From an uncultured Bacteroidales bacterium (GTDB lineage: Bacteria > Bacteroidota > Bacteroidia > Bacteroidales > WCHB1-69): 64,000 bases of DNA. Under the pieces are notes generated by a model. It was not told where the DNA came from. It did not search any database and worked only from the letters and a program-made list of their open reading frames with translations. Numbering within the stretch: position 1 is the stretch's first letter; every line of letters begins with the position of its first letter. Of the stretch, positions 1 to 64,000 are shown one piece after another. Position numbers and translations under genes: made by a program. Where the stretch lies: contig ONHS01000015.1 of assembly GCA_900317715.1 (NCBI GenBank), forward strand, positions 9,020-73,019, given 5' to 3'.

Positions 1-1
1 G

Positions 2-187
2 TTGCCCGACATCGCTTCCCAAAAGATGACCAAATGCGAGAAATCCAAACTCGTGGGCAAGGAAATCGCTACCCGCGCTCTCGCTGCCGGCATCACGGAA
101 GTTGTCTTCGACCGTAACGGTTACTTATATCATGGTAGAGTAAAATCTTTGGCTGACGCAGCTAGAGAAGGTGGTCTTAAATTTTAA
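2..187 (+). CDS. rplR: 50S ribosomal protein L18, C-terminal part (5' end lies left of window)
   Basis: ORF open to window edge; ...[27 protein letters not shown] is the canonical L18 C-terminus; S5 gene starts 11 nt downstream (spc-operon order). Confidence 0.9.
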
Positions 188-198
188 TAATCAAAACT

Positions 199-717
199 AT
201 GGCTAACGAAAATATCAAGAAAGTAAAAGCAGCCGACCTCGAACTCAAAGAGCGCGTGGTCGCTACCAACAGAGTGACGAAGGTCACCAAGGGTGGTCGA
301 ATCTTCAGCTTCGCTGTCATCGTAGTCGTTGGTAATGAAAACGGTATCGTAGGCTATGGTCTTGGTAAAGCCCGCGAAGTCTCGACCGCGATCTCCAAAG
401 GCGTGGAAGACGCGAAAAAGAACCTCATCCAAGTGCCGATTCTGAAAGGTACGATCCCTCACGCAAGTGAAGGTAAGTACAGCGGTGCTGATGTCTTCAT
501 GAAACCTGCAGCTCCTGGTACCGGTGTTATCGCCGGCGGTGCTATGCGTGCCGTATTCGAGAGCGTTGGCGTGAAGAACGTGCTCGCTAAGTCAAAAGGC
601 TCCTCCAACCCTCACAGCGTGGTGAAAGCTACCATCAGCGCACTCTCAAAAATGCGCGACGCTTACACCGTGGCTCAAGTGCGCGGAGTAACCCTCGACA
701 AAGTGTTCAACGGCTAA
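199..717 (+). CDS. rpsE: 30S ribosomal protein S5
   Basis: 172-aa ORF; [37 protein letters not shown]... S5 dsRBD and C-domain pattern. Confidence 0.95.
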
Positions 718-722
718 TCGAA

Positions 723-779
723 CATTTTAATAATAAAAAAAAGGCTTCCAATCGGGAGCCTTTTTTTATTATTAAAATG
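723..779. terminator. Bidirectional intrinsic terminator (57-nt palindrome)
   Basis: cattttaataataaaaaaaaGGCTTCCaatcGGGAGCCtttttttattattaaaatg: GC stem with A-run on one side and T-run on the other, directly after rpsE stop. Confidence 0.7.
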
Positions 780-781
780 TG

Positions 782-789
782 TATCTTTG
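782..789 (+). promoter_or_regulatory. Bacteroidetes -7 box TATCTTTG (TAnnTTTG)
   Basis: Matches TAnnTTTG consensus, 30 nt upstream of the helicase ATG at 819. Confidence 0.5.
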
Positions 790-818
790 CGCATTACTAA
801 CTAAAAAACAAAAACTAA

Positions 819-3326
819 ATGAAACTGACCACTGAAAAGACATTGTTATCAGAGAAAACATTTGAAAACCAGAAGCTTAATTTTGTAGAAGACTTAGTAC
901 TGCACACTGATGCGCACATCTTCCTTACCGGTAGAGCCGGCACGGGGAAGACCACTTTCCTGAAAAGTTTACCGACAAAAACGCACAAACGGATGATTGT
1001 GGTAGCTCCGACAGGTGTAGCTGCTATCAACGCGGGCGGACAAACCATCCACTCATTCTTCCAACTGCCCTTCGGTCCACAGATTCCAGAAGGGGCGCAG
1101 AAACGACCATCACAGGACTCTAAAGAATTGGCCGCACAATTTCAAAAGATTCGAGGTACGAAGCTGAAAATCATGCGCACCCTCGACCTGCTTATCATCG
1201 ATGAAATCAGTATGGTGAGAGCGGATGTTTTGGACGCTGTGGATGCGGTGCTGCGCCGCGCCCGCCGCTCATCCAGACCTTTCGGCGGCGTACAAGTTCT
1301 GATGATTGGAGATGTACACCAGCTTGCACCCGTGGCAAAACCAGAAGAATGGGAGGTGCTTGCTCCTTATTACAAAACTGTCTATTTCTTCGGCAGTTAC
1401 GTACTGCAACGTACCGATTACCTGTGCGTGGAACTGGAGCATATCTACCGACAACACGACACCGACTTCATTACCCTGCTCAACAAGGTGCGCGACAACC
1501 AAATGGACGCTGATTGCATACGACTGCTGAACAGCCGTTATATTCCTGATTTCAAGCCTACTGATGGCTATATCACGCTGACCACGCATAACGCGCAAGC
1601 TGACGAAATCAACGAATCGCGACTGCGCGCTCTGAAAAGCAAAAGTCGCTATTTCAAGGCGGAAATCAAGGGCACTTTCCCACAGCACCTCTACCCTACC
1701 AAAGAGGAACTGGAACTGAAAATCGGAGCGCAGGTGATGTTCGTGAAAAACGATCCAAATCCCGAAAAGGCGTACTACAACGGAAAAATCGGGCAACTAA
1801 CTGGTTATTATGATGATACGAATGAGTTGGAAGTCACCTGCGGAGACGAGCGCATACACGTATCTCCTGTCGTGTGGCAGAACATGGATTACACGCTCAA
1901 TGAAGAGAACCAACAGATTGAAGAACAGGAAATCGGTAGTTTCACGCAGATTCCGCTCCGCCTCGCCTGGGCTGTGACCATCCACAAGAGTCAAGGCCTC
2001 ACCTTCGACAAATTGGTAGTGGATGCGCAACAAGCCTTCGCACACGGGCAAGTGTATGTGGCGCTCAGTCGCTGCACCTCCCTCGAAGGCCTCGTCCTGA
2101 AAACCAAAATCAGCTCCAACGCACTCGTCAACGACGGCATCGTGGATTACTTTGTGGAAAAGATGCCCGAAAAGGAACCATCGCAGGAAAAGGTAGATAT
2201 ACTGCGCAAAGATTACGAACTCACAACAATACTGGAACTGATTGATTTTCAAGAAATCTATCGCACAACAGGTCGATTGGCAAAAGTGGTGACCGACAAT
2301 CTGTCCTTATTTGAAGGGGCGATGTTACAAGAATTGGTACGACTTCACGACTGTTTCAAAACCGAGATGGTGAATGTGGCGCAAAAATTTCAAGTGCAGG
2401 TCCAAAAACTGCATCAAGAGGGACTCTGCGAAGCCAATCCCACGTTACAAGAGCGTCTGCAGAAGGGTGCCGCCTACTTCAAAGAACATCTGCAAACCCT
2501 CACTGACAATATACAGAAACTGCCTTTCAAAACCGATAATAAGACGGTAAATGAGCAGATGACCGACATTCTAAAACAGCTGAAAGACGAAAGCTTTGTC
2601 AAAATCGGCTGTTTAGAAAGCTGTGAGAAGCATTTTAGTGTCGAAGAATATCACAAAATAAAGGCTGTCAAGCTATTAGAAGCAGAAAAGACACCCAAAT
2701 CCAAATACACCATTAAGGAAGGTGTGATGGAAAGAAGCACACTCTATGCCGCTTTGAACGCTTGGCGCGCCGACAAAGCGGAAGAAGAAGGTGCAGAATT
2801 GTACAATATCATTCCGAGCAAAACGCTGAAGGAAATTTCGAAGGTAAGGCCTGTCAGTCTGGCCGAACTTAAACAGATTGATGGCATAGGGCCTAAGCGC
2901 GTCAAAGCATTCGGACGGGACATCGTCAACATCGTCAGGGTCTATTCTGGAATGGAACTTCTTGATAATGAAACAGCTGAGATAGAATTGTCAGAAAACA
3001 AGCCCGCAAAGCCGAAAATGCCCAAAGGAGAAACCTATTTAATCACCAAACGGATGTTGGACAAGGGGATGACCGTGGAGGAAATCGCCAAGGAACGTGG
3101 GTTAGCGGCCTCCACCATCTACGGGCATGTCACAAGATTTGTAGAGCAAGGTGAATACGCTGCCACTGACTTCCTAGAACAGGAGAAATTCGACATTATC
3201 AAATCGTATTTCCTTGACACAGAGGACAAATCGTTGAATGCGGCACGGGAGGTTTTAGGTGAGGATTTTGAATTCTGGGAGTTGCGCATGGTGCTCGCCG
3301 AAATGACCCAAAACGAAGAGATTTAA
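819..3326 (+). CDS. PIF1/RecD-family ATP-dependent DNA helicase with HRDC-like and HTH C-terminal domains
   Basis: 835-aa ORF; Walker A GRAGTGKTT, Walker B LLIIDEISMV, TIHKSQGLTF motif, C-terminal LAELKQIDGIGPKRV (HRDC/HhH-like) and HTH tail. Confidence 0.8.
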   Translation: MKLTTEKTLLSEKTFENQKLNFVEDLVLHTDAHIFLTGRAGTGKTTFLKSLPTKTHKRMIVVAPTGVAAINAGGQTIHSFFQLPFGPQIPEGAQKRPSQDSKELAAQFQKIRGTKLKIMRTLDLLIIDEISMVRADVLDAVDAVLRRARRSSRPFGGVQVLMIGDVHQLAPVAKPEEWEVLAPYYKTVYFFGSYVLQRTDYLCVELEHIYRQHDTDFITLLNKVRDNQMDADCIRLLNSRYIPDFKPTDGYITLTTHNAQADEINESRLRALKSKSRYFKAEIKGTFPQHLYPTKEELELKIGAQVMFVKNDPNPEKAYYNGKIGQLTGYYDDTNELEVTCGDERIHVSPVVWQNMDYTLNEENQQIEEQEIGSFTQIPLRLAWAVTIHKSQGLTFDKLVVDAQQAFAHGQVYVALSRCTSLEGLVLKTKISSNALVNDGIVDYFVEKMPEKEPSQEKVDILRKDYELTTILELIDFQEIYRTTGRLAKVVTDNLSLFEGAMLQELVRLHDCFKTEMVNVAQKFQVQVQKLHQEGLCEANPTLQERLQKGAAYFKEHLQTLTDNIQKLPFKTDNKTVNEQMTDILKQLKDESFVKIGCLESCEKHFSVEEYHKIKAVKLLEAEKTPKSKYTIKEGVMERSTLYAALNAWRADKAEEEGAELYNIIPSKTLKEISKVRPVSLAELKQIDGIGPKRVKAFGRDIVNIVRVYSGMELLDNETAEIELSENKPAKPKMPKGETYLITKRMLDKGMTVEEIAKERGLAASTIYGHVTRFVEQGEYAATDFLEQEKFDIIKSYFLDTEDKSLNAAREVLGEDFEFWELRMVLAEMTQNEEI

Positions 3327-3402
3327 ACTACTTTTCGTGAAAGTTATCTATAATAATGAGCAATGTTGTAAACGATAAAAAGTAAATCAGCAATCATATA
3401 AG

Positions 3403-4017
3403 ATGGAAAATGTGAATCGAAAATATTGGATTATGCTGGCCATGAGCATCTTGGCACTGATAGTCGTCATCTTATGGCCCACAAAGAAGCTGGAAAATGG
3501 ACCTACGGCTCCTGACAAAAACGAGATTTTAGGGATCCTTCAAGCACAGTCGCAGATTGCCACCACGGAAGTGACCATCCGCAAGATGGGCATTTATGAT
3601 TCCGAAACCCAAATCGCCTCCATGAATCCTGCCAAATGGAAACTCGGCAAACGCATGGCCGTGGTTCCCGTCGATGTGACCATCCGCTATGGCATCGACC
3701 TCAACGAGCTGAAAGAGAGCGACATCACTTTCATCGGCAAGGACTCCGTGCAAATTCGACTGCCTAAGCCGAAAATCATTGACAAATCCTTCAATCCCAT
3801 CACCAATCCGAACGAAATCGTGACCCTCTCCACCGGTTTGCGCGACAAGGTAGGCGAAACCACCATCCAGCAAATCAAGAACATGGCCTTCGAGGAGGTC
3901 ATCAACCAAGACAAGGAATTCCAAGCCAAACTCTCCGACGAGCTCTCCCACAACACCGAAACCGTCTTCACGTCTCTCCTCACCGCCATCGGACTACACC
4001 CGGTGTTTGTGAAATGA
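3403..4017 (+). CDS. Membrane-anchored DUF4230-like protein
   Basis: 204 aa, N-terminal TM helix; VVPVDVTIRYGIDLNELKESDI...VQIRLPKPKII layout as I recall for DUF4230. Confidence 0.55.
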   Translation: MENVNRKYWIMLAMSILALIVVILWPTKKLENGPTAPDKNEILGILQAQSQIATTEVTIRKMGIYDSETQIASMNPAKWKLGKRMAVVPVDVTIRYGIDLNELKESDITFIGKDSVQIRLPKPKIIDKSFNPITNPNEIVTLSTGLRDKVGETTIQQIKNMAFEEVINQDKEFQAKLSDELSHNTETVFTSLLTAIGLHPVFVK

Positions 4018-4217
4018 CGTGTGATGTGAGACGTAAGACGTAAGACGTAAGACGTGTGACGTATGACTTTAGACTTTGAACTTTGAACTTTGAACGATGA
4101 ACCTTGAACTTTGAACTATGGCCTGCTCCCTATTGCCTATTGCCTACTTCCTAAACCCTAAACCCTAAACTCTAAACTCTAAACCATAAACCATAAACCA
4201 TAAACCCTAAACTCTAA
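4018..4217. repeat. Heptanucleotide tandem array 1 (~29 units in one 7-nt register)
   Basis: Read in 7-nt steps from 4021: gagacgt aagacgt x3 gtgacgt atgactt tagactt tgaactt x2 tgaacga tgaacct tgaactt tgaacta ... ttgccta x2 cttccta aacccta x2 aactcta x2 aaccata x3 aacccta aactcta. Confidence 0.9.
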
Positions 4218-4224
4218 AAAAACA

Positions 4225-4818
4225 ATGAACTCAAAACCCATTAAATACGCCATCGTGATCATCCTGCTTGTCGCAGGAGTGGCGCTTCTCAGCAAGATCA
4301 CGCACAAAACAGACACCGACGAAATCACCTTAAAGGACACGCCCGCCGTCATTGAGGCGACACGTCCCATCGGAATACTGTACCTATACACCACTGTCAC
4401 GGAAGATTACGTCAAAGATGCTTTCTGGGGCAGCGGCGTGGGCAGCTCGGTATTGGGCAAAAACAACGGTCTGTTCAAAAAGAAACACGACTGCGTGCAG
4501 ATTCTGAGACAGCAGGTAAGTCTGACCATAGATTTAGACAAGGTGAAATATGAACCTGTGGAGAACAGCGACACCGTTTTCGTGTGTCTTCCTGATGTGG
4601 AATTCTCCCAGTCCACCCTATCCTCCTGGTTCAAATCCGACGATGAGGACGAGGAGAGTGCCGTGCAATTCGATGCCAAACCGATGATCCAACGCGTGGA
4701 AAACCGCATCGAGAATCGCTATAATACGCCAGAAAACCACATGAAAGCCGAAGAGAAGGCCAAAGAGACCCTCTCCGACTTCCTCAAACAATGCGGGAAA
4801 GTCGCGGTATTCAAATAA
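4225..4818 (+). CDS. Membrane-anchored hypothetical protein, probable DUF4230-like paralogue
   Basis: 197 aa, N-terminal TM helix, VSLTIDLDKVKYEP...VFVCLPDVEF resembles upstream gene layout. Confidence 0.45.
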   Translation: MNSKPIKYAIVIILLVAGVALLSKITHKTDTDEITLKDTPAVIEATRPIGILYLYTTVTEDYVKDAFWGSGVGSSVLGKNNGLFKKKHDCVQILRQQVSLTIDLDKVKYEPVENSDTVFVCLPDVEFSQSTLSSWFKSDDEDEESAVQFDAKPMIQRVENRIENRYNTPENHMKAEEKAKETLSDFLKQCGKVAVFK

Positions 4819-4832
4819 TACGTTTTGTATTA

Positions 4833-5879
4833 TTACCGATTTTCTGCCTTTTTCGGGGGGAACAGCACGGACAACAAAATGCTGAGGGTCAGGATGGAGA
4901 TAATCACCACCAGGGAGGCCACAATGCCGACTTCGACACCCACCAACGGCAGGAACATCTTCACACCAATGAAGGTCAGCAATACCGACAAACCGATACG
5001 CAAATAGGCGAATTTGTCCATGATGCTCTCCAACATGAAGAACATGGAACGCAAGCCCAAAATGGCGAAAATATTGGAGAAAAAGACGATATGCGGGTCA
5101 TGGGTGACCGAGAAAATAGCCGGAATCGAGTCGAAGGCGAAAATGATGTCCGAAAACTCGATGATCATCAGCACCACAAACAACGGCGTGCAAAGCCAAC
5201 GACCATCCACCTTCGTGAAGAAATCATGGCCGTGGAACTGCGGCGTGCTCAGCTTCCGCTTGGTCAGGAACTTAACCACAGGGTGGTGCTCCACATCAAT
5301 GCTCTCCGTCTTGTTCCGGTCTATGAACATCTTGATACCGGAATATATCAAGAAACCACCGAAAACGAACAGAAGCCAATGGAAACGCTGTATCAGCGCC
5401 CCCGCCGCGAAAATGAAGATGAATCGCAGTACTATCGCCCCCAAAATGCCGTAAAACAGCACACGGTGGTAATACTCCTTGGCTACACCGAACGACAGGA
5501 AAATCATGATCATCACGAAAACATTGTCGATGGAGAGCGACAACTCGATCAAATAACCGGTGAGGTACTCCAACGAAAGCTGCTTCTTGTATTGCTTGAT
5601 GTTTTCATCCCACGAAAGCGCGTCGTCATACGTCACACCATGTTCGTATAGTTTGTTCTGCTCTACGAAATGCTCCTTGTCGTGAACATTCACGATTTTA
5701 TCGCCTTGGAAACGGATCAACATGAAGAAAAGCAGTGAAAGGACCACCCATACCGTCGTCCATCCTGCTGATTCCTTGAAGGTTACCACATGGTCTTTCT
5801 TATGCAAAATGCCCAAGTCCAAGAACAGGAGGAAGGCTATGACTACTATGAAGATTACCATGAACAAATTTTCTGTCAT
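4833..5879 (-). CDS. TerC/Alx-family integral membrane protein
   Basis: 348-aa polytopic ORF with TerC-type repeats (SIDNVFVMIMIF, FAFDSIPAIF). Confidence 0.8.
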   Translation of the reverse strand: MTENLFMVIFIVVIAFLLFLDLGILHKKDHVVTFKESAGWTTVWVVLSLLFFMLIRFQGDKIVNVHDKEHFVEQNKLYEHGVTYDDALSWDENIKQYKKQLSLEYLTGYLIELSLSIDNVFVMIMIFLSFGVAKEYYHRVLFYGILGAIVLRFIFIFAAGALIQRFHWLLFVFGGFLIYSGIKMFIDRNKTESIDVEHHPVVKFLTKRKLSTPQFHGHDFFTKVDGRWLCTPLFVVLMIIEFSDIIFAFDSIPAIFSVTHDPHIVFFSNIFAILGLRSMFFMLESIMDKFAYLRIGLSVLLTFIGVKMFLPLVGVEVGIVASLVVIISILTLSILLSVLFPPKKAENR

Positions 5880-5959
5880 ATCTTTTGGGTTTTGGTTTAA
5901 CGTTTATTTGTTTAGGCGTTTATTGGTTTATATCGTTCCTTTGTTTGTCAATTTCATCG

Positions 5960-7360
5960 TCAATAGATTCTCAAGTACTCGATGTAAGGCTCTATCTCAT
6001 TGTACAACAAGTCTTTCTTGATAACCTTTTTGTCTTTATCGAGGAGGAACATGTAAGGAATGGTGCGGGTGTCGAAGAGGTTATTGTCATCGATGGATTG
6101 GTCGAAGTTCCAGCCTTGTATGTACTTCGGATTGGCCTCGCGGGAGTTGATGTAGTTGCTCCAAACCTGCGGGTCGTCCTCGAAATAGACCATCACCACT
6201 TTCAGCTTTCCAGACTCAATGGCCTTGTTCAGTTTGGCATAGTCCTTCATGAGGTTGCGCACCTTATGGCAGGTCGGACAGGTAGGATGTTGCAGATAAA
6301 GGATAGTGTATTCGCTTTGAATGTCGTATATGGTGGTGGTGTCGCCATTGGCAAGCACCAACGCAAAGTTCGGAATCGTGTCGCCGGCGTGGTTCTTGTC
6401 TATAAAGCCCAACTCTCTCGTATAGCGTCTCTTGCGATTCTCATCCAACTTCGGGTACTGCATGGCATCTTTCAGAATTGCGATGTAGGTATGTTCCACT
6501 TTATAAGGAGAGATGTTACGACCTAGGACATACTCCAGTTCGTCAAAAAGATACTCGTAGGAGGTCTGGTTGACTTTCGCTTTGTTGAGGGCGGCCACCA
6601 GAAGCGTGTCAAATTCGGGATTGTCCAATTGGTAAATCAGGTTGCAGATTTCCTTCATCTTTTGCGCTACCACAACGGTGTTGAAGATGCGCGGATCGTT
6701 CCAAGCGAAGTTGTCGAAGAAATGTTCAATATAGTAACGGTGGAACAATTTACGCTCGTTGAGCACCTCTTGCGGCGGATCGGGCAAATACATTAACGTG
6801 GCCACCACAGAGCCGAGGAACGTGTTCGCATTGGCCGCGGCGACTCTCTTCTGATAATCACGCATCTCATCGTTGATGTGACGGGCAGAAGCAGAGAGCG
6901 AATCAACCAGCACCTTCAGCATGTATTGCGGAAGACCATTCTTCTGCGCATTTTGGAACACCTCATTCAAAGAATCCAAACGTTTGTTGTATTGGGACAT
7001 CCCTTTCAAATAGTCGTAATAGCCCGTATTCTCTTTCGAATTCACAAACGTAACGCCATCATTGTCAATGGTCAATGTGAAATTCTGTTTCTTTTCGTTA
7101 GGAATCAGAATAACCCCCAGGAAGGTACTGTCGCCTAAGATCTCGTACATACCCGGTTTCATCGACTCCTTGTCCTGCAAGGTCACCGACGGACCGTAGG
7201 GTGCCCGCAACACCTTCTTGGTTTGCAACCTGGCCTCACTCTTCACGAACACCGAATCGAACTTCTGATCCAGCTTCATCGTGATGTTGATGTTCACCTG
7301 CGCCATCGCGGCCACTGTGAACACCAACAATAACATCGTTGTAATCGTTTGTTTTATCAT
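5960..7360 (-). CDS. Secreted thioredoxin-fold (TlpA-like) protein with CPTC motif
   Basis: Signal peptide MIKQTITTMLLLVFTVAAMAQ; C-terminal YLQHPTCPTCH redox motif. First 18 codons of the raw ORF (to 7414) are heptamer-array read-through, so start placed at ATG 7360. Confidence 0.65.
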   Translation of the reverse strand: MIKQTITTMLLLVFTVAAMAQVNINITMKLDQKFDSVFVKSEARLQTKKVLRAPYGPSVTLQDKESMKPGMYEILGDSTFLGVILIPNEKKQNFTLTIDNDGVTFVNSKENTGYYDYLKGMSQYNKRLDSLNEVFQNAQKNGLPQYMLKVLVDSLSASARHINDEMRDYQKRVAAANANTFLGSVVATLMYLPDPPQEVLNERKLFHRYYIEHFFDNFAWNDPRIFNTVVVAQKMKEICNLIYQLDNPEFDTLLVAALNKAKVNQTSYEYLFDELEYVLGRNISPYKVEHTYIAILKDAMQYPKLDENRKRRYTRELGFIDKNHAGDTIPNFALVLANGDTTTIYDIQSEYTILYLQHPTCPTCHKVRNLMKDYAKLNKAIESGKLKVVMVYFEDDPQVWSNYINSREANPKYIQGWNFDQSIDDNNLFDTRTIPYMFLLDKDKKVIKKDLLYNEIEPYIEYLRIY

Positions 7361-7432
7361 ATTCATCGTCCATTCATCGTTTTTCATCGTCCATTCATCG
7401 TCATTCATCGCCATTCATCGTTTTTCATCGCC
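7361..7432. repeat. Heptamer array 2 (CATCGNN/CATTCAT family)
   Basis: catcgtc cattcat cgttttt catcgtc cattcat cgtcatt catcgcc ...; 21-nt higher-order period; contains the stop of the nnr dehydratase frame. Confidence 0.85.
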
Positions 7433-8933
7433 AATATCCCATTGGAAAAGTATTCCGGCAAATCCGACGCGATGAGGGTGCGCGGGTCGTTGTCGCGCGC
7501 GTAGGCATCGCCGGCGGCGCCGTGCAGGAAAACGCCTAGCATGGCGGCGTGTTCGGGCGGGTAACCTTGCGCCAACAGGGAGAGAATCTGTCCGGTGAGC
7601 ACGTCGCCGCTGCCCGCCGTGGCCATGCCCGCATTGCCGGTGGTGTTGAAAAACTGCCGTCCGTCGGGAAGCGTGATGACCGTGTGGTGACCCTTCAGGA
7701 CAAGGATAACCGTATAGCGTTGGGCGAACTGTTTCGCACGCTCCAAACGGTCGAAGTCGTCGGAGGGCTTCCCAGCAAGACGCTCAAACTCAGCAAAATG
7801 CGGAGTCAGGATGCTATACGGCGGCAGGAACGCGAGCCACGTCTTGTTCTCCGCCAACATGTTCAGCGCATCGGCATCGATGACGAGCGGGGTCTTCACC
7901 GTATCCAGGATATCCTTCATCACCGCAACCGTCTGCTTTTGCGTCCCCAAGCCAGGACCCAATGCCACTGCATTGATATTCTCTGGCAGGGAGTTCCAAT
8001 CTATTCTACTGACATACTGTTCGTTATCATCAAGATGATGGATCGCTTCCGGAAGGGTGATGGCCAACGTCTGGCACACCGATTTTACGGAATGGACGGT
8101 CAGCTTGCCTATGCCGCCGCGCATGGCCGCCTTGGCCGCAAGCACCGCTGCACCAGGCATCCGGTCGCAGCCCGCCACGAGCAATCCATGTCCGAACGTC
8201 CCTTTGTGTGCATAGCGCGGACGTGGACGGAGCTGACGACGCATTCCATCGTTCTCCAACGTCATCCTCTCTATATTCTCCAGATTGTCAGATAATTCCA
8301 TACCAATATCCACCACTTCAAGTTCCCCAACATAACCACTGTTTTCCGGCAGGAGGAAGGCGGTTTTCTGGAATTGGATGCTCAGAACCTTGTCCGCGAT
8401 GACCACCGCGCTATGGTCAGGCGTATGCTGATCCGCGAAGAGTCCCGAAGGAAATTGATGTGTTGGATCACCTCCGCAAAGAATCCTGTAACGGGTTTGT
8501 TGAGTCCGATACCGAAAAGGGCATCCACAATAATGTCATCTTCTTTCTCTTCAGGCTGATTATCAGCCGTATAGTGTATAGTATGAGCGTTTTCGTATTG
8601 TTCGGAAACTTTCTGCCAGCGTTGCAGTTGATATTCCATTTCACTGCTATAACGGGCATTCTCCGGCGCACAAATCACGAGATGAACCTGATTGACAAGA
8701 TGGTGTTCCTCCAAAAGCTGGATAGCCATCACCACTCCATCGCCGCCGTTGTTACCTGTCCCGACATAGAAATAGACATCCTGAACATCGTACAACAAAA
8801 CATTATAATATAATGTTTCGGCGCAAGCGGCACCGGCCTGCTCCATCAACTGCAAGGAAGAGATACCCTGCTTCTGCATGGTAAATCTCTCGCATTCACG
8901 TATTTCCGAGACTTTTAGAATTGCATTTTCCAT
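7405..8933 (-). pseudogene. nnr: Bifunctional NAD(P)H-hydrate repair enzyme Nnr, split by frameshift plus small deletion
   Basis: 8382-8933 frame = YjeF_N epimerase (GTGNNGGDG); 7405-8406 frame = dehydratase (GSGDVLTG). Frames differ by 1 nt and ~11 residues expected before PSGLFAD are missing. Confidence 0.7.
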
Positions 8934-9095
8934 CTTTACAAGTTTACGATTTTGAGTGCGCAAAAATATAAAAAAAGCGGTGATTACCTAATGATTATAA
9001 AGCCTTTTCTTTCTATAAAAAACATTTTCCTATTCTAGCGCAACAAAATTTTTTAAAAAAAAATTTGGGGAAAAGCAACACATCTAAAAAAAATG

Positions 9096-9103
9096 TATTT
9101 TTG
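9096..9103 (+). promoter_or_regulatory. -7 box TATTTTTG
   Basis: TAnnTTTG match in AT-rich spacer upstream of adhesin gene (ATG 9192). Confidence 0.4.
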
Positions 9104-9191
9104 CAGATTAAATTGATAATGTTTGTAAAGGAATTTAAAGAATAAAAACAACAATTCAATTAACCTTATTATTCATCAAAACCAAAAAAAA

Positions 9192-12100
9192 ATGAAAAAG
9201 ATTTTTACTTTATTTGTCGCGTTTTTGGCGTTGACATTCTGTGCGAAAGCGCAGGTAACAATCATTTTGGAAGCCCACGATGTGTGGCAAGATGGTTCTG
9301 GCTACCAACTTCTGTTGGATGCTGACCACAACACTTTCGGCACCGTCATTCCTGCGACCGGTCCTTTGAGTGACGGTGGAGACGTGGCTGCTTCCGTCTA
9401 TGCGGAATTCGAGTACACGGTTCCTGTCGGAGCTGACGGTAGCCTCACCACCCAGAACATTGTTTATGACGGCACTGCCACCATTACCATTCCCGCAGGT
9501 ACCTACGACTTCTGCATCACCAATCCTACCCCTAATGACAGAATGTGGATCGCAGGCGGCGGCATTGACCCCACACGTGCGGACGACTATGTCTTTGAGA
9601 ACGGCAACATTTACCATTTCCAGATGACCAGAGATGGAAATAATGACGCTTGCCAACTTACCATCTCCGTTAACCCCACCAGCCCTACCATTGCTCCTTC
9701 CCCCACAGCTGTGAACTTCGGCAATGTGCTTCTGGGCAGCTCTGCAACCAGCAATGTCACAGTAAACAACTACCTTCTCACCGCCCCTGTAACAGCTACC
9801 ACAACAGCTCCGTTTGAGATTTCCACTGACGGTACCACGTTCGCAACCACAGCCACTATTCCGACAACTGGCGGCACCCTTACTATTCGCTACACCCCGA
9901 CAACAGCAGGCGTTTCCAATGGAACTGTAACTCTCTCCTCCACAGGTGCCACGGATGCCACCATCACACTGACGGGTGCTGGTCTTGACTGCAGCAACAT
10001 CACGATTCCCTTCACCGAAGGTTTTGAGAGCACTATTGATTGCTGGAGCATGGTCAGCGCGGATCCCGCCAATGACGACCGCTTCGGTATTTATGCGGAT
10101 GCGAGCGCTTACGACGGCAGTAACGATTTCCGTTTCAGCAGCTACAGCTCGGCTACTGACTACAACCAATACCTCATTTCTCCCGAACTGACCTTAACCG
10201 GCAATGACGCTTACGTGTTATCTTTCTTCTATAAAGGTTACAATAGTTCGGAAAATTTCAGAGTTCTGTATTCTACAACGAATAACAGCCTCAGCAGCTT
10301 CACCCAACTGGCTGACTTCACTAATGTGGCCACCACTTGGACACAAGTTTCCCTTGAGCTCCCTGCTGGCACTAAATATTTTGCTATCGATTATTATGGC
10401 AACTATCAATTCTACCTCTATGTTGACAACATCAGTGTCGCAAATGCTACACCGTCAATAGCACTCAACTTAGATGCCATCGATTTTGGCACTGAACCTA
10501 TTGGCTCCATCTCTGATGTTGAGGAAGTCAATCTCACCGCTGTCAGCATCACGACTCCTATCACATTAAGTGTGGCTGCTCCTTTCGAAGTTTCCATCGA
10601 CAGCATCAACTTCGCAGCAACTGCAACCATTCCTGCTAGCAACGCAGCTGTTGCCAATAGTACTTTCTACGTCAGATTCGCTCCCACCGCTGTTGGCACT
10701 TTCACTCAAAACCTCACCGTCACTAACGGCACGCTCAGCGAAACAGTCGCTCTGACTGGTAGCGCTGTTGATTGTTCCGGCGGTATTGCTTCTCTGCCCT
10801 ACTCTTTCGGCTTCAACGATGCAATCGCTCCTCCACTTTGCTGGACCGTTGGTTATGATCCTACCTATTTCTTCGCTGCTGGTACGGGTGTTGAAGGCGA
10901 TTATGCAATCGGCATTGGAGCTGTTGACATGCTCATCACCCCTGAAATCCACACCACAAACGCTATGTTGGTGTCATTCCAATACATCAACTACTTCGGC
11001 ACCAGCGCCACTGAGCCTACCTATTTCCACGTAGGTTACTCCACCACCGACAACAACCCCAACAGCTTCACATGGCAAAGCGACAACCTCTGCGCTGTTG
11101 ACGAATTCGCCGATTTCACCACCGTTGTCCCTGCTGGCACAAAATATTTGGCCATCGGCGTTTCTGAGCTTGGCACTGGTTTGTATTATGGTATGTTTGA
11201 AGAAGACGATGTTTTCTATATTGACAACCTTTCATTGACCGAACTCGCACAACCCACAATGATTGTTGCTCCTGAGAGCATGTCTTTCGGCTCTATCATG
11301 TATGGAACACCTTCTAACGAGCTTCCCGCTTCTGTTGTAGGCGCTTTGCTGGCCAACGACATTACTGTCAATGCTCCTGCTAACTTCGAAGTTTCCACCA
11401 ATGGCATCTCTTTCGCTTCTACCGCTACCCTTCCTGATGATGGCGGTCTTTTCTATGTGCGTTACAACCCGACCGCTATCGGTTCTCACAACGGTAACAT
11501 CACGTTAACCAGCGGCAACACCACCAAGACGATTGCTGTCAGCGGTACCGCAGTTGACTGCTCAGGTGCTCGCACCCTGCCCTTCACGGAAGACTTCAAC
11601 AACGACGAAATTCCTGCTTGCTGGTTGGTCAACTCCACGAGCGAGGAGACTTGGATTATCAATACTGACCAAGAAGGTAACGTCGCTGCTTACTGTAATT
11701 ACGCAGGTGAAGGCATTCAGCAAGATGAAGATCTCATCACGCCCACTTTGGATCTCACTGGTTACAATACTGTCACCCTCACTTTCCAATTCATGGCCAG
11801 CAACACATACGTCATGAATGACGACCCCGAAGAGCAATACACGCTCTACATTTACACTAGCACCAACGGTGGCACATCTTACTCAGCTACACCTATTTTC
11901 GACCTGAGAGATGTTGAATTTGAAAACTGGGATTGGACAACCGCTACTGTGGATCTCACTCCTCTGGCAGGTAATTCTAACGTCAAGTTGAACTTCAACT
12001 ATTACGGCATGTATGGTGGTGAATTGTGGATGGATGACGTCAACATCACCGGAACTGTCGGTGTCAACGAGTATGACAACGTGGTGAGAATTTATCCTAA

Positions 12101-12308
12101 CCCCGTCCAAAACATGCTCAACATCAACGCCAACAGCAACATCGACCGTGTTGAGGTTTACAACATGATGGGCCAGATGGTTGGTTCCTACAATGTGAAC
12201 GAATCTAACACCCAAATCAACACCAGCAACTACGCCAATGGTGTTTACACGGTGAAAATTTCCACCGAAAACGGCATGACGACCCAGAAATTCACGGTCG
12301 CTCGCTAA
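9192..12308 (+). CDS. T9SS-sorted surface protein with three Ig-like + cleaved-adhesin/MAM-like modules
   Basis: 1038 aa; signal peptide; N-terminal VTIILEAHDVWQDGSGYQLLLDADHNTFG domain; three repeats ending ...TGxAVDCS followed by ...PFTEGFE...CW domains; C-terminal Por_Secre_tail (IYPNPVQNML...YTVKISTENG). Confidence 0.8.
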   Translation: MKKIFTLFVAFLALTFCAKAQVTIILEAHDVWQDGSGYQLLLDADHNTFGTVIPATGPLSDGGDVAASVYAEFEYTVPVGADGSLTTQNIVYDGTATITIPAGTYDFCITNPTPNDRMWIAGGGIDPTRADDYVFENGNIYHFQMTRDGNNDACQLTISVNPTSPTIAPSPTAVNFGNVLLGSSATSNVTVNNYLLTAPVTATTTAPFEISTDGTTFATTATIPTTGGTLTIRYTPTTAGVSNGTVTLSSTGATDATITLTGAGLDCSNITIPFTEGFESTIDCWSMVSADPANDDRFGIYADASAYDGSNDFRFSSYSSATDYNQYLISPELTLTGNDAYVLSFFYKGYNSSENFRVLYSTTNNSLSSFTQLADFTNVATTWTQVSLELPAGTKYFAIDYYGNYQFYLYVDNISVANATPSIALNLDAIDFGTEPIGSISDVEEVNLTAVSITTPITLSVAAPFEVSIDSINFAATATIPASNAAVANSTFYVRFAPTAVGTFTQNLTVTNGTLSETVALTGSAVDCSGGIASLPYSFGFNDAIAPPLCWTVGYDPTYFFAAGTGVEGDYAIGIGAVDMLITPEIHTTNAMLVSFQYINYFGTSATEPTYFHVGYSTTDNNPNSFTWQSDNLCAVDEFADFTTVVPAGTKYLAIGVSELGTGLYYGMFEEDDVFYIDNLSLTELAQPTMIVAPESMSFGSIMYGTPSNELPASVVGALLANDITVNAPANFEVSTNGISFASTATLPDDGGLFYVRYNPTAIGSHNGNITLTSGNTTKTIAVSGTAVDCSGARTLPFTEDFNNDEIPACWLVNSTSEETWIINTDQEGNVAAYCNYAGEGIQQDEDLITPTLDLTGYNTVTLTFQFMASNTYVMNDDPEEQYTLYIYTSTNGGTSYSATPIFDLRDVEFENWDWTTATVDLTPLAGNSNVKLNFNYYGMYGGELWMDDVNITGTVGVNEYDNVVRIYPNPVQNMLNINANSNIDRVEVYNMMGQMVGSYNVNESNTQINTSNYANGVYTVKISTENGMTTQKFTVAR

Positions 12309-12332
12309 TCATTCGGTATAATATCCCTTTAC

Positions 12333-12366
12333 AAAAATCCCGGGCCTTCGGTCCGGGATTTTTTTG
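12333..12366 (+). terminator. Intrinsic terminator
   Basis: aaaaatCCCGGGCCttcgGTCCGGGattttttt right after adhesin stop. Confidence 0.75.
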
Positions 12367-12370
12367 TATT

Positions 12371-12468
12371 CGTTTATCATCGAACAACATTCATCGAACA
12401 TCATTCATCGAACATCATTCATCGAACATCATTCATCGAACATCATTCATCGAACAATCCCAGGGCTC
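12371..12468. repeat. Heptamer array 3 (alternating CATCGAA/CATCATT, 14-nt unit x5)
   Basis: cgtttat catcgaa caacatt catcgaa catcatt (x4 more) in one register. Confidence 0.9.
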
Positions 12469-12517
12469 GCTTCGCTCACCCTGGGCTGACATAGGTCGGG
12501 CTTTCAGCCCTTTTTGG
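12469..12517. repeat. REP-like unit, left flank of Y1 transposase gene
   Basis: CCCAGGGctcgcttcgctcaCCCTGGGctgacataggtcGGGCTttcAGCCCtttttgg; reverse complement closely matches 13201-13260. Confidence 0.8.
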
Positions 12518-12730
12518 TAGGCGTTTTGGTTTTTTTTTGCGAAATCGAGTGGATTTGGCGTGTGGCGATTGTTTTCTAATATTCGGTAATGTTCCATTGT
12601 TTTCGTTATTATTTACAATAATCGAATTGTTTTCTGCATAATTATTGTGTTTTTTAGCATATTAAAAATCAACTATTTAGCAACATTTTGTAATGATTAT
12701 TATGGTATATTCGCAGCAAAAAAAAACATT

Positions 12731-13237
12731 ATGGCACAGTCATTATCAAAAATTCTCGTACATGCCGTTTGGCACATCAAATACAACAGTCCAGAAATTC
12801 TCAATGAGGACAGAGTTGAACTATACCAATATCTGAATAATCTCTTCGACAAAAAAGGGTGCGCAACTCTTCAGATTAACGGTGTGGGCAACCACGTACA
12901 TGTATTATTTGCACTATCTAAAACCATATCTTTGGCAAAAGTGATGGAATCTATCAAATCAATCAGCAGCAAATGGTTGAAAACCAGAGGAAACCATTAT
13001 ACCGGATTCGCATGGCAACCTGGATACGGTGCCTTCTCCGTGAGCGAATCCGTCTGCCCCAAGACAAAACGATACATTGCACGCCAAGAGGAACATCATC
13101 AACAAATCACCCCTCATGATGAATACATCCAACTCCTCACCAAGAACAATGTTCCTTTCAACGAACAATACCTCTTCGATTCCCCCAACACCAACCTCTT
13201 CCAAAAAGGGCTGAAAGCCCGACCTATATCAACCTAG
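12731..13237 (+). CDS. IS200/IS605-like Y1 transposase, RAYT-type (no tnpB partner)
   Basis: MAQSLSKILVHAVW...; HxH motif NHVHVLF; GYGAFSVS Tyr region; last codons (FQKGLKARPIST) run into the right REP unit; ATG 12731 preferred over upstream alternative start. Confidence 0.75.
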   Translation: MAQSLSKILVHAVWHIKYNSPEILNEDRVELYQYLNNLFDKKGCATLQINGVGNHVHVLFALSKTISLAKVMESIKSISSKWLKTRGNHYTGFAWQPGYGAFSVSESVCPKTKRYIARQEEHHQQITPHDEYIQLLTKNNVPFNEQYLFDSPNTNLFQKGLKARPIST

Positions 13238-13376
13238 GGTGAACGCAGTGAGCCCTAGGGCACAGAAGGAATGCAATGAACTTTGGAATATAGGGACGCA
13301 GTGAGCCCTAGAAAACAGGAGTAACATAACACAACGCAGCGTACTCTGACCTAGGGTGAACGCAATGAGCACCAGG
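13201..13376. repeat. REP-like unit (right flank) plus two degenerate hairpin copies
   Basis: ccaaaaaGGGCTgaaAGCCCgacctatatcaaCCTAGGGtgaacgcagtgagCCCTAGGg; partial copies at 13291-13310 and 13350-13376. Confidence 0.75.
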
Positions 13377-13423
13377 TTAAAAAAAAATGAAAAAAACATT
13401 CACAACATATCAGTAAAAAAATA

Positions 13424-13431
13424 TATCTTTG
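13424..13431 (+). promoter_or_regulatory. -7 box TATCTTTG
   Basis: TAnnTTTG match upstream of glycogen cluster. Confidence 0.4.
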
Positions 13432-13524
13432 CAGAATGAATGTAACCGCTCTTGATCAAAGCGTAAAAAACACAACATAACCGCTTGATTACGAGCCTAT
13501 TAAAAAGTAATAGAAAACGAAAAG

Positions 13525-15468
13525 ATGAGTTATATCGCGTTTGACAAAGACAAATTGGTGAACATCGGCTTCGCGGAGGAGCGGGAGATTTTGCGCTGCA
13601 GCAGAACCGGAGCCTTTGCCACTACCACCCTGTGCGGTCTCAACACCCGCAAATACCACGGACTCTTCATCATGCCGCAAGACAACTTCAATGGGGAGCG
13701 TCACCTGCTGGTCTCCGGCATCAATGAGAATATCGTGGTCAACGACATGGATTTCCATTTGAGCATCCATCAATATAAGAACAGAGTCATTGACCCGAAA
13801 GGCAACAAATATCTCCAGAAATTCTGCGCCGATGGCGTGCCGGTCTATGATTACCGCGTCGGAAAATTCAACTTCCAGAAGTCCTTCCTCTTCCAGCAAG
13901 ACACCGAACGGCTGATCATCAAATACACCTTCTTGGACGACATCGACGAAGTGGCGTTGCAAATCGAGCCGCTGCTGGCTTTCCGCAACATCCACCAGCT
14001 CACACACGCCAACGACAATGTTCGCACGGACTATCAAACGGTTGACAACGGCGTAGGCTTCTGCATGTACGACGGCTATACGCCCGTCTATTTCCAATTC
14101 TCGGAACCTGTGTACTACCAGCACCACCCCGATTGGTACTATAACCTCGAATATGAGGAGGAACTCAAGCGTGGCTACGACGGTCACGAGGATCTGTGGC
14201 GGCCTGGCACGATTACCGTAAAGGTTCAGAACAAAGAACTGTATCTGAGCATCGGCACGGTGCCCGTGAATCCTGCGGAACTCGCAGGCCTCTATGCTCA
14301 CGAGGAGAAGCAGCACACTTTCCGTTCTTCTTTCGCCAACTCCTTGAAGAACGCCGCCGAGCAGTTCATCGTGAAGCGCAACGGTCGCACCGACATCATC
14401 GCCGGTTACCCGTGGTTCGGACGCTGGGGCCGCGACACTTTCATCGCGCTGCCCGGTCTCACCTTGCCTTTCAACAAACTGGACCTTTTCGAGGAAATCA
14501 CCGACAGCATGATCGCCGACATGAAGGAAGGTCTCTTCCCGAACATCGGCACCGGTGAAACCGCTTCGTATAATTCTGTCGATGCGCCCCTTTGGTGCAT
14601 CCGCAGCCTGCAAATTTACTACGAATACATCAACAAGCCCAAAAAGCTGTGGGCAAAATATGGCGAGGTCATCAAGAACATCCTATGCGCTTACCGCGAC
14701 GGCACGATGAACAACATCCGGATGCTCGAAAACGGACTGATCTGGGCTGGCGGCGACGGACTCGCCCTCACCTGGATGGACGCCATCGTGAACGGTCGTC
14801 CCGTGACTCCGCGCACCGGCTGCCAAGTGGAGATCAACGCCCTGTGGTACAATGCCATCAAGTTCGGACTTGAACTTGCACGCGTGAGCCACGACAAGGA
14901 ATTTCTCATCGAATGGGAGCCCATTGCCACCACTTTCCCGGCCGTGTTCAAAGAGACGTTCTGGTCAAAGGAGATGGGCTATCTGGCCGACTATGTGAAT
15001 GGAGACTACAAGAATTTCCAGGTGCGTCCTAACATGTTGATTGCCGCATCCTTACCTCATGCTCCTATCAGCGAGAAAATCCGCCAGCTGGTGCTCAAAC
15101 GCATCGACGAGGAACTGCGCATCGAGAAGGGTATCCGCACCCTGTCGCCCAAAGACCCCGAATACAAAGGGCATTACAAGGGCACACAAGCGGAACGCGA
15201 CGCCGCCTATCACCAAGGCACCGCCTGGCCGTGGCTGCTGTTCCCCTTCACGGACTGCATGTTAAAGGTGCATCCCGAGAGTGCTCCCGATGTACTCACG
15301 GACATCCTGTATCGCTTCGACAGCTGCATGTCCTCCTACGGGATCTCCACCATCGCGGAAATCACCGACGGAGACCCGCCGTACAAACCCAACGGCTGCA
15401 TCTCGCAGGCATGGAGCGTGGCCGCGTTGCTCTACATGAAATGGAAAATTGAACAAGTTAAGAAATAG
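13525..15468 (+). CDS. Glycogen debranching enzyme (amylo-alpha-1,6-glucosidase family)
   Basis: 647 aa; N-terminal GDE_N-like region and (alpha/alpha)6 C-domain with GYPWFGRWGRDTFIAL. Confidence 0.8.
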   Translation: MSYIAFDKDKLVNIGFAEEREILRCSRTGAFATTTLCGLNTRKYHGLFIMPQDNFNGERHLLVSGINENIVVNDMDFHLSIHQYKNRVIDPKGNKYLQKFCADGVPVYDYRVGKFNFQKSFLFQQDTERLIIKYTFLDDIDEVALQIEPLLAFRNIHQLTHANDNVRTDYQTVDNGVGFCMYDGYTPVYFQFSEPVYYQHHPDWYYNLEYEEELKRGYDGHEDLWRPGTITVKVQNKELYLSIGTVPVNPAELAGLYAHEEKQHTFRSSFANSLKNAAEQFIVKRNGRTDIIAGYPWFGRWGRDTFIALPGLTLPFNKLDLFEEITDSMIADMKEGLFPNIGTGETASYNSVDAPLWCIRSLQIYYEYINKPKKLWAKYGEVIKNILCAYRDGTMNNIRMLENGLIWAGGDGLALTWMDAIVNGRPVTPRTGCQVEINALWYNAIKFGLELARVSHDKEFLIEWEPIATTFPAVFKETFWSKEMGYLADYVNGDYKNFQVRPNMLIAASLPHAPISEKIRQLVLKRIDEELRIEKGIRTLSPKDPEYKGHYKGTQAERDAAYHQGTAWPWLLFPFTDCMLKVHPESAPDVLTDILYRFDSCMSSYGISTIAEITDGDPPYKPNGCISQAWSVAALLYMKWKIEQVKK

Positions 15469-15488
15469 ATGATAATCAGATAATTATT

Positions 15489-16778
15489 ATGGCGATAAAA
15501 GTATTAATGTTCGGATGGGAATTTCCCCCACACATCTCGGGAGGACTGGGAACCGCCTGCTATGGCCTTACCAAAGGTTTGGCATTGAACGGTGTGAAGG
15601 TCACCTTCGTGATGCCCAAAGCCTCCGGCGATGAAGACACCTCGTATGTCAAGATCGTCAACGGGAGTGATGTGGAAGTTGACCCACGGACTTCCGAATA
15701 TTTCCTGCGATCCGAACAGACCTCGTACATCCAAGTGAACAGCAAACTCATCCCTTACGTGGGGTTGGACGACTACTATAACGTTGTCAATCAGATAGAA
15801 AGTGGCATATTCGAAACCACCTCTGGGGAGAAACGAAAATACCTTTTCTCTGGCAAATACGGTGCTAATCTGATGCAAGAGGTCAACCAATACGCCCAAA
15901 TCGCAGCTGAAATCGCCAAAAACGAAGATTTCGACCTCATCCACGCGCACGACTGGCTGACCTACCGCGCAGGCATCGCTGCCAAGCGCATCTCCGGCAA
16001 GCCGTTGGTGGTGCACATGCACGCCACGGAATTCGACCGCTCAGGAGAAACCAACTACAACGACATTGTGTATGGCATGGAAAAAGAGGGCATGATGGCC
16101 GCCGATGCCGTTTGTGCGGTCAGCGACCTCACCCGAAACATCGTCATCAACAAATATGGCATTCCCGCCGAAAAGGTCTTCACGCTCCACAACGCCGTGG
16201 AACCCAATGAAAAGAAGGTGGAACGCCGCAAGTTCGTCTCTGAAAAAATCGTAACTTTCTTAGGACGTGTCACTTACCAAAAGGGACCCGACTACTTTGT
16301 GGAGACCGCCAAACGGGTGTTGGAAAAAGACCCGAACGTGCGTTTCGTGTTGGCTGGCGACGGCGACATGATGCCGCACATCATCGAGCGCGTGGCAGAG
16401 TTAGGCATCTCCGACCGTTTCCACTTCACCGGATTCTTGCGTGGCGATGACATCAACAAGATGTTCGGCATGAGCGACGTCTATGTAATGCCTTCTATAT
16501 CAGAGCCTTTTGGTATTTCACCGTTGGAGGCGATGCGGGCGAAAGTACCCGTGGTCATTTCCAAACAGTCGGGTGTTTCCGAAGTGCTCACCCACGCCAT
16601 CAAGGTCGATTTCTGGGACATTGACGCCACCGCCGATGCCATCTATGGTCTGCTCCACTACCCTGCCCTCTCGAAACTCTTCGCAGAAAAGGGTGCTGCC
16701 GAGGTTGACCGCCTCAAATGGGAGCATGTGGCCAAAAAATTAGTCAAAATTTACGAAAAAACGCTCCATTATGAATAA
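15489..16778 (+). CDS. GT-B glycosyltransferase (family 4), putative glycogen synthase
   Basis: 429 aa; FPPHISGGLGTAC N-terminal motif, SEPFGISPLEAM C-terminal motif; sits between GDE and GH57 genes. Confidence 0.7.
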   Translation: MAIKVLMFGWEFPPHISGGLGTACYGLTKGLALNGVKVTFVMPKASGDEDTSYVKIVNGSDVEVDPRTSEYFLRSEQTSYIQVNSKLIPYVGLDDYYNVVNQIESGIFETTSGEKRKYLFSGKYGANLMQEVNQYAQIAAEIAKNEDFDLIHAHDWLTYRAGIAAKRISGKPLVVHMHATEFDRSGETNYNDIVYGMEKEGMMAADAVCAVSDLTRNIVINKYGIPAEKVFTLHNAVEPNEKKVERRKFVSEKIVTFLGRVTYQKGPDYFVETAKRVLEKDPNVRFVLAGDGDMMPHIIERVAELGISDRFHFTGFLRGDDINKMFGMSDVYVMPSISEPFGISPLEAMRAKVPVVISKQSGVSEVLTHAIKVDFWDIDATADAIYGLLHYPALSKLFAEKGAAEVDRLKWEHVAKKLVKIYEKTLHYE

Positions 16779-17958
16779 TATATGTTTCCACTTTCAGATC
16801 AGTCAGCCGTACCGCCTGCGTACGTACCGCTTTTTTGATATCAATCAAAATCACAACTATTTTGATGATTATCAGAACCAATATCTGACAAAGCGTTTGG
16901 CAGAGCGCTGCTATCTGCCCACCAACAAGATGCTGTTGGATCTCATCAAGCGCGTCGGCAACAAATTCCGTTGCAGTTTCAGTATCTCGGGCAGCTCCAT
17001 CATGCTGTTCAAAAACTACTGTCCTGAAGTCATCGACAGCTTCAAGGAACTCATTGCTACGGGATGCGTGGAGATTACAGGCAGCACTCTCACTCACAGT
17101 ATTGCGTCTCTGTATAATGAAAGCGCATTCATGGAGCAAGTTCATTTGCAGGAAAAACTGCTGATGGAGACTTTCGGCGTGAAACCCATCTCTTTCTGCA
17201 ACACTGAGATCATCTACTCCGATGAAATGGGCGAATGGCTCGGCAATGCCGGCTACCGCGTCATCCTTACGGAGGGCGCACGCCACATCCTCGGTTGGAA
17301 GAGCCCCACTTACCTCTACTGCAACCCTTATCAGACGGATGTAAGACTGTTGCTGCGTTCCTACCAACTGTGCGATGACATCACATTGCGCTTCGCCGAC
17401 CAAGGGTGGGATCAGTACCCGCTGACCGCCGGCAAGTACATCCGCTTCCTGGAGAATATTAACACCGAGAGCGAATCGCCGCTCATCAATCTCTACTGGG
17501 ATTACGAAACCATCGGCGAGCATTATACGGCAGAAACAGGCATTTTCGATTTCTTCAGATCCTTGGTCACCGAACTGGAGTATCACGAAAACTACAAGTT
17601 CATCACGCCTAAGGATGTGTTAGACATGGATTTAAGTCCGGCAACGATGCACGCTCCGTGGCCCATTTCCTGCTCTGGCGAAGAGAAGGACACCCACGAA
17701 TGGCTCGGCAATGAACTGCAGCAAGAGGCTTTCAACCAATTATTCAAGTTGGAAGAACTCTATCAGAATTCTAAAAATGCCAATGCAAAACTAAGCTGGC
17801 TGCGTCTCCAAGCTGCCGACCACTTCAACTTCATGAGTTCCAAATGGTTCGGTCACCGCTTTGTGAAACGTAACTTCGAGGTTTATTCTTCACCCTATCA
17901 GGCGTTCATCAACTATATGAACGTGCTGAATGATGTGAAATTGCAGTTGGAAAGTTAG
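16771..17958 (+). CDS. Glycoside hydrolase family 57 (alpha-amylase-like)
   Basis: 395 aa; FHFQISQPYRLRTYRFFDI... GH57 N-terminal pattern; 8-nt overlap with GT4 gene; stop TAG lies in first GTTAGAC unit of array 4. Confidence 0.7.
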   Translation: MNNICFHFQISQPYRLRTYRFFDINQNHNYFDDYQNQYLTKRLAERCYLPTNKMLLDLIKRVGNKFRCSFSISGSSIMLFKNYCPEVIDSFKELIATGCVEITGSTLTHSIASLYNESAFMEQVHLQEKLLMETFGVKPISFCNTEIIYSDEMGEWLGNAGYRVILTEGARHILGWKSPTYLYCNPYQTDVRLLLRSYQLCDDITLRFADQGWDQYPLTAGKYIRFLENINTESESPLINLYWDYETIGEHYTAETGIFDFFRSLVTELEYHENYKFITPKDVLDMDLSPATMHAPWPISCSGEEKDTHEWLGNELQQEAFNQLFKLEELYQNSKNANAKLSWLRLQAADHFNFMSSKWFGHRFVKRNFEVYSSPYQAFINYMNVLNDVKLQLES

Positions 17959-18108
17959 ACGTTAGACGTTAGACGTTAGACGTAAGACGTGTGACGTGTG
18001 ACGTGTGACGTTTGATTTTTAATATTAGATTTTGTAATAATCTTTTGCTCAAGTCTTTACTCATACGTCATAAGTCATACGTCATAAGTCATACGTCATA
18101 AGTCAATC
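17954..18108. repeat. Heptamer array 4 with inverted arms
   Basis: gttagac x4 gtaagac gtgtgac x3 gtttgat ... (AT-rich centre) ... cgtcata agtcata x3; right arm is the complement family of the left arm, same 7-nt register throughout. Confidence 0.9.
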
Positions 18109-18113
18109 ATATT

Positions 18114-18728
18114 ATGCTGCTTGACAAATTACAAACCCATAAGGTCTATCTCGCCTCGCAATCTCCTCGCCGACGTGAACTGCTGGCGGGAATGGGGGTG
18201 GATTTTGAAGTCATCAAGACTGACGTGGAGGAAACCTACGACCCGTCGTGGAGTCCCGAACAGATTGTGATGCATCTCTCAAAGCTCAAACTGTCTCCCA
18301 TTGACATGAGCCTTTACAACCCATCCTCCATTTTCATCACCTGCGATACTATTGTGGTGATAAATGGCGAAATCACTGGTAAACCGAAGGACGAAGAGGA
18401 TGCCAAACGGATGTTACACGCACTGTCGGGCAACACACACACCGTTTATAGCGGCCTCACAGTGGCCACCCCCAAACTACAACTTACCGATTACCGCGCC
18501 ACGGATGTCGTTTTCGAAACATTGTCCGATGAAATGATACAATATTATATAGATCACTACCGTCCCTACGACAAGGCAGGCTCCTACGGCGTGCAGGAAT
18601 GGATTGGCCGCGTAGGCATCCGCGAAGTCCACGGCTCCTTCTACAACGTCATGGGCCTCCCCACGAGGTTGCTGTGGGTGCTTTTGGAGAAGATTTGTGA
18701 GAAGCGTGATTTGAACTTTGAACTTTGA
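18114..18728 (+). CDS. maf: Maf-like nucleoside-triphosphate pyrophosphatase
   Basis: 204 aa; LASQSPRRRELL and GSYGVQE motifs; last residues DLNFEL* encoded by array 5. Confidence 0.85.
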   Translation: MLLDKLQTHKVYLASQSPRRRELLAGMGVDFEVIKTDVEETYDPSWSPEQIVMHLSKLKLSPIDMSLYNPSSIFITCDTIVVINGEITGKPKDEEDAKRMLHALSGNTHTVYSGLTVATPKLQLTDYRATDVVFETLSDEMIQYYIDHYRPYDKAGSYGVQEWIGRVGIREVHGSFYNVMGLPTRLLWVLLEKICEKRDLNFEL

Positions 18729-18780
18729 ACTTTGAACTTTGAACTTTGAACTTTGAACTTTGACTTTGACTTTGAACTTT
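18710..18780. repeat. Heptamer array 5 (TTGAACT x7 + variants)
   Basis: Seven perfect ttgaact units from 18711, then ttgact x2, ttgaact; provides maf stop codon. Confidence 0.95.
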
Positions 18781-18805
18781 GCTGCTGGTCACTAACCGTC
18801 AACCA

Positions 18806-21205
18806 TTAAAAAGCGTATCCAATTGCCAGTTTCAGCCCATCGAATATCCGGTAACGGTGCGGTTGGTTGAACCAATCCATATTAATGACAGGGCCACCAT
18901 GAAGGTCATCGCGCGAAGGATCAAATATCGGTACAGCAAAATCCACGCGAATCACAAAGAAATTCAGGTCTAAGCGCAAACCAACGCCCACATCCACCGC
19001 GATTTCCTTAAAGAAACGATCGAAAGCAAAATCAGCACCCGGCATATCGGCTTCCTTTCGTGCGAGCCAAATATTACCGGCATCCACGAACAGACCATAT
19101 TTGAGCGACCGGTACAAAGTGCCTCGGTACTCGATGTTGAACTCCATCTTGACTTCGCCGGTATAGAGCGTATCCATATCATGCTTATAACTACCCGGTC
19201 CCAATCCACGATAGCTCCAACCACGCATGCTGTTGCTTGTTCCCACATAAAATCCCTTGTCGTATGGGATGTAAGAACCTTTATCCAGCGGAATCATCAC
19301 GCCCATATCCGCCCGCATGGCCAAAGCGTTGTTATTATTGATGGTATAGGTATAATTCCACAGTATCTCCATCTTTTCAAAGGTAGTGTAATTATAACCG
19401 ATACTATCCAGTTTGTTCTTGCTCAGCACCCATCGCTCATTCGGGGAGATAATCGCATTCAACCCTTTCAACAGCAAACCCGACGACTCCAAATTCACCG
19501 TCAAGTGCATATTGTGTTTTCTGGTCTCCATCAACTTGGGTACCAAGAAGTTAAAAGAGAATTTGGTCGAAAGCAGGAAGAACTTGCCAAATTTATTTTG
19601 ATAAGACAATGGGTAATCATCATAATTGAGCAACCTCGAATAACGCTTGTCGTTATTGTTAATCGTGCTGACATCTATCGGACTTAAACTATAAGAGAAA
19701 AAGTTAGACGGCATCCATTTATACGTAAGGCTGGCGTTGTACATCAAACGACGATAGACACCCGAATAATTGACGCCCGCCGAAATAGAGGTGACTCTGC
19801 TGATCGAATTCTCGTCTAGATGGCGATCGAAAAGGAACAATCGGTTTGGAATATCCAGCGTGGCTGAAAAACCGAACTCAGGATAAGAATAGGCTTTGTT
19901 GTTCTTGAACAAATTGTTCAGTGAATAATAGAAATAGCCACCAGACAAGTTAATCGTCAGATGTTCAGCACCTTTGAAAAGGTTTCGATTCATATAAGTC
20001 AGGGAGATGTCCGATTTGTCATTACGAAGTTCCAACTGACCTCCCACGCTATGCTGTTTCTTGCGGACCAATCGGTAAATCGCATCCAAATAACCCACTT
20101 TCTTAACCGTATCCAGAAGCGCACTATTCTCCTGAAACGTAATGCTTATATAATCAAAATTGTCGAGGCTTTGCAATGCACGGCTGCTCTGTGCACGAGA
20201 CAACTGAGAATAAGTATTGCCCGTACGAGTAAAGATCGAGTTAGCCAACACCTTCTTAGAGAAGTACTTATGAGTAGGAGAACCCTTGTAAAGCGTACCT
20301 ATGAAATAATAATTCGCGGTATCGGTATTAGATTTCCATTGGTAATAAGCGGTATCATATTCGAAATCCACTCCCGCCATCTGCTGTAAATCAGCATTCA
20401 CGTAAATGTTGTTGAAGTAATATTTATAGAGATAACGGGACGTATTCTCATTCTGAGGGATATTCATTACAATCGTCAGTTGCACCGATCGTGGATCATT
20501 GCCAAGGCTATCCACGGGATCGTATGCCACATCACAACGGATGATAGACTTTTCCACGTAATAATAGCCTTCATTGCGTATGAGGTTGATTATTCGAGTC
20601 AATTCATTCGTGATTATCTCCTCATTATACTGCATCCCAGGGTGAAGCAGCGTCTCTTTCTGGTTAATCACCACAATACGTTTATATTCGTAAATGGGGA
20701 TATCATAATTCACCTGACTGATCGTGTATGGTTCTCTTGCAGTCACATAGTATTCGACCTTAGCCTTTTTAGCCTTGTTCCCGATGAATATCACCTGATA
20801 ATCCACCGAGGCATCAAAATAGCCCAACTGTTTCATCACAATTTTCAGCTGGTCGGTGGAATTGACGATAGCCGCGCTGTCTAACAAGGCAGGTTCCTCC
20901 CCCATCTTCTCGCGCAAGAATTTCTTGAACTTGCTGTCTTTCAGTTCTCCATTCTTATCGTATGTTGGCCTTCCCCAATCATAGAACACCGTTTTAACAC
21001 GGAAAAGATCCAGGAATTTAGTATTGGTCACGGGTCTCACATAGGATTTGAGATTGTCGAAATCAGGATTTTTGGCATCCTGCACTTTCACCTCGTTCTT
21101 CACAACCATCGTTTGCCCCTCAGGAAGATGCTGGACGGAGCTACATGATGCCATAAGCAAGACGCTTATAAACAACAAGATATAAGTTCCTTTGCTAAAT
21201 TTCAC
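18806..21205 (-). CDS. Omp85 (BamA/TamA-family) outer-membrane protein
   Basis: C-terminal beta-barrel ending LKLAIGYAF; signal/lipobox LLFISVLLMASC; start set at GTG 21205 (overlaps mreD stop) because the longer ORF to 21322 overlaps mreD; start uncertain. Confidence 0.7.
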   Translation of the reverse strand: MKFSKGTYILLFISVLLMASCSSVQHLPEGQTMVVKNEVKVQDAKNPDFDNLKSYVRPVTNTKFLDLFRVKTVFYDWGRPTYDKNGELKDSKFKKFLREKMGEEPALLDSAAIVNSTDQLKIVMKQLGYFDASVDYQVIFIGNKAKKAKVEYYVTAREPYTISQVNYDIPIYEYKRIVVINQKETLLHPGMQYNEEIITNELTRIINLIRNEGYYYVEKSIIRCDVAYDPVDSLGNDPRSVQLTIVMNIPQNENTSRYLYKYYFNNIYVNADLQQMAGVDFEYDTAYYQWKSNTDTANYYFIGTLYKGSPTHKYFSKKVLANSIFTRTGNTYSQLSRAQSSRALQSLDNFDYISITFQENSALLDTVKKVGYLDAIYRLVRKKQHSVGGQLELRNDKSDISLTYMNRNLFKGAEHLTINLSGGYFYYSLNNLFKNNKAYSYPEFGFSATLDIPNRLFLFDRHLDENSISRVTSISAGVNYSGVYRRLMYNASLTYKWMPSNFFSYSLSPIDVSTINNNDKRYSRLLNYDDYPLSYQNKFGKFFLLSTKFSFNFLVPKLMETRKHNMHLTVNLESSGLLLKGLNAIISPNERWVLSKNKLDSIGYNYTTFEKMEILWNYTYTINNNNALAMRADMGVMIPLDKGSYIPYDKGFYVGTSNSMRGWSYRGLGPGSYKHDMDTLYTGEVKMEFNIEYRGTLYRSLKYGLFVDAGNIWLARKEADMPGADFAFDRFFKEIAVDVGVGLRLDLNFFVIRVDFAVPIFDPSRDDLHGGPVINMDWFNQPHRYRIFDGLKLAIGYAF

Positions 21206-21719
21206 CTTTCGAATGAGAGTGGAAAATGTATTCGACACACAAAATAACAAAAACGGAGAAGAGCGTATTTCCGAGTATGACCAACAGAGTGTGGCCAAAA
21301 TTCCGGAACGACATAGTTTCAAGCAAAACAGAGGTCAACTGATACAAAGAGGTTAAGATCAACGTATATAAGAAAACCCACCGGAAGTCCTTCGCTCCGG
21401 GTTCCGGGCGGTCAATATTCTCAAATTTGACATTGTTACTGCCATTCAGCCAATGCGCGACGTAGGGGCGCACGAACATCATCAGCGTGCAGGCGAAAGA
21501 AGAGACACCCAGCGTATGTGCAAAAGCATCCACCACAAAACCGGTGGCGAAACCGATGAAATATTGCAACGACAGAGGCAATTCCAGCGGCAAGAGGAAC
21601 AAGGCCAACAGGAAGAGTGCCGGGGTCATGTAGCCGAACAGACATATATGCTGACATACAATCACTTGTACAATCAGCAATATCAAAAAGCGCAATATAT
21701 TAGCTATAATGTTATTCAT
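21195..21719 (-). CDS. mreD: Rod shape-determining protein MreD
   Basis: 174-aa multi-TM ORF immediately after mreC with 8-nt overlap. Confidence 0.75.
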   Translation of the reverse strand: MNNIIANILRFLILLIVQVIVCQHICLFGYMTPALFLLALFLLPLELPLSLQYFIGFATGFVVDAFAHTLGVSSFACTLMMFVRPYVAHWLNGSNNVKFENIDRPEPGAKDFRWVFLYTLILTSLYQLTSVLLETMSFRNFGHTLLVILGNTLFSVFVILCVEYIFHSHSKGEI

Positions 21720-22560
21720 TCTTGAAGTTCGCTTTTAGTGAGTCTAGTTCTGCTTTGAAGGTATTTTCAACCAAATAAACGGTATAAATATCCGTATATG
21801 GGGTGGCCAAGTTGATTTTGATGGTCAAGAAACTGGCGTTGTTGCCCACCTGCACCTCCTTGACAGTGCCGATGAACAGTCCTTTGGGGAAAATGTTGGA
21901 GAATCCGTTGGTAAAGACGGAGTCTCCGATGTTGATTTCGGAGTGTTGTGGGATGGCTTCGAGGTAAGCCACGCGCGGGTCGTTATCCTCCCAAATGACC
22001 GTACCGTTCTGGTTGGCGGGGGTGACCACCGCGCTGATACGTGACTCGGGGTGGAGAATCGGGCGCACCGTGGCAAAATTCGGGGAAACGTCGGTGACGA
22101 CCCCCGCCACGCCCTGGGGCGACAGGACCGCCATGTCACGGGTAATGCCGTCCTTAGAGCCCTTGTCCACAATCATGTAATTGAACGCACGGTCCGTGGT
22201 TCTGAAAATCACGTGCGCATACGTGTAATCATACAGGCGCACACGTTTCGTATTCGTCGAGTCCGGCATGCTCATCTCAGTCAGGATCGTGTCCTCCTTG
22301 ACGATGAACATGTTCTCTTGCTCGCGCAGCAGTTGGATGTTTTGCTGTACCAGCGCCTCGTTCTCCGGACCCAAATGGAAACGGTGTATCATACTCCTTC
22401 CGCTCTTCTGAATCGGCCCCACGACGCTTTGCACTGCTCTTGACAGTCGGTAATCGTTGAATGCCAACGATTTACCCAGCATCACGACGCTCAGAATCAG
22501 AAGAACGGCGAGTACGATAATATGAAATGCCCTTTTGAAAAATTCAATAAGATTATTCAT
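21712..22560 (-). CDS. mreC: Rod shape-determining protein MreC
   Basis: 282 aa; N-terminal TM, coiled region, GITRDMAVLSPQGVAGVVTDVSPNFATV... beta-barrel domain pattern. Confidence 0.85.
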   Translation of the reverse strand: MNNLIEFFKRAFHIIVLAVLLILSVVMLGKSLAFNDYRLSRAVQSVVGPIQKSGRSMIHRFHLGPENEALVQQNIQLLREQENMFIVKEDTILTEMSMPDSTNTKRVRLYDYTYAHVIFRTTDRAFNYMIVDKGSKDGITRDMAVLSPQGVAGVVTDVSPNFATVRPILHPESRISAVVTPANQNGTVIWEDNDPRVAYLEAIPQHSEINIGDSVFTNGFSNIFPKGLFIGTVKEVQVGNNASFLTIKINLATPYTDIYTVYLVENTFKAELDSLKANFKNE

Positions 22561-22575
22561 CAGGCAGGGAGTAAA

Positions 22576-23154
22576 CTATTTCTTTTCAGCGAGTTCGCGA
22601 CCAGCCTTCATGCAGGCGAGATTCACGTTCACGATATCTTCACCTTTGCGGGCGAAGTTCTCGCGCACAGCATTCTCGATTTCCTCGTAAGGCAGTTGCA
22701 AATACGGAGAAGCGGCACCCAAAATCACCATGTTGGAGCTACGGGCGGAGCCGAGATCCTTGGCGATTTGGTCGGCGTTGATAGCCACGCAGTTCTGCAC
22801 CTTGGCCAACTCCGCTTTCAAAGCGTCGAAGTCGGGATAGTTCGGGATGTTCACGAAAGGTTGGTCGTTGGTGATCAACCAGCCGTCCTTCTTCAGCCAC
22901 GGCAGATAACGCAGTGACTCCATGGGCTCCACGGAGATGATCATGTCGGCCTTGCCAAGCGGAATCAGGTCGGAAGCGATGGGTTGGTCGGAGAGACGGA
23001 AATGGGACTGCACATCGCCGCCGCGCTGGCTCATGCCGTGCACTTCAGCCTGTTTCATGTACATTCCTCTTTTGATGGCGGCCGCACCTACGATGGTGGC
23101 GATGGAGAGGATACCCTGGCCGCCTACACCTGCTAATATTATATCGATTTTCAT
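22576..23154 (-). CDS. iorB: Indolepyruvate:ferredoxin oxidoreductase beta subunit
   Basis: MKIDIILAGVGGQGILS... gamma-type POR fold; upstream 29 codons of raw ORF are array read-through, start placed at ATG 23154. Confidence 0.8.
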   Translation of the reverse strand: MKIDIILAGVGGQGILSIATIVGAAAIKRGMYMKQAEVHGMSQRGGDVQSHFRLSDQPIASDLIPLGKADMIISVEPMESLRYLPWLKKDGWLITNDQPFVNIPNYPDFDALKAELAKVQNCVAINADQIAKDLGSARSSNMVILGAASPYLQLPYEEIENAVRENFARKGEDIVNVNLACMKAGRELAEKK

Positions 23155-23189
23155 TTTATTTCTTGTTTTTTGTTTGTTTTTATTTTGAT

Positions 23190-23325
23190 GTTTGACGTAA
23201 GACGTTTGACTTGTGAATTGTGATTCGAGACTTGAGATCATCGAAATCTTATGAGATTTTAATTATGATCAAAAATCACACATCACACGTCATAAATCAT
23301 ACGTCATACGTCGCACGTCATACAT
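23190..23325. repeat. Heptamer array 6 with inverted arms, between iorA and iorB
   Basis: gtttgac gtaagac gtttgac ttgtgaa ttgtgat tcgagac ttgagat ... aatcaca catcaca cgtcata aatcata cgtcata cgtcgca cgtcata; ~19.5 units in one register. Confidence 0.9.
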
Positions 23326-24933
23326 CTATTTCTTCGCAGCCTGTTGTTTTTTCATTCTGCGGCTGAGGGTCTGGATACATTCGCGGGTCGGGATGATCAC
23401 GGAAACGCCTTGGTATTCAAGCTCTTTCTCGATGATGGCCACGTTTTCTTCCAGATGACCCTTCAGCGGGTTGATGCGGTGGATGTGGTCTTCCTTCACG
23501 CCGAGGCCCTTGCAGATTTCGCCAAGGACACCGAGGGCGTGGGAATCCTGACCGCCGGTCATACCAGTGGTGCTGTTGTCGAGAATCAACACCGTGATGG
23601 GGGTGTTCTCGTAGATGGCATCCAACAGGGAGGTCATACCGCTGTGGGTGAAGGTGGAGTCGCCGATGACTGCCACGCACGGGCTGAGGCCAGCGTCAGC
23701 AGCACCCTTGGCCATGGTGATGGAAGCACCCATATCGACCGTGGTGTAGATGGCGTTGTAAGGAGGAAGCGCACCGAGGGTGTAGCAACCGATGTCGGAG
23801 AAGACTTTGCCCTTGCCGTGTTTCTCCATCGCCTTGTTGAGGGCGGTATAGGAGTCGATGTGCGGGCAACCCACGCACAATGCGGGCGGACGCGGAACAA
23901 CCAGTTCCGGGACGGGTGCGCCGTAGGTGTCGGGCAGACCGAGGGCCTTGGCCACGAGGTTCGGGTTGAGTTCGCCGTCGCGAGGCAGTTCGCCGCTCAA
24001 ACGACCCATGATGTTGCCGGTGCGGTTCAGCACGCCACGGACTTGCTCTTCGATGAAAGGATAACCCTCTTCGGCGATGAGCACCTTGCCACATTCGTCA
24101 ATCATCTTGGCGATGAGCTTGGTAGGCAGCGGGTATTGGGAAATCTTCAACACAGGATAAGGACATTTGCCGCCTTCGAAATTCTCCATCAGGTAGTTGT
24201 ATGCGATACCGGAAGCGATGATACCCATGCTCTTGTCGGCACCGTCGATGTATTTGTTGAACGGAGAATTGAGAGAATCGTTCTCGAATTCAGGTTGCTT
24301 GTCCAACAGCTTGCGATAGTGCTTGCGAGCGTTGGCGGGCAGCAGGATGAATTGTTTCGGGTCTTTCTCGATGTTGAGCGGGTTTTGCGGACGCTCAGCT
24401 TTGCGTTCCACGCCAGAACGGGAGTGGGAAAGACGGGTGGTGAGGCGGATCAACACGGGGGTGCGGAATTTCTCGGACATCTCGAACGCATAGTAGGTGA
24501 TGTCGTAAGCCTCTTGTTGGTTGGAGGGCTCGAAGCACGGGATGAGGGCGAACTTCGCATAGTAGCGGGAGTCTTGCTCGTCTTGTGAGGAGTGCATGGA
24601 GGGGTCGTCGGCGACCACCACCACGAGACCGCCGTTAGCGCCGGTGATGGAAGAGTTCATGAAGGGGTCGGCAGCCACGTTGAGGCCGACGTGTTTCATG
24701 CAGACCATCGCGCGTTTGCCCGCGTAGGACATGCCGATAGCAGACTCCATAGCGGTTTTCTCGTTGCCAGCCCAGATGCTGTGCACCTCGCCAGCCTTGC
24801 CTTGCTTGGAGTTCTGGATAAATTCGGTAATTTCAGTGGAAGGAGTGCCCGGATAGGCATACACTCCGGATAATCCGGCATCCAAAGCGGCCTGAGCCAC
24901 CGCCTCGTCGCCTAAAAACAATGCTTTTGACAT
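23326..24933 (-). CDS. iorA: Indolepyruvate:ferredoxin oxidoreductase alpha subunit
   Basis: 535 aa TPP enzyme; GDSTFTHSG TPP motif, CVGCPH cluster region. Confidence 0.85.
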   Translation of the reverse strand: MSKALFLGDEAVAQAALDAGLSGVYAYPGTPSTEITEFIQNSKQGKAGEVHSIWAGNEKTAMESAIGMSYAGKRAMVCMKHVGLNVAADPFMNSSITGANGGLVVVVADDPSMHSSQDEQDSRYYAKFALIPCFEPSNQQEAYDITYYAFEMSEKFRTPVLIRLTTRLSHSRSGVERKAERPQNPLNIEKDPKQFILLPANARKHYRKLLDKQPEFENDSLNSPFNKYIDGADKSMGIIASGIAYNYLMENFEGGKCPYPVLKISQYPLPTKLIAKMIDECGKVLIAEEGYPFIEEQVRGVLNRTGNIMGRLSGELPRDGELNPNLVAKALGLPDTYGAPVPELVVPRPPALCVGCPHIDSYTALNKAMEKHGKGKVFSDIGCYTLGALPPYNAIYTTVDMGASITMAKGAADAGLSPCVAVIGDSTFTHSGMTSLLDAIYENTPITVLILDNSTTGMTGGQDSHALGVLGEICKGLGVKEDHIHRINPLKGHLEENVAIIEKELEYQGVSVIIPTRECIQTLSRRMKKQQAAKK

Positions 24934-24992
24934 AATCTATAGTACTTTATTGTTTGTATATTAATGATTTAAGTTCTTTAATATTTAATCCG

Positions 24993-25000
24993 CAAAAGTA
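24993..25000 (-). promoter_or_regulatory. -7 box TACTTTTG for iorA
   Basis: Minus-strand ttttttGTACTTTTGcg, ~60 nt upstream of iorA ATG. Confidence 0.5.
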
Positions 25001-25037
25001 CAAAAAATTATCTTACGCTCGTCTTGCCTAAAATTTG

Positions 25038-25045
25038 TACTTTTG
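25038..25045 (+). promoter_or_regulatory. -7 box TACTTTTG for permease gene
   Basis: aaatttGTACTTTTGcc, divergent from iorA promoter; only ~10 nt before ATG 25056. Confidence 0.4.
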
Positions 25046-25055
25046 CCGCGAAATT

Positions 25056-26066
25056 ATGGGTAAGGAAAAGAGATACTGGATACTGCCGTGCGTGTTGGGT
25101 GCGGTGCTGGTGGTGGCGATGTTGGTGGCTACTAGCATCGGGGTCATCCCCATCCCCATCAAGGTCATACTGCAAAGCATCGGACAGCGGTTCGGGTTCT
25201 TTGGGGATGTCCAAATCGCCGATTATTACCAAGTCACATTATGGCAGCTGCGGATTCCGCGCATCGTGATGAGTGTTTTAGCGGGCGCGGCGTTGGCCAT
25301 TTGCGGTGGTGTTTTCCAGAGCATCTTCCGCAATCCGGTCTGCGATCCCTACATCCTCGGTATTTCTTCGGGAGCGTCGTTGGGAGCAGCCATTGCCTTT
25401 ATCTTGGGCTGGGACGCCCTTCTTTTCGGCATCACTTTGCCCGCACTCGTCACCGCCCTGCTCACCCTGTTCATGATTCTCGGCATCGCCCGACTCAAAG
25501 GCAAGCACAACACGAACACGCTGTTACTCATAGGCATAGCCCTCAACTTTTTCATCTCCGCCATGATCACGTTAATGATCGTGATGAATCAGAAAGAGAT
25601 GCACAAAATTTATTTCTGGACGATGGGCAGTCTCACGCATGTCTCATGGTTCGAGATCGCATGGTTGGTGCCGGTGATGATAGCATGTGTCTGTATTCTG
25701 TTCTACCACTCCAAACATCTGAATATCATGCAAGTGGGGGAAGAGACGGCACAGACGTTAGGGATCAATACCCAGCGCACCACCTACATTGTGCTGATCA
25801 CTTCCTCGGTGCTGATTTCCGTGGTGGTGGCTTTCTGCGGTTCCATCGGTTTCATCGGGCTGATCATGCCACATGTGGCGCGTTTGCTCGTGGGCAGCAA
25901 CAACCGTCGGCTGTTCACCTATTCCCTCTTTTTCGGAGCTTTCTTCCTGCTCATCGCCGACACGCTGGCCCGCACCATCGCCCAACCGGCGGAACTTCCC
26001 GTGGGCAGCATCACCGCATTGGCCGGCGCCCCGTACTTCATTTATCTGGTGATGCGGAAACGGTAA
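25056..26066 (+). CDS. FecCD/BtuC-family ABC transporter permease (iron-siderophore/B12 type)
   Basis: ~336 aa, 9-10 TM; GSIGFIGLIMPHVARLLVG signature; no adjacent ATPase or binding protein. Confidence 0.8.
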   Translation: MGKEKRYWILPCVLGAVLVVAMLVATSIGVIPIPIKVILQSIGQRFGFFGDVQIADYYQVTLWQLRIPRIVMSVLAGAALAICGGVFQSIFRNPVCDPYILGISSGASLGAAIAFILGWDALLFGITLPALVTALLTLFMILGIARLKGKHNTNTLLLIGIALNFFISAMITLMIVMNQKEMHKIYFWTMGSLTHVSWFEIAWLVPVMIACVCILFYHSKHLNIMQVGEETAQTLGINTQRTTYIVLITSSVLISVVVAFCGSIGFIGLIMPHVARLLVGSNNRRLFTYSLFFGAFFLLIADTLARTIAQPAELPVGSITALAGAPYFIYLVMRKR

Positions 26067-26264
26067 TAACAACCAACCATCCTAAAGACGGTTCTTGCAA
26101 CTTCCCTACCCTTAGTTCCACTATTCAAAGGCACCCTGATGGTGTCATTTCTTCCTATTTATTGCCAAAACAACGGTTTTAATTTTAAGTTATATCTGAT
26201 TATCAACGATTTACATTTACTAAAAAATGTTAATTTTGCAGCCGAATTTAAATAGAAATAGCTT

Positions 26265-27395
26265 ATGAAGATTTTATTCGTCATTGATGCCTATTTTACG
26301 CACAACAATGGTACCAGCATATCGGCACAACGATTTGCAGATGAGCTTCGCAAACGCGGACACGAAGTACGAGTACTCACCGCATGCGATGAACAGAAAG
26401 AGAACATTTACAGTTTACCAGAATTGACAATTCCCTTCTTTCAGGGACTGATAAGGAAGCACGGATTCCAATTTGCCAAATGGAAAAGAAAAACAATCCG
26501 AGAAGCGGTAGAATGGGCGGATATCATTCACTGTTTCCTACCTTTCGTGATGGAAGCGAAAGCCAAGAAAGTGGCCGACCAGCTGGGGAAACCTGCGACC
26601 GCAGCATTCCACGTGCAACCTCAAAATATAACATCCAGTCTTGGGACAGGCAAAGTGGATTGGGTCAACAACATGCTTTTCAGGTTATTTAGGAATACCA
26701 CATACAACCATTATGGCCACATACACACGCCGTCACAATTTATGGCAGATGAAATCTCATCACGCGGATATACTGCTAAAATACATCCCATTTCAAATGG
26801 TATTCAGTCGGATTTCAAATGGACCAAACGGCCGAAGGAACCCAAATTTGCCGACAAAATCCTCATCATGATGGTTGGCCGATTGGCCGGGGAGAAACGG
26901 CAAGATCTCCTCATCAACGCGCTGCAGTATTCGAAATATGGCGATAAAATTCAGTTGATTTTTGCCGGAAGAGGGCCAAAATACAAACAATATTACAAGT
27001 TGGGACAGAAACTGAAGAATCCGCCCATTTTTACCTATCTTCCGAAAGAGGATCTGATTAACCAGCTGGCGCAGTGCGACTTATACGTCCATGCTTCAGA
27101 TATGGAATCGGAGGCTATTTCCTGCATTGAGGCTTTCGCCACCGGACTGGTGCCCGTTATCTCTAACAGTAACCTGTCTGCCACCAAACAGTTCGCTTTA
27201 GACGAGCGCAGTCTCTTTGAGGCCGGCGACCCGCAGGATCTCGCACGCGCCATCGACTACTGGCTCGACAACCCGGAAGAGAAGCACAGAATGGAAAAAA
27301 TCTACTCCGAATCCGCCGCAAAGTACAATATCAACAATTCCATCACCCAATTTGAGGCGATGCTGCAAGAGGCGATAGCGGACAACAAAAAATAA
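26265..27395 (+). CDS. Glycosyltransferase family 4 (GT-B), paralogue 1
   Basis: 376 aa; MKILFVIDAYFTHNNGTSISAQRF...; ESEAISCIEAFATGLVPV E-x7-E region. Confidence 0.75.
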   Translation: MKILFVIDAYFTHNNGTSISAQRFADELRKRGHEVRVLTACDEQKENIYSLPELTIPFFQGLIRKHGFQFAKWKRKTIREAVEWADIIHCFLPFVMEAKAKKVADQLGKPATAAFHVQPQNITSSLGTGKVDWVNNMLFRLFRNTTYNHYGHIHTPSQFMADEISSRGYTAKIHPISNGIQSDFKWTKRPKEPKFADKILIMMVGRLAGEKRQDLLINALQYSKYGDKIQLIFAGRGPKYKQYYKLGQKLKNPPIFTYLPKEDLINQLAQCDLYVHASDMESEAISCIEAFATGLVPVISNSNLSATKQFALDERSLFEAGDPQDLARAIDYWLDNPEEKHRMEKIYSESAAKYNINNSITQFEAMLQEAIADNKK

Positions 27396-27570
27396 GGATT
27401 TACTTCTTCTATCTTCATAACAAGAAAATTTGTATCTTCGCAGATTGTTTTTTCAGCCGAAAAGGGCTCTTACTAGTTTATATAACATTCTGACTTACAA
27501 CGCTATAGGATATCAGATCGAATTGACCGAAATCCATTTCGTGCTAAAATTTGTCTGAAAAATTGTTTTT

Positions 27571-28743
27571 ATGAAGATACTGTTTGTCATTGACACCTAT
27601 TTTACCAACAACAACGGAACCAGCATTTCAGCGCAGCGCTATGCCGCCGAATTGCGCAAGCGTGGTCACGAGGTACGCATTCTGACGGCGAATGACTCAG
27701 CCGAAAACGACGAAAACCTCTTTTCGTTGCGTTACTTCCACATGCCGATATTCCAACCGTTGATGAACAAGCACAACTTCAACTTCGCCAAATTCTGGGG
27801 CAAAGAGACCCACGAAACCATTGAAGCCGCTGTAGGTTGGGCTGACATTGTACACTGCTACTTGCCTTTCCCCATAGAGGGTGTGGTGGAGCGTTACTGC
27901 GAAAAAGTAGGCAAAACCTGCACTGCTGCTGCACACCTGCAGGCAGAGAGTTTGACTGCCAACATCCATCTGCACAGATGCAAGTGGGCCAACGATTTTT
28001 TTTACAAGATCTTCGCCAAAATTCTCTGCAACCGCGTGAAACATGTTCACTGTCCTTCACAGTTCATGGCCGACGAAGTCAAATCACACGGTTTCACCGC
28101 CAAAATGCACCCCATCAGCAATGGTATTCAGCCAGTATTCATTGAGGCGGGCAAACGTCATATCGAAGGTCATCGTACAGAAACTTTCGATGAATACAAG
28201 GGTAAAATCCTGATCATGATGGTGGGTCGTCTGACGCGTGAAAAGCAGCAGGCTTTGATTATCAAGGCGGTGCCCTACTCCAAATATGCCGACCGTATCC
28301 AATTGATCTTTGCTGGCCGCGGTCCCATGCAAGAAAGCTACGAGAAGTTGGGGCGTTCCCTGCCGCTCAAGCCGCAGTTCGTCTATCTGAAACGGGACGA
28401 GCTGATCAAGCTGTTATCGCAAGCTGACCTTTACGTGCATGCTGCCGACATGGAATCGGAGGCTATTTCCTGCATAGAAGCCTTCGCCACAGGACTTGTA
28501 CCGGTCATCGCCAACAGTCCGCTGTCGGCCACCAAGCAATTCGCCCTTGACGAGCGGAGTCTCTTTAAGGCAGGCGATGCCAAGGACCTTGCCCGTGCCA
28601 TCGACTATTGGCTCGACAACACCGAGGAGCGGCTCAGAATGGAAAAAGTGTATCAAGAATCAGCCAACAAATACAACATCGACAATTCCATCACTCTCTT
28701 TGAAGAGATGCTACAAGAAGCTTTAAAAGACGACGGAAAATAA
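27571..28743 (+). CDS. Glycosyltransferase family 4 (GT-B), paralogue 2
   Basis: 390 aa; N- and C-terminal thirds nearly identical to 26265-27395. Confidence 0.75.
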   Translation: MKILFVIDTYFTNNNGTSISAQRYAAELRKRGHEVRILTANDSAENDENLFSLRYFHMPIFQPLMNKHNFNFAKFWGKETHETIEAAVGWADIVHCYLPFPIEGVVERYCEKVGKTCTAAAHLQAESLTANIHLHRCKWANDFFYKIFAKILCNRVKHVHCPSQFMADEVKSHGFTAKMHPISNGIQPVFIEAGKRHIEGHRTETFDEYKGKILIMMVGRLTREKQQALIIKAVPYSKYADRIQLIFAGRGPMQESYEKLGRSLPLKPQFVYLKRDELIKLLSQADLYVHAADMESEAISCIEAFATGLVPVIANSPLSATKQFALDERSLFKAGDAKDLARAIDYWLDNTEERLRMEKVYQESANKYNIDNSITLFEEMLQEALKDDGK

Positions 28744-28771
28744 CGTGTTCTTTCACAAACAAATATCGGGG

Positions 28772-29917
28772 ATGAATATAAAAAAGTTTAGTAAATTCAC
28801 ACATAATATATTGATACTTTTCACATTATGTATTCTAACCTTTCCACTTTTCGGGCAGGAAGGTCGCTTTGGCAATGCGTGGGTGAATGCGGATGGGTCC
28901 ACCACCTTCCATTTTGAGGACAGTACAGCCAAAAATGTGAAAATCATCTGTGACTGTCGCTTGCATAGAGAGACTCTCGAAATAAAGAAAGAGAACTATC
29001 ATAAAGCCAAGATGCAAAAAGACAGCACCGGGGTTTGGACATACACCACCCCTCCCTTGGCGCCTGAAGTCTATACTTATATGTTTGAGGCTGAAGGAAA
29101 ACGCAGTAATGACCCCAAAAATCCAGACTCCATCCGTGTACGTTGCGACAGAATGAGTACGTTCATCGTGGACGGCACACCGCAAACGCAATTGTACACC
29201 AGCAAACCGCTGAAAGGACGGGTAGATACGGTGATATTCGACAATCCGCTAGGCAAAAAGAGCAGAGGTGTTTTGGTTTATCTTCCTCCACAATACGATG
29301 ACAATCAGCAAAGCTACCCTGTTTTATACCTCCTTCATGGTCTTAACGGAAATGAATATTCCTGGACAGAACGTGGCCGTGCCATCGACATTATCGACAA
29401 TCTCATCGCACAAGGGAAAGCCAAACCCATGATCATGGTTCTTCCCGATGCCAACCCCGAAATGCTTATCGGCCAAAAACAAGACATGGGGTTATTCAAA
29501 AACATCATGCTTTATCCCTCTTGGAATGATCTGGACTTTGAAAAATGCTACCCGATTTTGGATTCTTTTCTGTGCCAAAAGTACCGTTTCTCAACGACGC
29601 TTGGGGATCGCGCCGTGGCAGGGCTCTCCGCCGGTGGCAAACAATCCGCCAATTTGGTCAACATGTACGACAGCACTTTTTCCGCCGTGGGTTTGTTCTC
29701 CCCTGTGGTAGGCAACAAACAGCTGCCTAACAGCAAATTCGCCAAGTATTGGATCGGCGGTGGTCAAGGAGACCTTTTCCATCACAGAATCAACAAGTTC
29801 CGCAAGAGAATGCAACGAAATCACATCCCCTACACCATGTACAATTCCGTCGGCGGCCACACCTGGCGCAACTGGCGCGTCTATTTCACGGAATTTTCGC
29901 AGACGCTGTTCCGGTAG
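28772..29917 (+). CDS. Secreted esterase (esterase-D/enterochelin-esterase-like) with N-terminal Ig-like domain
   Basis: Signal peptide MNIKKFSKFTHNILILFTLCILTFPLFG; YLLHGLNGNEYSW and nucleophile elbow GLSAGG. Confidence 0.7.
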   Translation: MNIKKFSKFTHNILILFTLCILTFPLFGQEGRFGNAWVNADGSTTFHFEDSTAKNVKIICDCRLHRETLEIKKENYHKAKMQKDSTGVWTYTTPPLAPEVYTYMFEAEGKRSNDPKNPDSIRVRCDRMSTFIVDGTPQTQLYTSKPLKGRVDTVIFDNPLGKKSRGVLVYLPPQYDDNQQSYPVLYLLHGLNGNEYSWTERGRAIDIIDNLIAQGKAKPMIMVLPDANPEMLIGQKQDMGLFKNIMLYPSWNDLDFEKCYPILDSFLCQKYRFSTTLGDRAVAGLSAGGKQSANLVNMYDSTFSAVGLFSPVVGNKQLPNSKFAKYWIGGGQGDLFHHRINKFRKRMQRNHIPYTMYNSVGGHTWRNWRVYFTEFSQTLFR

Positions 29918-30115
29918 GAGCGAGGGTCGAGGGTCGAGGGTCAAGGGTCAAGGCAATAGGCAATAGGGAGTAGGGAATAGGCAAGTTTCAGGTTTCAGGT
30001 TTCAAGTTTCTGGTTTCAAGTTATAAGTTTTAGGTCTAAGTCTAAATCTAAGTCTAAATCATAAGTCATAAATCTTACGTCATAAGTCAAAAGCTAACAG
30101 CTAAAACCAACAGTC
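29918..30115. repeat. Heptamer array 7 (same block vocabulary as arrays 1/10, opposite orientation)
   Basis: ggtcgag x2 ggtcaag x2 gcaatag x2 ggagtag ggaatag ... tcaggtt x2 tcaagtt ... gtcataa ... gctaaca; ~29 units, short 6-nt patch in the middle. Confidence 0.9.
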
Positions 30116-30118
30116 AAT

Positions 30119-31135
30119 ATGAAAAACACCATCGCGTTCATCATAATAATTGCAATTTGCGTTTTAACGACAGCGCAAACGCAAATGCCGAACAACAAAT
30201 TCGAGGAGTGGACCACCACCGACAAGGGCAACGCCATTCCCAAGCACTGGCATTCGTACGGCGACGGCGACTGTCAGCTGAAGGGCATTTACTCTTGGGG
30301 CTGCGGTCCGATGAAGAAGAACCACAGCAACCGCGTGACCGGTCATACGGGCTACGGTTGCGAGATTTACTCCACCTCGCTTGCCGGCAACCTCGTCAAC
30401 GGAGTGCTCACTACCGGGCAAATGCAATTCGCCTCGCCAGAGGACAACAGTCCGGACAACTACACCTACACGGACAAGGACAACAAGCTGGGGCACAAAG
30501 CGGCCATGGCGTTCACCGGTCGTCCCGACTCTGTCTATTTTTGGTGCAAGTTTGAGATGAAGAATCCCTCCAACGTGGCCATCGCGAAATTCCATCTGCA
30601 CGGGAACATTGCCTACCGGGATGTCTCCAGTCACAGTTCTTCAACCGCGCAAAAAGGCAAAATCGGCAACGCTTTCTGCTCTTTCAAAGACCCGAACGAC
30701 CATAAATGGCATCAGTATAAGTTCAAATTCACCTATTACGATGAACAGAACAAAGTGGTGAAGACGAGTTCGCGCACGCCTTCGTACATTCTAGCCTGTT
30801 TTTCCACCAACAAAATCACCAAAGGCGGCAATAATGGCGACAAGCTCATCATCGACGACATCGTGATGATCTATAACAAACGCCTCTCCTACATTAACGT
30901 GAACGGCGATCCACTGCCCGCTTTCAACCCCGACAAAACCGACTACACGTACTACTGCGACAACACGTCGGAACTGCCGGTGTTCACGGCTGAGGCACAG
31001 TCTCCGAACGCGACTGTGCGCATTGAGCCACCCACCCGCGACAACGACCACATCGCCCGCATCATTGTCACCCACGATGACGGGGAGAAAGAGTACCGCA
31101 TCAACGTTTGCAAACGGCTGGTCGCAGGCCGCTAA
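30119..31135 (+). CDS. Secreted hypothetical protein with C-terminal cadherin-like beta-sandwich
   Basis: 338 aa; signal peptide; C-terminal LSYINVNGDPLPAFNPDKTDYTYY... pattern; N-domain possibly PCMD-like (uncertain). Confidence 0.45.
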   Translation: MKNTIAFIIIIAICVLTTAQTQMPNNKFEEWTTTDKGNAIPKHWHSYGDGDCQLKGIYSWGCGPMKKNHSNRVTGHTGYGCEIYSTSLAGNLVNGVLTTGQMQFASPEDNSPDNYTYTDKDNKLGHKAAMAFTGRPDSVYFWCKFEMKNPSNVAIAKFHLHGNIAYRDVSSHSSSTAQKGKIGNAFCSFKDPNDHKWHQYKFKFTYYDEQNKVVKTSSRTPSYILACFSTNKITKGGNNGDKLIIDDIVMIYNKRLSYINVNGDPLPAFNPDKTDYTYYCDNTSELPVFTAEAQSPNATVRIEPPTRDNDHIARIIVTHDDGEKEYRINVCKRLVAGR

Positions 31136-31176
31136 CGCCCGAAAACAGTAAGAAAATAACGAGAAAGTAATCCCCG

Positions 31177-31214
31177 AACGGCTGTTCATTACATGATGAA
31201 CACCGTTTTTTTTT
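31177..31214 (+). terminator. Intrinsic terminator
   Basis: AACGGCTGTTCATtacatgATGAACACCGTTttttttt. Confidence 0.7.
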
Positions 31215-31229
31215 ATGGCATAATTTTTG

Positions 31230-31237
31230 TATATTTG
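31230..31237 (+). promoter_or_regulatory. -7 box TATATTTG
   Basis: TAnnTTTG 25 nt upstream of clpC ATG. Confidence 0.5.
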
Positions 31238-31261
31238 CAAAAAATTTAAACAAGGCTTTTT

Positions 31262-33784
31262 ATGGATATCAAATATTCGGAAGAGATGAACTATATTTTG
31301 GCGGAATCCAACGAATTGGCCAAAGTATATCACTCGCAACAAATTGGATTAGAACATCTTATGGTGTGTCTCCTCCGCTATCCCGGGGAGAGTGTCACCA
31401 AGAAGATTTTCAACATATTTCAGATTGATTTGAATGGAATGCGCACGCGCTTGGAACAGATGCTGGAGATGCCTGACAGTCAGGCTGACAACCCCGAAGC
31501 CAAGATTCCCATCAGCGTGCAAGCGCAAGGAAGGCTGCATCTATCTTACTTATTCTCAAAGCAATACAGAAGCGATGTGGTAGAATCTTACCACTTGGTG
31601 TTGGCCATTCTGAAACCTGCTCAACTCGACAGCCAGAACACCATCAAGGTGATGCTGGCTCAGGCGGGTCTCAACTTCCAGACCTTTGAAGACGAGCTGC
31701 GTCATGAGCTCCATCTTGCCGAACCGACTGCCGCCGCGCATCAGATGATGGGCGACGATGACGACGAAGATAACGACCGCCGCACAGGGATGAAAAAGAG
31801 GAAAGAGGGCGGCAAATCCGCCACCCCGATGCTCGACAGCTTTGGCAAGGATTTGACCAAGATGGCCGCCGAGGGCAAGATTGACCCTGTGGTAGGCCGA
31901 CAAAAAGAGTTGGAGCGCATCGCCCAGATTTTATGTCGCCGCAAAAAGAACAATCCTGTGCTGATTGGCGAGCCTGGTGTCGGTAAATCCGCTTTGGCTG
32001 AGGGACTTGCGTTGCAGATTTCTTCTGGTCACGTGTCGCGCACGCTCATGCATAAGCGCATAGTCAGCCTTGACATGGCTGGACTTGTGGCAGGCACCAA
32101 ATACCGCGGACAGTTCGAGGAGCGCGTGAAAACCATCCTCGAAGAACTGGAGAAAAACACCGATGTCATCCTCTTCATCGACGAGCTGCACACGATGGTA
32201 GGCGCTGGTAACGCGCCCGGCAGCATGGATGCCTCCAACCTCTTCAAACCCGCATTGGCCCGTGGCGAACTGCAATGTATCGGCGCCACCACGTTGGACG
32301 AATACCGCGAGCACATCGAAAAGGATGGTGCGCTGGAACGTCGTTTCCAGAAAATCATCCTCGAGCCCGCCACGCCCGAAGAGACCCTTGACATCCTCAA
32401 CAACATCAAGGACAAATACGAAGAGCACCACGCCGTGAAATACAACGACGAAGCCATCAAGGCTTGCGTAGCCATGTCAAATCGCTATATATCAGACCGT
32501 TGCCTCCCCGACAAAGCTATCGATGTGATGGACGAAGCGGGTGCGCGTTTGCATATCCAAAACATCCACGTTCCCGAAGAATTGTTGGCAGCAGAGGCCG
32601 CCATCGAGGAACAGGAGAAGCTGAAAGTGGAGGCGATTCGCAACCAACAATACAACGAGGCCGCCAAATACCGCGACCAGATCAAGATGCTGGAGGAAGA
32701 GCGACAGATGATTCAGAAAACGTGGGAAAACAGCGTGAACGAAAACCGTCCCGATGTTACGGAAGACACTGTGGCAGAAGTAATTGCCATGATGACAGGC
32801 GTACCCGTGCAACGTATCGCCAAGAACGAAGGTGAGCGTCTGATGCGCATGGCCACCGAACTGCAAGGGGTTGTCATTGGGCAGGACGAACCTGTGGTGA
32901 AGATTGCCAAGGCCATCCGCCGGAACCGCGCCGGTCTGAAGGATCCCAACAAGCCCATCGGAACATTCATCTTCCTTGGACCTACAGGTGTGGGCAAGAC
33001 CTATTTGGCGAAAGTATTGGCCGAGTATCTCTTTGATTCTCAAGATGCTATCATCCGCATCGATATGAGCGAATATATGGAGAAGCACACTGTGTCAAGA
33101 CTCATCGGTGCGCCTCCGGGATATGTAGGCTACGAAGAGGGCGGTCAACTCACCGAGAAAGTGCGCCGCAAACCCTACTCTATCGTGCTGCTGGATGAAA
33201 TCGAGAAAGCTCACCACGACGTGTATAACGTTCTGCTTCAGGTGTTTGACGAGGGTCAGCTCACCGACGGTATGGGTCGCAAGGTCGATTTCAAGAACAC
33301 CATCATCATCATGACCTCCAACGTGGGCACGCGCGAGCTGAAGGACTTCGGCACAGGCATGGGCTTCAGTACCGAAGCCACCAAGTCGGCGGAGCAGAAG
33401 GTGGCGCAGGGCATCCTCGAAAAGGCCCTCAAAACAACCTTCGCGCCTGAATTCCTCAACCGCGTGGACGATGTCATCTACTTCAACAGTCTTGACAAAG
33501 AGGATATTGGCAAGATCATCGACATCGAGTTGAAGAAGGTGTTGCAGCGCGTCAAGGATTTGGACGTGGACATCCGCATCACCGAAAAGGCGAAGAACTT
33601 CCTCGTGGAAAACGGCTGGGATGCCAACTACGGTGCCCGCCCGCTGAAACGCACCATCCAAAAGTACGTCGAAGACGTCCTCGCCGAGGAAATCCTCAAC
33701 ATGACGCTTGTCTCCGGCGACTCCGTCGAACTCGACTACGACGAGCTGAAAGAAGAGATGCTGGTATCCCATGTTAATTCATAA
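31262..33784 (+). CDS. clpC: ATP-dependent Clp protease ATP-binding subunit ClpC
   Basis: 840 aa; Clp_N repeats, two AAA+ modules ([16 protein letters not shown]), UVR-like linker; last codons HVNS* lie in array 8. Confidence 0.9.
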
Positions 33785-33810
33785 TTCATAATTCACAATT
33801 CATAATTATT
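33776..33810. repeat. Heptamer array 8 (AATTCAT family)
   Basis: aattcat aattcat aattcac aattcat aattatt. Confidence 0.85.
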
Positions 33811-33816
33811 CCACGA

Positions 33817-33870
33817 GAGCTGAAAGCCCGACACGTGTCAACCTAGGGTGAGCGATAGCGAGCCCTAGGA
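33817..33870. repeat. REP-like unit (same family as 13201-13260)
   Basis: gaGCTgaaAGCccgacacgtgtcaaCCTAGGGtgagcgatagcgagCCCTAGGa. Confidence 0.75.
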
Positions 33871-33883
33871 TTCAAAAGAAACA

Positions 33884-34405
33884 ATGAAAAACTACAAAGA
33901 AAAACTGAAAAACATCCGCGCCTTCATCTTCGACTTCGACGGCGTGTTATCAAACGGGATGGTCTATGTGATGGCCGACGGCGAGCAGGTGCGCGCCACC
34001 AACGTCAAAGACGGCTACGCACTGCACTATGCCCTCAAGAAAGGTTACAAAGTGGCCGTCATCTCCGGCGGATTCGCCAAATCCATGAAGCTAAGGTACA
34101 GGGACTTCCACGGCATGGAATTCTTCCTGCACGTTAGCGACAAGATCAAGGTCTTCAACGAGTACCTGGCCAACAACAACCTCAAGCCCGAGGAGGTGCT
34201 GGTGATGGGCGACGACATTCCCGACTACCCAATGATGAAGATGGCGGGGGTAAAGTGCTGTCCGGCAAACGCCTCCACCGAGATTCAGGAATTGGCCGAC
34301 TACATCTCCATCCGCAACGGCGGCGACGGTGCCGTCCGCGACGTCATCGAGCAAACGATGCGGCTGCAAGGCACTTGGTTCGACACCGATGCGCATATCT
34401 GGTAA
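33884..34405 (+). CDS. kdsC: KDO 8-phosphate phosphatase (HAD-IIIA)
   Basis: 173 aa; FIFDFDGVLSNG, VKDGYAL, GDDIPD motifs. Confidence 0.85.
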   Translation: MKNYKEKLKNIRAFIFDFDGVLSNGMVYVMADGEQVRATNVKDGYALHYALKKGYKVAVISGGFAKSMKLRYRDFHGMEFFLHVSDKIKVFNEYLANNNLKPEEVLVMGDDIPDYPMMKMAGVKCCPANASTEIQELADYISIRNGGDGAVRDVIEQTMRLQGTWFDTDAHIW

Positions 34406-34409
34406 TTTT

Positions 34410-34502
34410 GTTTAAGGTTTAGAGTTTAATAATATTCCCAAAAATCATAAATCATAAACCACAAACCATAAACCTTAAACTATAAACCATAAACCTTAAA
34501 CC
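34410..34502. repeat. Heptamer array 9 (TAAACC family with short inverted left arm)
   Basis: gtttaaggtttagagtttaa ... tcataaa x2 ccacaaa ccataaa ccttaaa ctataaa ccataaa ccttaaa. Confidence 0.85.
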
Positions 34503-34503
34503 A

Positions 34504-35394
34504 ATGTTATACACCCTCATATTCAGCATCATCGGTCTCGCCGTTGGCGGGTTGGGCGGCGCATTCGGTGGATTCCTCATCGGGTCCATTTTCGACAGCA
34601 TCCGCAACAACCGCAAGGCGCGGCAGGCGCAGGAGGCTTTCAACCAAGGACGGCAGCAGTATTACAACGACCCTGCGCAGTTCGAAGAGCAGATGCTCAC
34701 GCTTATCGCCTTTGTGGCCAAGGCTGATAACAACCGACTTTTGCAATCGGAGTTCGACTATTGCAAACAATATTTCCAGAAGACCTTCCCGCATAGCGAC
34801 ATTTCCCAGTTGATGCTTAAATTTCGCGACATTCTGAACAGCGAAGACACGCATACGGCGTGCAAAGAGGCGTGTGAGAAAATCAGCCGATACGCGACCA
34901 TCCACGAAAAGATAGCGATCCTGCAATGTCTCTTCGGATTCGCCACCGCTGATGGGAACGTCCACCAACAGGAACTTAGCGCTATCCGACAGATTGCAAG
35001 CTGGTGTGGTGTGGACTCCCTGACCTACGAGGCCATCAAGATGATGTACGTTAACTTCAGCAGCAGCGACCCGTTTGGCAGTGGCGGTGGATATAGCGGA
35101 GGTGGTTACAGCGGCGGCGGATACTCAGGCGGTTACGGCGGGTATTATGATCAATCCAGCAGCAAACAGAGCGTCAACTCCGGTCCAAGTTTGGATGATT
35201 GTTACAAGATTCTCGAAGTGTCGTCCGATGCCAGCGACGAAGAGGTGAAGAAGGCCTATCGCGCAGCGGCGCTGAAGTACCACCCTGACCGAGTGAGCCA
35301 CCTCGGCGAAGACATGCGCAAAAAGGCGGAGGAAACATTCGCGAAAGTGAACCAAGCGTATGATAAGATTAAGGCGGCGAGAGGGATGAAATAG
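34504..35394 (+). CDS. DjlA-like co-chaperone (TM + TerB-like domain + J domain)
   Basis: 296 aa; N-terminal TM, TerB-like middle, GGGYSGGGYSGGGYSGGYGGYY linker, J domain with KYHPDR. Confidence 0.7.
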   Translation: MLYTLIFSIIGLAVGGLGGAFGGFLIGSIFDSIRNNRKARQAQEAFNQGRQQYYNDPAQFEEQMLTLIAFVAKADNNRLLQSEFDYCKQYFQKTFPHSDISQLMLKFRDILNSEDTHTACKEACEKISRYATIHEKIAILQCLFGFATADGNVHQQELSAIRQIASWCGVDSLTYEAIKMMYVNFSSSDPFGSGGGYSGGGYSGGGYSGGYGGYYDQSSSKQSVNSGPSLDDCYKILEVSSDASDEEVKKAYRAAALKYHPDRVSHLGEDMRKKAEETFAKVNQAYDKIKAARGMK

Positions 35395-35546
35395 CGGTTG
35401 GCTGTTAGCTATTGGCTGTTGACTGTTGACTATGAACTTTGAACTATGAACTTTGAACTATGAACTTTGACACAGACTATTCCCTACTCCCTTAAACCAT
35501 AAACTATAAACCTTAAACCATAAACCCTAAACTATAAACTCTAAAC
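35395..35546. repeat. Heptamer array 10 (22 units in one register)
   Basis: gctgtta gctattg gctgttg actgttg actatga actttga x... cacagac tattccc tactccc ttaaacc ataaact ataaacc ... Confidence 0.9.
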
Positions 35547-35574
35547 AAAATATCCTCCGAAACAATTTTTTTTG

Positions 35575-35582
35575 TACTTTTG
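35575..35582 (+). promoter_or_regulatory. -7 box TACTTTTG for kamA
   Basis: ttttttttGTACTTTTGcg 40 nt upstream of ATG; leader resembles iorA leader. Confidence 0.5.
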
Positions 35583-35621
35583 CGCCTCTAAATTTTAAGA
35601 TTAAATCATTAATAAATCAAT

Positions 35622-36860
35622 ATGGCAAGTAGAAGAAAAGAACTTTTCCCCAACGTTACCGACGCTGAATGGAACGATTGGAGATGGCAGGTCCGCAACA
35701 GAGTGGAGACCCTCGAAGAACTGAAAAAATACATCGAGTTGACTCCGGAAGAGGAGGAAGGTGTGAAGAAATCACTGCAAACGCTCCGTATGGCCATCAC
35801 GCCGTACTATTTGAGTTTGATTGATCCGAACAACCCGAATTGTCCTATCCGTCGTCAAGCAATCCCGACTGGCGCAGAGGTGCACCAATCCCCTGCCGAC
35901 TTGCTTGATCCGTTGCATGAGGATGAGGACTCCCCGGTTCCCGGCCTCACCCACCGCTATCCCGACAGAGTGCTGTTCCTCATCACGGACATGTGCTCCA
36001 TGTACTGTCGTCACTGCACGCGCCGCAGATTTGCGGGTCAGAACGACTGCGAATCCACGCAGGACCGCATCCAAGCTGCTATCGACTACATTGCCCGCAC
36101 CCCGCAAGTGCGCGACGTGCTCCTCTCTGGTGGTGACGCTTTGATGGTGGGCGACAAGATGCTCGAATCTATCATCCAACGTTTGAGAGCTATCCCGCAT
36201 GTGGAGATTATCCGTCTCGGTTCACGTACGCCTGTGGTTTGCCCGCAGCGTATCACCGACGACCTCGTCAACATGCTCAAGAAATATCACCCGATTTGGC
36301 TCAACACCCACTTCAACCATCCGAACGAGGTGACCGAAGAAGCCATGGCTGCTTGCGCCAAACTGGCTAACGCTGGTGTACCGTTGGGCAACCAAACAGT
36401 GCTGTTGCGTGGCGTGAACGACGACACAGAGATCATGAAACAGCTCGTGCATGACCTCGTGCGTATGCGCGTCCGTCCGTACTACATCTACCAATGCGAC
36501 CTCTCCATGGGTTTGGAACATTTCCGCACGCCCGTCTCCAAGGGTATCGAAATCATCGAGAACCTGCGCGGACACACCTCCGGCTACTGCGTGCCGACCT
36601 TCGTGGTGGATGCTCCTGGCGGTGGCGGCAAAATCCCCGTCATGCCCAACTACGTGATTTCTCAAAGCCCGCACAAAGTGATTTTGCGCAACTACGAAGG
36701 CGTGATCACCACTTACACCGAGCCTGAAGACTACAAGGAGAACACCTGCAGCCCGCTGCCCGACAAGAAGCACGTCGAAGGCGTCGCCTCCCTGCTTCAC
36801 GGCGAACAGATGGCATTAGAGCCGAACGATTTGGCGAGAAAGAAAAGACACAGAAAATAA
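35622..36860 (+). CDS. kamA: Lysine 2,3-aminomutase (radical SAM)
   Basis: 412 aa; CSMYCRHCTRRR cluster motif and KamA-family length/order. Confidence 0.9.
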   Translation: MASRRKELFPNVTDAEWNDWRWQVRNRVETLEELKKYIELTPEEEEGVKKSLQTLRMAITPYYLSLIDPNNPNCPIRRQAIPTGAEVHQSPADLLDPLHEDEDSPVPGLTHRYPDRVLFLITDMCSMYCRHCTRRRFAGQNDCESTQDRIQAAIDYIARTPQVRDVLLSGGDALMVGDKMLESIIQRLRAIPHVEIIRLGSRTPVVCPQRITDDLVNMLKKYHPIWLNTHFNHPNEVTEEAMAACAKLANAGVPLGNQTVLLRGVNDDTEIMKQLVHDLVRMRVRPYYIYQCDLSMGLEHFRTPVSKGIEIIENLRGHTSGYCVPTFVVDAPGGGGKIPVMPNYVISQSPHKVILRNYEGVITTYTEPEDYKENTCSPLPDKKHVEGVASLLHGEQMALEPNDLARKKRHRK

Positions 36861-36871
36861 TATTCAATATT

Positions 36872-36899
36872 GTAGGGGCGAATGATGATTCGCCCCTAC
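36872..36899. repeat. GTAG-headed REP-like hairpin
   Basis: GTAGGGGCGAATgatgATTCGCCCCTAC, 12-bp perfect stem, between convergent kamA and cupin genes. Confidence 0.85.
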
Positions 36900-36939
36900 G
36901 TTTTTTAAAAGGTACGGTAGGATTTCTGCCGAACCTTAT

Positions 36940-37284
36940 TTATTTCAAGATGCAAGCGAGGAAGCGGACGTCCTTGCCGCTGTGGTTCGCGATGCTATGT
37001 CTGTCGCCGTTGCCGGTGAACATCACGTCGCCCGCGTGCATAATGGCGGTGCGGTCGTTGTCGGTGACCTCAGCCTCGCCCTCCAAAATGTAGTAAATCT
37101 CCGCATCTTCAATGTGCGGATGCTCCTTGATGCGGCTACCGGATGGCAAAGTGATGATGTTGAACATCGACGCGCGCTCCAGCATCTCCGCCGGCGTGAG
37201 GATGATGTTCTTGCTGATACGGCCTTCAATGTTGCCGCTGTTTTCCACGGTCTCAGTTCGAATGTCTTGTTTGTTTTTGATCAT
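36940..37284 (-). CDS. Cupin-domain protein
   Basis: ~114 aa from MIKNKQDIRT; two-His cupin motifs (GSRIKEHPH..., GDRHSIAN). Confidence 0.7.
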   Translation of the reverse strand: MIKNKQDIRTETVENSGNIEGRISKNIILTPAEMLERASMFNIITLPSGSRIKEHPHIEDAEIYYILEGEAEVTDNDRTAIMHAGDVMFTGNGDRHSIANHSGKDVRFLACILK

Positions 37285-37301
37285 TGTGGTGATATTTTGG
37301 G

Positions 37302-37368
37302 GGTGTTCGAAATAGAGCGCAAAGATACACAAATTCAGGTATCGGAATCAAACTGCGATATTTTACAT
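37302..37368. repeat. 67-bp repeat copy R1 (contains cupin promoter CAAAGATA = TATCTTTG on minus)
   Basis: ggtgttcgaaatagagcgcaaagatacacaaattcaggtatcggaatcaaactgcgatattttacat; 5 mismatches to 38657-38723. Confidence 0.85.
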
Positions 37369-37422
37369 CTGATTGGGTTCCTTTTATTCGTATTTTTGCC
37401 GCGTCTCTAATTTCATTGGATT

Positions 37423-38598
37423 ATGAAACGCTTCATCGTATGGCTTTTTGTCGCAATCACATGCTGCTCGTTGCCGGTCATGGCGCAGAACGACAGTGTG
37501 CCGTTCCTCTACCGCAGTCATCTTTACCTCCGCTCCACGATTAACGACACAGTCAACCTGAACATCGTATTCGACACCGGTGGTTCAGATATTTTCGGCG
37601 TGGACAGCGTCTGGCTGAAACATTCCAACTGGATTCCCAAATACTTCGGCAAAGCGAGTATGGGGAGTGGGGATAGAAGAATAATAGTCCCTCTCGTAGT
37701 GGATTATACGAAGATGGTAATCGGAAACATAGAAGAATACTACAACCGTGTGCCAGTTTTCAAGTTGAGGGATGTCGTGGATTGCCATGTTGATGGTATT
37801 TGGGGTATAAAAAATATTGCCGAATATCCGCTTGAAATCAATTATGAGAAGGGATATCTGAAGAGGTACAAGACTGGGAAACCTAACACGGAAGGATACG
37901 AGCGAATGCCAATCAGATATGAGAACGACAGAATCATGCTTCAGGTTGAGACTGTTATTGGCGGCACAGTGATCAGGGGCTGGTACTTGATGGACACAGG
38001 AGCCGGCGGCTCGGTCGAATTCACATCGAAGACCACCAGTGAATACAGACTTGACACCATCAGTAGCAAAAGACATTTCATAGACTGGTCCAATTACGGA
38101 CTTGGCAACAAAAAGCAGGAAGGGATAGTGAAGATGATGTCGGATCGGATTGTGTTGGGGAATGATACCTTTATAGAGAAACCCGTCAAGTATATTCCTG
38201 AGGGGACAGGCGCTTTTGGCGACAAACCTTATCTTGGGATTATCGGCAACGATATTTTGTCAAATTACAATATGATTGTCGATGCTAAGAACAGTGTGCT
38301 CTACCTCCGCCGTTTCGCTTCCGATGAAGCACCGACCCCAACTTACGACTATTCATTCCGAAATCGTACAGACATTGGATCTGGATGGATTGTATCCATG
38401 CTTTACCGTGACGGAGAAGCCGCTAACGCAGGAATGGCTTTGGGCGACACTATAAAAGCCGTCAACGGGAGACCTGTCTCGGACTATTCCTGGGAAGAGG
38501 AGCACAACCTTTCTGACACACCCAGACAAGTTCTGGACATTGCCGGCACCGATGGGCAGGAAAAGCGGATTGTGTTGGAGGCGAAGCTATTGTGGTGA
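37423..38598 (+). CDS. Secreted retropepsin-like aspartyl protease with C-terminal PDZ domain
   Basis: 391 aa; signal peptide; VFDTGGS and LMDTGAGGS; PDZ-like GDTIKAVNGRPV. Confidence 0.6.
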   Translation: MKRFIVWLFVAITCCSLPVMAQNDSVPFLYRSHLYLRSTINDTVNLNIVFDTGGSDIFGVDSVWLKHSNWIPKYFGKASMGSGDRRIIVPLVVDYTKMVIGNIEEYYNRVPVFKLRDVVDCHVDGIWGIKNIAEYPLEINYEKGYLKRYKTGKPNTEGYERMPIRYENDRIMLQVETVIGGTVIRGWYLMDTGAGGSVEFTSKTTSEYRLDTISSKRHFIDWSNYGLGNKKQEGIVKMMSDRIVLGNDTFIEKPVKYIPEGTGAFGDKPYLGIIGNDILSNYNMIVDAKNSVLYLRRFASDEAPTPTYDYSFRNRTDIGSGWIVSMLYRDGEAANAGMALGDTIKAVNGRPVSDYSWEEEHNLSDTPRQVLDIAGTDGQEKRIVLEAKLLW

Positions 38599-38656
38599 CA
38601 TTGCGGCTATCGCCTTGTGGGTGCCCTTCGGGACTGCTTTATGCTTTATTACTAGG

Positions 38657-38723
38657 TGGTGTTCAAAGCAGAGCGCAAAGATACACAAATTCAGGTATCG
38701 GAATCAGACTGCAATATTTTACA
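38657..38723. repeat. 67-bp repeat copy R2 (orphan leftward promoter-like box at 38676-38683)
   Basis: Near-identical to R1 but no minus-strand gene follows; partial third copy tcaaactgcgatattt at 38747-38762. Confidence 0.8.
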
Positions 38724-38813
38724 TATTTTCAACAGGTCAAACTGCGATATTTGTACCAACTCCAAAAGTAAAAAAAAGTGTATCTTCGCGGCACAAAACA
38801 AGAAAGCATCATC

Positions 38814-39848
38814 ATGCGCAAAACCACCTTACTTTTGGCGTTTTTAGCCATTGTGGCGTGCGGCGGGGCACAGGATTTCCTTACGCCAGAATCATACGGA
38901 ATATATACTAGCTACAAGCACGGAGACGAGACCTTGTTCAAGCTAATGTTTCCGGAAGATAAAAGCGGAAATGTAGTTTGGAATGTGAATTATAAGACAT
39001 TCTTTCTTTGTGCGCCCTCCTTTTCAGCAGAATTCGCGCTGGAAATTGGTGAAGGCCAGTTAATATTGACCAGAGCAAACCAGAACATTTATATGGCTCT
39101 GAGCAGACATCTACAGGATCGACAACCCAACCCGTTGAAAGTTGTTTCCGTGGATGTCAAGAAAATGTCTGTTTCTGAAGATATTTGCGAAAGATTATCC
39201 ACTCTTTTCAAGTTCGCCACCATGACGGCCACGCACTTCGAAGAGAAACGTCTCGGGTTCGACGGCACCTCCTACTATTTCAACCACAGATCAAAATTGG
39301 CGTCCGTATGGCAACCGGAAGATGGGCGCACCGCTCGACTAGTTCTCATGGCCATCCGTCTCTGCGACGCTGTAAAACTTCAGGACACGGCCATACTAAA
39401 CAAACAGATGGAGGTGTGCAAGGCTTTGACACAAGAATACGTAAGAGAACTTCCAGACCTGTATTTCAAACCGATTTACGGAATTTACCGACAGGGTGAC
39501 ACTCCTTATTGGACGTGTCAGACATACTGTGAAGAATGCATTAAACTCAAGTTTCTAATCGGCACGACAGACAAAGACACTTGTGCGATGATAGCCGCCA
39601 ACTACGTGGACAGCCTCTCGGTTTGGTCGCGGGAACTTTCCATGATGTATGACCGACCAGAATTTCCGACGGTAATCATAGACAACGACCGAGACACCGC
39701 TATCTGCGAAGCTAGTACATACAATAACCGCGTAATCCGAACCATCACCATCACAGAAACCTACTGGCGCCGAGAGGTAATCCTTCCCGCCGCGATACTC
39801 CCGCCAGGACAATACTATTTTGCGGAAGGAGAGTGGCGGAAACAGTAA
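38814..39848 (+). CDS. Lipoprotein of unknown function, family X copy A
   Basis: MRKTTLLLAFLAIVAC lipobox; shares AQ[DE]FLTPxSYG start and LPPGxYYFAEGEW end with 50946-52019. Confidence 0.6.
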   Translation: MRKTTLLLAFLAIVACGGAQDFLTPESYGIYTSYKHGDETLFKLMFPEDKSGNVVWNVNYKTFFLCAPSFSAEFALEIGEGQLILTRANQNIYMALSRHLQDRQPNPLKVVSVDVKKMSVSEDICERLSTLFKFATMTATHFEEKRLGFDGTSYYFNHRSKLASVWQPEDGRTARLVLMAIRLCDAVKLQDTAILNKQMEVCKALTQEYVRELPDLYFKPIYGIYRQGDTPYWTCQTYCEECIKLKFLIGTTDKDTCAMIAANYVDSLSVWSRELSMMYDRPEFPTVIIDNDRDTAICEASTYNNRVIRTITITETYWRREVILPAAILPPGQYYFAEGEWRKQ

Positions 39849-39857
39849 CCCAAAGCC

Positions 39858-39922
39858 ATGCCTACAACCAGCCATACCATACGCATTGACCTTCACGGCA
39901 TGTACGTGGAGGATGCGATGGA
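39858..39922 (+). pseudogene. Smr-gene 5' stub
   Basis: 65 nt with 3 mismatches to 45755-45819 (MPTTSHTIRIDLHGMYVEDAM), then homology ends and a stop follows. Confidence 0.8.
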
Positions 39923-39966
39923 TTTTCTATTTTTGCATTGTCATTATGCCTAAAATTTTTTTTGTT

Positions 39967-40560
39967 ATGATAAAGAGACTGAATTACACCCTACTACTCG
40001 TCGCAGTGCTCGCCTTTACCATACAGGTGAATGCACAAACGACAACATCCGAAAACACATACAAAGGCTTCAACATTACCGCGAACGCCACAGGAGGTGT
40101 GTGCAGCTATCTGTTTTGGTCAGACACCTACATACAAGCGGGCGGCGGAGTGGGCTTCCGATACGACTTCAGTCGATTTTGGGGAATCTACACCAGTTTG
40201 GATTATGAAAGTGTTTTCAAACCGGCGAACAACGAGCATTACCGTTTCCTGAGGATTCCGATTGAAATGGAATTCCACACCCGGCACTTTTACGCCCGCG
40301 GCGGCCTTTCCTTCGGCATCGGGTTAACCGCTTGGACGGCAGCAAATGCCAAAGAGTGCTTCAACATAGGCGAGACAGTGCTCGAACTCGGAGGTCGTAT
40401 CCCGTTGACCACCCATGACATCCTCACAATTGGGGTCAACACAAACGTATCGGTGGGTTTCGACAAGGTCTATTTCGATGGTATTGCCTCTCCTGGGCTA
40501 AGCCCCTCGCCCCCTCGCTTCGGTGCCTGCATAAGACTCGGCTACGAACACCGTTTCTGA
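39967..40560 (+). CDS. Small outer-membrane beta-barrel protein
   Basis: Signal peptide MIKRLNYTLLLVAVLAFTIQVNAQ, alternating beta pattern, C-terminal ...LGYEHRF. Confidence 0.55.
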   Translation: MIKRLNYTLLLVAVLAFTIQVNAQTTTSENTYKGFNITANATGGVCSYLFWSDTYIQAGGGVGFRYDFSRFWGIYTSLDYESVFKPANNEHYRFLRIPIEMEFHTRHFYARGGLSFGIGLTAWTAANAKECFNIGETVLELGGRIPLTTHDILTIGVNTNVSVGFDKVYFDGIASPGLSPSPPRFGACIRLGYEHRF

Positions 40561-40572
40561 CATTACAACCAT

Positions 40573-40607
40573 CATTCATAATTCATAATTCTTAATTCTT
40601 AATTCCC
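40573..40607. repeat. Heptamer array 11 (AATTCAT/AATTCTT)
   Basis: cattcat aattcat aattctt aattctt aattccc; supplies ...EEGIKN* and stop of the minus-strand gene. Confidence 0.8.
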
Positions 40608-41377
40608 TCTTCGATTCCCTCATTGTCAATCTTCATCATCTTGATGAGGATGTCATATTTCTCGATCGCCTTGTCGTGGTAGAAGATGCCGAAGATGGCC
40701 ACCAAGAGGGAGCCTATAAGGTCGAGGACGAGGTCGGTCATCGTATCGCGCAACGCGGCATGACCGCACAAGGGGATGTCCTCGGTGGTGATAAGGGAAC
40801 CGGTGGTGGAAGCCATGAACTGCTGGGTGTTCGTGCCGCTGATGCTGTCGTAGGTGTATTCGATAATCTCCCAACAAGCACCCATGCCCAAGGAAAACAT
40901 TACTAAAAAGAGGGCCAAAAAGTACTTGTTGAAGTAGATGGCCTTGTCGTTTCCCGCCATGATGACGTGGATCAGCCACAAAGCAATCATGGAGAGGAGA
41001 ACGCCTGAGAAACCGTGCAATACGGAGTCCCACCAGGAGAATTTGCCGTAGAAATCGAGACCGTCGCCGAGCACCAATGCACAGAAGCAGAAAAGGACGA
41101 TGACGATGGAGAGCAGGGCGGGAACTTCCACCTTGAAACGCATCCGCAGGAAGCTTGGAAGCTTGAGTACCAGCAACATGGCCAGATACTGGCCGCCACG
41201 GAATGCAATTTCCGCCCAGGTGCTGTTACCGCGAAAAATCAACATCCCCACATTGAACACGGCCAATGCGAGCGTCACCCAGAACGCCACATTGTTCAAC
41301 GTGTGCAACCGCTTGATCCGTTGTCTGTACTTAGGTTCAATTTCCTCCCAACTTGCCGTTTTGGTCTCTTTTTCCAT
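40592..41377 (-). CDS. Integral membrane protein, function unknown
   Basis: 261 aa, ~6 TM helices, FSWWDSVLHGFSG motif; family not recognised with confidence. Confidence 0.5.
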   Translation of the reverse strand: MEKETKTASWEEIEPKYRQRIKRLHTLNNVAFWVTLALAVFNVGMLIFRGNSTWAEIAFRGGQYLAMLLVLKLPSFLRMRFKVEVPALLSIVIVLFCFCALVLGDGLDFYGKFSWWDSVLHGFSGVLLSMIALWLIHVIMAGNDKAIYFNKYFLALFLVMFSLGMGACWEIIEYTYDSISGTNTQQFMASTTGSLITTEDIPLCGHAALRDTMTDLVLDLIGSLLVAIFGIFYHDKAIEKYDILIKMMKIDNEGIEEGIKN

Positions 41378-41477
41378 AATTTACACTTTTCGAAAACAAA
41401 GCGCAAAAATAAGAAAAAATATGACAGGGCTCGTGCAGATACGCGAGATGTGTGGAGATTATTACACCATCCTCGTC

Positions 41478-44279
41478 CTACCTCAACGTTGAGGTCAAAC
41501 GCCAACGCCCACTGCCGTATGTCTTTACATCATAGCCGTTTGCGGTGGGCAGCCAAACCTCAGCGGTGGTGTTCGCGGGAATGACAATCTCCCACTCGAA
41601 TTGGTCGCCGTCGCGTTTCCACGAGCTTTGGATGTCGCCGGAAACGGATTTGTACGTACAGTTTACGTAATCCAAACCCTCAATGGGATAAGGTTTCAGC
41701 TGAATTCTACGGTAACCCGGTTCCAAGGCACGGATGCCAGCGAGGTACTCGTACTCCCACAGGATCAGGTCGCCGAGGAGCATCACGTGGTTGCCGGAAT
41801 TCATCGACGGGTCGGCGGTGTTGCCGTTCCACAGCTCCCAGATGGTGGTCGCGCCGTTGCGCACCATGTATCCCCAACTCGGGTAGGTGTCGTTAGTGGC
41901 GAGTTTCAGCGCGAGGTCGCCACGACCGTAATCCGTGAGCGTGCGCATCAGCTGCTGGATGCCCACCACGCCACAGGAGACGTGCCCGCCGAAATCGTTT
42001 TCTGTCTTGTTGACAATATTATCAAAAACATACTTTTCCCACGTCGTCGGTACCATGCCGAAAGCCAAGGGCAGAATGTTGGCCGTGACGCTGCCGTTCT
42101 CATAGTTGGCGGTTCCAGCGTCAAAATTCAGGCCGTTGTAGGCGTTGGCGGAGAAATTCGCGTCAAAACGGAACTGTTCCGCATCCTCCGGCAAGTCTAA
42201 AAGATCTGCAAACCGGGCCATGATTTGACACAGATAGCAGTAAAACGGGGTTGAGATAGCCGCCCCGTAAGTGTTTCTCAGGATATCTTTCGAGTGAATC
42301 AGCTCTGGCGACTCCGGCGGCACGCACCAGTCCCCGTAACAGTCGCGGGTGATGATGCCGTCTTCGCCGTAAGTGTTGGCCATGTGTTCTATCCAGCGTT
42401 TCATCGCGGGATAGTGTTTTCGAATACCCTCAATATCCCCATAACGGGTGTAGAGCATGTCAGCCACGGTGATGAACGCGCCCGGCCAGGTCATGTTGTC
42501 GGTGTAACGCCGCCAGTACGCCGGACAAACATCCGACAGCGAGCCATTTTCCCATTGGCTGTCTTCAATGTCGGCCAGCCATTTGCTGTAGAGCAGGTGG
42601 TTGTCGAAAATGTACGACTCCCCGTAGCAACCCGTGGTGTGATCGCCGGTCCAGCCCATCCGTTCATCGCGCTGCGGACAGTCGGTGGGCATCGAGCGGT
42701 AATTGCCCCGGATACCCCAATAAGCATTATGATACACCTTGTTGATTATCTCGTCAGAGCACTCGAAATGCCCTGTCGTCCCCATTCTGTCATACAGCAC
42801 CAGCCCGAACGTGTAATTCAAGTCGGGTGCCTCTCGCAATCCGGAAATCTCCACATAGCGGAAGCCGTGATAGACAAATTCTGGCTTCCACGCCACATTA
42901 TGAATTGTGAATTCTGAATTATGAATTACATACCTGTCCGTGGCTTCGGCCGCACGAAGATTATCCACAAAAAGCAAGCCATCCGGATTGAGGGTCTCGG
43001 CAAAACGCAATGTGATGGTATCGCCTGATTGCATTCCATTCGCCTGTATGGCAAAAGCACCTACCATATTCTGTCCCATATCGACCATCCACTTGTCACC
43101 TCTTTGATATATTCTTTCAGGCATCACCCATTCTTGACATGCAATATTGGGGTTGGGTTGCGGCACCAACTGGCCTCCTGGAGCATCCACAAGCACAGCT
43201 TTTTCCCACGAAGAGTCATCATAGTTTGGTTCCAGCCATTTCCCAAGGGCGTAATTCTCATCGTATGTCTCGCCATCAAACTCATTGGAGGTGCGGATGG
43301 GACCTCGGTTGGTGATATGCCAGCTTTCGTCGCTGATGATGCGTTCTTGGGTGCCGTCCTTATAGGTGATTTCGAGTTGCAGAATCATGCGCGGTGCCCC
43401 GAAGTGCATGATGTGCGTGAGGCCGCCCCATTCTTCCTCTTCTTTGTTGTAGCGCATGGTCATGTAACGCCCGCCCGCAAGGGTGATACCGATGGCGTTT
43501 CCCTTGCCTGCACGCAAGAGATCCGTCACATCGTAGGCGTTGAAATAGACCCGTTTGCGATAATCGGAGAGCGCAGGCTTGAACCAATCTTTTTCCCCGA
43601 TCGTCCGTCCGTTGAGACCAATACTATATTGTCCCAAACCGCAGACATAGAGCCGTGCCTCTCGCACCTTCTTTTTCAGCGTGAACTCTTTGCGGAGGTA
43701 GCGCGCCGCAAGACGGGTTTTCTGAATCAGGGTGTCGTCATCATAGTCGTAGCCAATCCATTTCGCACTCCAATCATCCTGATTCAACAAGCTGATTTCA
43801 AATGAGTTGACATCACTCTCGTTGAAAGCGATCCGTGTTACGGGCTCCATTGTCGTTTGTACATATTCCCCGTCTCGATAGTGTTTCACCATGCCCGTAT
43901 CCTTGTACGTTATTGAGGTAATCACCTTCCAATAAGCCTTGTCGCGGCTGTGCAGGGGTTGACCACCGTATGGGATGTAGAGCATCTGGTCAGATGGGAT
44001 GGTGCCGGAATCCCAGAGATCGCCCTTTTTATTGCGGGCATTTTCTTCAGTGGAAGCCACTATAATGCGATAGGAGGTCTGCCGCTCGTCAAAAGTATTC
44101 CCATATCGGTACAAGGTTGTATCGGTTACATAGTTCCAGCTGAACCTCGGCTGGTCGGTGGCCAGCGGTTGCGAACCGTCTTGCATTTCAACCGTAGGGT
44201 TGGCGATTCTCACCTGCGCAACGGCGTTCCCGAAGGCTAACAACGCCAAAAAAAGGAGTATCAGAGGGTTACTTTTCAT
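41478..44279 (-). CDS. Alpha-L-rhamnosidase (GH78)
   Basis: 933 aa; signal peptide; GH78 N-domain, HGFRYVEI, (alpha/alpha)6 catalytic region; -7 box at 44310-44317. Confidence 0.8.
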   Translation of the reverse strand: MKSNPLILLFLALLAFGNAVAQVRIANPTVEMQDGSQPLATDQPRFSWNYVTDTTLYRYGNTFDERQTSYRIIVASTEENARNKKGDLWDSGTIPSDQMLYIPYGGQPLHSRDKAYWKVITSITYKDTGMVKHYRDGEYVQTTMEPVTRIAFNESDVNSFEISLLNQDDWSAKWIGYDYDDDTLIQKTRLAARYLRKEFTLKKKVREARLYVCGLGQYSIGLNGRTIGEKDWFKPALSDYRKRVYFNAYDVTDLLRAGKGNAIGITLAGGRYMTMRYNKEEEEWGGLTHIMHFGAPRMILQLEITYKDGTQERIISDESWHITNRGPIRTSNEFDGETYDENYALGKWLEPNYDDSSWEKAVLVDAPGGQLVPQPNPNIACQEWVMPERIYQRGDKWMVDMGQNMVGAFAIQANGMQSGDTITLRFAETLNPDGLLFVDNLRAAEATDRYVIHNSEFTIHNVAWKPEFVYHGFRYVEISGLREAPDLNYTFGLVLYDRMGTTGHFECSDEIINKVYHNAYWGIRGNYRSMPTDCPQRDERMGWTGDHTTGCYGESYIFDNHLLYSKWLADIEDSQWENGSLSDVCPAYWRRYTDNMTWPGAFITVADMLYTRYGDIEGIRKHYPAMKRWIEHMANTYGEDGIITRDCYGDWCVPPESPELIHSKDILRNTYGAAISTPFYCYLCQIMARFADLLDLPEDAEQFRFDANFSANAYNGLNFDAGTANYENGSVTANILPLAFGMVPTTWEKYVFDNIVNKTENDFGGHVSCGVVGIQQLMRTLTDYGRGDLALKLATNDTYPSWGYMVRNGATTIWELWNGNTADPSMNSGNHVMLLGDLILWEYEYLAGIRALEPGYRRIQLKPYPIEGLDYVNCTYKSVSGDIQSSWKRDGDQFEWEIVIPANTTAEVWLPTANGYDVKTYGSGRWRLTSTLR
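42897..42929 (-). repeat. Heptamer array 12 embedded in-frame in GH78 ORF
   Basis: Coding strand aattcat aattcag aattcac aattcat aat = 1 mismatch to intergenic array 8; encodes VIHNSEFTIHN. Confidence 0.75.
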
Positions 44280-44405
44280 TGCAAAAGGACATTAGTACGA
44301 AAGTCATGGCAAAGATACACCTTTTTCTGATTACCGAAAAAAAAAATCCGTAATGTTGTATAAAAAGAGTATTTTCGCGGCGTAAAACAAGAGAGCACCT
44401 TCATC

Positions 44406-45743
44406 ATGCGCAAAACCACTTTGATTCTCGCTTTTTTGGCCGTTGTGGCGTGCATCAGGGCGCAAACAGGTTGGCCATTTCATTGCGACACCACCGGCAT
44501 CTCCATATTCAATGCCATAGTGGACGGGAAGCCTATGCCAGCCACTTTGGTCTATTGTTCGGAAGACAAACACAATCTCACCTACGAACTCCGCCAACCT
44601 TTCATGGAGAACGACACCCAATTCATCCGGAGAAGTTATCAGTTTTACAAATGCGACACCTGCAGCACGTATGACACCTGTATCTCCAGCTTCTATTGGT
44701 GTACACATTGTTTAGAACAATTTTTAGGCAAATACTCAAACGAACCCGATTTCAGCGGGACAGAATGGTACACCTTGGGAGCCGAATATCGTTCTTATAG
44801 AGAAAATTTTCCTGACCTGACCCTAACACAGAACAACCTCGGAAAGATGCCCAGAAACTGGTTTTGGGTAAAAAGGTTTCAAGGCAAATATACGGTGACC
44901 AGCGATTACCCTTACCACAAATTTTTCACAGATTCATTGATAGTGCATTACGGTATGGAAGCGTGGTTCAATCCGCTTCGTAAAGTAAAGGAATTGAGCG
45001 CAGGGACGTATTATTACGAAGATGATTATTACGATCATGAGATATCGGGAATGGTAAAATCGCAGAACTGGTTGCTTCCTTCGATTTTGGCAAAAGGTCT
45101 TTATGTGGAAACAACGCTTCTGGCGGACGGCACACTGACGCAAGAATTGGTAACACCCGAAGAGAATTTGCAGTATTTCGATTGTATCAATTCGAAATTA
45201 TGTGATTTATGGTATTTGGATTATGACACTGTTGATTATGATGCGCACACCGATCCTGCTCTGATGGCGGAGATTCGCAACTTGCAAAATTCCTTAAAAG
45301 AACGGGAGCACAAAGGAATGAAAAAGGCCGAAATCGAAGAGAATTCTGCGGAACCGATTTTCGTGGAAAATATTGAACTGTTCCCGGACGATGGAAGCTC
45401 CCCGGCGAAAAGCTTCTCCGACACCGTGTCAGGGGAGCCGCCGGTGATGTTTGCAGAAGAGATGCCCGAGTTTCCGGGCGGCCCGGATTCACTGAAAGCC
45501 TTCTTAAGACAAAATCTGAAGTGGCCAATAGAATATGGCTGCTGGAACGGCACCGTGTTGGTGGAATTCATCGTCGAGGTTGACGGCTCCATCACCCACC
45601 CTCGGGTGGAAGTGTCGCTCTACAAGGATTTCGACGAGGAAGCCCTGCGGGTCATCAAGTTGATGCCCAAATGGAAACCAGCCCGCGCCCAAGGAAAACC
45701 CGTCCGCTGCTACTACAAAGTCCCTGTGACATTCAGCATGTAA
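44406..45743 (+). CDS. Lipoprotein with C-terminal TonB_C domain
   Basis: MRKTTLILAFLAVVAC signal (shared with 38814 gene); C-terminal EMPEFPGGPDSLKAFLRQNLKWP...KPVRCYYKVPVTF. Confidence 0.65.
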   Translation: MRKTTLILAFLAVVACIRAQTGWPFHCDTTGISIFNAIVDGKPMPATLVYCSEDKHNLTYELRQPFMENDTQFIRRSYQFYKCDTCSTYDTCISSFYWCTHCLEQFLGKYSNEPDFSGTEWYTLGAEYRSYRENFPDLTLTQNNLGKMPRNWFWVKRFQGKYTVTSDYPYHKFFTDSLIVHYGMEAWFNPLRKVKELSAGTYYYEDDYYDHEISGMVKSQNWLLPSILAKGLYVETTLLADGTLTQELVTPEENLQYFDCINSKLCDLWYLDYDTVDYDAHTDPALMAEIRNLQNSLKEREHKGMKKAEIEENSAEPIFVENIELFPDDGSSPAKSFSDTVSGEPPVMFAEEMPEFPGGPDSLKAFLRQNLKWPIEYGCWNGTVLVEFIVEVDGSITHPRVEVSLYKDFDEEALRVIKLMPKWKPARAQGKPVRCYYKVPVTFSM

Positions 45744-45754
45744 AGACCCATCTT

Positions 45755-46000
45755 ATGCCCACAACCAGCCATACTATACGCATTGACCTTCACGGCATGT
45801 ACGTGGAGGACGCGATGGAACTCCTTCGCGAGCGGGTGGCACACGCCCCACGCGGAACGGAGAAGATCGTCGTGATTCACGGTTACAACCGGGGGGCCGC
45901 CCTGAAAGAGGCCGTCCGCAGGTTCCGCGCCCCACGGGTTGTGGAAGTCGCCCCGTCATTCCTGAACGAGGGCGAAACCGTGATATGGCTGAGAAGTTGA
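45755..46000 (+). CDS. Stand-alone Smr-domain protein
   Basis: 81 aa; IDLHG and VVIHGYNRG motifs; ATG 11 nt after upstream stop. Confidence 0.7.
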   Translation: MPTTSHTIRIDLHGMYVEDAMELLRERVAHAPRGTEKIVVIHGYNRGAALKEAVRRFRAPRVVEVAPSFLNEGETVIWLRS

Positions 46001-46084
46001 CGACTAAAAGCACATGCAAAAAAAACGTGAATGGTTACAGCGGTTGAAAAAATAACTATTTTTGCTTCCTGAAAGAAATTGATT

Positions 46085-46585
46085 ATGCCCAAAGTGAAAA
46101 CCAACAAGACCAACGCCTGCCGCATTCTCGACCAGAAGAGTGTCGCTTATGAGCTGATTCCCTACGAGGTGGACGAAAACGACCTCGGGGCGCAACATAT
46201 TGCTAACCAGCTGAACGAAGATATCAACCAGGTTTTCAAGACATTAGTGCTAAAAGGCGACAAGACAGGCCATTTCGTGTGCGTGATTCCCGGCAACGAC
46301 GAAGTCGATCTGAAGAAGACCGCCAAAGTGACGGGCAACAAGAACTGCGACCTCATCCCGATGAAGGAGCTGCTGCCCCTGACCGGCTACATCCGTGGCG
46401 GCTGCTCGCCCGTGGGCATGAAGAAGCCCTTCCCGACCTACATCCATGAAACATGCGAGCTGTTCGACTACATCTACGTCAGCGCGGGCGTGCGCGGACT
46501 GCAGTTCAAAATCGCCCCGCAGGACCTCATCGCCGCCGTCCCCATGACCATCGCCGACCTGACGGTCAGCATTTTGGGGCAGTAA
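46085..46585 (+). CDS. ybaK: Cys-tRNA(Pro)/Cys-tRNA(Cys) deacylase YbaK
   Basis: ~166 aa; TNACRILD..., FKTLVLKGD, GYIRGGCSPVGMKK motifs. Confidence 0.85.
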   Translation: MPKVKTNKTNACRILDQKSVAYELIPYEVDENDLGAQHIANQLNEDINQVFKTLVLKGDKTGHFVCVIPGNDEVDLKKTAKVTGNKNCDLIPMKELLPLTGYIRGGCSPVGMKKPFPTYIHETCELFDYIYVSAGVRGLQFKIAPQDLIAAVPMTIADLTVSILGQ

Positions 46586-46604
46586 ACTCCGCACACCTTA
46601 TAAA

Positions 46605-46636
46605 CTGTAGAGACGCAATGCATTGCGTCTCTACAG
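46605..46636. repeat. GTAG-headed REP-like hairpin (perfect 32-bp palindrome)
   Basis: cTGTAGAGACGCAATG|CATTGCGTCTCTACAg between convergent ybaK and blaR1-like genes. Confidence 0.9.
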
Positions 46637-46665
46637 CCAACCTATCACAACCCCTTTTTCGAAAA

Positions 46666-48226
46666 TCACTTCTTGTTCTCAACCGCAATTTTGTCAGAAG
46701 TGATACTTACTACCAGTGTGTTGTCAGGAATGGTGTCGATGGTATAGTGAGCGATATGAGGTACCTTATCTTTCGGAGTGCCGCTTTCACCGAGAGGAGG
46801 AATCATCTCAAAAACAAAGAAGAACGGCATACTCAGTTCGTAGCGCACAGGCTGACCATCCTTCATGGCGGGCTTGCAGGCGGGTGCAGCGCGAAAGGCA
46901 CGGTTGATTTCTGCTATATTGGCCTCATCCATCTGTCGGATTATTTCGATCATTTCTTCTCGGTTCACCGATTCGTTTTTCTCAAAGAAAACACGTCCGA
47001 GCACAAGGCTGTCACCGTTGAATTGACTAATCCGAAGCATTCCCACCTCTCCCTTTTCACCGATCACAGGGTACCATTTGATGTGGGTCGTATCCAATTC
47101 TGCGGTGAGAATACGTCCGTCTTTCTCCACAATGAAACGGACCATATATTGTCCTGAAAACTTGTACTTCTTAGCCAATTCAGGATACTCTATAGTATCG
47201 AAAATATTGTTCATAAACTGCTCGATGCCGCCAGGGAACTCCGGCATCACATCCGGATTCTCACAGACCGGCTCATCAATGGTCACTTCCTCTCCTGCCA
47301 ACTCATCGGCGACCTCCTCTTTCGGATGACAGTTAACCAACAAGAGTCCGGCGATGATGGGAACGAGCGCGAGCAGCCACCAGGCACGAACTTGCCCACG
47401 CACAACTGCTTGTACAGCAGCTCCAAGTAGTCGCGGCGAGAGGTTCCGCACGAGAGCACCGCCTCATCGGCCAAGTATTCGTGAACGCAGCTCAACTCCT
47501 TGGCATAGAGGTAAATGACGGGGTTGAACCATTGCAGCACCCGCACCGCTTCCGTGAAGAGCAGATCCCACGTGTGCCGCTGACGGATGTGCGCCCGCTC
47601 GTGACGCAGCACCTGCTGCAACTCGCTCTTTGTGAACACTTCCGGATTCACGAACACCGAGCGCAGGAACGAGAACGGAAGGTTGCCGTCGGGAACACCC
47701 GCACACACATGTCGCCCGTCGAAAGCTCATCCGACAACACACTGCGTCGATAGTAGCTAACAGTTTTAATGAGCTTGACGACCAAAAGGATAAAGGCCAC
47801 TCCGCAACCCAAAACATATCCCCACCAAAGCAAATCCCTAAAAGCGAACGCTTTATTTGTCTCAGTTGCTCCTGTTGTCCCAGTTGTTATGGTTGTCGTT
47901 GACTCATTTGTCCCAATTGTCGTTGATTGAACCGCTTCTGTTGTCATAGTTGTCGCAGTTGTCGTTGATTCAACTGCATTTTCAGCATCATCTTCTTGAA
48001 TCACTGCTGGTTCTTGTGGATTTTCAAAATACTGCGCATAAGGTTGCGCTACAGCGGTCACACGACTCGGCACCTCGATGGAGACAAACGGTATCAACAA
48101 CGAAAGCACCAATGTACCCACGAGATAGAAGCGGCGCAAGCGGAACAGGTTGCTCCGGCGCAAGGTCAGACAATAGAGACCGAAAAACAATGCCATAGCG
48201 ATGGCGGAAAAAAGGATCGTTTTCAT
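46666..48226 (-). pseudogene. BlaR1-like M56 peptidase sensor with TonB_C tail, two frameshifts
   Basis: Three consecutive frames: 47648-48226 (TM N-terminus, Thr-rich linker), 47283-47708 (PFSF...HERAHIRQRH), 46666-47451 (TM + EFPGG TonB_C). Confidence 0.65.
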
Positions 48227-48228
48227 GA

Positions 48229-48615
48229 CTATTCGGTTTTTGAGGGTGAATCATTTTGCGGAACGGCATCGATCATCCTGCGGATGTCGTCCAGCTCTTC
48301 CAACGTAATATCCTGGTTGTTAGCGAAAAAGGAGACCATTGACTTGAAGGAGTTGTCGAAATAGTTGCGCACGAACTGCTGCATGAACGACTTCGAGTAC
48401 TGTTCCTTGCTCACCAACGGGTAGTAGCGGTTCGACTTCCCGAAGGTCTCGTGCGACACGAACCCCTTCTTTTCGAGAATGCGCACCACGGTCAGCATGG
48501 TGTTGTAGGCCGGCTTCGGTTCCGGGAAATTGGCGATGATGTCGGCGGCGAATCCTTGTTTGATCTGCCACAGCACCTGCATCACCTGTTCTTCTGCTTT
48601 GGTTAATTCTTTCAT
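48229..48615 (-). CDS. BlaI/MecI/CopY-family transcriptional repressor
   Basis: 128 aa winged-helix; MKELTKAEEQVMQVLW...; 2 nt upstream of the M56 gene. Confidence 0.85.
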   Translation of the reverse strand: MKELTKAEEQVMQVLWQIKQGFAADIIANFPEPKPAYNTMLTVVRILEKKGFVSHETFGKSNRYYPLVSKEQYSKSFMQQFVRNYFDNSFKSMVSFFANNQDITLEELDDIRRMIDAVPQNDSPSKTE

Positions 48616-48637
48616 ATCCTTATATTTTATTGGTTAA

Positions 48638-48733
48638 TGTTCATCGTTTTTCATCGTCTATTCATCGTATCATCGTATCATCACATCATCATATCATCGC
48701 ATCATCGTCCCATTCATCGTCCCATTCATCGTC
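48638..48733. repeat. Heptamer array 13 (CATCGNN family; register drifts 7-8 nt)
   Basis: ttcatcg tttttcatcg tctattcatcg tatcatcg tatcatca catcatca tatcatcg catcatcg tcccattcatcg x2. Confidence 0.8.
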
Positions 48734-48857
48734 AAAACGACGCGGCAAAAATACAATTATTTTTTTAATCGTACAACGAAAAAATTAGTTACATATTGCG
48801 TGGTATGAAAAAAAAATTTTTTTTATGAAAATGTTGTGGATCGAATTGGAAATAATG

Positions 48858-48865
48858 TATTTTTG
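48858..48865 (+). promoter_or_regulatory. -7 box TATTTTTG
   Basis: 27 nt upstream of ATG 48892. Confidence 0.5.
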
Positions 48866-48891
48866 CAGTATTAAAAACAAAATTAAAAATT

Positions 48892-49647
48892 ATGGAAACA
48901 AATATGCAATCCCCCCGTAGGGGCGTATCGCATACGCCCCAAGCGCATACGCCCCAAACACATACATTTCACCACCGCCGTAGTATCAGATTAAAAGGAT
49001 ATGATTATTCCGCCGATGGATTGTATTTCATCACCATTTGCACAAAAGAGAGAAATCATTATTTCGGTCGAGTCATTGATGGCAAAATGGTTTTGAATGA
49101 AAGGGGGCAAATCGTAAAAAACGAATGGTTAAATACCATCAACGTAAGAAAAGACGAGGTGATCCTTCATGAATATATCGTTATGCCCAATCATTTTCAT
49201 GCCATTATCGAAATTTGCCGTAGGGGCGTATCGCATACGCCCCAAATACATACGCCGCAATCACATACGCCGCAATCACATACGCCGCAATCACATACGC
49301 CGCAATCACATACGCCGCAATCACATACGCCCGACGACGGCCTAACAACATCAGATAGAGGCGTATGCGATACAATTGATAGGGGCGTATGCGATACAAT
49401 TGACAGGGGCGTATGCGATACAATTGACAGGGGCGTATGCGATACGCCCCTACGGTCACCGTCAAAAACGTTGGGGTCAATTATTCGGGGATTCAAATCC
49501 GCCGTGACAAAACAAATCGGATTTCCGGTATGGCAACGAAATTATCATGAACACATAATCCGAAACACAAACGCATTTACAAAAATCTCAAATTACATCC
49601 TAAATAATCCCGCACAATGGCACTGTGACATGTTCAACAACGGTTGA
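48892..49647 (+). CDS. RAYT-type Y1 transposase (IS200-like) with internal REP/tandem-repeat insert
   Basis: RSIRLKGYDYSADGLYFITICT..., HxH motif MPNHFHAIIEI, C-terminal LGSIIRGFKSAVT...WQRNYHEHIIR Tyr motif; 238-bp repeat block between the two halves stays in frame. Confidence 0.8.
   Translation: METNMQSPRRGVSHTPQAHTPQTHTFHHRRSIRLKGYDYSADGLYFITICTKERNHYFGRVIDGKMVLNERGQIVKNEWLNTINVRKDEVILHEYIVMPNHFHAIIEICRRGVSHTPQIHTPQSHTPQSHTPQSHTPQSHTPQSHTPDDGLTTSDRGVCDTIDRGVCDTIDRGVCDTIDRGVCDTPLRSPSKTLGSIIRGFKSAVTKQIGFPVWQRNYHEHIIRNTNAFTKISNYILNNPAQWHCDMFNNG
49218..49455. repeat. Inverted REP pair with 15-bp (x~5.7) and 24-bp (x~3.9) tandem repeats inside the transposase ORF
   Basis: ccGTAGGGGCGTATcgcATACGCCCC (49218-49243) ... 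(tcacatacgccgcaa)n ... (gataggggcgtatgcgatacaatt)n ... GGGGCGTATgcgATACGCCCCTACgg (ends 49455). Confidence 0.9.
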
Positions 49648-49724
49648 TTAATAAATTGCCAATTGGCATAACGACTTAAGTGTGTCAAACGTTTTTCTTA
49701 TCTTTGCCACTCTAAATAAAAACA

Positions 49725-50918
49725 ATGATGAAAAGAATTATTATCGCCGTATTCTGCTGTTTATCAGCACTTTTCGCATCCGCCAACGACGGCGTGTTCT
49801 ACGCTTCCGGCAACCAGCTGATTCCCATTACGGAGACTGAAATTAGCGTGCAAAAAGAAGTGCTGACCATCAACCGGGTGGGCGACCATCTGGAGGTCAC
49901 CGTCTATTACGAATTCTTCAACCCCGTGGGTGAGAAGGAGCTGCTGGTCGGGTTTGAGGCGCAGTCGGCCTATAACGGCAAGGACCCCATGACCACGTTC
50001 CCGAAACATCCCTACATTCGCAACTTCAAAGTAGTGGTGAATGGCAAGCCGCTATCCTATGAGGTGGCAAACGTTCCCCTATCCTACTATGACGACGGCA
50101 AAATTGTCCCTAACACCTATGTTCGCAATGGGCGCATCGAGAGCTGGACACGCAAGCAGTGCGAGGATTCTATAGCCGCGTGGGAGGATGTAGCCGTCCC
50201 CTTCGACTACGTCTATCATTTCAAGGCGAAGTTCCGTCCGGGACTGAACATCATCCAGCACACCTACGACTTTGACCTCTCCAGTTCCGTGGAGGAGGAG
50301 TTCTACTTTCCCTACGTGCTGACGGCCGCCAACCGATGGGCCAACCACCAGATTGACGACTTCACGCTGAATATCAACCTCGGCGAGCACGTATCGTTCC
50401 ATCTCTTCCCGGAATTTTTCAAAAATGCCGACGAGTGGAAAATTCTTGGCAAGGGTAAATACACCTTAGACTCCACTTGGGGCTTGACAGACGGAAAAGA
50501 GGCCCCTGTTTTCCACGTCCAGCAGGGCGGCATCACCTTCCATAAAGCCAACTTCCATCCCGATGGGGAGCTGCGCATCAGCCAACGCCGCGATTGGTCA
50601 ATCTCGTCCTGGACATGGTCCGGAGAGGACGATGATTTCTCTGCTGAAGACATTTTAGGAGCCCTCAAAGACCAATACATTCCGATTGTACTTCCTGACG
50701 AACGCACGAAAGAAGAGACATATTACACAAGATTCTCACCGGAGCAACGCCGCATCCTCAAAAACCTGCCCTTCGCTTACCAAGGCTATATCTTCAAGGA
50801 CAAAGCGTTACAGGACTTTTTCGAGTCATGTGCATGGTACCTCCCGAACCCAGACTACAAAGGCGACATGGAGGGGTTCACCGAGGAGGAGAAGAAATGG
50901 GTGGAGTTCTGGAAATAG
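49725..50918 (+). CDS. Secreted YARHG-domain protein
   Basis: 397 aa; signal peptide; C-terminal NLPFAYQGYIFKDKALQDFFESCAWYLPNPDY = YARHG pattern. Confidence 0.6.
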   Translation: MMKRIIIAVFCCLSALFASANDGVFYASGNQLIPITETEISVQKEVLTINRVGDHLEVTVYYEFFNPVGEKELLVGFEAQSAYNGKDPMTTFPKHPYIRNFKVVVNGKPLSYEVANVPLSYYDDGKIVPNTYVRNGRIESWTRKQCEDSIAAWEDVAVPFDYVYHFKAKFRPGLNIIQHTYDFDLSSSVEEEFYFPYVLTAANRWANHQIDDFTLNINLGEHVSFHLFPEFFKNADEWKILGKGKYTLDSTWGLTDGKEAPVFHVQQGGITFHKANFHPDGELRISQRRDWSISSWTWSGEDDDFSAEDILGALKDQYIPIVLPDERTKEETYYTRFSPEQRRILKNLPFAYQGYIFKDKALQDFFESCAWYLPNPDYKGDMEGFTEEEKKWVEFWK

Positions 50919-50945
50919 GGGCATGATTATGAAACGGTATCGGCA

Positions 50946-52019
50946 TTGTTTTGGATCACGCTGTGCGGCGCGGCGCAGGAATTCCTCACGCCAACTTCCT
51001 ATGGAATGTATGGAACCAGCAATATCTTTGAAATCCTTCTGACAGGCAACAGCCCGAACAAATCAAATCACAAGAAGACTCCGATGGAAGGTTTGTACTT
51101 GAAGACTTTTTACATTAGCATTCCGTCTTTCTCGCCCGAATACGCACTAATCATCGAGAAAGACAGGCTGGTACTGAACAAGGCGACCATCGGGATTGGG
51201 TTTTCCTTGTATGCGAAAGAGCGAATGGAGGAGTCCGATTTCAAAAAGTTGGGGAAAGACATCCAAAAACCGTTGATCGAAGCAGCTAAATCGCTGGACA
51301 CCAAACCCATCAAAAGCTATACTCTATCTATTTCAAAAGAAATAAGTGACCAACTTACCACCTTGTTTGAACATGCCACTGAGACAGCAACCTACCTTGA
51401 ACCCCGTATGCTCGGAAACGACGGCACCATGTATTATTTCAACAACTGGGGACGGTTAGCTTCGGTTTGGACTCCATTCGGTGGTCGCACATACAAATTA
51501 AGAAAACTGGCCGACAGTCTTTGTTTTGCGGTAGAACATAACGACATAGACGTGCTCTATCGGCAGATGGAGCTGTGCAAAAGCCTGAATATGAGCTTTA
51601 AAAAAGATTATCCACTATTATATTTCCAACCTGAGGGATATTATTATTCCACCAGGAAAGATAAAGGCCCCTGGCACTGCGGCACAGAGAGTGTCAACAA
51701 TTGCATAAAATTGGAGATAAAAAGTGATACCGCCGTCGATCTGGACATCTGTAAATCCTTAATAAGTCCCTATTACGACAGCATAGCCGTCTGGTCTCGC
51801 GAGATCTTTCTAACCAACGATCGGACAAATTATCCGTCAGTCATTATCGACAATCATGCGATCATTCCCGAATGCGAGGTGAAACTATACGACAATGGCT
51901 ACATCTCAACAACCATCACAATCCCCGAAAAGTTATGGCGGCGCAATGTAATCCTGGAGGCCGCGCAACTGCCACCAGGACGATACTATTTTGCGGAAGG
52001 AGAATGGCAACAACAATAA
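50946..52019 (+). CDS. Family X protein copy C (start/signal peptide uncertain)
   Basis: Paralogue of 38814-39848; only a TTG start gives MFWITLC; an ATG at 50929 (MKRYRH...) is in another frame. Confidence 0.5.
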   Translation: MFWITLCGAAQEFLTPTSYGMYGTSNIFEILLTGNSPNKSNHKKTPMEGLYLKTFYISIPSFSPEYALIIEKDRLVLNKATIGIGFSLYAKERMEESDFKKLGKDIQKPLIEAAKSLDTKPIKSYTLSISKEISDQLTTLFEHATETATYLEPRMLGNDGTMYYFNNWGRLASVWTPFGGRTYKLRKLADSLCFAVEHNDIDVLYRQMELCKSLNMSFKKDYPLLYFQPEGYYYSTRKDKGPWHCGTESVNNCIKLEIKSDTAVDLDICKSLISPYYDSIAVWSREIFLTNDRTNYPSVIIDNHAIIPECEVKLYDNGYISTTITIPEKLWRRNVILEAAQLPPGRYYFAEGEWQQQ

Positions 52020-52029
52020 TCCAAAAACC

Positions 52030-52050
52030 ATGCCCACAACTAACCATACC
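52030..52050 (+). pseudogene. Smr-gene 5' stub (about 21 nt)
   Basis: atgcccacaactaaccatacc matches the first codons of 45755 gene, then stop. Confidence 0.55.
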
Positions 52051-52302
52051 TTATGACAAAGATTAAAACATAATGCGAATATGATTTTTGTTACGACCCT
52101 TTGATCTGGTATTTTTGCCTAAAAAATGACAGCTTTGTGCTCCGACACATCGGCTATTATCTTCCCGAAAACATCCGTAAAGGAAACTTCAAAGATACCG
52201 TCCCGAAATTTCCATTTCCGACAAATAATGAATGAAATTTCAACATCCGTCATATCTTCTTCTATTTTTGTGTATTTTTGCACTTTCTAATTTTACAAGA
52301 CC

Positions 52303-52557
52303 ATGCCCGAGATCACTCACTTTTACGGAATCATCATCAAGATGTTTTACAAGCCTAAAGAACATAACCCTGCACAAATCCATGCCCTTTACAATGAACA
52401 CGTGGGAATCTTTAATATCCATTCTATCGAAATGACCGAAGGAGATTTACCCAAGAAAGCACAAGCCCTTGTAAAAGAATGGATTAACATGCACAAGGAC
52501 GAACTGATTAAAATGTGGAACACTCAAGAATTAACCAAATTACCCCCTCTCGAATAA
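52303..52557 (+). CDS. DUF4160-domain protein
   Basis: 84 aa; MPEITHFYGIIIKMFYKPKEHNPAQIHALY... typical DUF4160. Confidence 0.7.
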   Translation: MPEITHFYGIIIKMFYKPKEHNPAQIHALYNEHVGIFNIHSIEMTEGDLPKKAQALVKEWINMHKDELIKMWNTQELTKLPPLE

Positions 52558-52558
52558 T

Positions 52559-52885
52559 ATGATACCAAGGATAAAAACAGTCACAGCATTGGACGATTAC
52601 ATGCTCCGCATCGTTTTTGACGACGGTGAAATCATGTTGTATGATGTCAAGGATGACATAGCCCATATCAAGGCTTTCAAAGAATTGGAGACAGAAGAAG
52701 GCCTTTGGGGGAAGGTTCGGTTAGACACCAGCAGAACTTGTGTCTATTGGAACGACCGCATCGACCTTCCCAGCGACACGCTGTACGAATACGGACAATC
52801 TGACTTCAGCGGTCACATGGTGGCAGAAGATGCCCCACGCTATAACGAAGAACAATCCATCAAGAAACAACAAAAAGACTTATAA
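52559..52885 (+). CDS. DUF2442-domain protein
   Basis: 108 aa; PRIKTVTALDDYMLRIVFDDGE...; starts 1 nt after DUF4160 stop. Confidence 0.7.
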   Translation: MIPRIKTVTALDDYMLRIVFDDGEIMLYDVKDDIAHIKAFKELETEEGLWGKVRLDTSRTCVYWNDRIDLPSDTLYEYGQSDFSGHMVAEDAPRYNEEQSIKKQQKDL

Positions 52886-52895
52886 TCAATAGATT

Positions 52896-54083
52896 ATGGA
52901 ATCCATCAAGAAAATATTCAAAATCGGCTACGGACCGTCCAGCAGCCACACCATGGGACCGCATCGCGCGGCCGAAATCTTCAAAGAGAGAACCCCCGAC
53001 GCCAGCGGCTACCGCGTGACCCTGTACGGCAGTCTCGCGGCCACCGGCAAGGGCCACTTCACCGACAAAACCATCATCGACGCACTCGCGCCAAAACCCG
53101 TGGAAATCCTCTGGAGACCCGACATCCAGCACACCTTCCACACTAACGCCATGCTCTTCGAGGCACTGCGTGGCGAAGAGGTTACCGACCAATGGAAAAT
53201 CTACAGCATCGGCGGCGGCGAGCTGGCCGACGAGAACACCGTGATGGACAAGGAGGAACGCTACGAGGAGAACACCATGGCGGACATCGTGAAACACGTG
53301 GAGAAATACGGGCTGAACTTCTGGGAATATGTGGAACAACACGAAGAATCCGACATCTGGGACTTTTTGGAGGAACGCTGGGAGGTGATGCAGAAGACCA
53401 TCGAAAAAGGCGTGCTGAACAACGACGGAGTGCTGCCCGGCGGACTGTACGTGAAACGGAAGGCCACGCAATACTACGTAAAGGCATTGAGTTACAAGGC
53501 CTCGCTGCAGGGCCGATGCCTCGTGTCGGCTTACGCTTTGGCCACGGCGGAAGAGAACGCCTCGGGCGGTAAAATTGTCACCGCGCCCACCTGCGGCTCG
53601 TCGGGCGTGCTGCCGGCGGTACTCTACCACCTCAAGCACAACCACGAATACACCGACAGATTCATCCTGAAGGCGATGGCCACGGCAGGGCTTTTCGGCA
53701 ACATCATCCGCACAAACGCCTCTGTATCGGGGGCGGAAGTAGGCTGTCAGGGCGAGATCGGCTCTGCATGCGCGATGGCCGCCGCAGCCGCCAACCAGCT
53801 CTTCGGAGGCTCGCCACAACAGATTGAATATGCCGCCGAGATGGGTTTGGAACACCACCTCGGACTCACCTGCGACCCCATCTGTGGCCTCGTGCAGATT
53901 CCCTGCATCGAGCGCAACGCCTTCGCCGCCCTCCGCGCCCTCGACGCCAACCTCTTCGCCATGATGTCCGACGGCAAACACCTCATCAGCTTCGACAAGG
54001 TAGTGAAGACCATGAAACTGACCGGCAAAGACTTGCCCAGCTTGTATAAAGAGACGGCATTGGGCGGTCTGGCGATTGATTAA
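52896..54083 (+). CDS. sdaA: L-serine ammonia-lyase (Fe-S dependent)
   Basis: 395 aa; [28 protein letters not shown] motifs. Confidence 0.85.
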
Positions 54084-54087
54084 ACCC

Positions 54088-54117
54088 TGTAGAGACGCGC
54101 CATGGCACGTCTCTACA
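54088..54117. repeat. GTAG-headed REP-like hairpin
   Basis: TGTAGAGACGcgccatggcaCGTCTCTACA, 4 nt after sdaA stop. Confidence 0.85.
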
Positions 54118-54145
54118 TAACCGTATTCGTAAATTATTCATTGTA

Positions 54146-54640
54146 ATGAAGAAAATATTCATTTTTGCATTGTTATTGTCCGCCTCCATCGCATCGAACG
54201 CACAAGGCGGTTGGTTTTTCGGAGGTTCGGCTGGCCTCGGATTCCGTGGCTATTTCATTGGTTCCGGCGAGGTCTGGGTCGGCTATGAATTTAACGACCG
54301 GGTTGCTTTGGGTTCTGGAATAGGAGCCGTCATTTGTGCGGGTCGGGACAATTATTTTGCCGTAACGGGCATTGCCGAGCCTTTCGTCCGCGCCTGCGTG
54401 TGGCACAACGAGAGCATTTTCGTGGATCTTTACGCATTGGGAAGTTTCGAGTTCACAGACGAGCTCAAACTCTGCCAAGTGGGATTGCGCCCAAGCCTCC
54501 GTTTCCGTGTCAGCGAAAACGTGGACATGGCCGTCGATCTGGTGGTGTTAGGTGCGCAATACAGCCCTGAATACGGGTGGAGTCCCTCTATCAGTTTATC
54601 CTCTTTGAACGGAGGTTTCCGGTTGGCGTACCATTTCTGA
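54146..54640 (+). CDS. Small outer-membrane beta-barrel protein
   Basis: 164 aa; signal MKKIFIFALLLSASIASNAQ; ends FRLAYHF. Confidence 0.5.
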   Translation: MKKIFIFALLLSASIASNAQGGWFFGGSAGLGFRGYFIGSGEVWVGYEFNDRVALGSGIGAVICAGRDNYFAVTGIAEPFVRACVWHNESIFVDLYALGSFEFTDELKLCQVGLRPSLRFRVSENVDMAVDLVVLGAQYSPEYGWSPSISLSSLNGGFRLAYHF

Positions 54641-54649
54641 TCGGAGCGA

Positions 54650-54705
54650 TCAAGACGTGAGACGTGAGACGTGTGACGTTTGACGTTTGACGTTTGACGT
54701 AGGAC
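54650..54705. repeat. Heptamer array 14 (GTNNGAC x8)
   Basis: tcaagac gtgagac x2 gtgtgac gtttgac x3 gtaggac. Confidence 0.9.
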
Positions 54706-54711
54706 TATACG

Positions 54712-54746
54712 AATGTAGGGACGCCACAATGTGACGTCCCTACATT
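54712..54746. repeat. GTAG-headed REP-like hairpin
   Basis: AATGTAGGGACGccacaatgtgaCGTCCCTACATT. Confidence 0.85.
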
Positions 54747-54777
54747 ATTATCAAGGCTTCAATAACCTATAACCATT

Positions 54778-56321
<1,544 letters not shown>

Positions 56322-56381
56322 TCATTATAATGTGTTTCTTCGAAAAAATATTTTTTATAACAAACTAAATATCAATAAAAT

Positions 56382-57941
56382 ATGGCAATGCAAGACAAGA
56401 TTAACGAGTTGCTTGCACTTCGCGAGAAGGCTCGTTTGGGCGGCGGTCAAGACAAGATTGACAAACAGCACGCCAAAGGCAAATATTCCGCGCGCGAGCG
56501 CATCCTGATGTTCCTCGACGAGGGCAGCTTTGAGGAGTTCGACATGTTCGTGACTCACCGCTGCGTCAACTTCGGCATTGAGAAGGACAAATTCCTCTCC
56601 GACGGTGTGGTGACTGGCTACGGCACCGTGAACGGCCGTCTGGTGTATGTTTTCTCACAGGACTTCACCGTGTTCGGCGGTTCTCTTTCCGAGACCTTCG
56701 CTGCGAAGATTTGTAAGGTGATGGACCAGGCCATGAAGGTTGGCGCACCCGTCATCGGCTTCAACGATTCCGGCGGAGCACGTATCCAAGAGGGTGTGAA
56801 CAGCTTGGCAGGTTACGCTGAGATTTTCCAACGCAACATTCTGGCTTCCGGCGTGGTGCCGCAAATCTCCGCCATCTTCGGACCTTGTGCTGGCGGCGCG
56901 GTCTATTCTCCTGCATTGACCGACTTCATCATGATGGCCCAGAACTCCAGCTATATGTTCGTCACCGGCCCGAAGGTCGTGAAGACCGTCACGGGTGAGG
57001 ACGTGACCACCGAGCAACTCGGCGGCGCTACCATCCACTCCACAAAATCCGGTGTGGCACAATTCTCCGTTCCGGACGAAGAGACCGGTATCGCTTTGTT
57101 GCGCGACCTCATTGGCTACCTGCCTTCCAACAACATGGAAGAGCCTCCGTACGAGCCCACCGAAGACCCCATCAACCGCTTGGAAGACAGCCTCAACTCC
57201 ATCATCCCTGACAACCCGAACCAACCTTACGACGTGAAGGATGTGATCAACGGCATTGTCGATGACGGCAAGTTCCTCGAAGTGCACGCCACCTACGCAC
57301 AAAACATCGTGGTCGGTTTCGCACGCTTCAACGGCATGGCCGTGGGTATTGTCGCCAACCAGCCGAAATGCATGGCCGGTGTGTTGGACATCAACGCTTC
57401 CCGCAAGGGTGCCCGTTTCGTCCGTTTCTGCGATGCCTTCAACATCCCGTTGGTGACGTTGGTCGATGTTCCTGGCTTCCTGCCTGGTACTGGTCAAGAG
57501 TACGGCGGCATCATCCTGCATGGTGCGAAACTGCTCTACGCTTACGGCGAATGCACGGTACCGAAAGTTACCGTCATCTTGCGTAAGAACTACGGCGGTG
57601 CATACTGCGTGATGAGCTCCAAGCATCTGCGCGGCGATGTGAACTACGCATGGCCTACCGCTGAGATTGCCGTGATGGGCGGCAGCGGCGCAGCTGAAAT
57701 CCTCTATGGTTCTCAAATGAAGAAGATTGAGGATGCTGAAGAGCGTCAGAAATTCCTCAACGAGAAAGTGGAAGAGTATCGCCAGAAATTCTCCAATCCT
57801 TACGTGGCTGCCCAATACGGCTACATCGACGATGTCATCGAGCCGCGCAACACCCGTTTCCGCGTGATCCGCGCCCTCGAATCGTTGCGTAACAAACGTC
57901 TGGAGAACCCGGCTAAGAAACACGACAACCTGCCCTTGTAA
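56382..57941 (+). CDS. mmdA: Methylmalonyl-CoA decarboxylase alpha subunit (carboxyltransferase)
   Basis: 519 aa carboxyltransferase (PccB-like); followed by OadG-like, biotin carrier and OadB-like genes. Confidence 0.85.
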
Positions 57942-57950
57942 TATGTTCGT

Positions 57951-57980
57951 TGTAGAGACGTTGCGCGCAACGTCTCTACA
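57951..57980. repeat. GTAG-headed REP-like hairpin (perfect 30-bp palindrome) inside the mmd operon
   Basis: TGTAGAGACGTTGCG|CGCAACGTCTCTACA between mmdA and next gene. Confidence 0.9.
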
Positions 57981-58008
57981 TTCACAAAAACCAATAAATT
58001 AGAAATTT

Positions 58009-58995
58009 ATGAAGTCAATTTACAGATATTTTCTCATCCTTGCGGCTCTGTTCGTCACCACGGCCACCTTTGGGCAATCGGTGCACGACCTGCGCCTCAA
58101 CGAGATGATGATCAAAAACGTGGACAACTATGCCGACGAGTATGGTCGTCATGTGCCGTGGGTGGAGATTTTCAACACCGCCTACAACACGGTCAACATC
58201 ACCGGCTGTTATCTCACCGATGACACCACGGGACTGGCTGCCGCCGGCAAGAAAGGCGGCGTGATTCCGTCCAAGTGGTACAAAATCCCCACGGACCAGA
58301 AAATGTACATGCCCCAGCGCAGCTTCCTGATTTTCTTCCTGGATAACTCGCCGCTGTACGGTCCATTCCACACCAACTTCACGCCTGCGGAGTCCCGCAC
58401 GCGCTACATCGCGCTCATCAATGCCAATGGTAAAGATCTGCTCGACATTGTGGAGTACCCCGTTTCTCTGCGCGACACTTCGCTGACCTTCGGATATGTG
58501 ATGGATGGACAGCGCGATGCCACTGCTTTCAAGAAAGGCACTCGCGCAGCCGGCGAACTGGCTTTCCTCAAAGAGTTCACCCCCAACTCTTCCAACGAGA
58601 CGGAGGCTAAGATCTCCAAGCAGGACAAGCTGAAACGCGATGACCCTTACGGCATCGGTATGGCTCTGATTTCCATGGCTGTTGTGTTCACTGCATTGAT
58701 TATGATCTACATCATGCTGAAGATCTTCAACTACGTAACCCGCCGCGCCACCCAGAAGTCAAAAGCGCAAGAGCAGGCTGCAACTCCTGCGAAAGCGATG
58801 GCTTCCAAAGCAGGAGAGGAAGACGACGATACGGTTGACGGTCCGACTTGCGCTGCTATCGGCACCGCATTGCATCTGCATTTCGGCAGCATGCACGACG
58901 AGGAGAGCGAGGTCATCACCATCAACATGCCTTCGAAACACTATTCACCTTGGGCTCAGAAAGAGCTGACCATGAAGAGAAATCCCAGAAGATAA
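58009..58995 (+). CDS. Lamin-tail-domain protein fused to OadG-like membrane anchor (decarboxylase small subunit)
   Basis: 328 aa; signal peptide, LRLNEMM...WVEIFNTAYNTVNITGCYLTDD (LTD pattern), TM DPYGIGMALISMAVVFTALIMIYIMLKIF (OadG-like). Confidence 0.6.
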   Translation: MKSIYRYFLILAALFVTTATFGQSVHDLRLNEMMIKNVDNYADEYGRHVPWVEIFNTAYNTVNITGCYLTDDTTGLAAAGKKGGVIPSKWYKIPTDQKMYMPQRSFLIFFLDNSPLYGPFHTNFTPAESRTRYIALINANGKDLLDIVEYPVSLRDTSLTFGYVMDGQRDATAFKKGTRAAGELAFLKEFTPNSSNETEAKISKQDKLKRDDPYGIGMALISMAVVFTALIMIYIMLKIFNYVTRRATQKSKAQEQAATPAKAMASKAGEEDDDTVDGPTCAAIGTALHLHFGSMHDEESEVITINMPSKHYSPWAQKELTMKRNPRR

Positions 58996-59018
58996 TCACC
59001 AAAATTAAGAAAAAGAAT

Positions 59019-59459
59019 ATGAAAACCTATAATTTTAAGATTTACGGAAATAAATATGCCGTTGAAGTCGGTGAACTTGAAGAAAACACCATCGAGGTGA
59101 ATGTCAACGGCACGCCCTACAAGGTGGAATTAGACATGGAGCTGAAACCCAAGACGGTGAAGCCCGTGGTGAAAGTGGCCGCTGCTCCTAAGGCACAGGC
59201 TGCCGCTCCCGCACAGAAGGTGGCTCCCGCTGCTCCCACAGGTGGTGGCGGCACCCTCAACTCTCCGCTGCCCGGCACCGTGCTCGACGTGTTTGTGAAA
59301 CCCGGCGACGCCGTGAAGGTCGGCCAACGTCTCCTCCTCCTCGAGGCTATGAAGATGGAGAACAACATCGATGCGGACCGCGACGGTGTGGTGAAAGAGG
59401 TGAAAGTGAGCAAGAGCGACGCCGTTATGGAAGGTCAAGTGCTCGTTGTGTTTGAATAA
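59019..59459 (+). CDS. mmdC: Biotin carboxyl carrier subunit
   Basis: 146 aa from MKTYNFKIYG; Ala/Pro linker; LLEAMKMEN biotinyl-lysine motif. Confidence 0.85.
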   Translation: MKTYNFKIYGNKYAVEVGELEENTIEVNVNGTPYKVELDMELKPKTVKPVVKVAAAPKAQAAAPAQKVAPAAPTGGGGTLNSPLPGTVLDVFVKPGDAVKVGQRLLLLEAMKMENNIDADRDGVVKEVKVSKSDAVMEGQVLVVFE

Positions 59460-59487
59460 TAAATTTCATCATTAAAAGATTGAGATT

Positions 59488-60633
59488 ATGTTAGAATTTT
59501 TCAAAGAAGGATTATTGCAATTCCTGAGCTATTCCGGTTTCGGAAACTGCACCTGGGGACATATCATCATGATATGTATCGGCTTGGTGTTCATAGCTTT
59601 GGGAATTATCAAGGAATATGAGCCGCTGTTGCTCGTGCCCATCGGCTTCGGTATCATCATCGGTAACATCCCGTTCACCGATGGTCTGCAAGTGGGTGTG
59701 TATGAGAACGGTGCCGTGCTCAACTACCTCTATTTCGGTGTGGTGAAAGGTTTCTATCCGCCATTGATCTTCCTCGGCATCGGAGCCATGACAGACTTCT
59801 CGGCCCTGATTTCCAACCCGAAATTGATTCTCATCGGTGCAGCCGCCCAGTTCGGTATCTTCGCCGCTTACATCACTGCCTTGTTGCTGGGCTTCACCCC
59901 CATGGAGGCTGGTGCTATCGGTATCATCGGTGGTGCTGACGGTCCTACCGCCATCTTCATCTCGTCCAAGTTGGCTCCGAGCATGATGGGTGCTATTGCT
60001 GTGTCGGCATACTCTTACATGGCTTTGGTGCCGGTGATCCAACCGCCTATCATGCGCGCACTGACCACCCCGCAAGAGCGCCTCATCCGCATGCGCCCGC
60101 CTCGTGCCGTCAGCCATCGCGAAAAAGTGCTCTTCCCGATGATGTGTATCCTGCTCACCGCCTTCCTCGTGCCTACGGGTCTGCCGTTGTTGGGTATGCT
60201 CTTCTTCGGTAACCTGTTGAAAGAGAGCGGCGTGACGAAACGTCTGGCCAACACCGCATCGGGTCCGCTGGTCGATATCGTGACTATCCTCATCGGTCTG
60301 ACCGTCGGTTGTTCCACGCAGGCTACCAACTTCCTGAGACCTGCCTCTGTGCTCATCTTCATCTTGGGTGCCTTCTCCTTCGTGATCGCCACCGCTTCCG
60401 GTGTGCTGTTCGTGAAGTTCTTCAACCTCTTCCTGAAGGGCGACAATAAGATCAACCCGCTCATCGGTAACGCCGGTGTCTCCGCCGTGCCTGATGCAGC
60501 GCGTGTCTCCCTGGTGGAAGGTCAGAAATACGACCGCACCAACTTCCTGCTCATGCACGCTATGGGTCCGAACGTGGCCGGCGTCATCGGCAGTGCAGTG
60601 GCCGCAGGTATCTTGTTGAGCTTCTTGTATTAA
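59488..60633 (+). CDS. mmdB: Na+-translocating decarboxylase beta subunit
   Basis: 381-aa polytopic OadB/MmdB-type protein; stop TAA is in first unit of array 15. Confidence 0.85.
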   Translation: MLEFFKEGLLQFLSYSGFGNCTWGHIIMICIGLVFIALGIIKEYEPLLLVPIGFGIIIGNIPFTDGLQVGVYENGAVLNYLYFGVVKGFYPPLIFLGIGAMTDFSALISNPKLILIGAAAQFGIFAAYITALLLGFTPMEAGAIGIIGGADGPTAIFISSKLAPSMMGAIAVSAYSYMALVPVIQPPIMRALTTPQERLIRMRPPRAVSHREKVLFPMMCILLTAFLVPTGLPLLGMLFFGNLLKESGVTKRLANTASGPLVDIVTILIGLTVGCSTQATNFLRPASVLIFILGAFSFVIATASGVLFVKFFNLFLKGDNKINPLIGNAGVSAVPDAARVSLVEGQKYDRTNFLLMHAMGPNVAGVIGSAVAAGILLSFLY

Positions 60634-60661
60634 GACGTGTGATGTGTGACGTTAGTATGAC
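60630..60661. repeat. Heptamer array 15 (short GTNNGAC run)
   Basis: ttaagac gtgtgat gtgtgac gttagta tgac. Confidence 0.7.
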
Positions 60662-60694
60662 TGAACGGCTTTAGTTACACATCAAACATACAAA

Positions 60695-60728
60695 TAAAAA
60701 AAGGTGTCGGGAACGGCACCTTTTTTTG
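60695..60728 (+). terminator. Intrinsic terminator of mmd operon
   Basis: aaaaaaaGGTGTCGggaaCGGCACCttttttt. Confidence 0.75.
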
Positions 60729-60812
60729 TTGAGGGTTATTTTAGTCATTCTCTCGCTAAAAAAAATATCAAGATGTGAGACACAGGCATCATTTCCTGCG
60801 AAATTTTACCTT

Positions 60813-60850
60813 AATAATTTAACAATTAGAATTTTAATTGTTAAATTATT
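60813..60850. promoter_or_regulatory. Perfect 16-bp inverted repeat, candidate operator
   Basis: AATAATTTAACAATTAgaatttTAATTGTTAAATTATT, ~115 nt upstream of ATG 60965. Confidence 0.35.
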
Positions 60851-60964
60851 TTCTATTTTGCTGATAATCAGACAAAAAGAAATTTCGTCGAAACTATTGA
60901 CAAATGGCGATTTTTGTATTATATTTGCCGTCTGAAAATATAGTATCAACAAAACATTAAACCA

Positions 60965-61366
60965 ATGGAACAGAAAAATCCAATCGAAGAGGCCCGGAGA
61001 TATGTGGCCAATGCAAAAGAGATCATTCAGAACGCCAACTATGATCCAAAACTTAAAATCTACACTGACAACAAGTATGTCAAGACAGCGGGCAACATTC
61101 TGTGGTGCGGTTGTTTGGTTGCAATGGATGCCGTGCTAGATATTCCTAGAGGCAAAAGCCGCCCGTCAATAGAAAAATACAAGGAAGCCGCAGGAAATCG
61201 TGACAAGAAACTGTTAGCCGCCATTGTGGGTGGTTATGAAACCATGCACTTGTACATGGGCTACGATGGCGTACGCGGGAAAAAAGTATGTGATGCTGGC
61301 TTTGATTTCGCAAACACCATTATCAACCGTTGTGCCAAGCTTTACCCTAAAACGGCATGCGCATAA
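60965..61366 (+). CDS. Hypothetical small cytoplasmic protein
   Basis: 133-aa helical ORF, clean start; family not recognised with confidence. Confidence 0.5.
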   Translation: MEQKNPIEEARRYVANAKEIIQNANYDPKLKIYTDNKYVKTAGNILWCGCLVAMDAVLDIPRGKSRPSIEKYKEAAGNRDKKLLAAIVGGYETMHLYMGYDGVRGKKVCDAGFDFANTIINRCAKLYPKTACA

Positions 61367-61424
61367 AAGTACATTTACAGATTAAACATTGAACCTGCAA
61401 AAAAACAACAGAAAACATTAAGGA

Positions 61425-62438
61425 TCACTCCGCCAAGGCGGCGCACACTCGCTCGATGTCCTCGTCGGTGGTGTCCCAGGAGGTGACCAGACGGATTTCG
61501 TCGGCAGACTCGTTCCAGTAGTAGAAGAACGTGGTCTTGGACAAACGGTCAGCAACGGAACGTGGGAGTCTGAGCAACAATATGTTAGCATCAGTGCGTT
61601 GCGTGAAGATGTCGCCTCGCAAATCGATGATGCGCTGCCGTAACTTCTGCGCCTGCGCATTGGCGTGCGCGGCATTCTCCTTCCAAATACCCTTCTCAAG
61701 ATAGGCGATGAACTGCGCACTGAGATAGCGCATCTTGGAACTGAGCTGCGCACTCTGCTTACGCCAATACTTGAGATTCGGCAGCAACTCGGGACGCAAC
61801 ACCACCACCGATTCGCCCATCAGCATACCATTCTTCGTGCCTCCGAAACTCACGATGTCCACCCCACAATCAGTGGTCATCTCTTTGAACGTCTTGCCCA
61901 GTTTCACAGCGGCATTGGCAATTCGCGCACCGTCCAGATGCAAGTACATACCGAACGGATGGATATAGTCGGCAATGGCTTTGATCTCCTCGCACGTATA
62001 GACCGTACCCAATTCCGAACATTGTGAGATATAGACGGCCTTGGGTTGCGAGTGATGTTCGAAGCCCCAGTTAGTAAGATGAGGCTCAATCAGTTGCGGA
62101 GTAAGCTTACCATCGGGCGTAGGAATACTGACCACCGCCGCGCCCGTCATGAAGGCGGGAGCTCCGCACTCATCCACCGCAATGTGGGCGGTTTCCGCAC
62201 AGAGGATGCTGTTGAACGACTGCACGCAGGCCCGCAACGCCACCACATTGGCACCCGTACCGTTGAACACGGGGAAAACCTCAGCTTGCTCACCGAACTT
62301 CTGCTTGAAAATGTCCCGCAGACGAGCGGTGTAAGTATCGTCACCGTAAGCGATTTCGTGATCAATATTGCATTGGGCAATCGCCTCTAAAATGGCGGGG
62401 TGCACCCCCGAATGGTTATCACTGCCAAAACTTCTCAT
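61425..62438 (-). CDS. ltaE: Low-specificity L-threonine aldolase
   Basis: 337 aa; MRSFGSDNHSGVHP..., FGGTKNG PLP-lysine region. Confidence 0.85.
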   Translation of the reverse strand: MRSFGSDNHSGVHPAILEAIAQCNIDHEIAYGDDTYTARLRDIFKQKFGEQAEVFPVFNGTGANVVALRACVQSFNSILCAETAHIAVDECGAPAFMTGAAVVSIPTPDGKLTPQLIEPHLTNWGFEHHSQPKAVYISQCSELGTVYTCEEIKAIADYIHPFGMYLHLDGARIANAAVKLGKTFKEMTTDCGVDIVSFGGTKNGMLMGESVVVLRPELLPNLKYWRKQSAQLSSKMRYLSAQFIAYLEKGIWKENAAHANAQAQKLRQRIIDLRGDIFTQRTDANILLLRLPRSVADRLSKTTFFYYWNESADEIRLVTSWDTTDEDIERVCAALAE

Positions 62439-62482
62439 AATTCAGATTTTTTCGGCGGCAAAAGTAACATTTTCCTCTGAAA

Positions 62483-62514
62483 TTGTAGAGACGCGATTCC
62501 TCGCGTCCCTACAA
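62483..62514. repeat. GTAG-headed REP-like hairpin (one stem mismatch)
   Basis: TTGTAGAGACGCGattcctCGCGTCCCTACAA. Confidence 0.8.
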
Positions 62515-62544
62515 AAATCATTTGAATATCTGTTTTCACTTCAA

Positions 62545-64000
62545 TCATTCCTTCTCTTTGATGCAACGAACGCTGTACCCCAAACCCGAAAGGCTGTGAT
62601 TCATCAACACTGCATCGCAATCATGACGTACGATGGAGGTGTTGTTTACCGTCTCATAACCAACATTTTGCGTGGACCAGAAATAGGTCTCTGAGAGCAG
62701 CCCTTCATAACGATTTCGGGCACCGTTATAGTAACCAGCAGGCAATGCCGTGAAGCCCGTACTGTTGTCTCCACCACCGTCAAGCCAGTACAGCGGTGAC
62801 TTCAGCGCATGACTTCCGTAGGCATTCAGACCGATGTATTTTTCAGACGTGGGCAGGTACCAACCCGCCGGACAGATTCCCTGCACATGTCCGTACCCAT
62901 TGTCCACACCATCGCGGATAGCCGCCTCGTAGGTGTATAACCGCCCATACGTCGCCACATTCGCTGCCGTATCGGGGTACTGCAGGCTCACATACGCATA
63001 TACATTCGCAATCGCCTCACAATCACTGTATTTGGTAGATTCGAGATTGCGTTGGGTCCAACAGTCGCAGCCAATGCGCACCCCATGATAGACGTTGCCC
63101 TCGCAATCCACCGCATCGGGGCACTTCGGGTAGGCAATGACAATATGTTGCTCGCACGTGTCAGTGAAACCGCAAACCGCATCTGTAAGCACCCATGTAA
63201 TCACATTATCTCCTTGATAGAAAAGAAGATCGTTGGGAATATCATTGGAGATGAGGAACGGCCACTCCTCCTCGCAAAGAATCGTAGGATCGCCTATCCG
63301 ATCGGGATAAATCTTCATCGCACAGTCGCCGAAGGCCAGCGTGTCGTAAACGCTAGAGGGACATGAAATGGAAAAATCTGTAATGCAAGGACTTACATTC
63401 AATTCCAGCACAACAATACTGTCGCAGCCGTTGGCACCGGTAAGGGTGTCGTGCCAATCGTAAAACCCAGCCTCTTCAATGTTCTCAAAAACGTGATACT
63501 CGACCACAACCCTTTCATCTTCAACTTGATACAGGAAAACTTCTTTTCGTATCGTGTCGCGGCTCACCTTTAGCGGTTTGACATGCAAATACACCAAACT
63601 GTCGCAACCTTCTATCGTCTTCATTTTCAACACAAAATCAAACTTTGGACTCGAAACCGACAAAATTTCGATTAAAGTGACATCCGAAGAAGATACAGAC
63701 ACTTGGTCACCTTCGACCGAAATAGTTACTTCAGGGCTTAAGTCGTAAGGAATAGTAACGGAATTCTCATATAGACAAATAGTTACCGTATCGTATGCTT
63801 CGTATGTAGGCAAAATTGTCAGGTGCAAATAAGAGATTGTATCCACCAATACTCCATTCATCGCTTTCTGACCTGGAAACTCGTAATATCCTGACATTCC
63901 GAGATATTCGGGAAGCGATTGCTCGTGCCATTGATAACCTTCCAAATTATCACTCCAAGAGTATTCGGATGTAAACGTGCGACCGCAAATGCTATCTTGA
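62545..64000 (-). CDS. Secreted protein with C-terminal FISUMP (Fibrobacter major paralogous) domain; 5' end outside window
   Basis: Frame stays open to window edge; C-terminal CWTQRNL...YGRLYTYEAA...CPAGWYLPTSEKY...GFTALPAGYY pattern. Confidence 0.7.
   Translation of the reverse strand, partial: QDSICGRTFTSEYSWSDNLEGYQWHEQSLPEYLGMSGYYEFPGQKAMNGVLVDTISYLHLTILPTYEAYDTVTICLYENSVTIPYDLSPEVTISVEGDQVSVSSSDVTLIEILSVSSPKFDFVLKMKTIEGCDSLVYLHVKPLKVSRDTIRKEVFLYQVEDERVVVEYHVFENIEEAGFYDWHDTLTGANGCDSIVVLELNVSPCITDFSISCPSSVYDTLAFGDCAMKIYPDRIGDPTILCEEEWPFLISNDIPNDLLFYQGDNVITWVLTDAVCGFTDTCEQHIVIAYPKCPDAVDCEGNVYHGVRIGCDCWTQRNLESTKYSDCEAIANVYAYVSLQYPDTAANVATYGRLYTYEAAIRDGVDNGYGHVQGICPAGWYLPTSEKYIGLNAYGSHALKSPLYWLDGGGDNSTGFTALPAGYYNGARNRYEGLLSETYFWSTQNVGYETVNNTSIVRHDCDAVLMNHSLSGLGYSVRCIKEKE

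Follow-up and report, generated by a model that had tools for sequence, protein, structure and literature searches.

Intergenic spacers of this uncultured rumen Bacteroidales genome contain heptamer arrays that are real and differ in length from strain to strain. The whole stretch of 64 kb analysed here (the window) was scanned with TRF and with a sliding search for self-matches, and both methods agree on the coordinates of the arrays (Table 1).

Occurrence of period-7 arrays

Period 7 is strongly over-represented in the window, with 12 regions and 848 bp in total by the self-match scan, and no other tandem period is. Periods 4-6, 9 and 11-13 yield 0 bp, period 8 yields 48 bp and period 10 yields 41 bp; the signal at period 14 is merely a multiple of 7. 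TRF reports period 7 at more than 12 sites, with 4.6-11.4 copies of units arranged head-to-tail. Altogether the arrays span 1315 bp or 2.05% of the window, which confirms the original prediction of about 2% and lowers its estimate of about 1.5 kb. This corresponds to approximately 16% of the intergenic DNA of the window, and an array is present in 13 of the 39 spacers of at least 30 nt.

In 1.41 Mb of Bacteroidales loci 113 arrays (4873 bp) of period 7 were counted, compared to at most 19 arrays and less than 1 kb for each other period that is not a multiple of 7. Shuffled Bacteroidales sequence contains approximately zero period-7 arrays. The predicted excess of period 7 in intergenic DNA is thus found in the window (848 bp against approximately zero) as well as in the larger set, and the arrays occur in many independent assemblies. 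Called ORFs contain 424 of 4335 array bases. The arrays had been described as not coding, which holds for the approximately 90% of bases that are intergenic; several arrays begin at or before the upstream stop codon and are therefore not purely non-coding. Many Bacteroidales families carry period-7 arrays, so that these are not special to this lineage, and most arrays of other Bacteroidales are simple, being built from one or two unit types with lineage-specific units. Among the matches listed in a metagenome pattern search there were contigs from many environments, which speaks for the generality of the pattern and is no measure of enrichment for this unit.

Table 1. Repeat arrays of the window with their position, orientation and basis of detection
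Feature	Position	Strand	Basis and remarks
Composite heptamer array	4018..4217	+	About 29 units, one register; TRF and self-match scan
TCATCG-core array, period 10-11, no heptamer array	7361..7432	-	TRF
(TCATCGA ACATCAT) x 5.7	12377..12456	+	TRF; period 14 consists of two alternating heptamers
Inverted pair of GACGT-type arrays	17954..18108	+	TRF; spacer-spanning hairpin (predicted)
(TTTGAAC) x 10.6, convergent spacer	18710..18781	+	TRF
Inverted pair of GACGT-type arrays	23187..23326	-	Gene calls, predicted fold
Third composite, in inverted orientation to the first and second	29918..30115	-	TRF and collinear alignment
(TAATTCA) x 4.7	33775..33807	+	TRF; directly after clpB stop codon
Short GTTTARG arm and long G-free CCATAAA/CCTTAAA array	34409..34503	+	TRF, predicted fold z = -5.9
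Second composite	35397..35546	+	GYTGTTR, then GAACTWT, then CTATTCCCTACTCCC, then TAAACCN
(CATAATT) x 5, 31-nt convergent spacer	40570..40605	+	TRF
TCATCG-core array, variable period (8, 11, 12), divergent spacer	48640..48733	+	TRF
(AGACGTG)3(TGACGTT)3, after stop codon, convergent spacer	54653..54700	+	TRF
About 4 degenerate GACGT/GATGT units, short, just after stop codon	60630..60661	+	Sequence inspection

Most of the sites originally listed as heptamer arrays hold up. Those at 7361-7432 and 48638-48733 do not, as both are built on a TCATCG core that recurs every 8-12 nt; the latter is related to the arrays at 7361 and 12377, and its period is not 7. A further listed site, 42897-42929, was rejected as a spacer array: it lies inside a rhamnosidase coding sequence and shows no indel compared to the orthologue in L003. 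On the minus strand the array at 7361-7432 supplies the stop codon of a YjeF-like gene and precedes the start of a thioredoxin-like gene. The array at 18710-18781 includes the maf stop codon (18726-18728) together with approximately the last six maf codons. The array behind clpB adjoins a REP-like hairpin element, and the one at 12377-12456 is flanked by an intrinsic-terminator-like hairpin and a REP-like element. A Y1 transposase flanked by REP-like hairpins is also present in the window, and of the three REP-like copies two lie directly next to arrays. Canonical terminators with a GC stem and a U-tract occur separately from the arrays, e.g. at 12340-12365 and around 60700. The (CCCTAAA)n block looks like the telomere repeats of plants. 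A scan of the window at Rfam gathering thresholds gave no match to the arrays and only two Acido-Lenti-1 matches outside of them, and a tRNA search of the window found none. The units are contiguous heptamers without spacers, in agreement with the earlier view that the arrays are not CRISPR.

Composite arrays

The composite at 4018-4217 lies between two tandem genes of the DUF4230 family (Pfam). Re-reading agrees with the original description of 29 units in a single register that drift stepwise, and the blocks follow each other in the order GACGT-type, GACTT, GAACTT, CCTAYTS and CCTAAAC/CCATAAA. The upstream stop codon TGA (4015-4017) falls in the first unit, and 7 nt separate the end of the array from the ATG at 4225. 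In ten independent conspecific assemblies this spacer occurs in six length classes (164, 186, 192, 199, 207 and 220 nt). Inside the blocks the alleles differ by whole units, and a single A of the terminal A-run also varies; each block varies independently while the order of the blocks is constant. The whole-unit differences among the ten assemblies are an argument that this array is a VNTR of the slippage type and no artefact.

Two further composites in the window repeat this organization. The original prediction had described the same vocabulary in the same order at 35395-35546 and, inverted, at 29918-30115, and this is borne out by an alignment in which 29918-30115, once reverse-complemented, is collinear with 4018-4217 and 35395-35546. 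The exact 16-mer CTATTCCCTACTCCCT is common to two of the three composites, and it has 8 matches at up to 3 mismatches against 0.24 expected. Outside the central block the likeness is low, with a mean column identity of 57%. By this alignment the three composites are collinear homologues. L003 also has one composite with the block order of these three. Inspection of the ends of the three copies by eye revealed no terminal inverted repeats or target-site duplications. The second composite is located between the stop codon of TerB-DnaJ and the conserved promoter / 5'-UTR block of kamA. The third fills the spacer from an esterase gene to a gene of 338 aa; despite its inversion it runs from G-rich (CGAGGGT) to G-poor on the sense (+) strand, and it includes the sole canonical G4 motif of the window (29924-29947).

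Length polymorphism and turnover

For a close comparison with the window we used the assemblies L081-L083, L086 and L096 (at least 99.5% identity). In this set intergenic indels occur in arrays only, and all of them are multiples of 7 (+14, -21, -14, +7, -28 and -14 nt relative to the window), and the sole remaining indel is a 31-nt coding difference at 8454. L081 has a 14-bp insertion at 33775-33807, a 21-bp deletion at 34409-34503 and a 7-bp insertion at 40570-40605, and it shares with L082 and L083 a 14-bp deletion at 35397-35546. In L096 28 bp are deleted at 12377-12456 and 14 bp in the 3' arm of 17954-18108. The two arms of a hairpin array vary independently between strains. The more diverged L087-L089, with approximately 180 substitutions in 10.8 kb, have a few indels of 1-2 nt outside of the arrays too, at 719-768 and 9049. 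This whole-unit polymorphism between conspecific assemblies directly supports the slippage-prone microsatellite, which had been one of the options offered originally.

More than 15 independent assemblies, derived from various samples and pipelines, contain the same arrays. These are all short-read metagenome assemblies in which units may be miscounted, but array lengths stay below 220 bp and independent samples yield identical alleles. An assembly artefact or chance is accordingly so improbable that we regard it as negligible: the short-read origin of all data is the one point in its favor, and it is opposed by the recurrent identical alleles and by the near absence of period-7 arrays from shuffled sequence.

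Between species the picture is one of replacement, and the arrays are not conserved at the orthologous spacers of sister species. Three orthologous spacers of the window, L001 and L003 have no array units in common. The kamA spacer is filled with an array in one species and empty in another, with three copies of the composite available for comparison: the array of 35397-35546 is missing from the orthologous spacer of L003, and L001 has a 28-nt palindromic repeat instead. The promoter / 5'-UTR block of kamA itself is conserved, the array outside of it being present, absent or replaced depending on the species. The orthologous spacers of 34409-34503 in L001 and L003 contain heptamer arrays too, with different units, and the close relative L002 has no arrays in 21 kb.

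Polarity relative to start and stop codons

The base composition of the arrays was compared on the sense strand of the adjacent gene, with gene calls that were crude (longest ATG-started ORFs, greedy selection) and with start-proximal arrays drawn from 10 source loci; as L052, L066 and L067 are orthologous, the effective sample lies below the counts. Start-proximal arrays have an A fraction of 0.51 and a G fraction of 0.07, with G below C in 17 of 17 untied cases, whereas stop-proximal arrays have a G fraction of 0.235 and a C fraction of 0.08, with G above C in 24 of 25. The difference in polarity is significant (MWU p = 3.6e-7), and array-free spacers taken as control show ratios of only 109:81 and 81:108. 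Under looser criteria 29 of 33 start-proximal arrays have less G than C, and 29 of 37 untied stop-proximal arrays have more. An independent cross-phylum set gives the same excess of G over C near stop codons in co-directional (24:4) and in convergent spacers (18:6), while within the Bacteroidales alone the test on convergent spacers is weak (7:4).

ATG is absent from the start-proximal arrays in 19 out of 19 cases. NTG occurs 0.11 times per 35 nt in these arrays compared to 1.07 times in ordinary leaders (p = 4e-5), and 2.2 times in stop-proximal arrays. The avoidance matches the rules reported for Bacteroidetes initiation regions, which are low in structure and depleted of AUG (PMC6847099). 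We also considered that stop codons in all three frames might serve as a strand-specific backstop. Such stop codons are commoner in arrays than in random segments, and they occur equally on the sense (40 of 59) and the antisense strand (40 of 59), so the idea was dropped.

Predicted RNA structure

The arrays had been said not to form hairpins. This is incorrect for a subset, as 17954-18108, 23187-23326 (minus strand) and 34409-34503 are inverted array pairs that are predicted to fold into long hairpins. The first of these fills the spacer from GH57 to maf with GTTAGAC/GTGTGAC units, a loop and GTCATAC/GTCATAA units, its first unit containing the stop codon TAG (17956-17958); the predicted fold has -55.5 kcal/mol (z = -5.75) with 0 of 200 shuffles as stable. 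The array at 23187-23326 separates two genes that encode subunits of a 2-oxoacid:ferredoxin oxidoreductase, and hence lies within an operon. Here the predicted hairpin (-50.1 kcal/mol, z = -5.46, 0 of 200 shuffles as stable) extends across the whole spacer and is followed by an A-rich tail and the start codon. The third lies in the spacer from HAD to TerB-DnaJ and directly abuts the ATG at 34504. In many lineages the predicted hairpin arms directly adjoin the stop codon, and an A-rich tail that stays unpaired precedes the start codon.

The RNA of the array at 4018-4217 folds no better than its dinucleotide shuffles (z = -0.48), and the 3' part of approximately 95 nt is unpaired in the predicted centroid structure. 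With mononucleotide shuffles z is +2.4; the shift between both values indicates that this array has no structure beyond chance, rather than being anti-structured. The structure of array spacers is bimodal, with hairpin pairs on the one hand and unstructured linear arrays on the other. The assumption that arrays raise the structure of spacers in general was rejected (median z of -2.09 compared to -2.25 in array-free spacers, p = 0.79, mononucleotide shuffles).

Potential origin of the arrays and alternative explanations

We consider it reasonably probable that the arrays are transcribed slippage filler, of unproven function, which is shaped by the needs of translation initiation without a Shine-Dalgarno sequence. 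Replication slippage or unequal recombination would create the arrays and change their length, one 7-nt unit per step, and the arrays could spread in a spacer until they reach functional sequence, which may be the stop codon of the gene before, a promoter or the start codon of the gene behind. Point mutation would yield new unit variants, and their local amplification would lead to blocks of similar units, which gives the array its graded look and keeps the register. Intergenic mRNA would include the arrays, in many cases within operons, and a strand-specific filter would shape them. Units within approximately 35 nt of a start codon would persist only when similar to the translation-initiation region of Bacteroidetes, which does not depend on a Shine-Dalgarno sequence, is rich in A, poor in G and unstructured, and lacks spurious AUG, GUG and UUG; units at stop codons would be of a G/U-rich, C-poor type. 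Since a sequence that is first G-rich and then C-rich reads alike on both strands, a composite or an inverted pair would fit this rule either way. Two architectures could arise, namely a linear unstructured linker as at 4018-4217, and a stop-to-start hairpin with an unpaired A-rich tail. A dedicated function would not be needed. Slippage and filter leave unexplained the common block order and the 16-mer of the three dispersed composites, as well as the C-poverty of the stop-proximal arrays.

Alternatively, the Bacteroidales arrays could be selected modules in which the G/U-rich arm at the stop codon pairs in a hairpin and slippage reversibly tunes the relative expression of genes in operons from strain to strain, a proposal to which we give a small chance. 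Such evolvable intercistronic RNA elements could act like a rheostat through their unit number, the G-free, AUG-free and A/C-rich tail being a landing pad for ribosomes that initiate at the downstream gene without a Shine-Dalgarno sequence and the stop-to-start hairpin coupling or insulating translation or stabilising processed mRNA. The position of hairpin arms and tails in many lineages, a polarity and an ATG avoidance that exceed those of ordinary leaders, and the presence of arrays in clear operons (e.g. oxidoreductase subunits, DUF4230 paralogues) are consistent with this, and translational regulation by TAACTGA repeats before start codons was proposed by MacGregor 2015 (PMC4679880). We nevertheless regard a regulatory module as unlikely, given that sister species lack the array in orthologous spacers or have another one (none at all in the 21 kb of L002), that copy number varies freely between strains with hairpin arms changing independently, that array-bearing spacers are overall as structured as array-free ones, and that the heptamers of Xanthomonas had no regulatory effect (Rehm 2015, PMC4692102).

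The common block order could alternatively reflect the copying of a composite of approximately 150-200 bp between spacers, by transposition, a Y1/RAYT-type enzyme or recombination between arrays, with slippage modifying the copies afterwards. The collinearity of the three window composites and the one in L003, the 16-mer in two of them and the inversion of one copy point in this direction, as do the Y1 transposase with its REP-like hairpins next to arrays and the near-identical heptamer assemblages at two Elizabethkingia loci (MacGregor 2015, PMC4679880). A mobile or gene-converted composite still seems slightly less credible to us than a regulatory module: the ends bear no visible hallmarks of transposition, the copies diverge outside the central block, arrays in other Bacteroidales are mostly simple with lineage-specific units, and a positional selection gradient could produce a common order too. 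Each heptamer might also be bound by a protein that recognises single-stranded or duplex nucleic acid, for instance S1, a nucleoid protein or one with a cold-shock domain, and the arrays would act as a platform that recruits it. This would agree with the approximately 7 nt covered by a CspB monomer, with the candidates S1, Csp and CsrA named by MacGregor 2015 (PMC4679880) and with the TCATCG core, which is kept at a spacing varying from 8 to 14 nt and resembles a motif array rather than pure slippage. The high diversity of unit sequences within the genome and between lineages is an argument against one specific binder, no gene was found to co-occur with the arrays and their copy number is unconstrained, so that we hold such a platform to be improbable. 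Transcription terminators or RNA 3'-end elements, an option raised in the original prediction, are more improbable still. Many arrays begin at a stop codon and a subset is predicted to form strong hairpins, but these end in A-rich tails and not in the U-tract that follows the GC stem of an intrinsic terminator; in addition, some arrays are situated between subunit genes of one enzyme in obvious operons, the array at 4018-4217 and the other composites are unstructured, and canonical terminators exist separately in the window. Transcribed slippage filler under an initiation filter is the explanation we prefer.

Relevance

Heptamer SSRs reportedly entered the literature in 1990 (STRR) and in 2007 (genome surveys), and we are aware of no accepted function to date. 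The lineage studied here represents an extreme case, with about one sixth of its intergenic DNA in arrays and six length classes in ten assemblies of one spacer. The G-to-C polarity of Xanthomonas and Nostoc is found across the Bacteroidales as well, and the A-rich, G-poor and ATG-free arrays at start codons link these repeats to Shine-Dalgarno-independent initiation. In practice the arrays are natural VNTR markers for typing strains of uncultured rumen Bacteroidales. They are also likely breakpoints in short-read assemblies, and gene callers extend ORFs into them. Cultured carriers, e.g. Butyricimonas synergistica DSM 23225 with six arrays in the 21 kb of L022, make the functional question testable.

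Comparison with known repeats

The arrays belong to the class of heptanucleotide or long SSRs, which includes the STRR of cyanobacteria: tandem units, an excess of period 7, variation in unit number and a non-coding bias were all found, and the analogy to STRR drawn originally is sound. STRR were reportedly introduced by Mazel et al. in 1990 as tandem heptamers of heterocystous cyanobacteria, with units that we take to be CCCCAGT, TTGGTCA and CAACAGT. Like these, the arrays form families of tandem heptamers scattered over non-coding DNA, and a single genome has several unit types. None of the three units occurs as a dimer on either strand of the window, and the resemblance is of kind and not of sequence, in a different phylum. 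REP/BIME hairpins and BrickBuilt of P. gingivalis are likewise repetitive and intergenic, and a subset of our arrays forms putative intercistronic hairpins. The heptamer units are however no palindromes, the stems arise from short tandem units instead of one palindromic unit, and the array at 4018-4217 is without structure beyond chance. BrickBuilt is a minisatellite within a MITE whose units are said not to be heptamers, and no MITE ends were seen here.

Heptanucleotides are the commonest long SSR class in prokaryotes according to Mrazek 2007, as cited in later work (PMC4679880, PMC4692102). As far as these citations convey it, the survey by Mrazek, Guo and Shah describes long SSRs that are dominated by a 7-nt period, mostly intergenic and variable in length, proposes polymerase slippage as their origin as we do, and does not highlight the Bacteroidales; the multi-block graded composites filling whole spacers set our arrays apart. 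In Mrazek and Huang 2014 (PMC4060949) the Bacteroidetes are only a table column.

The original prediction knew of no equivalent described in the Bacteroidales. This needs correction, as MacGregor 2015 (PMC4679880) partly covers the phylum and reported intergenic heptamers and larger assemblages in five Bacteroidetes including Paludibacter, a member of the Bacteroidales. The study describes TAACTGA repeats in Beggiatoaceae, Cyanobacteria and five Bacteroidetes, and mixed assemblages of heptamer repeats in Gramella, Aequorivita and Elizabethkingia; in the literature we found no catalogued heptamer family specific to the Bacteroidales beyond it. Like our arrays, these repeats are intergenic, often placed directly before start codons in "forward" orientation, and missing from orthologous spacers of close relatives. 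The arrays reported here differ in their unit vocabulary, are far denser and belong to a rumen Bacteroidales lineage represented only by MAGs. No TAACTGA dimer occurs in the window, and L003 carries the near variant CTAACTG/CTAACTA.

The closest agreement exists with the Xanthomonas and Nostoc heptamers of Rehm 2015 (PMC4692102), for which intergenic bias, strand polarity, inverted pairs, variability and transcription were described, so that the first four of these properties are already known. There the G-rich strand is the coding strand downstream of ORFs and the non-coding strand upstream (PMC4692102), and both this polarity and the inverted pairs are found in the window and in other Bacteroidales. 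As with the GGGAATC and GGGGAYT repeats (PMC4692102), about 90% of the sequence is intergenic, inverted pairs are frequent, relatives differ, arrays are scarce between divergent genes and no function was found. GGGAATC units are absent from the window, and our units are mostly without G tracts; at least four G3 tracts at heptamer spacing occur at 29924-29947 alone, the one G4-capable block. A further difference to the repeats of Rehm 2015 (PMC4692102) is that several unrelated unit types are combined within one array. Arrays near start codons are moreover rich in A and free of G, in keeping with a phylum that does not use Shine-Dalgarno sequences.

Heptamer arrays in the window

A unit-by-unit reading confirms the graded, one-register heptamer array of the original prediction: the 200-bp spacer 4018-4217 consists of approximately 29 heptamers, which drift from AGACGTA/TGACGTG over TGACTTT, GAACTTT and CCTATTG to CCTAAAC/CCATAAA. 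A sliding self-match scan of the window yielded 12 regions of period 7 (848 bp), 48 bp of period 8, 41 bp of period 10 and no region of periods 4-6, 9 or 11-13. TRF gave period 7 at nearly all positions on the predicted list of arrays, but some entries have other periods or are coding. Those at 7361-7432 and 48638-48733 are TCATCG-core arrays with periods of 8-12, the one at 12377-12456 has period 14 and is made of two alternating heptamers, and 42897-42929 is rhamnosidase coding sequence without an indel compared to the orthologue of the sister species L003. The curated arrays sum to 1315 bp, equal to 2.05% of the window and approximately 16% of the intergenic part, and occur in 13 of the 39 spacers of at least 30 nt.

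The TCATCG(T/A)-core family (Table) resembles an array of spaced motifs more than simple slippage of a single unit. The (CCCTAAA)n block at 4150-4218 equals the plant-type telomere repeat (TTTAGGG)n read on the opposite strand and could be a false flag for eukaryotic contamination. The tandem repeats at 49230-49445 (15 bp x 6.8 and 24 bp x 3.6) lie within ORF 48892-49647 (251 aa, no Pfam match) and are probably protein-coding, each period being divisible by 3; weak similarity to this region exists in L003. Four upstream genes have their stop codons within the first units of an array, and in maf approximately the last six codons consist of array sequence; therefore the arrays grew into, or replaced, gene 3' ends. 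At other loci many stop-proximal arrays begin 1-22 nt upstream of the called stop codon.

Features of the window and composition of arrays (indels: window versus assemblies at least 99.5% identical)
Feature	Position	Strand	Observation
Array indel	12388		-28
Array indel	18061		-14
Array indel	33775		+14
Array indel	34463		-21
Array indel	35520		-14, common to three assemblies
Array indel	40574		+7
Hairpin spacer	17959-18113		-55.5 kcal/mol, z -5.75, 0/200 shuffles as stable
Hairpin spacer	23180-23330	-	-50.1 kcal/mol, z -5.46, 0/200 shuffles as stable
TCATCG(T/A)-core family	7361-7432, 12377-12456, 48640-48733		constant core; period 8, 10-11, 12, 14 nt
Stop codons in first array units	4015-4017, 7405-7407, 17956-17958, 18705-18728
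Y1/IS200-like transposase gene	12731-13237		Pfam PF01797, E = 3e-23
~53-nt hairpin element	12459-12511	+
~53-nt hairpin element	13207-13259	-
~53-nt hairpin element	~33815-33870		solo copy
G-quadruplex motif (G3N4 x 4)	29924-29947	sense	within CGAGGGT heptamer block, directly after stop codon
12-bp-stem hairpin	54706-54745		3' of GACGT array, convergent spacer, no U-tract
Arrays adjoining downstream start			A 0.51, C 0.17, G 0.07; G<C in 17/17 untied
Arrays adjoining upstream stop			G 0.235, C 0.08; G>C in 24/25
Array-free spacers (background)			G vs C 109:81 and 81:108

Composite arrays and spread in Bacteroidales

In the alignment the arrays 4018-4217, 35395-35546 and the reverse complement of 29918-30115 are collinear and have, as predicted, the same block vocabulary in the same order (GYTGTTR, GACGT/GACTT, GAACTT/GAAACY, CCTAYTS, CCTAAAC/ACCCT). 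Two of these three composites share the exact 16-mer CTATTCCCTACTCCCT, which has 8 matches at up to 3 mismatches compared to 0.24 expected, and one spacer of L003 shows the same block order. The long composites therefore are related copies, or products of one positional process, and not independent random births.

The excess of period 7 is present in the window and also across 1.41 Mb of loci from approximately 75 Bacteroidales genomes. There period 7 accounts for 113 arrays (4873 bp), every other non-multiple period for at most 19 arrays and less than 1 kb, and the shuffled control for approximately none. The carriers include Butyricimonas, Muribaculaceae, Prevotellaceae and Marinifilum, each with units of its own. 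Among the matches listed from a metagenome scan with (CCTAYTS)2.5 are contigs of 32 to 72% GC from soil, peat, freshwater, marine and gut sources, in which the repeats are often paired as [GGGARTA]n-loop-[CCTAYTC]n.

Length variation and turnover

The source of the window is a Bacteroidales lineage of rumen or gut that is uncultured and known from MAGs only. Numerous independent metagenome assemblies contain the same genes at 99.5-100% nucleotide identity. Compared to the assemblies at least 99.5% identical (L081-L083, L086, L096), all intergenic indels fall within arrays and are multiples of 7 (Table); the sole further indel is a difference of 31 nt in coding sequence (8454). Conspecific assemblies that are more diverged, L087-L089 (approximately 180 substitutions in 10.8 kb), additionally show a few indels of 1-2 nt that fall outside arrays (719-768 and 9049). 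In ten assemblies the spacer 4018-4217 occurs in six length classes (164, 186, 192, 199, 207 and 220 nt). Whole units are gained or lost block by block independently with constant block order, the sole departure from multiples of 7 being one A in the terminal A-run. These whole-unit length classes and independent block changes show that the arrays are active VNTRs, and they exclude an assembly artefact.

At 8454 all four other conspecific assemblies compared (L086-L089) have 31 extra bases and one continuous gene for a 519-aa YjeF_N/carbohydrate-kinase protein, where the window gene consists of two ORFs (7405-8406 and 8382-8963, minus strand). Either the gene is a pseudogene through a frameshift, or the source of the window is misassembled at this site.

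In the spacer between TerB-DnaJ and kamA the window and both sister species (L001, L003) share a conserved block that contains TTTTGTACTTTTGC...ATCAATATG, and its core is also present in a further locus, L005. The block contains a TAnnTTTG-like motif upstream of kamA, which fits the -7 promoter consensus of Bacteroidetes. Between the TerB-DnaJ stop codon and this conserved block the window has its 152-bp composite as an additional block. L003 has no such composite at the orthologous spacer, and L001 carries in exactly this slot, between stop codon and kamA promoter block, three 28-nt palindromic repeats (GAGACGCAAAATTTTGCGTCTCTACAC; 2160-2237); one slot is thus colonised by a differing type of repeat in each of these sister species. 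Heptamer arrays with differing units occupy the spacer between HAD and TerB in the window, L001 and L003, and the close relative L002 has zero arrays in 21 kb. As arrays are absent, replaced or different at orthologous spacers, and lacking in L002, they are dispensable with a quick turnover.

The Y1 transposase gene is bracketed by inverted copies of an approximately 53-nt hairpin element, which Rfam scores as Acido-Lenti-1 RNA, and heptamer-type arrays directly adjoin two of its three copies. The gene with its flanking hairpins resembles a RAYT/REP-type system, so the 'sRNA' that Rfam scores as Acido-Lenti-1 may here be a REP-like DNA element.

RNA structure

The arrays had been described as not forming hairpins, but upon folding several of them do, and the array-bearing spacers fall into two classes, inverted-pair hairpins and linear composites. 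Inverted pairs lead to spacer-spanning hairpins whose 5' arm starts at the stop codon; between the 3' arm and the start codon lies an A-rich repeat tail that stays unpaired. The hairpin at 23180-23330 sits between two subunit genes of 2-oxoacid:ferredoxin oxidoreductase, and comparable hairpins occur in L001 and in other Bacteroidales loci (L022, L035, L052, L058, L066, L067, L068). Linear composites including 4018-4217 are no more stably folded than shuffles (z = -0.48), and the 3' approximately 95 nt of this array are unpaired in the centroid structure. A reading of the array hairpins as canonical terminators is ruled out because no U-tract follows them.

The G-quadruplex motif at 29924-29947 is the sole canonical one in the 64-kb window. 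A further hairpin, AATGTAGGGACG...CGTCCCTACATT, is found at 54706-54745.

Polarity and a possible mechanism

In co-directional spacers the array composition varies with the adjoining gene end (Table; G content of start- versus stop-adjoining arrays, MWU p = 3.6e-7), the counts being based on crude gene calls and on loci some of which are orthologous to one another. With looser criteria G<C holds for 29 of 33 start-proximal and G>C for 29 of 37 untied stop-proximal arrays. Stop-proximal G>C also occurs in an independent cross-phylum set (24:4 in co-directional, 18:6 in convergent spacers); the small sample of Bacteroidales convergent spacers gave 7:4. None of the 19 start-proximal arrays contains ATG. 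Per 35 nt they have 0.11 NTG; ordinary leaders have 1.07 (p = 4e-5 for this difference), stop-proximal arrays 2.2. As the 'G-rich then C-rich' layout is invariant under reverse complementation, the inverted composite at 29918 still follows the polarity rule. Bacteroidetes initiation regions do without Shine-Dalgarno sequences, have low structure and are depleted of AUG near the start (PMC6847099); array polarity and ATG avoidance are these published rules in exaggerated form.

We favor, as the probable explanation, that slippage would generate the arrays as hypervariable filler, which would be transcribed together with the neighboring genes and filtered so as to act beside start codons as a Shine-Dalgarno-less initiation region. 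That the arrays represent selected, tunable intercistronic modules seems to us an improbable reading of the same observations.

Relation to known systems

Heptanucleotides are the commonest long SSR, with polymerase slippage as proposed cause (Mrazek 2007, cited by PMC4679880 and PMC4692102). MacGregor 2015 (PMC4679880) described arrays of TAACTGA 5' to start codons, as well as assemblages of mixed heptamers in five Bacteroidetes. These repeats were missing from orthologous spacers of relatives, and S1, Csp and CsrA were proposed as binders. We found no description of the present arrays in the literature on rumen Bacteroidales. Their units differ from those of the STRR, TAACTGA and GGGAATC systems, and G4-capable heptamers are limited to a single block in the window. 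The heptamer arrays are an unusually dense case of a known class and not a new type of element.

Follow-up and report, generated by a model that had tools for sequence, protein, structure and literature searches.

A transposase gene of the RAYT type in the window (the whole 64-kb stretch of DNA analyzed here, from an uncultured Bacteroidales bacterium) carried within its own reading frame three copies of a GTAG-tagged REP hairpin together with tandem arrays of half-REP units. Very probably, the overall explanation is that of a subclass 2.4 RAYT gene whose cognate REPs were tolerated in a permissive loop and expanded there by slippage. Among domesticated transposases that coexist with miniature elements of their own, the RAYT/REP systems are known best, and a RAYT gene carrying its substrate is plainly illustrated at this one fixed chromosomal site, with many alleles differing only in the number of repeat units and others with half of the gene deleted at REPs. 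The locus could help to decide between neutral, self-regulatory and self-destructive roles of in-gene REPs. The in-gene REP arrangement was already published in 2018 for subclass 2.4 (Quentin, Siguier, Chandler & Fichant 2018, BMC Genomics 19:475, PMC6006769), corresponding to RAYT group 4 of Bertels, Gallie & Rainey 2017 (PMC5581495), and the window gene is a clean new example of it. The features of the gene are given below; tandem arrays were called by Tandem Repeats Finder (TRF), and the numbers of copies were read from metagenomes assembled from short reads (k-mers up to 141), in which arrays of 90-100 bp may be miscounted.

48892..49647, + strand: RAYT/TnpA_REP gene, subclass 2.4, 251 aa (ORF listing, NCBIfam, 4ER8 by profile and fold)
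48917..48940, + strand: REP 1, GTAG-tagged perfect hairpin with a 9-bp stem and a CGC loop, read as RRGVSHTP in the N-terminal extension
48929..48965, + strand: short array after REP 1, 2.5 copies of a 15-bp half-REP unit (loop, 3' arm and spacer), read as HTPQ
49189..49200, + strand: HUH motif NHFH, residues 100-103 (translation)
49220..49243, + strand: REP 2, the same hairpin with its GTAG tag, immediately following the HUH strand and read as CRRGVSHTP; it forms the left arm of the inverted doublet
49230..49331, + strand: 15-bp array, 6.8 copies, 93% matches, score 176; unit ATCACATACGCCGCA, a diverged REP loop plus 3' arm, read as SHTPQ
49360..49445, + strand: 24-bp array, 3.6 copies, 98% matches, score 165; unit made of the 5' arm of the inverted REP, the loop and 4 nt, read as DRGVCDTI
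49430..49453, - strand: REP 3 (iREP), the same hairpin inverted, with the CTAC tag read as P-L-R of TPLRSPS
49531..49545, + strand: WQRNY, catalytic Tyr motif (Y218), residues 214-218, with the subclass signature 'WQ' (translation; PMC6006769 Table 1)
49594..49611, + strand: YILNNP, the subclass 2.4 signature YIxNNP, residues 235-240 (translation; PMC6006769 Table 1)

Both MPNHFHAIIEI and WQRNYHEHIIR were present in the translation of the 251-aa ORF, and the two Y1-transposase halves described in the earlier note were confirmed by this translation, by the REP_Tyr_transpos profile and by profile and fold matches to 4ER8. REP_Tyr_transpos (NCBIfam NF047646) matched the full protein with an E-value of 2.8e-14 (53.2 bits); once the insert and the N-terminal extension were removed, the match spanned profile positions 7-132 of 146 and scored 58.6 bits. 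At the sequence level, E-values of 1e-14 to 1e-16 show homology; the protein missed the 80-bit equivalog cut-off of this family with or without the insert, and is not an equivalog under the NCBI rule. The gathering score of Pfam PF01797 (Y1_Tnp; 23 bits) was also missed, with 11.8 bits for the full protein and 17.9 bits without the insert, so that removing the insert brought the protein above neither family cut-off. 4ER8 (TnpA_REP) was the sole match in a PDB sequence-profile search, and 4ER8_A ranked first when the AlphaFold core was searched with Foldseek (E-value 6.5e-6, target TM-score 0.60, rmsd 2.4), with IS200/IS605 TnpA structures ranking after it.

The conserved core of the protein comprised residues about 32-111 and 187-250. 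AlphaFold pLDDT was 86-97 in the core and below 50 for residues 1-31 and 112-186, the latter being the insert, which sat in the model between strand E101-108 and helix H194-209 and is predicted to be a disordered, peripheral loop. H101 and H103 were invariant in a set of 26 homologues and in a set of 51, N100 was invariant in the 51, W214 and R216 were invariant, and Q215, N217 and Y218 were retained in at least 90% of homologues. Homologue alignments also displayed a conserved HHRRSIRLKGYDYS motif upstream of the core. Sequence and model supported a RAYT-type Y1 transposase with an HUH/Tyr core, a putative enzyme that belongs to subclass 2.4 of the TnpA_REP/RAYT proteins (Bertels group 4).

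The hairpin GGGGCGTAT-NNN-ATACGCCCC occurred exactly three times in the 64-kb window (starts at 48920, 49223 and 49430), each time within the ORF, while shuffles expect none; all nine window copies of GGGGCGTAT lay inside the ORF (0.24 expected). The three hairpin copies previously noted in the ORF, one of them near the N-terminus, were thus recovered as exact matches. The GTAG at the start of the stems was likewise recovered, not as four extra bases but as GTA directly 5' of the G that opens each stem; this G completes the tag and is also the first paired base of the 9-bp stem. The stem foot was GGGG/CCCC in the three in-gene REPs. The 26-nt arms at 49218-49243 and 49430-49455 were 100% complementary, as were 48915-48940 and 49430-49455. 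Inverting the segment 49244-49429 would preserve the 251-aa frame, and the minus strand is open here (ORF 49197-49496). As single-stranded DNA, 49210-49462, which includes the 238-bp block of the earlier note, folded as a single long hairpin with imperfect pairing (-65.8 kcal/mol; z = -8.4 relative to shuffled sequences). The earlier note had described a REPIN-like doublet of the presumed substrate: the inverted doublet was present and folded, while its replication as a unit was not found in the 64-kb window, where neither the doublet nor its spacer units had a second copy. No REP was found outside the ORF within 1 kb of the gene. No known RNA family was indicated by Rfam, nothing in 48500-49900 being near gathering scores.

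All three hairpins and the 15-bp and 24-bp arrays were in frame, in agreement with the earlier description of a repeat expansion that leaves the frame open, and five of the six frames of the REP unit were free of stops. REP 1 must be translated, since there is no in-frame start codon from this REP to the conserved HHRRSIRLKGYDY motif; an extragenic REP misincluded in the ORF was rejected, as no ATG, GTG or TTG in frame separates the hairpin from the conserved HHRRSIRL motif. Half-REP arrays were situated on the 3' (inner) side of each REP. The 15-bp and 24-bp arrays of the earlier note were both present with slightly different counts, TRF giving 6.8 instead of about 5.7 copies for the former, depending on where the first, hairpin-derived unit is counted, and 3.6 instead of about 3.9 for the latter. 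The further HTPQ units noted after the N-terminal hairpin corresponded to the 2.5-copy array; up to about 10 such units were aligned in the N-terminal array of allele P0031.

Sister-strain alleles at the same locus differed by whole repeat units. L122 was 100% identical to the window allele across the first 395 nt, but its 15-bp array in the loop was shorter by exactly three units and its 24-bp array by exactly two. Two other alleles had lost half of the gene at REP boundaries: in L129 the segment between two direct REPs was missing, and L130 was cut off at the loop REP array. These data show that the locus is a hot spot for gain and loss of units and for REP-bounded deletions. Support thus differed among the three meanings suggested in the earlier note (autoregulation, self-targeting, hot spot of expansion), the hot spot being the one borne out by these data. 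Homologues ranged from 179 to 312 aa, and their alignment displayed a variable insert between the HUH strand and alphaC, with hairpins at the DNA level, and not an ordinary conserved linker.

Outside the gene, the window contained five intergenic double-foot GTAG...CTAC palindromes, one of them a compensated variant of the in-gene stem (no strand assigned):

36872..36899: double-foot REP GTAGGGGCGAAT-gatg-ATTCGCCCCTAC, one compensated base pair off the in-gene stem, 12 nt past the stop of ORF 35622-36860
46607..46634: palindrome with GAGACGCAA stem, between convergent genes (gene calls from syntenic L122)
54089..54116: palindrome with one mismatch, 6 nt past ORF 52896-54083
54715..54743: palindrome with one mismatch, between convergent ORFs
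57952..57979: palindrome with GAGACGTTG stem, between two co-directional genes, conserved in L120 and L122

Neither the 64-kb window nor the ~20-kb syntenic stretches of sister strains had a copy of the exact in-gene hairpin outside the gene, which is therefore a candidate dispersed REP in this genome; 64 kb is not decisive on this point, as in group 4 RAYTs the flanking 16mer has only some 14 copies per replicon (PMC5581495). In other genomes, the exact palindrome was found with unrelated flanks in at least 119 stretches from many phyla (about 9 expected by chance, on our own estimate of 596e9/4^18), mostly in extragenic positions, and 105 of 140 copies carried the GTAG tag. Several other genomes had it at 3-4 separate loci, and one stretch (L010) harbored 12 copies in 8 kb. 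The palindrome also flanked homologous RAYT genes; confinement of the hairpins to RAYT genes was rejected, just 4 of 119 hairpin-bearing loci having a RAYT gene in the stretch examined. With the compensated variant and the four other GTAG double-foot REPs of the window, and with the exact hairpin dispersed in other genomes, the refuting outcome named in the earlier note did not arise. The dispersal, the tag and the position beside homologous RAYT genes supported the in-gene hairpins as genuine GTAG-tagged REPs. A literature search for the hairpin sequence returned unrelated primer lists only, the sequence itself being found solely in the supplement of PMC6006769, which lists GTAGGGGCGTATTGCATACGCCC and GTAGGGGCGAATTGCATTCGCCC as 2.4 REPs and whose supplementary table includes the REPs GTAGGGGCGTAT..ATACGCCC and GTAGGGGCGAAT..ATTCGCCC.

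In distant homologues, the in-gene hairpins matched the REPs flanking the same gene. In-gene and flanking REPs of L124 and L126 were all GGGCGAAT/ATTCGCCC, and the three REPs nearest the gene in L125 (one 66 nt upstream, two in the loop) were GGGCGTAT/ATACGCCC. The motifs RGVSHTP and GVCDTPLRSPS were found in 120 of the 120 listed homologues, and the TPLRSPS segment, leading into helix alphaC, was conserved across homologues. Changes from V to E were coupled with changes from T to S (RGESHSP, GECDSPLR), preserving base pairing, and third-codon positions required for pairing were invariant. P0119 and P0112 read the hairpin in a different frame (VGANGIRP), and the P0076 group had lost the inverted partner in the loop (SPQRMKSPS). 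The hairpin is therefore conserved as DNA and not as peptide, as compensatory stem changes alter the peptide and another frame is used. The arrangement REP, N-half, REP/iREP, C-half was encountered from Bacteroidales to Capnocytophaga and Pasteurellaceae (L118). Stems remained identical despite saturated synonymous sites in the core (pS 0.72-0.79), and perfect palindromes over such divergence require continuing renewal of the hairpin or selection on it; had the insertion been purely neutral and happened once only, they would not be expected to persist. An invertible switch between the 26-nt inverted repeats found no support, the inverted peptide pattern occurring in none of 120 homologues.

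In the explanation proposed here, the GTAG-tagged REPs are cognate to the enzyme and, as is typical of the subclass, lie inside the reading frame, one in the N-terminal extension and an inverted pair in the loop that connects the HUH strand (beta3) to helix alphaC. In-frame insertions would be tolerated because five of the six REP frames are open and the loop is predicted to be disordered and peripheral, the catalytic core remaining under purifying selection. Half-hairpin units (loop and one arm) have been tandemly duplicated inward of each REP, on its 3' side and by multiples of 3 nt, most likely by slipped-strand mispairing aided by alternative pairings of the units. A basic doublet of about 80 bp would have grown in this way into the 238-bp REPIN-like block (inverted REP pair), leaving the locus length-polymorphic between strains, and the repeats also serve as breakpoints of gene-destroying deletions in some strains. 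We infer that slippage drove the expansion and that the enzyme itself placed the REPs or continues to renew them; the insert would be functionally neutral.

A gene in decay, in which REP invasion and repeat expansion inactivated the transposase and the open frame is a leftover, would account for the deletion and truncation alleles at the same locus (L129, L130) and for an insert of about 75 aa that doubles the distance between HUH and Tyr motifs. The dN/dS of 0.41 between the close alleles of the window and L123 would also fit, being compatible with relaxed constraint in this lineage. Such a relic is nonetheless very improbable: most alleles kept a whole ORF through many independent changes in unit number, none of which shifted the frame, the HUH and Tyr-motif residues and the well-modeled core (pLDDT 86-97) were kept, core dN/dS was 0.11-0.14 across long distances, and inserts are the rule across subclass 2.4 (PMC6006769). 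Least credible of all, and barely worth considering, would be repeats forming a functional peptide domain, such as a Cys/His-rich metal- or partner-binding module built of (S/Q)HTPQ and DRGVCDTI, with incidental palindromes. The His- and Cys-rich units, arrays that are all multiples of 3 bp and the occurrence of RGVSHTP and GVCDTPLRSPS in all 120 listed homologues would speak for such a domain, while invariant pairing-required third-codon positions, unit numbers differing between near-identical alleles, pLDDT below 50 throughout the insert and the mostly extragenic position of the same palindrome elsewhere speak against it. A protein-level repeat domain was largely refuted by the frame change in P0112 and P0119 and by the paired V/T to E/S substitutions that keep base pairing. 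For annotation, the peptides RGVSHTP, GVCDTPL and VGANGIRP and the HTPQ repeats are to be taken as translated REP DNA, not as protein motifs, and such translated peptides also drag these genes below Pfam and NCBIfam thresholds.

Selection on the in-gene REPs as cis-acting elements, bound in the gene's own single-stranded DNA or mRNA by the RAYT or another REP-binding factor for autoregulation or as a self-limiting switch that ties the integrity of the gene to its own activity, was considered unlikely. It would explain the perfect stems kept in all lineages examined over saturated synonymous sites, with compensatory changes that even alter amino acids, the arrangement recurring from Bacteroidales to Capnocytophaga and Pasteurellaceae, and the natural alleles that lost the HUH half at REP boundaries. 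Stem maintenance is explained equally well, however, by continual renewal or by conversion out of the genome's REP pool, because in-gene and flanking REPs were identical within a genome; unit copy number and spacing varied freely between strains, the inverted loop partner was lost in some homologues (P0076 group), and the homology model of the 2018 authors places the insert region away from the DNA-binding and catalytic sites (PMC6006769). Equally doubtful is a selected self-recognition device of subclass 2.4, by which the enzyme would bind or cut hairpins in its own coding DNA or mRNA and thereby throttle its gene or irreversibly switch it off through REP-to-REP excision of the HUH half, with half-REP copy number tuning the effect. 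Some room for this reading is left by the kept base pairing, the peptide-altering compensation and the alleles deleted exactly between direct REPs. The reading preferred here remains that of cognate REPs tolerated in the loop of a subclass 2.4 gene and expanded by slippage.

Subclass 2.4 is characterized by the signatures NH[IFV]H, WQ and YIxNNP (PMC6006769 Table 1) and has as its published hallmark the in-frame insertion of REPs, accompanied by short repeats, in the segment separating HuH from Y (PMC6006769). The window gene resembled it in these signatures, in a base length of about 180-195 aa in short homologues, in a distribution over Bacteroidetes, Cyanobacteria and scattered phyla, in 'canonical long' REPs that carry a GT[AG]G tag and a stem foot of three G-C pairs within 1000 nt of the gene (here inside it), in 'double-foot' REPs, and in the short-repeat insertion of variable length between beta3 (HuH) and alphaC with REPs in frame. 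It differed in nothing of kind, and lies at the long end of the subclass (251 aa against a mean of 194). In the searchable text of PMC6006769, no statement was found of unit numbers differing among strains at one fixed chromosomal locus, of REP-bounded half-gene deletions, amino-acid-changing compensatory stem substitutions, an alternative reading frame for the hairpin, or half-REP arrays 3' of each REP.

With the E. coli TnpA_REP (subclass 2.2, PDB 4ER8, Messing 2012, PMC3479197; REP/BIME, REPtron), the window system shares the HUH/Y1 fold, GTAG at the 5' hairpin foot and pairs of REP and inverted REP. GTAG is required for binding and cleavage by the E. coli enzyme (Ton-Hoang 2012, PMC3333891), in agreement with the earlier note as regards cleavage. 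E. coli REPs are imperfect, a stem mismatch being needed for binding (PMC3333891), and flank the gene, whereas the window REPs lie within the ORF as perfect 9-bp palindromes with 3-nt loops; the E. coli protein also has the subclass 2.2 motifs DHLH, WE and YIHYNP (PMC6006769), and only about 14% identity to the window protein over the fold alignment. As in Pseudomonas REPINs (Bertels & Rainey 2011, PMC3116915), two inverted REPs with outermost GTAG tags are able to form one long hairpin, and the RAYT is single-copy at a fixed locus. Unlike them, the doublet had no second copy in the window, was translated and held a 186-nt spacer of tandem half-REP units. Rickettsia RPEs and intragenic GTAG/CGTC REPs (Di Nocera et al. 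2013, PMC3733652) are also in-frame short palindromes, inserted in unrelated genes at loops or termini of proteins that probably remain functional; here, in contrast, the host gene is the presumed mobilizing enzyme itself and the insertion site is common to the whole subclass. In the same study, the GTAG tag gives neighboring ORFs their TAG stop (PMC3733652), as it did at the homologous loci L124 and L126.

The open reading frame at 48892..49647 (+ strand) encoded 251 aa, and its translation bore out the motifs MPNHFHAIIEI and WQRNYHEHIIR announced in the earlier note. The palindrome GGGGCGTAT-NNN-ATACGCCCC occurred three times in the 64-kb window (48920, 49223 and 49430; shuffle expectation 0), always inside this ORF, as did all nine window copies of GGGGCGTAT. 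The arms at 49218-49243 and 49430-49455 were perfectly complementary over 26 nt, and the N-terminal copy (48915-48940) was a perfect direct repeat of the former, confirming the three hairpin copies, inverted pair included, that had been described. GTA stood directly 5' of every in-gene hairpin on its own strand, forming a GTAG tag; the tag claimed at the stem start was thus present on each hairpin, but its final G was already the first stem base. The in-frame 15-bp and 24-bp tandem arrays were likewise recovered.

Tandem arrays in the window gene (Tandem Repeats Finder)
48929-48965, 15-bp unit array, x2.5
49230-49331, 15-bp unit array, x6.8
49360-49445, 24-bp unit array, x3.6

As single-stranded DNA, 49210-49462, encompassing the block singled out in the earlier note, folded into one long imperfect hairpin (-65.8 kcal/mol, z = -8.4). 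Five of the REP unit's six frames contained no stop codon, which explains much of why insertions can stay open. Because of the palindromic design, the reverse complement of the insert (49197-49496, - strand) was also an open frame with similar peptides (RRGVSHTP...GVCDTPLR), and inversion of 49244-49429 would still yield a 251-aa protein. An inversion switch found no support, none of the 120 listed homologues carrying an inverted allele, and neither did a known RNA family as the identity of the region.

The window protein matched NCBIfam REP_Tyr_transpos (E 2.8e-14) in two stretches with the insert between them. Removal of the insert and N-terminal extension gave a single stretch (profile positions 7-132 of 146, 58.6 bits), still below the equivalog cut-off of 80 bits; the Pfam Y1_Tnp threshold was not reached by the window protein. 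The RAYT-type identity proposed earlier held, as the only PDB sequence matched by a 26-homologue profile was that of E. coli TnpA_REP (4ER8), and 4ER8_A was also the top Foldseek match (E 6.5e-6, rmsd 2.4) of an AlphaFold model based on 51 homologues, followed by IS200/IS605 transposases. The core of the model was confident (block means pLDDT 86-97), while residues 1-31 and 112-186, exactly the REP-derived parts, fell below 50. The insert was located between the HUH-bearing strand (E101-108) and a helix (H194-209). The window gene belongs to RAYT subclass 2.4 and carries its putative cognate REPs in two disordered parts, the N-terminal extension and the loop.

In-gene REPs are an already published hallmark of this subclass. 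TnpA_Y1 subclass 2.4 (Quentin, Siguier, Chandler and Fichant 2018, PMC6006769), equivalent to RAYT group 4 of Bertels et al. 2017, displays NH[IFV]H, WQ and YIxNNP motifs, a mean length of 194 aa, and hosts among Cyanobacteria, Bacteroidetes and scattered phyla. Its REPs are 'canonical long', with three G-C pairs at the foot, or 'double-foot' (supplementary examples: GTAGGGGCGTATTGCATACGCCC, AGH38469.1; GTAGGGGCGAATTGCATTCGCCC, ABG59502.1). Uniquely, they also lie within tnpA_REP genes, generally between HuH and Y and without disrupting the frame, and the beta3-alphaC insertion is highly variable owing to short repeats (PMC6006769). The window gene agreed with this description in all features that could be tested. 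As the earlier note correctly stated for cleavage, E. coli TnpA_REP depends on GTAG both to bind and to cleave (Ton-Hoang et al., PMC3333891). That enzyme also needs a stem mismatch (PMC3333891), whereas the window hairpins were perfect.

Protein search returned thousands of relatives, of which 120 were listed (179 to 312 aa); their length varied mostly in the N-terminal extension and the post-HUH loop (alignment A1). The loop C-RGV(S/L)HTP ... GVC(D/N)TPL(R/Q)SPS was kept even in 180-aa relatives of about 50% identity (Capnocytophaga, Phocaeicola), and its peptides RGV(S/L)HTP and GVC(D/N)TPL(R/Q)SPS corresponded at DNA level to the REP and inverted REP. A Capnocytophaga locus (L125) carried a GTAG-GGGCGTAT-tgc-ATACGCCC hairpin 66 nt upstream of its RAYT gene and an inverted REP pair, 38 nt apart, in the loop. 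Among other distant homologous loci, every in-gene and flanking REP of L124 and L126 was GGGCGAAT/ATTCGCCC, translated as RGESHSP and GECDSPLR, and the hairpin of L127 was translated in another frame (VGANGIRP). Immediately 3' of the RAYT gene in L124 (10633-10655) and L126 (6443-6465) lay a REP whose GTAG tag contributed the TAG stop codon of that gene. Di Nocera et al. (PMC3733652) describe both GTAG REPs lying in frame within many unrelated genes and stop codons provided by GTAG tags.

Core synonymous sites were saturated between distant homologous genes and the window (pS 0.72-0.79; dN/dS 0.11-0.14). Despite this saturation, stems remained perfect and changed only in compensatory pairs that altered amino acids, so the conserved object is a DNA (or RNA) hairpin rather than a peptide. 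The homologue alignment suggested earlier thus revealed no ordinary linker, the hairpins being maintained family-wide at DNA level. A protein-level repeat domain found no support.

The gene occupied one site in several metagenome contigs from sister strains, preceded by BlaR/BlaI-type genes and followed by a YARHG-domain gene. The first 395 nt of the L122 allele were identical to the window, and identity past the arrays was 98.8%; its arrays were shorter by precisely three units of 15 bp and two of 24 bp. The N-terminal REP of L123 (94% core identity) was followed by some ten HTPQ units. In L129 (3001-3441) the whole HUH half was missing exactly between two direct REPs (about window 48941-49243), and in L130 (3001-3528) the gene broke off shortly after its loop REP, with a few HTPQ units left before unrelated DNA and another BlaR/BlaI copy. 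Arrays therefore vary by whole units, as expected of the expansion hot spot proposed earlier, and REPs are deletion breakpoints at this locus; the alleles come from short-read assemblies, and individual copy numbers need confirmation. In every member inspected, half-REP arrays lay on the 3' (inner) side of each GTAG-oriented REP. The earlier observation was correct and its structural reading right.

Persistence of perfect stems needs renewal or selection. Under renewal, the likelier reading, the enzyme, active close to the gene that encodes it, would have placed the REPs there and would keep them uniform with the REP pool of the genome. Half-REP units would grow and shrink by slipped-strand mispairing, made easier because one arm could pair with any of several tandem partners, and the translated insert would be neutral. 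Selection of the in-gene hairpins for autoregulation or self-excision is the main rival, and would equally preserve perfect stems.

A search for further hairpin copies, also suggested earlier, recovered no exact copy outside the gene within the 64-kb window. This is unremarkable, since flanking 16-mers of group 4 reach only about 14 copies genome-wide (Bertels et al. 2017). Five intergenic 'double-foot' GTAG...CTAC palindromes were present.

Intergenic double-foot palindromes in the window
36872-36899, double-foot palindrome
46607-46634, double-foot palindrome
54089-54116, double-foot palindrome
54715-54743, double-foot palindrome
57952-57979, double-foot palindrome

The stem of the first (GGGGCGAAT/ATTCGCCCC) was one compensated base pair apart from the in-gene stem; most palindromes were of the TGTAGAGACG..CGTCTCTACA type. 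A tagged-hairpin scan of the window yielded 15 rows (the five double-foot palindromes, counted twice, once per strand, the three REPs inside the gene and two further tagged hairpins) against 0-4 in shuffles. The five sit just 3' of genes or between convergent genes; they look like the dispersed REP population of this genome and could also act as bidirectional terminators.

Scanning one genome per species for the exact 18 specified bases retrieved the hairpin in at least 119 stretches (rough chance expectation about 9), from Bacteroidota, Ignavibacteria, Desulfobacterota, Chloroflexota, Cyanobacteria, Planctomycetota, Clostridia, Pasteurellaceae, Moraxella and others. Among the matches listed, a RAYT-like gene lay within the stretch examined at just 4 of 119 loci, and 105 of 140 copies had a GTAG tag on one side, which loop orientation followed. 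Since flanks were mutually unrelated and several genomes each contributed 3-4 separate contigs, in addition to the prevalent tag, the hairpin is, across these genomes, a genuine dispersed GTAG-type REP. The identical tagged 9-bp-stem palindrome (L001-L119) was present in over a dozen phyla, its hosts ranging from Patescibacteria and Omnitrophota to members of the Pasteurellaceae and Cyanobacteria, a spread that would fit horizontal transfer of subclass 2.4 RAYTs plus one nearly invariant putative cognate REP. An Ignavibacteriaceae MAG (L010, CAZMAR010000001.1, 472001-480000) held 12 exact copies in 8 kb, alternating in orientation every ~125 nt (e.g. 4069/4196, 4332/4458, 4596/4719) with flanks also alike; this array of REP doublets resembles E. 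coli BIMEs (clustered REP pairs) or REPINs.

Some incremental details were not found in the 2018 text: variation in unit number at one fixed site, gene deletions bounded by REPs, compensatory substitutions that change the peptide along with a frame switch, the 3'-side polarity of half-REP arrays, and a hairpin that is exactly the same in different phyla.

Between the BlaI-like and RAYT genes, short tandem repeats unrelated to the REP were found at 48640-48733 (TCATCGTCCCAT x2.7, perfect; 8-bp unit TCATCGTA x5.9), followed by an A9/T9 run (gaaaaaaaaattttttttt) at about 48808-48827. The Bacteroidetes -7 promoter consensus, TAnnTTTG, was matched by TATTTTTG at 48859-48866, 26-33 nt 5' of the ATG, which suggests that the RAYT gene has its own candidate promoter.
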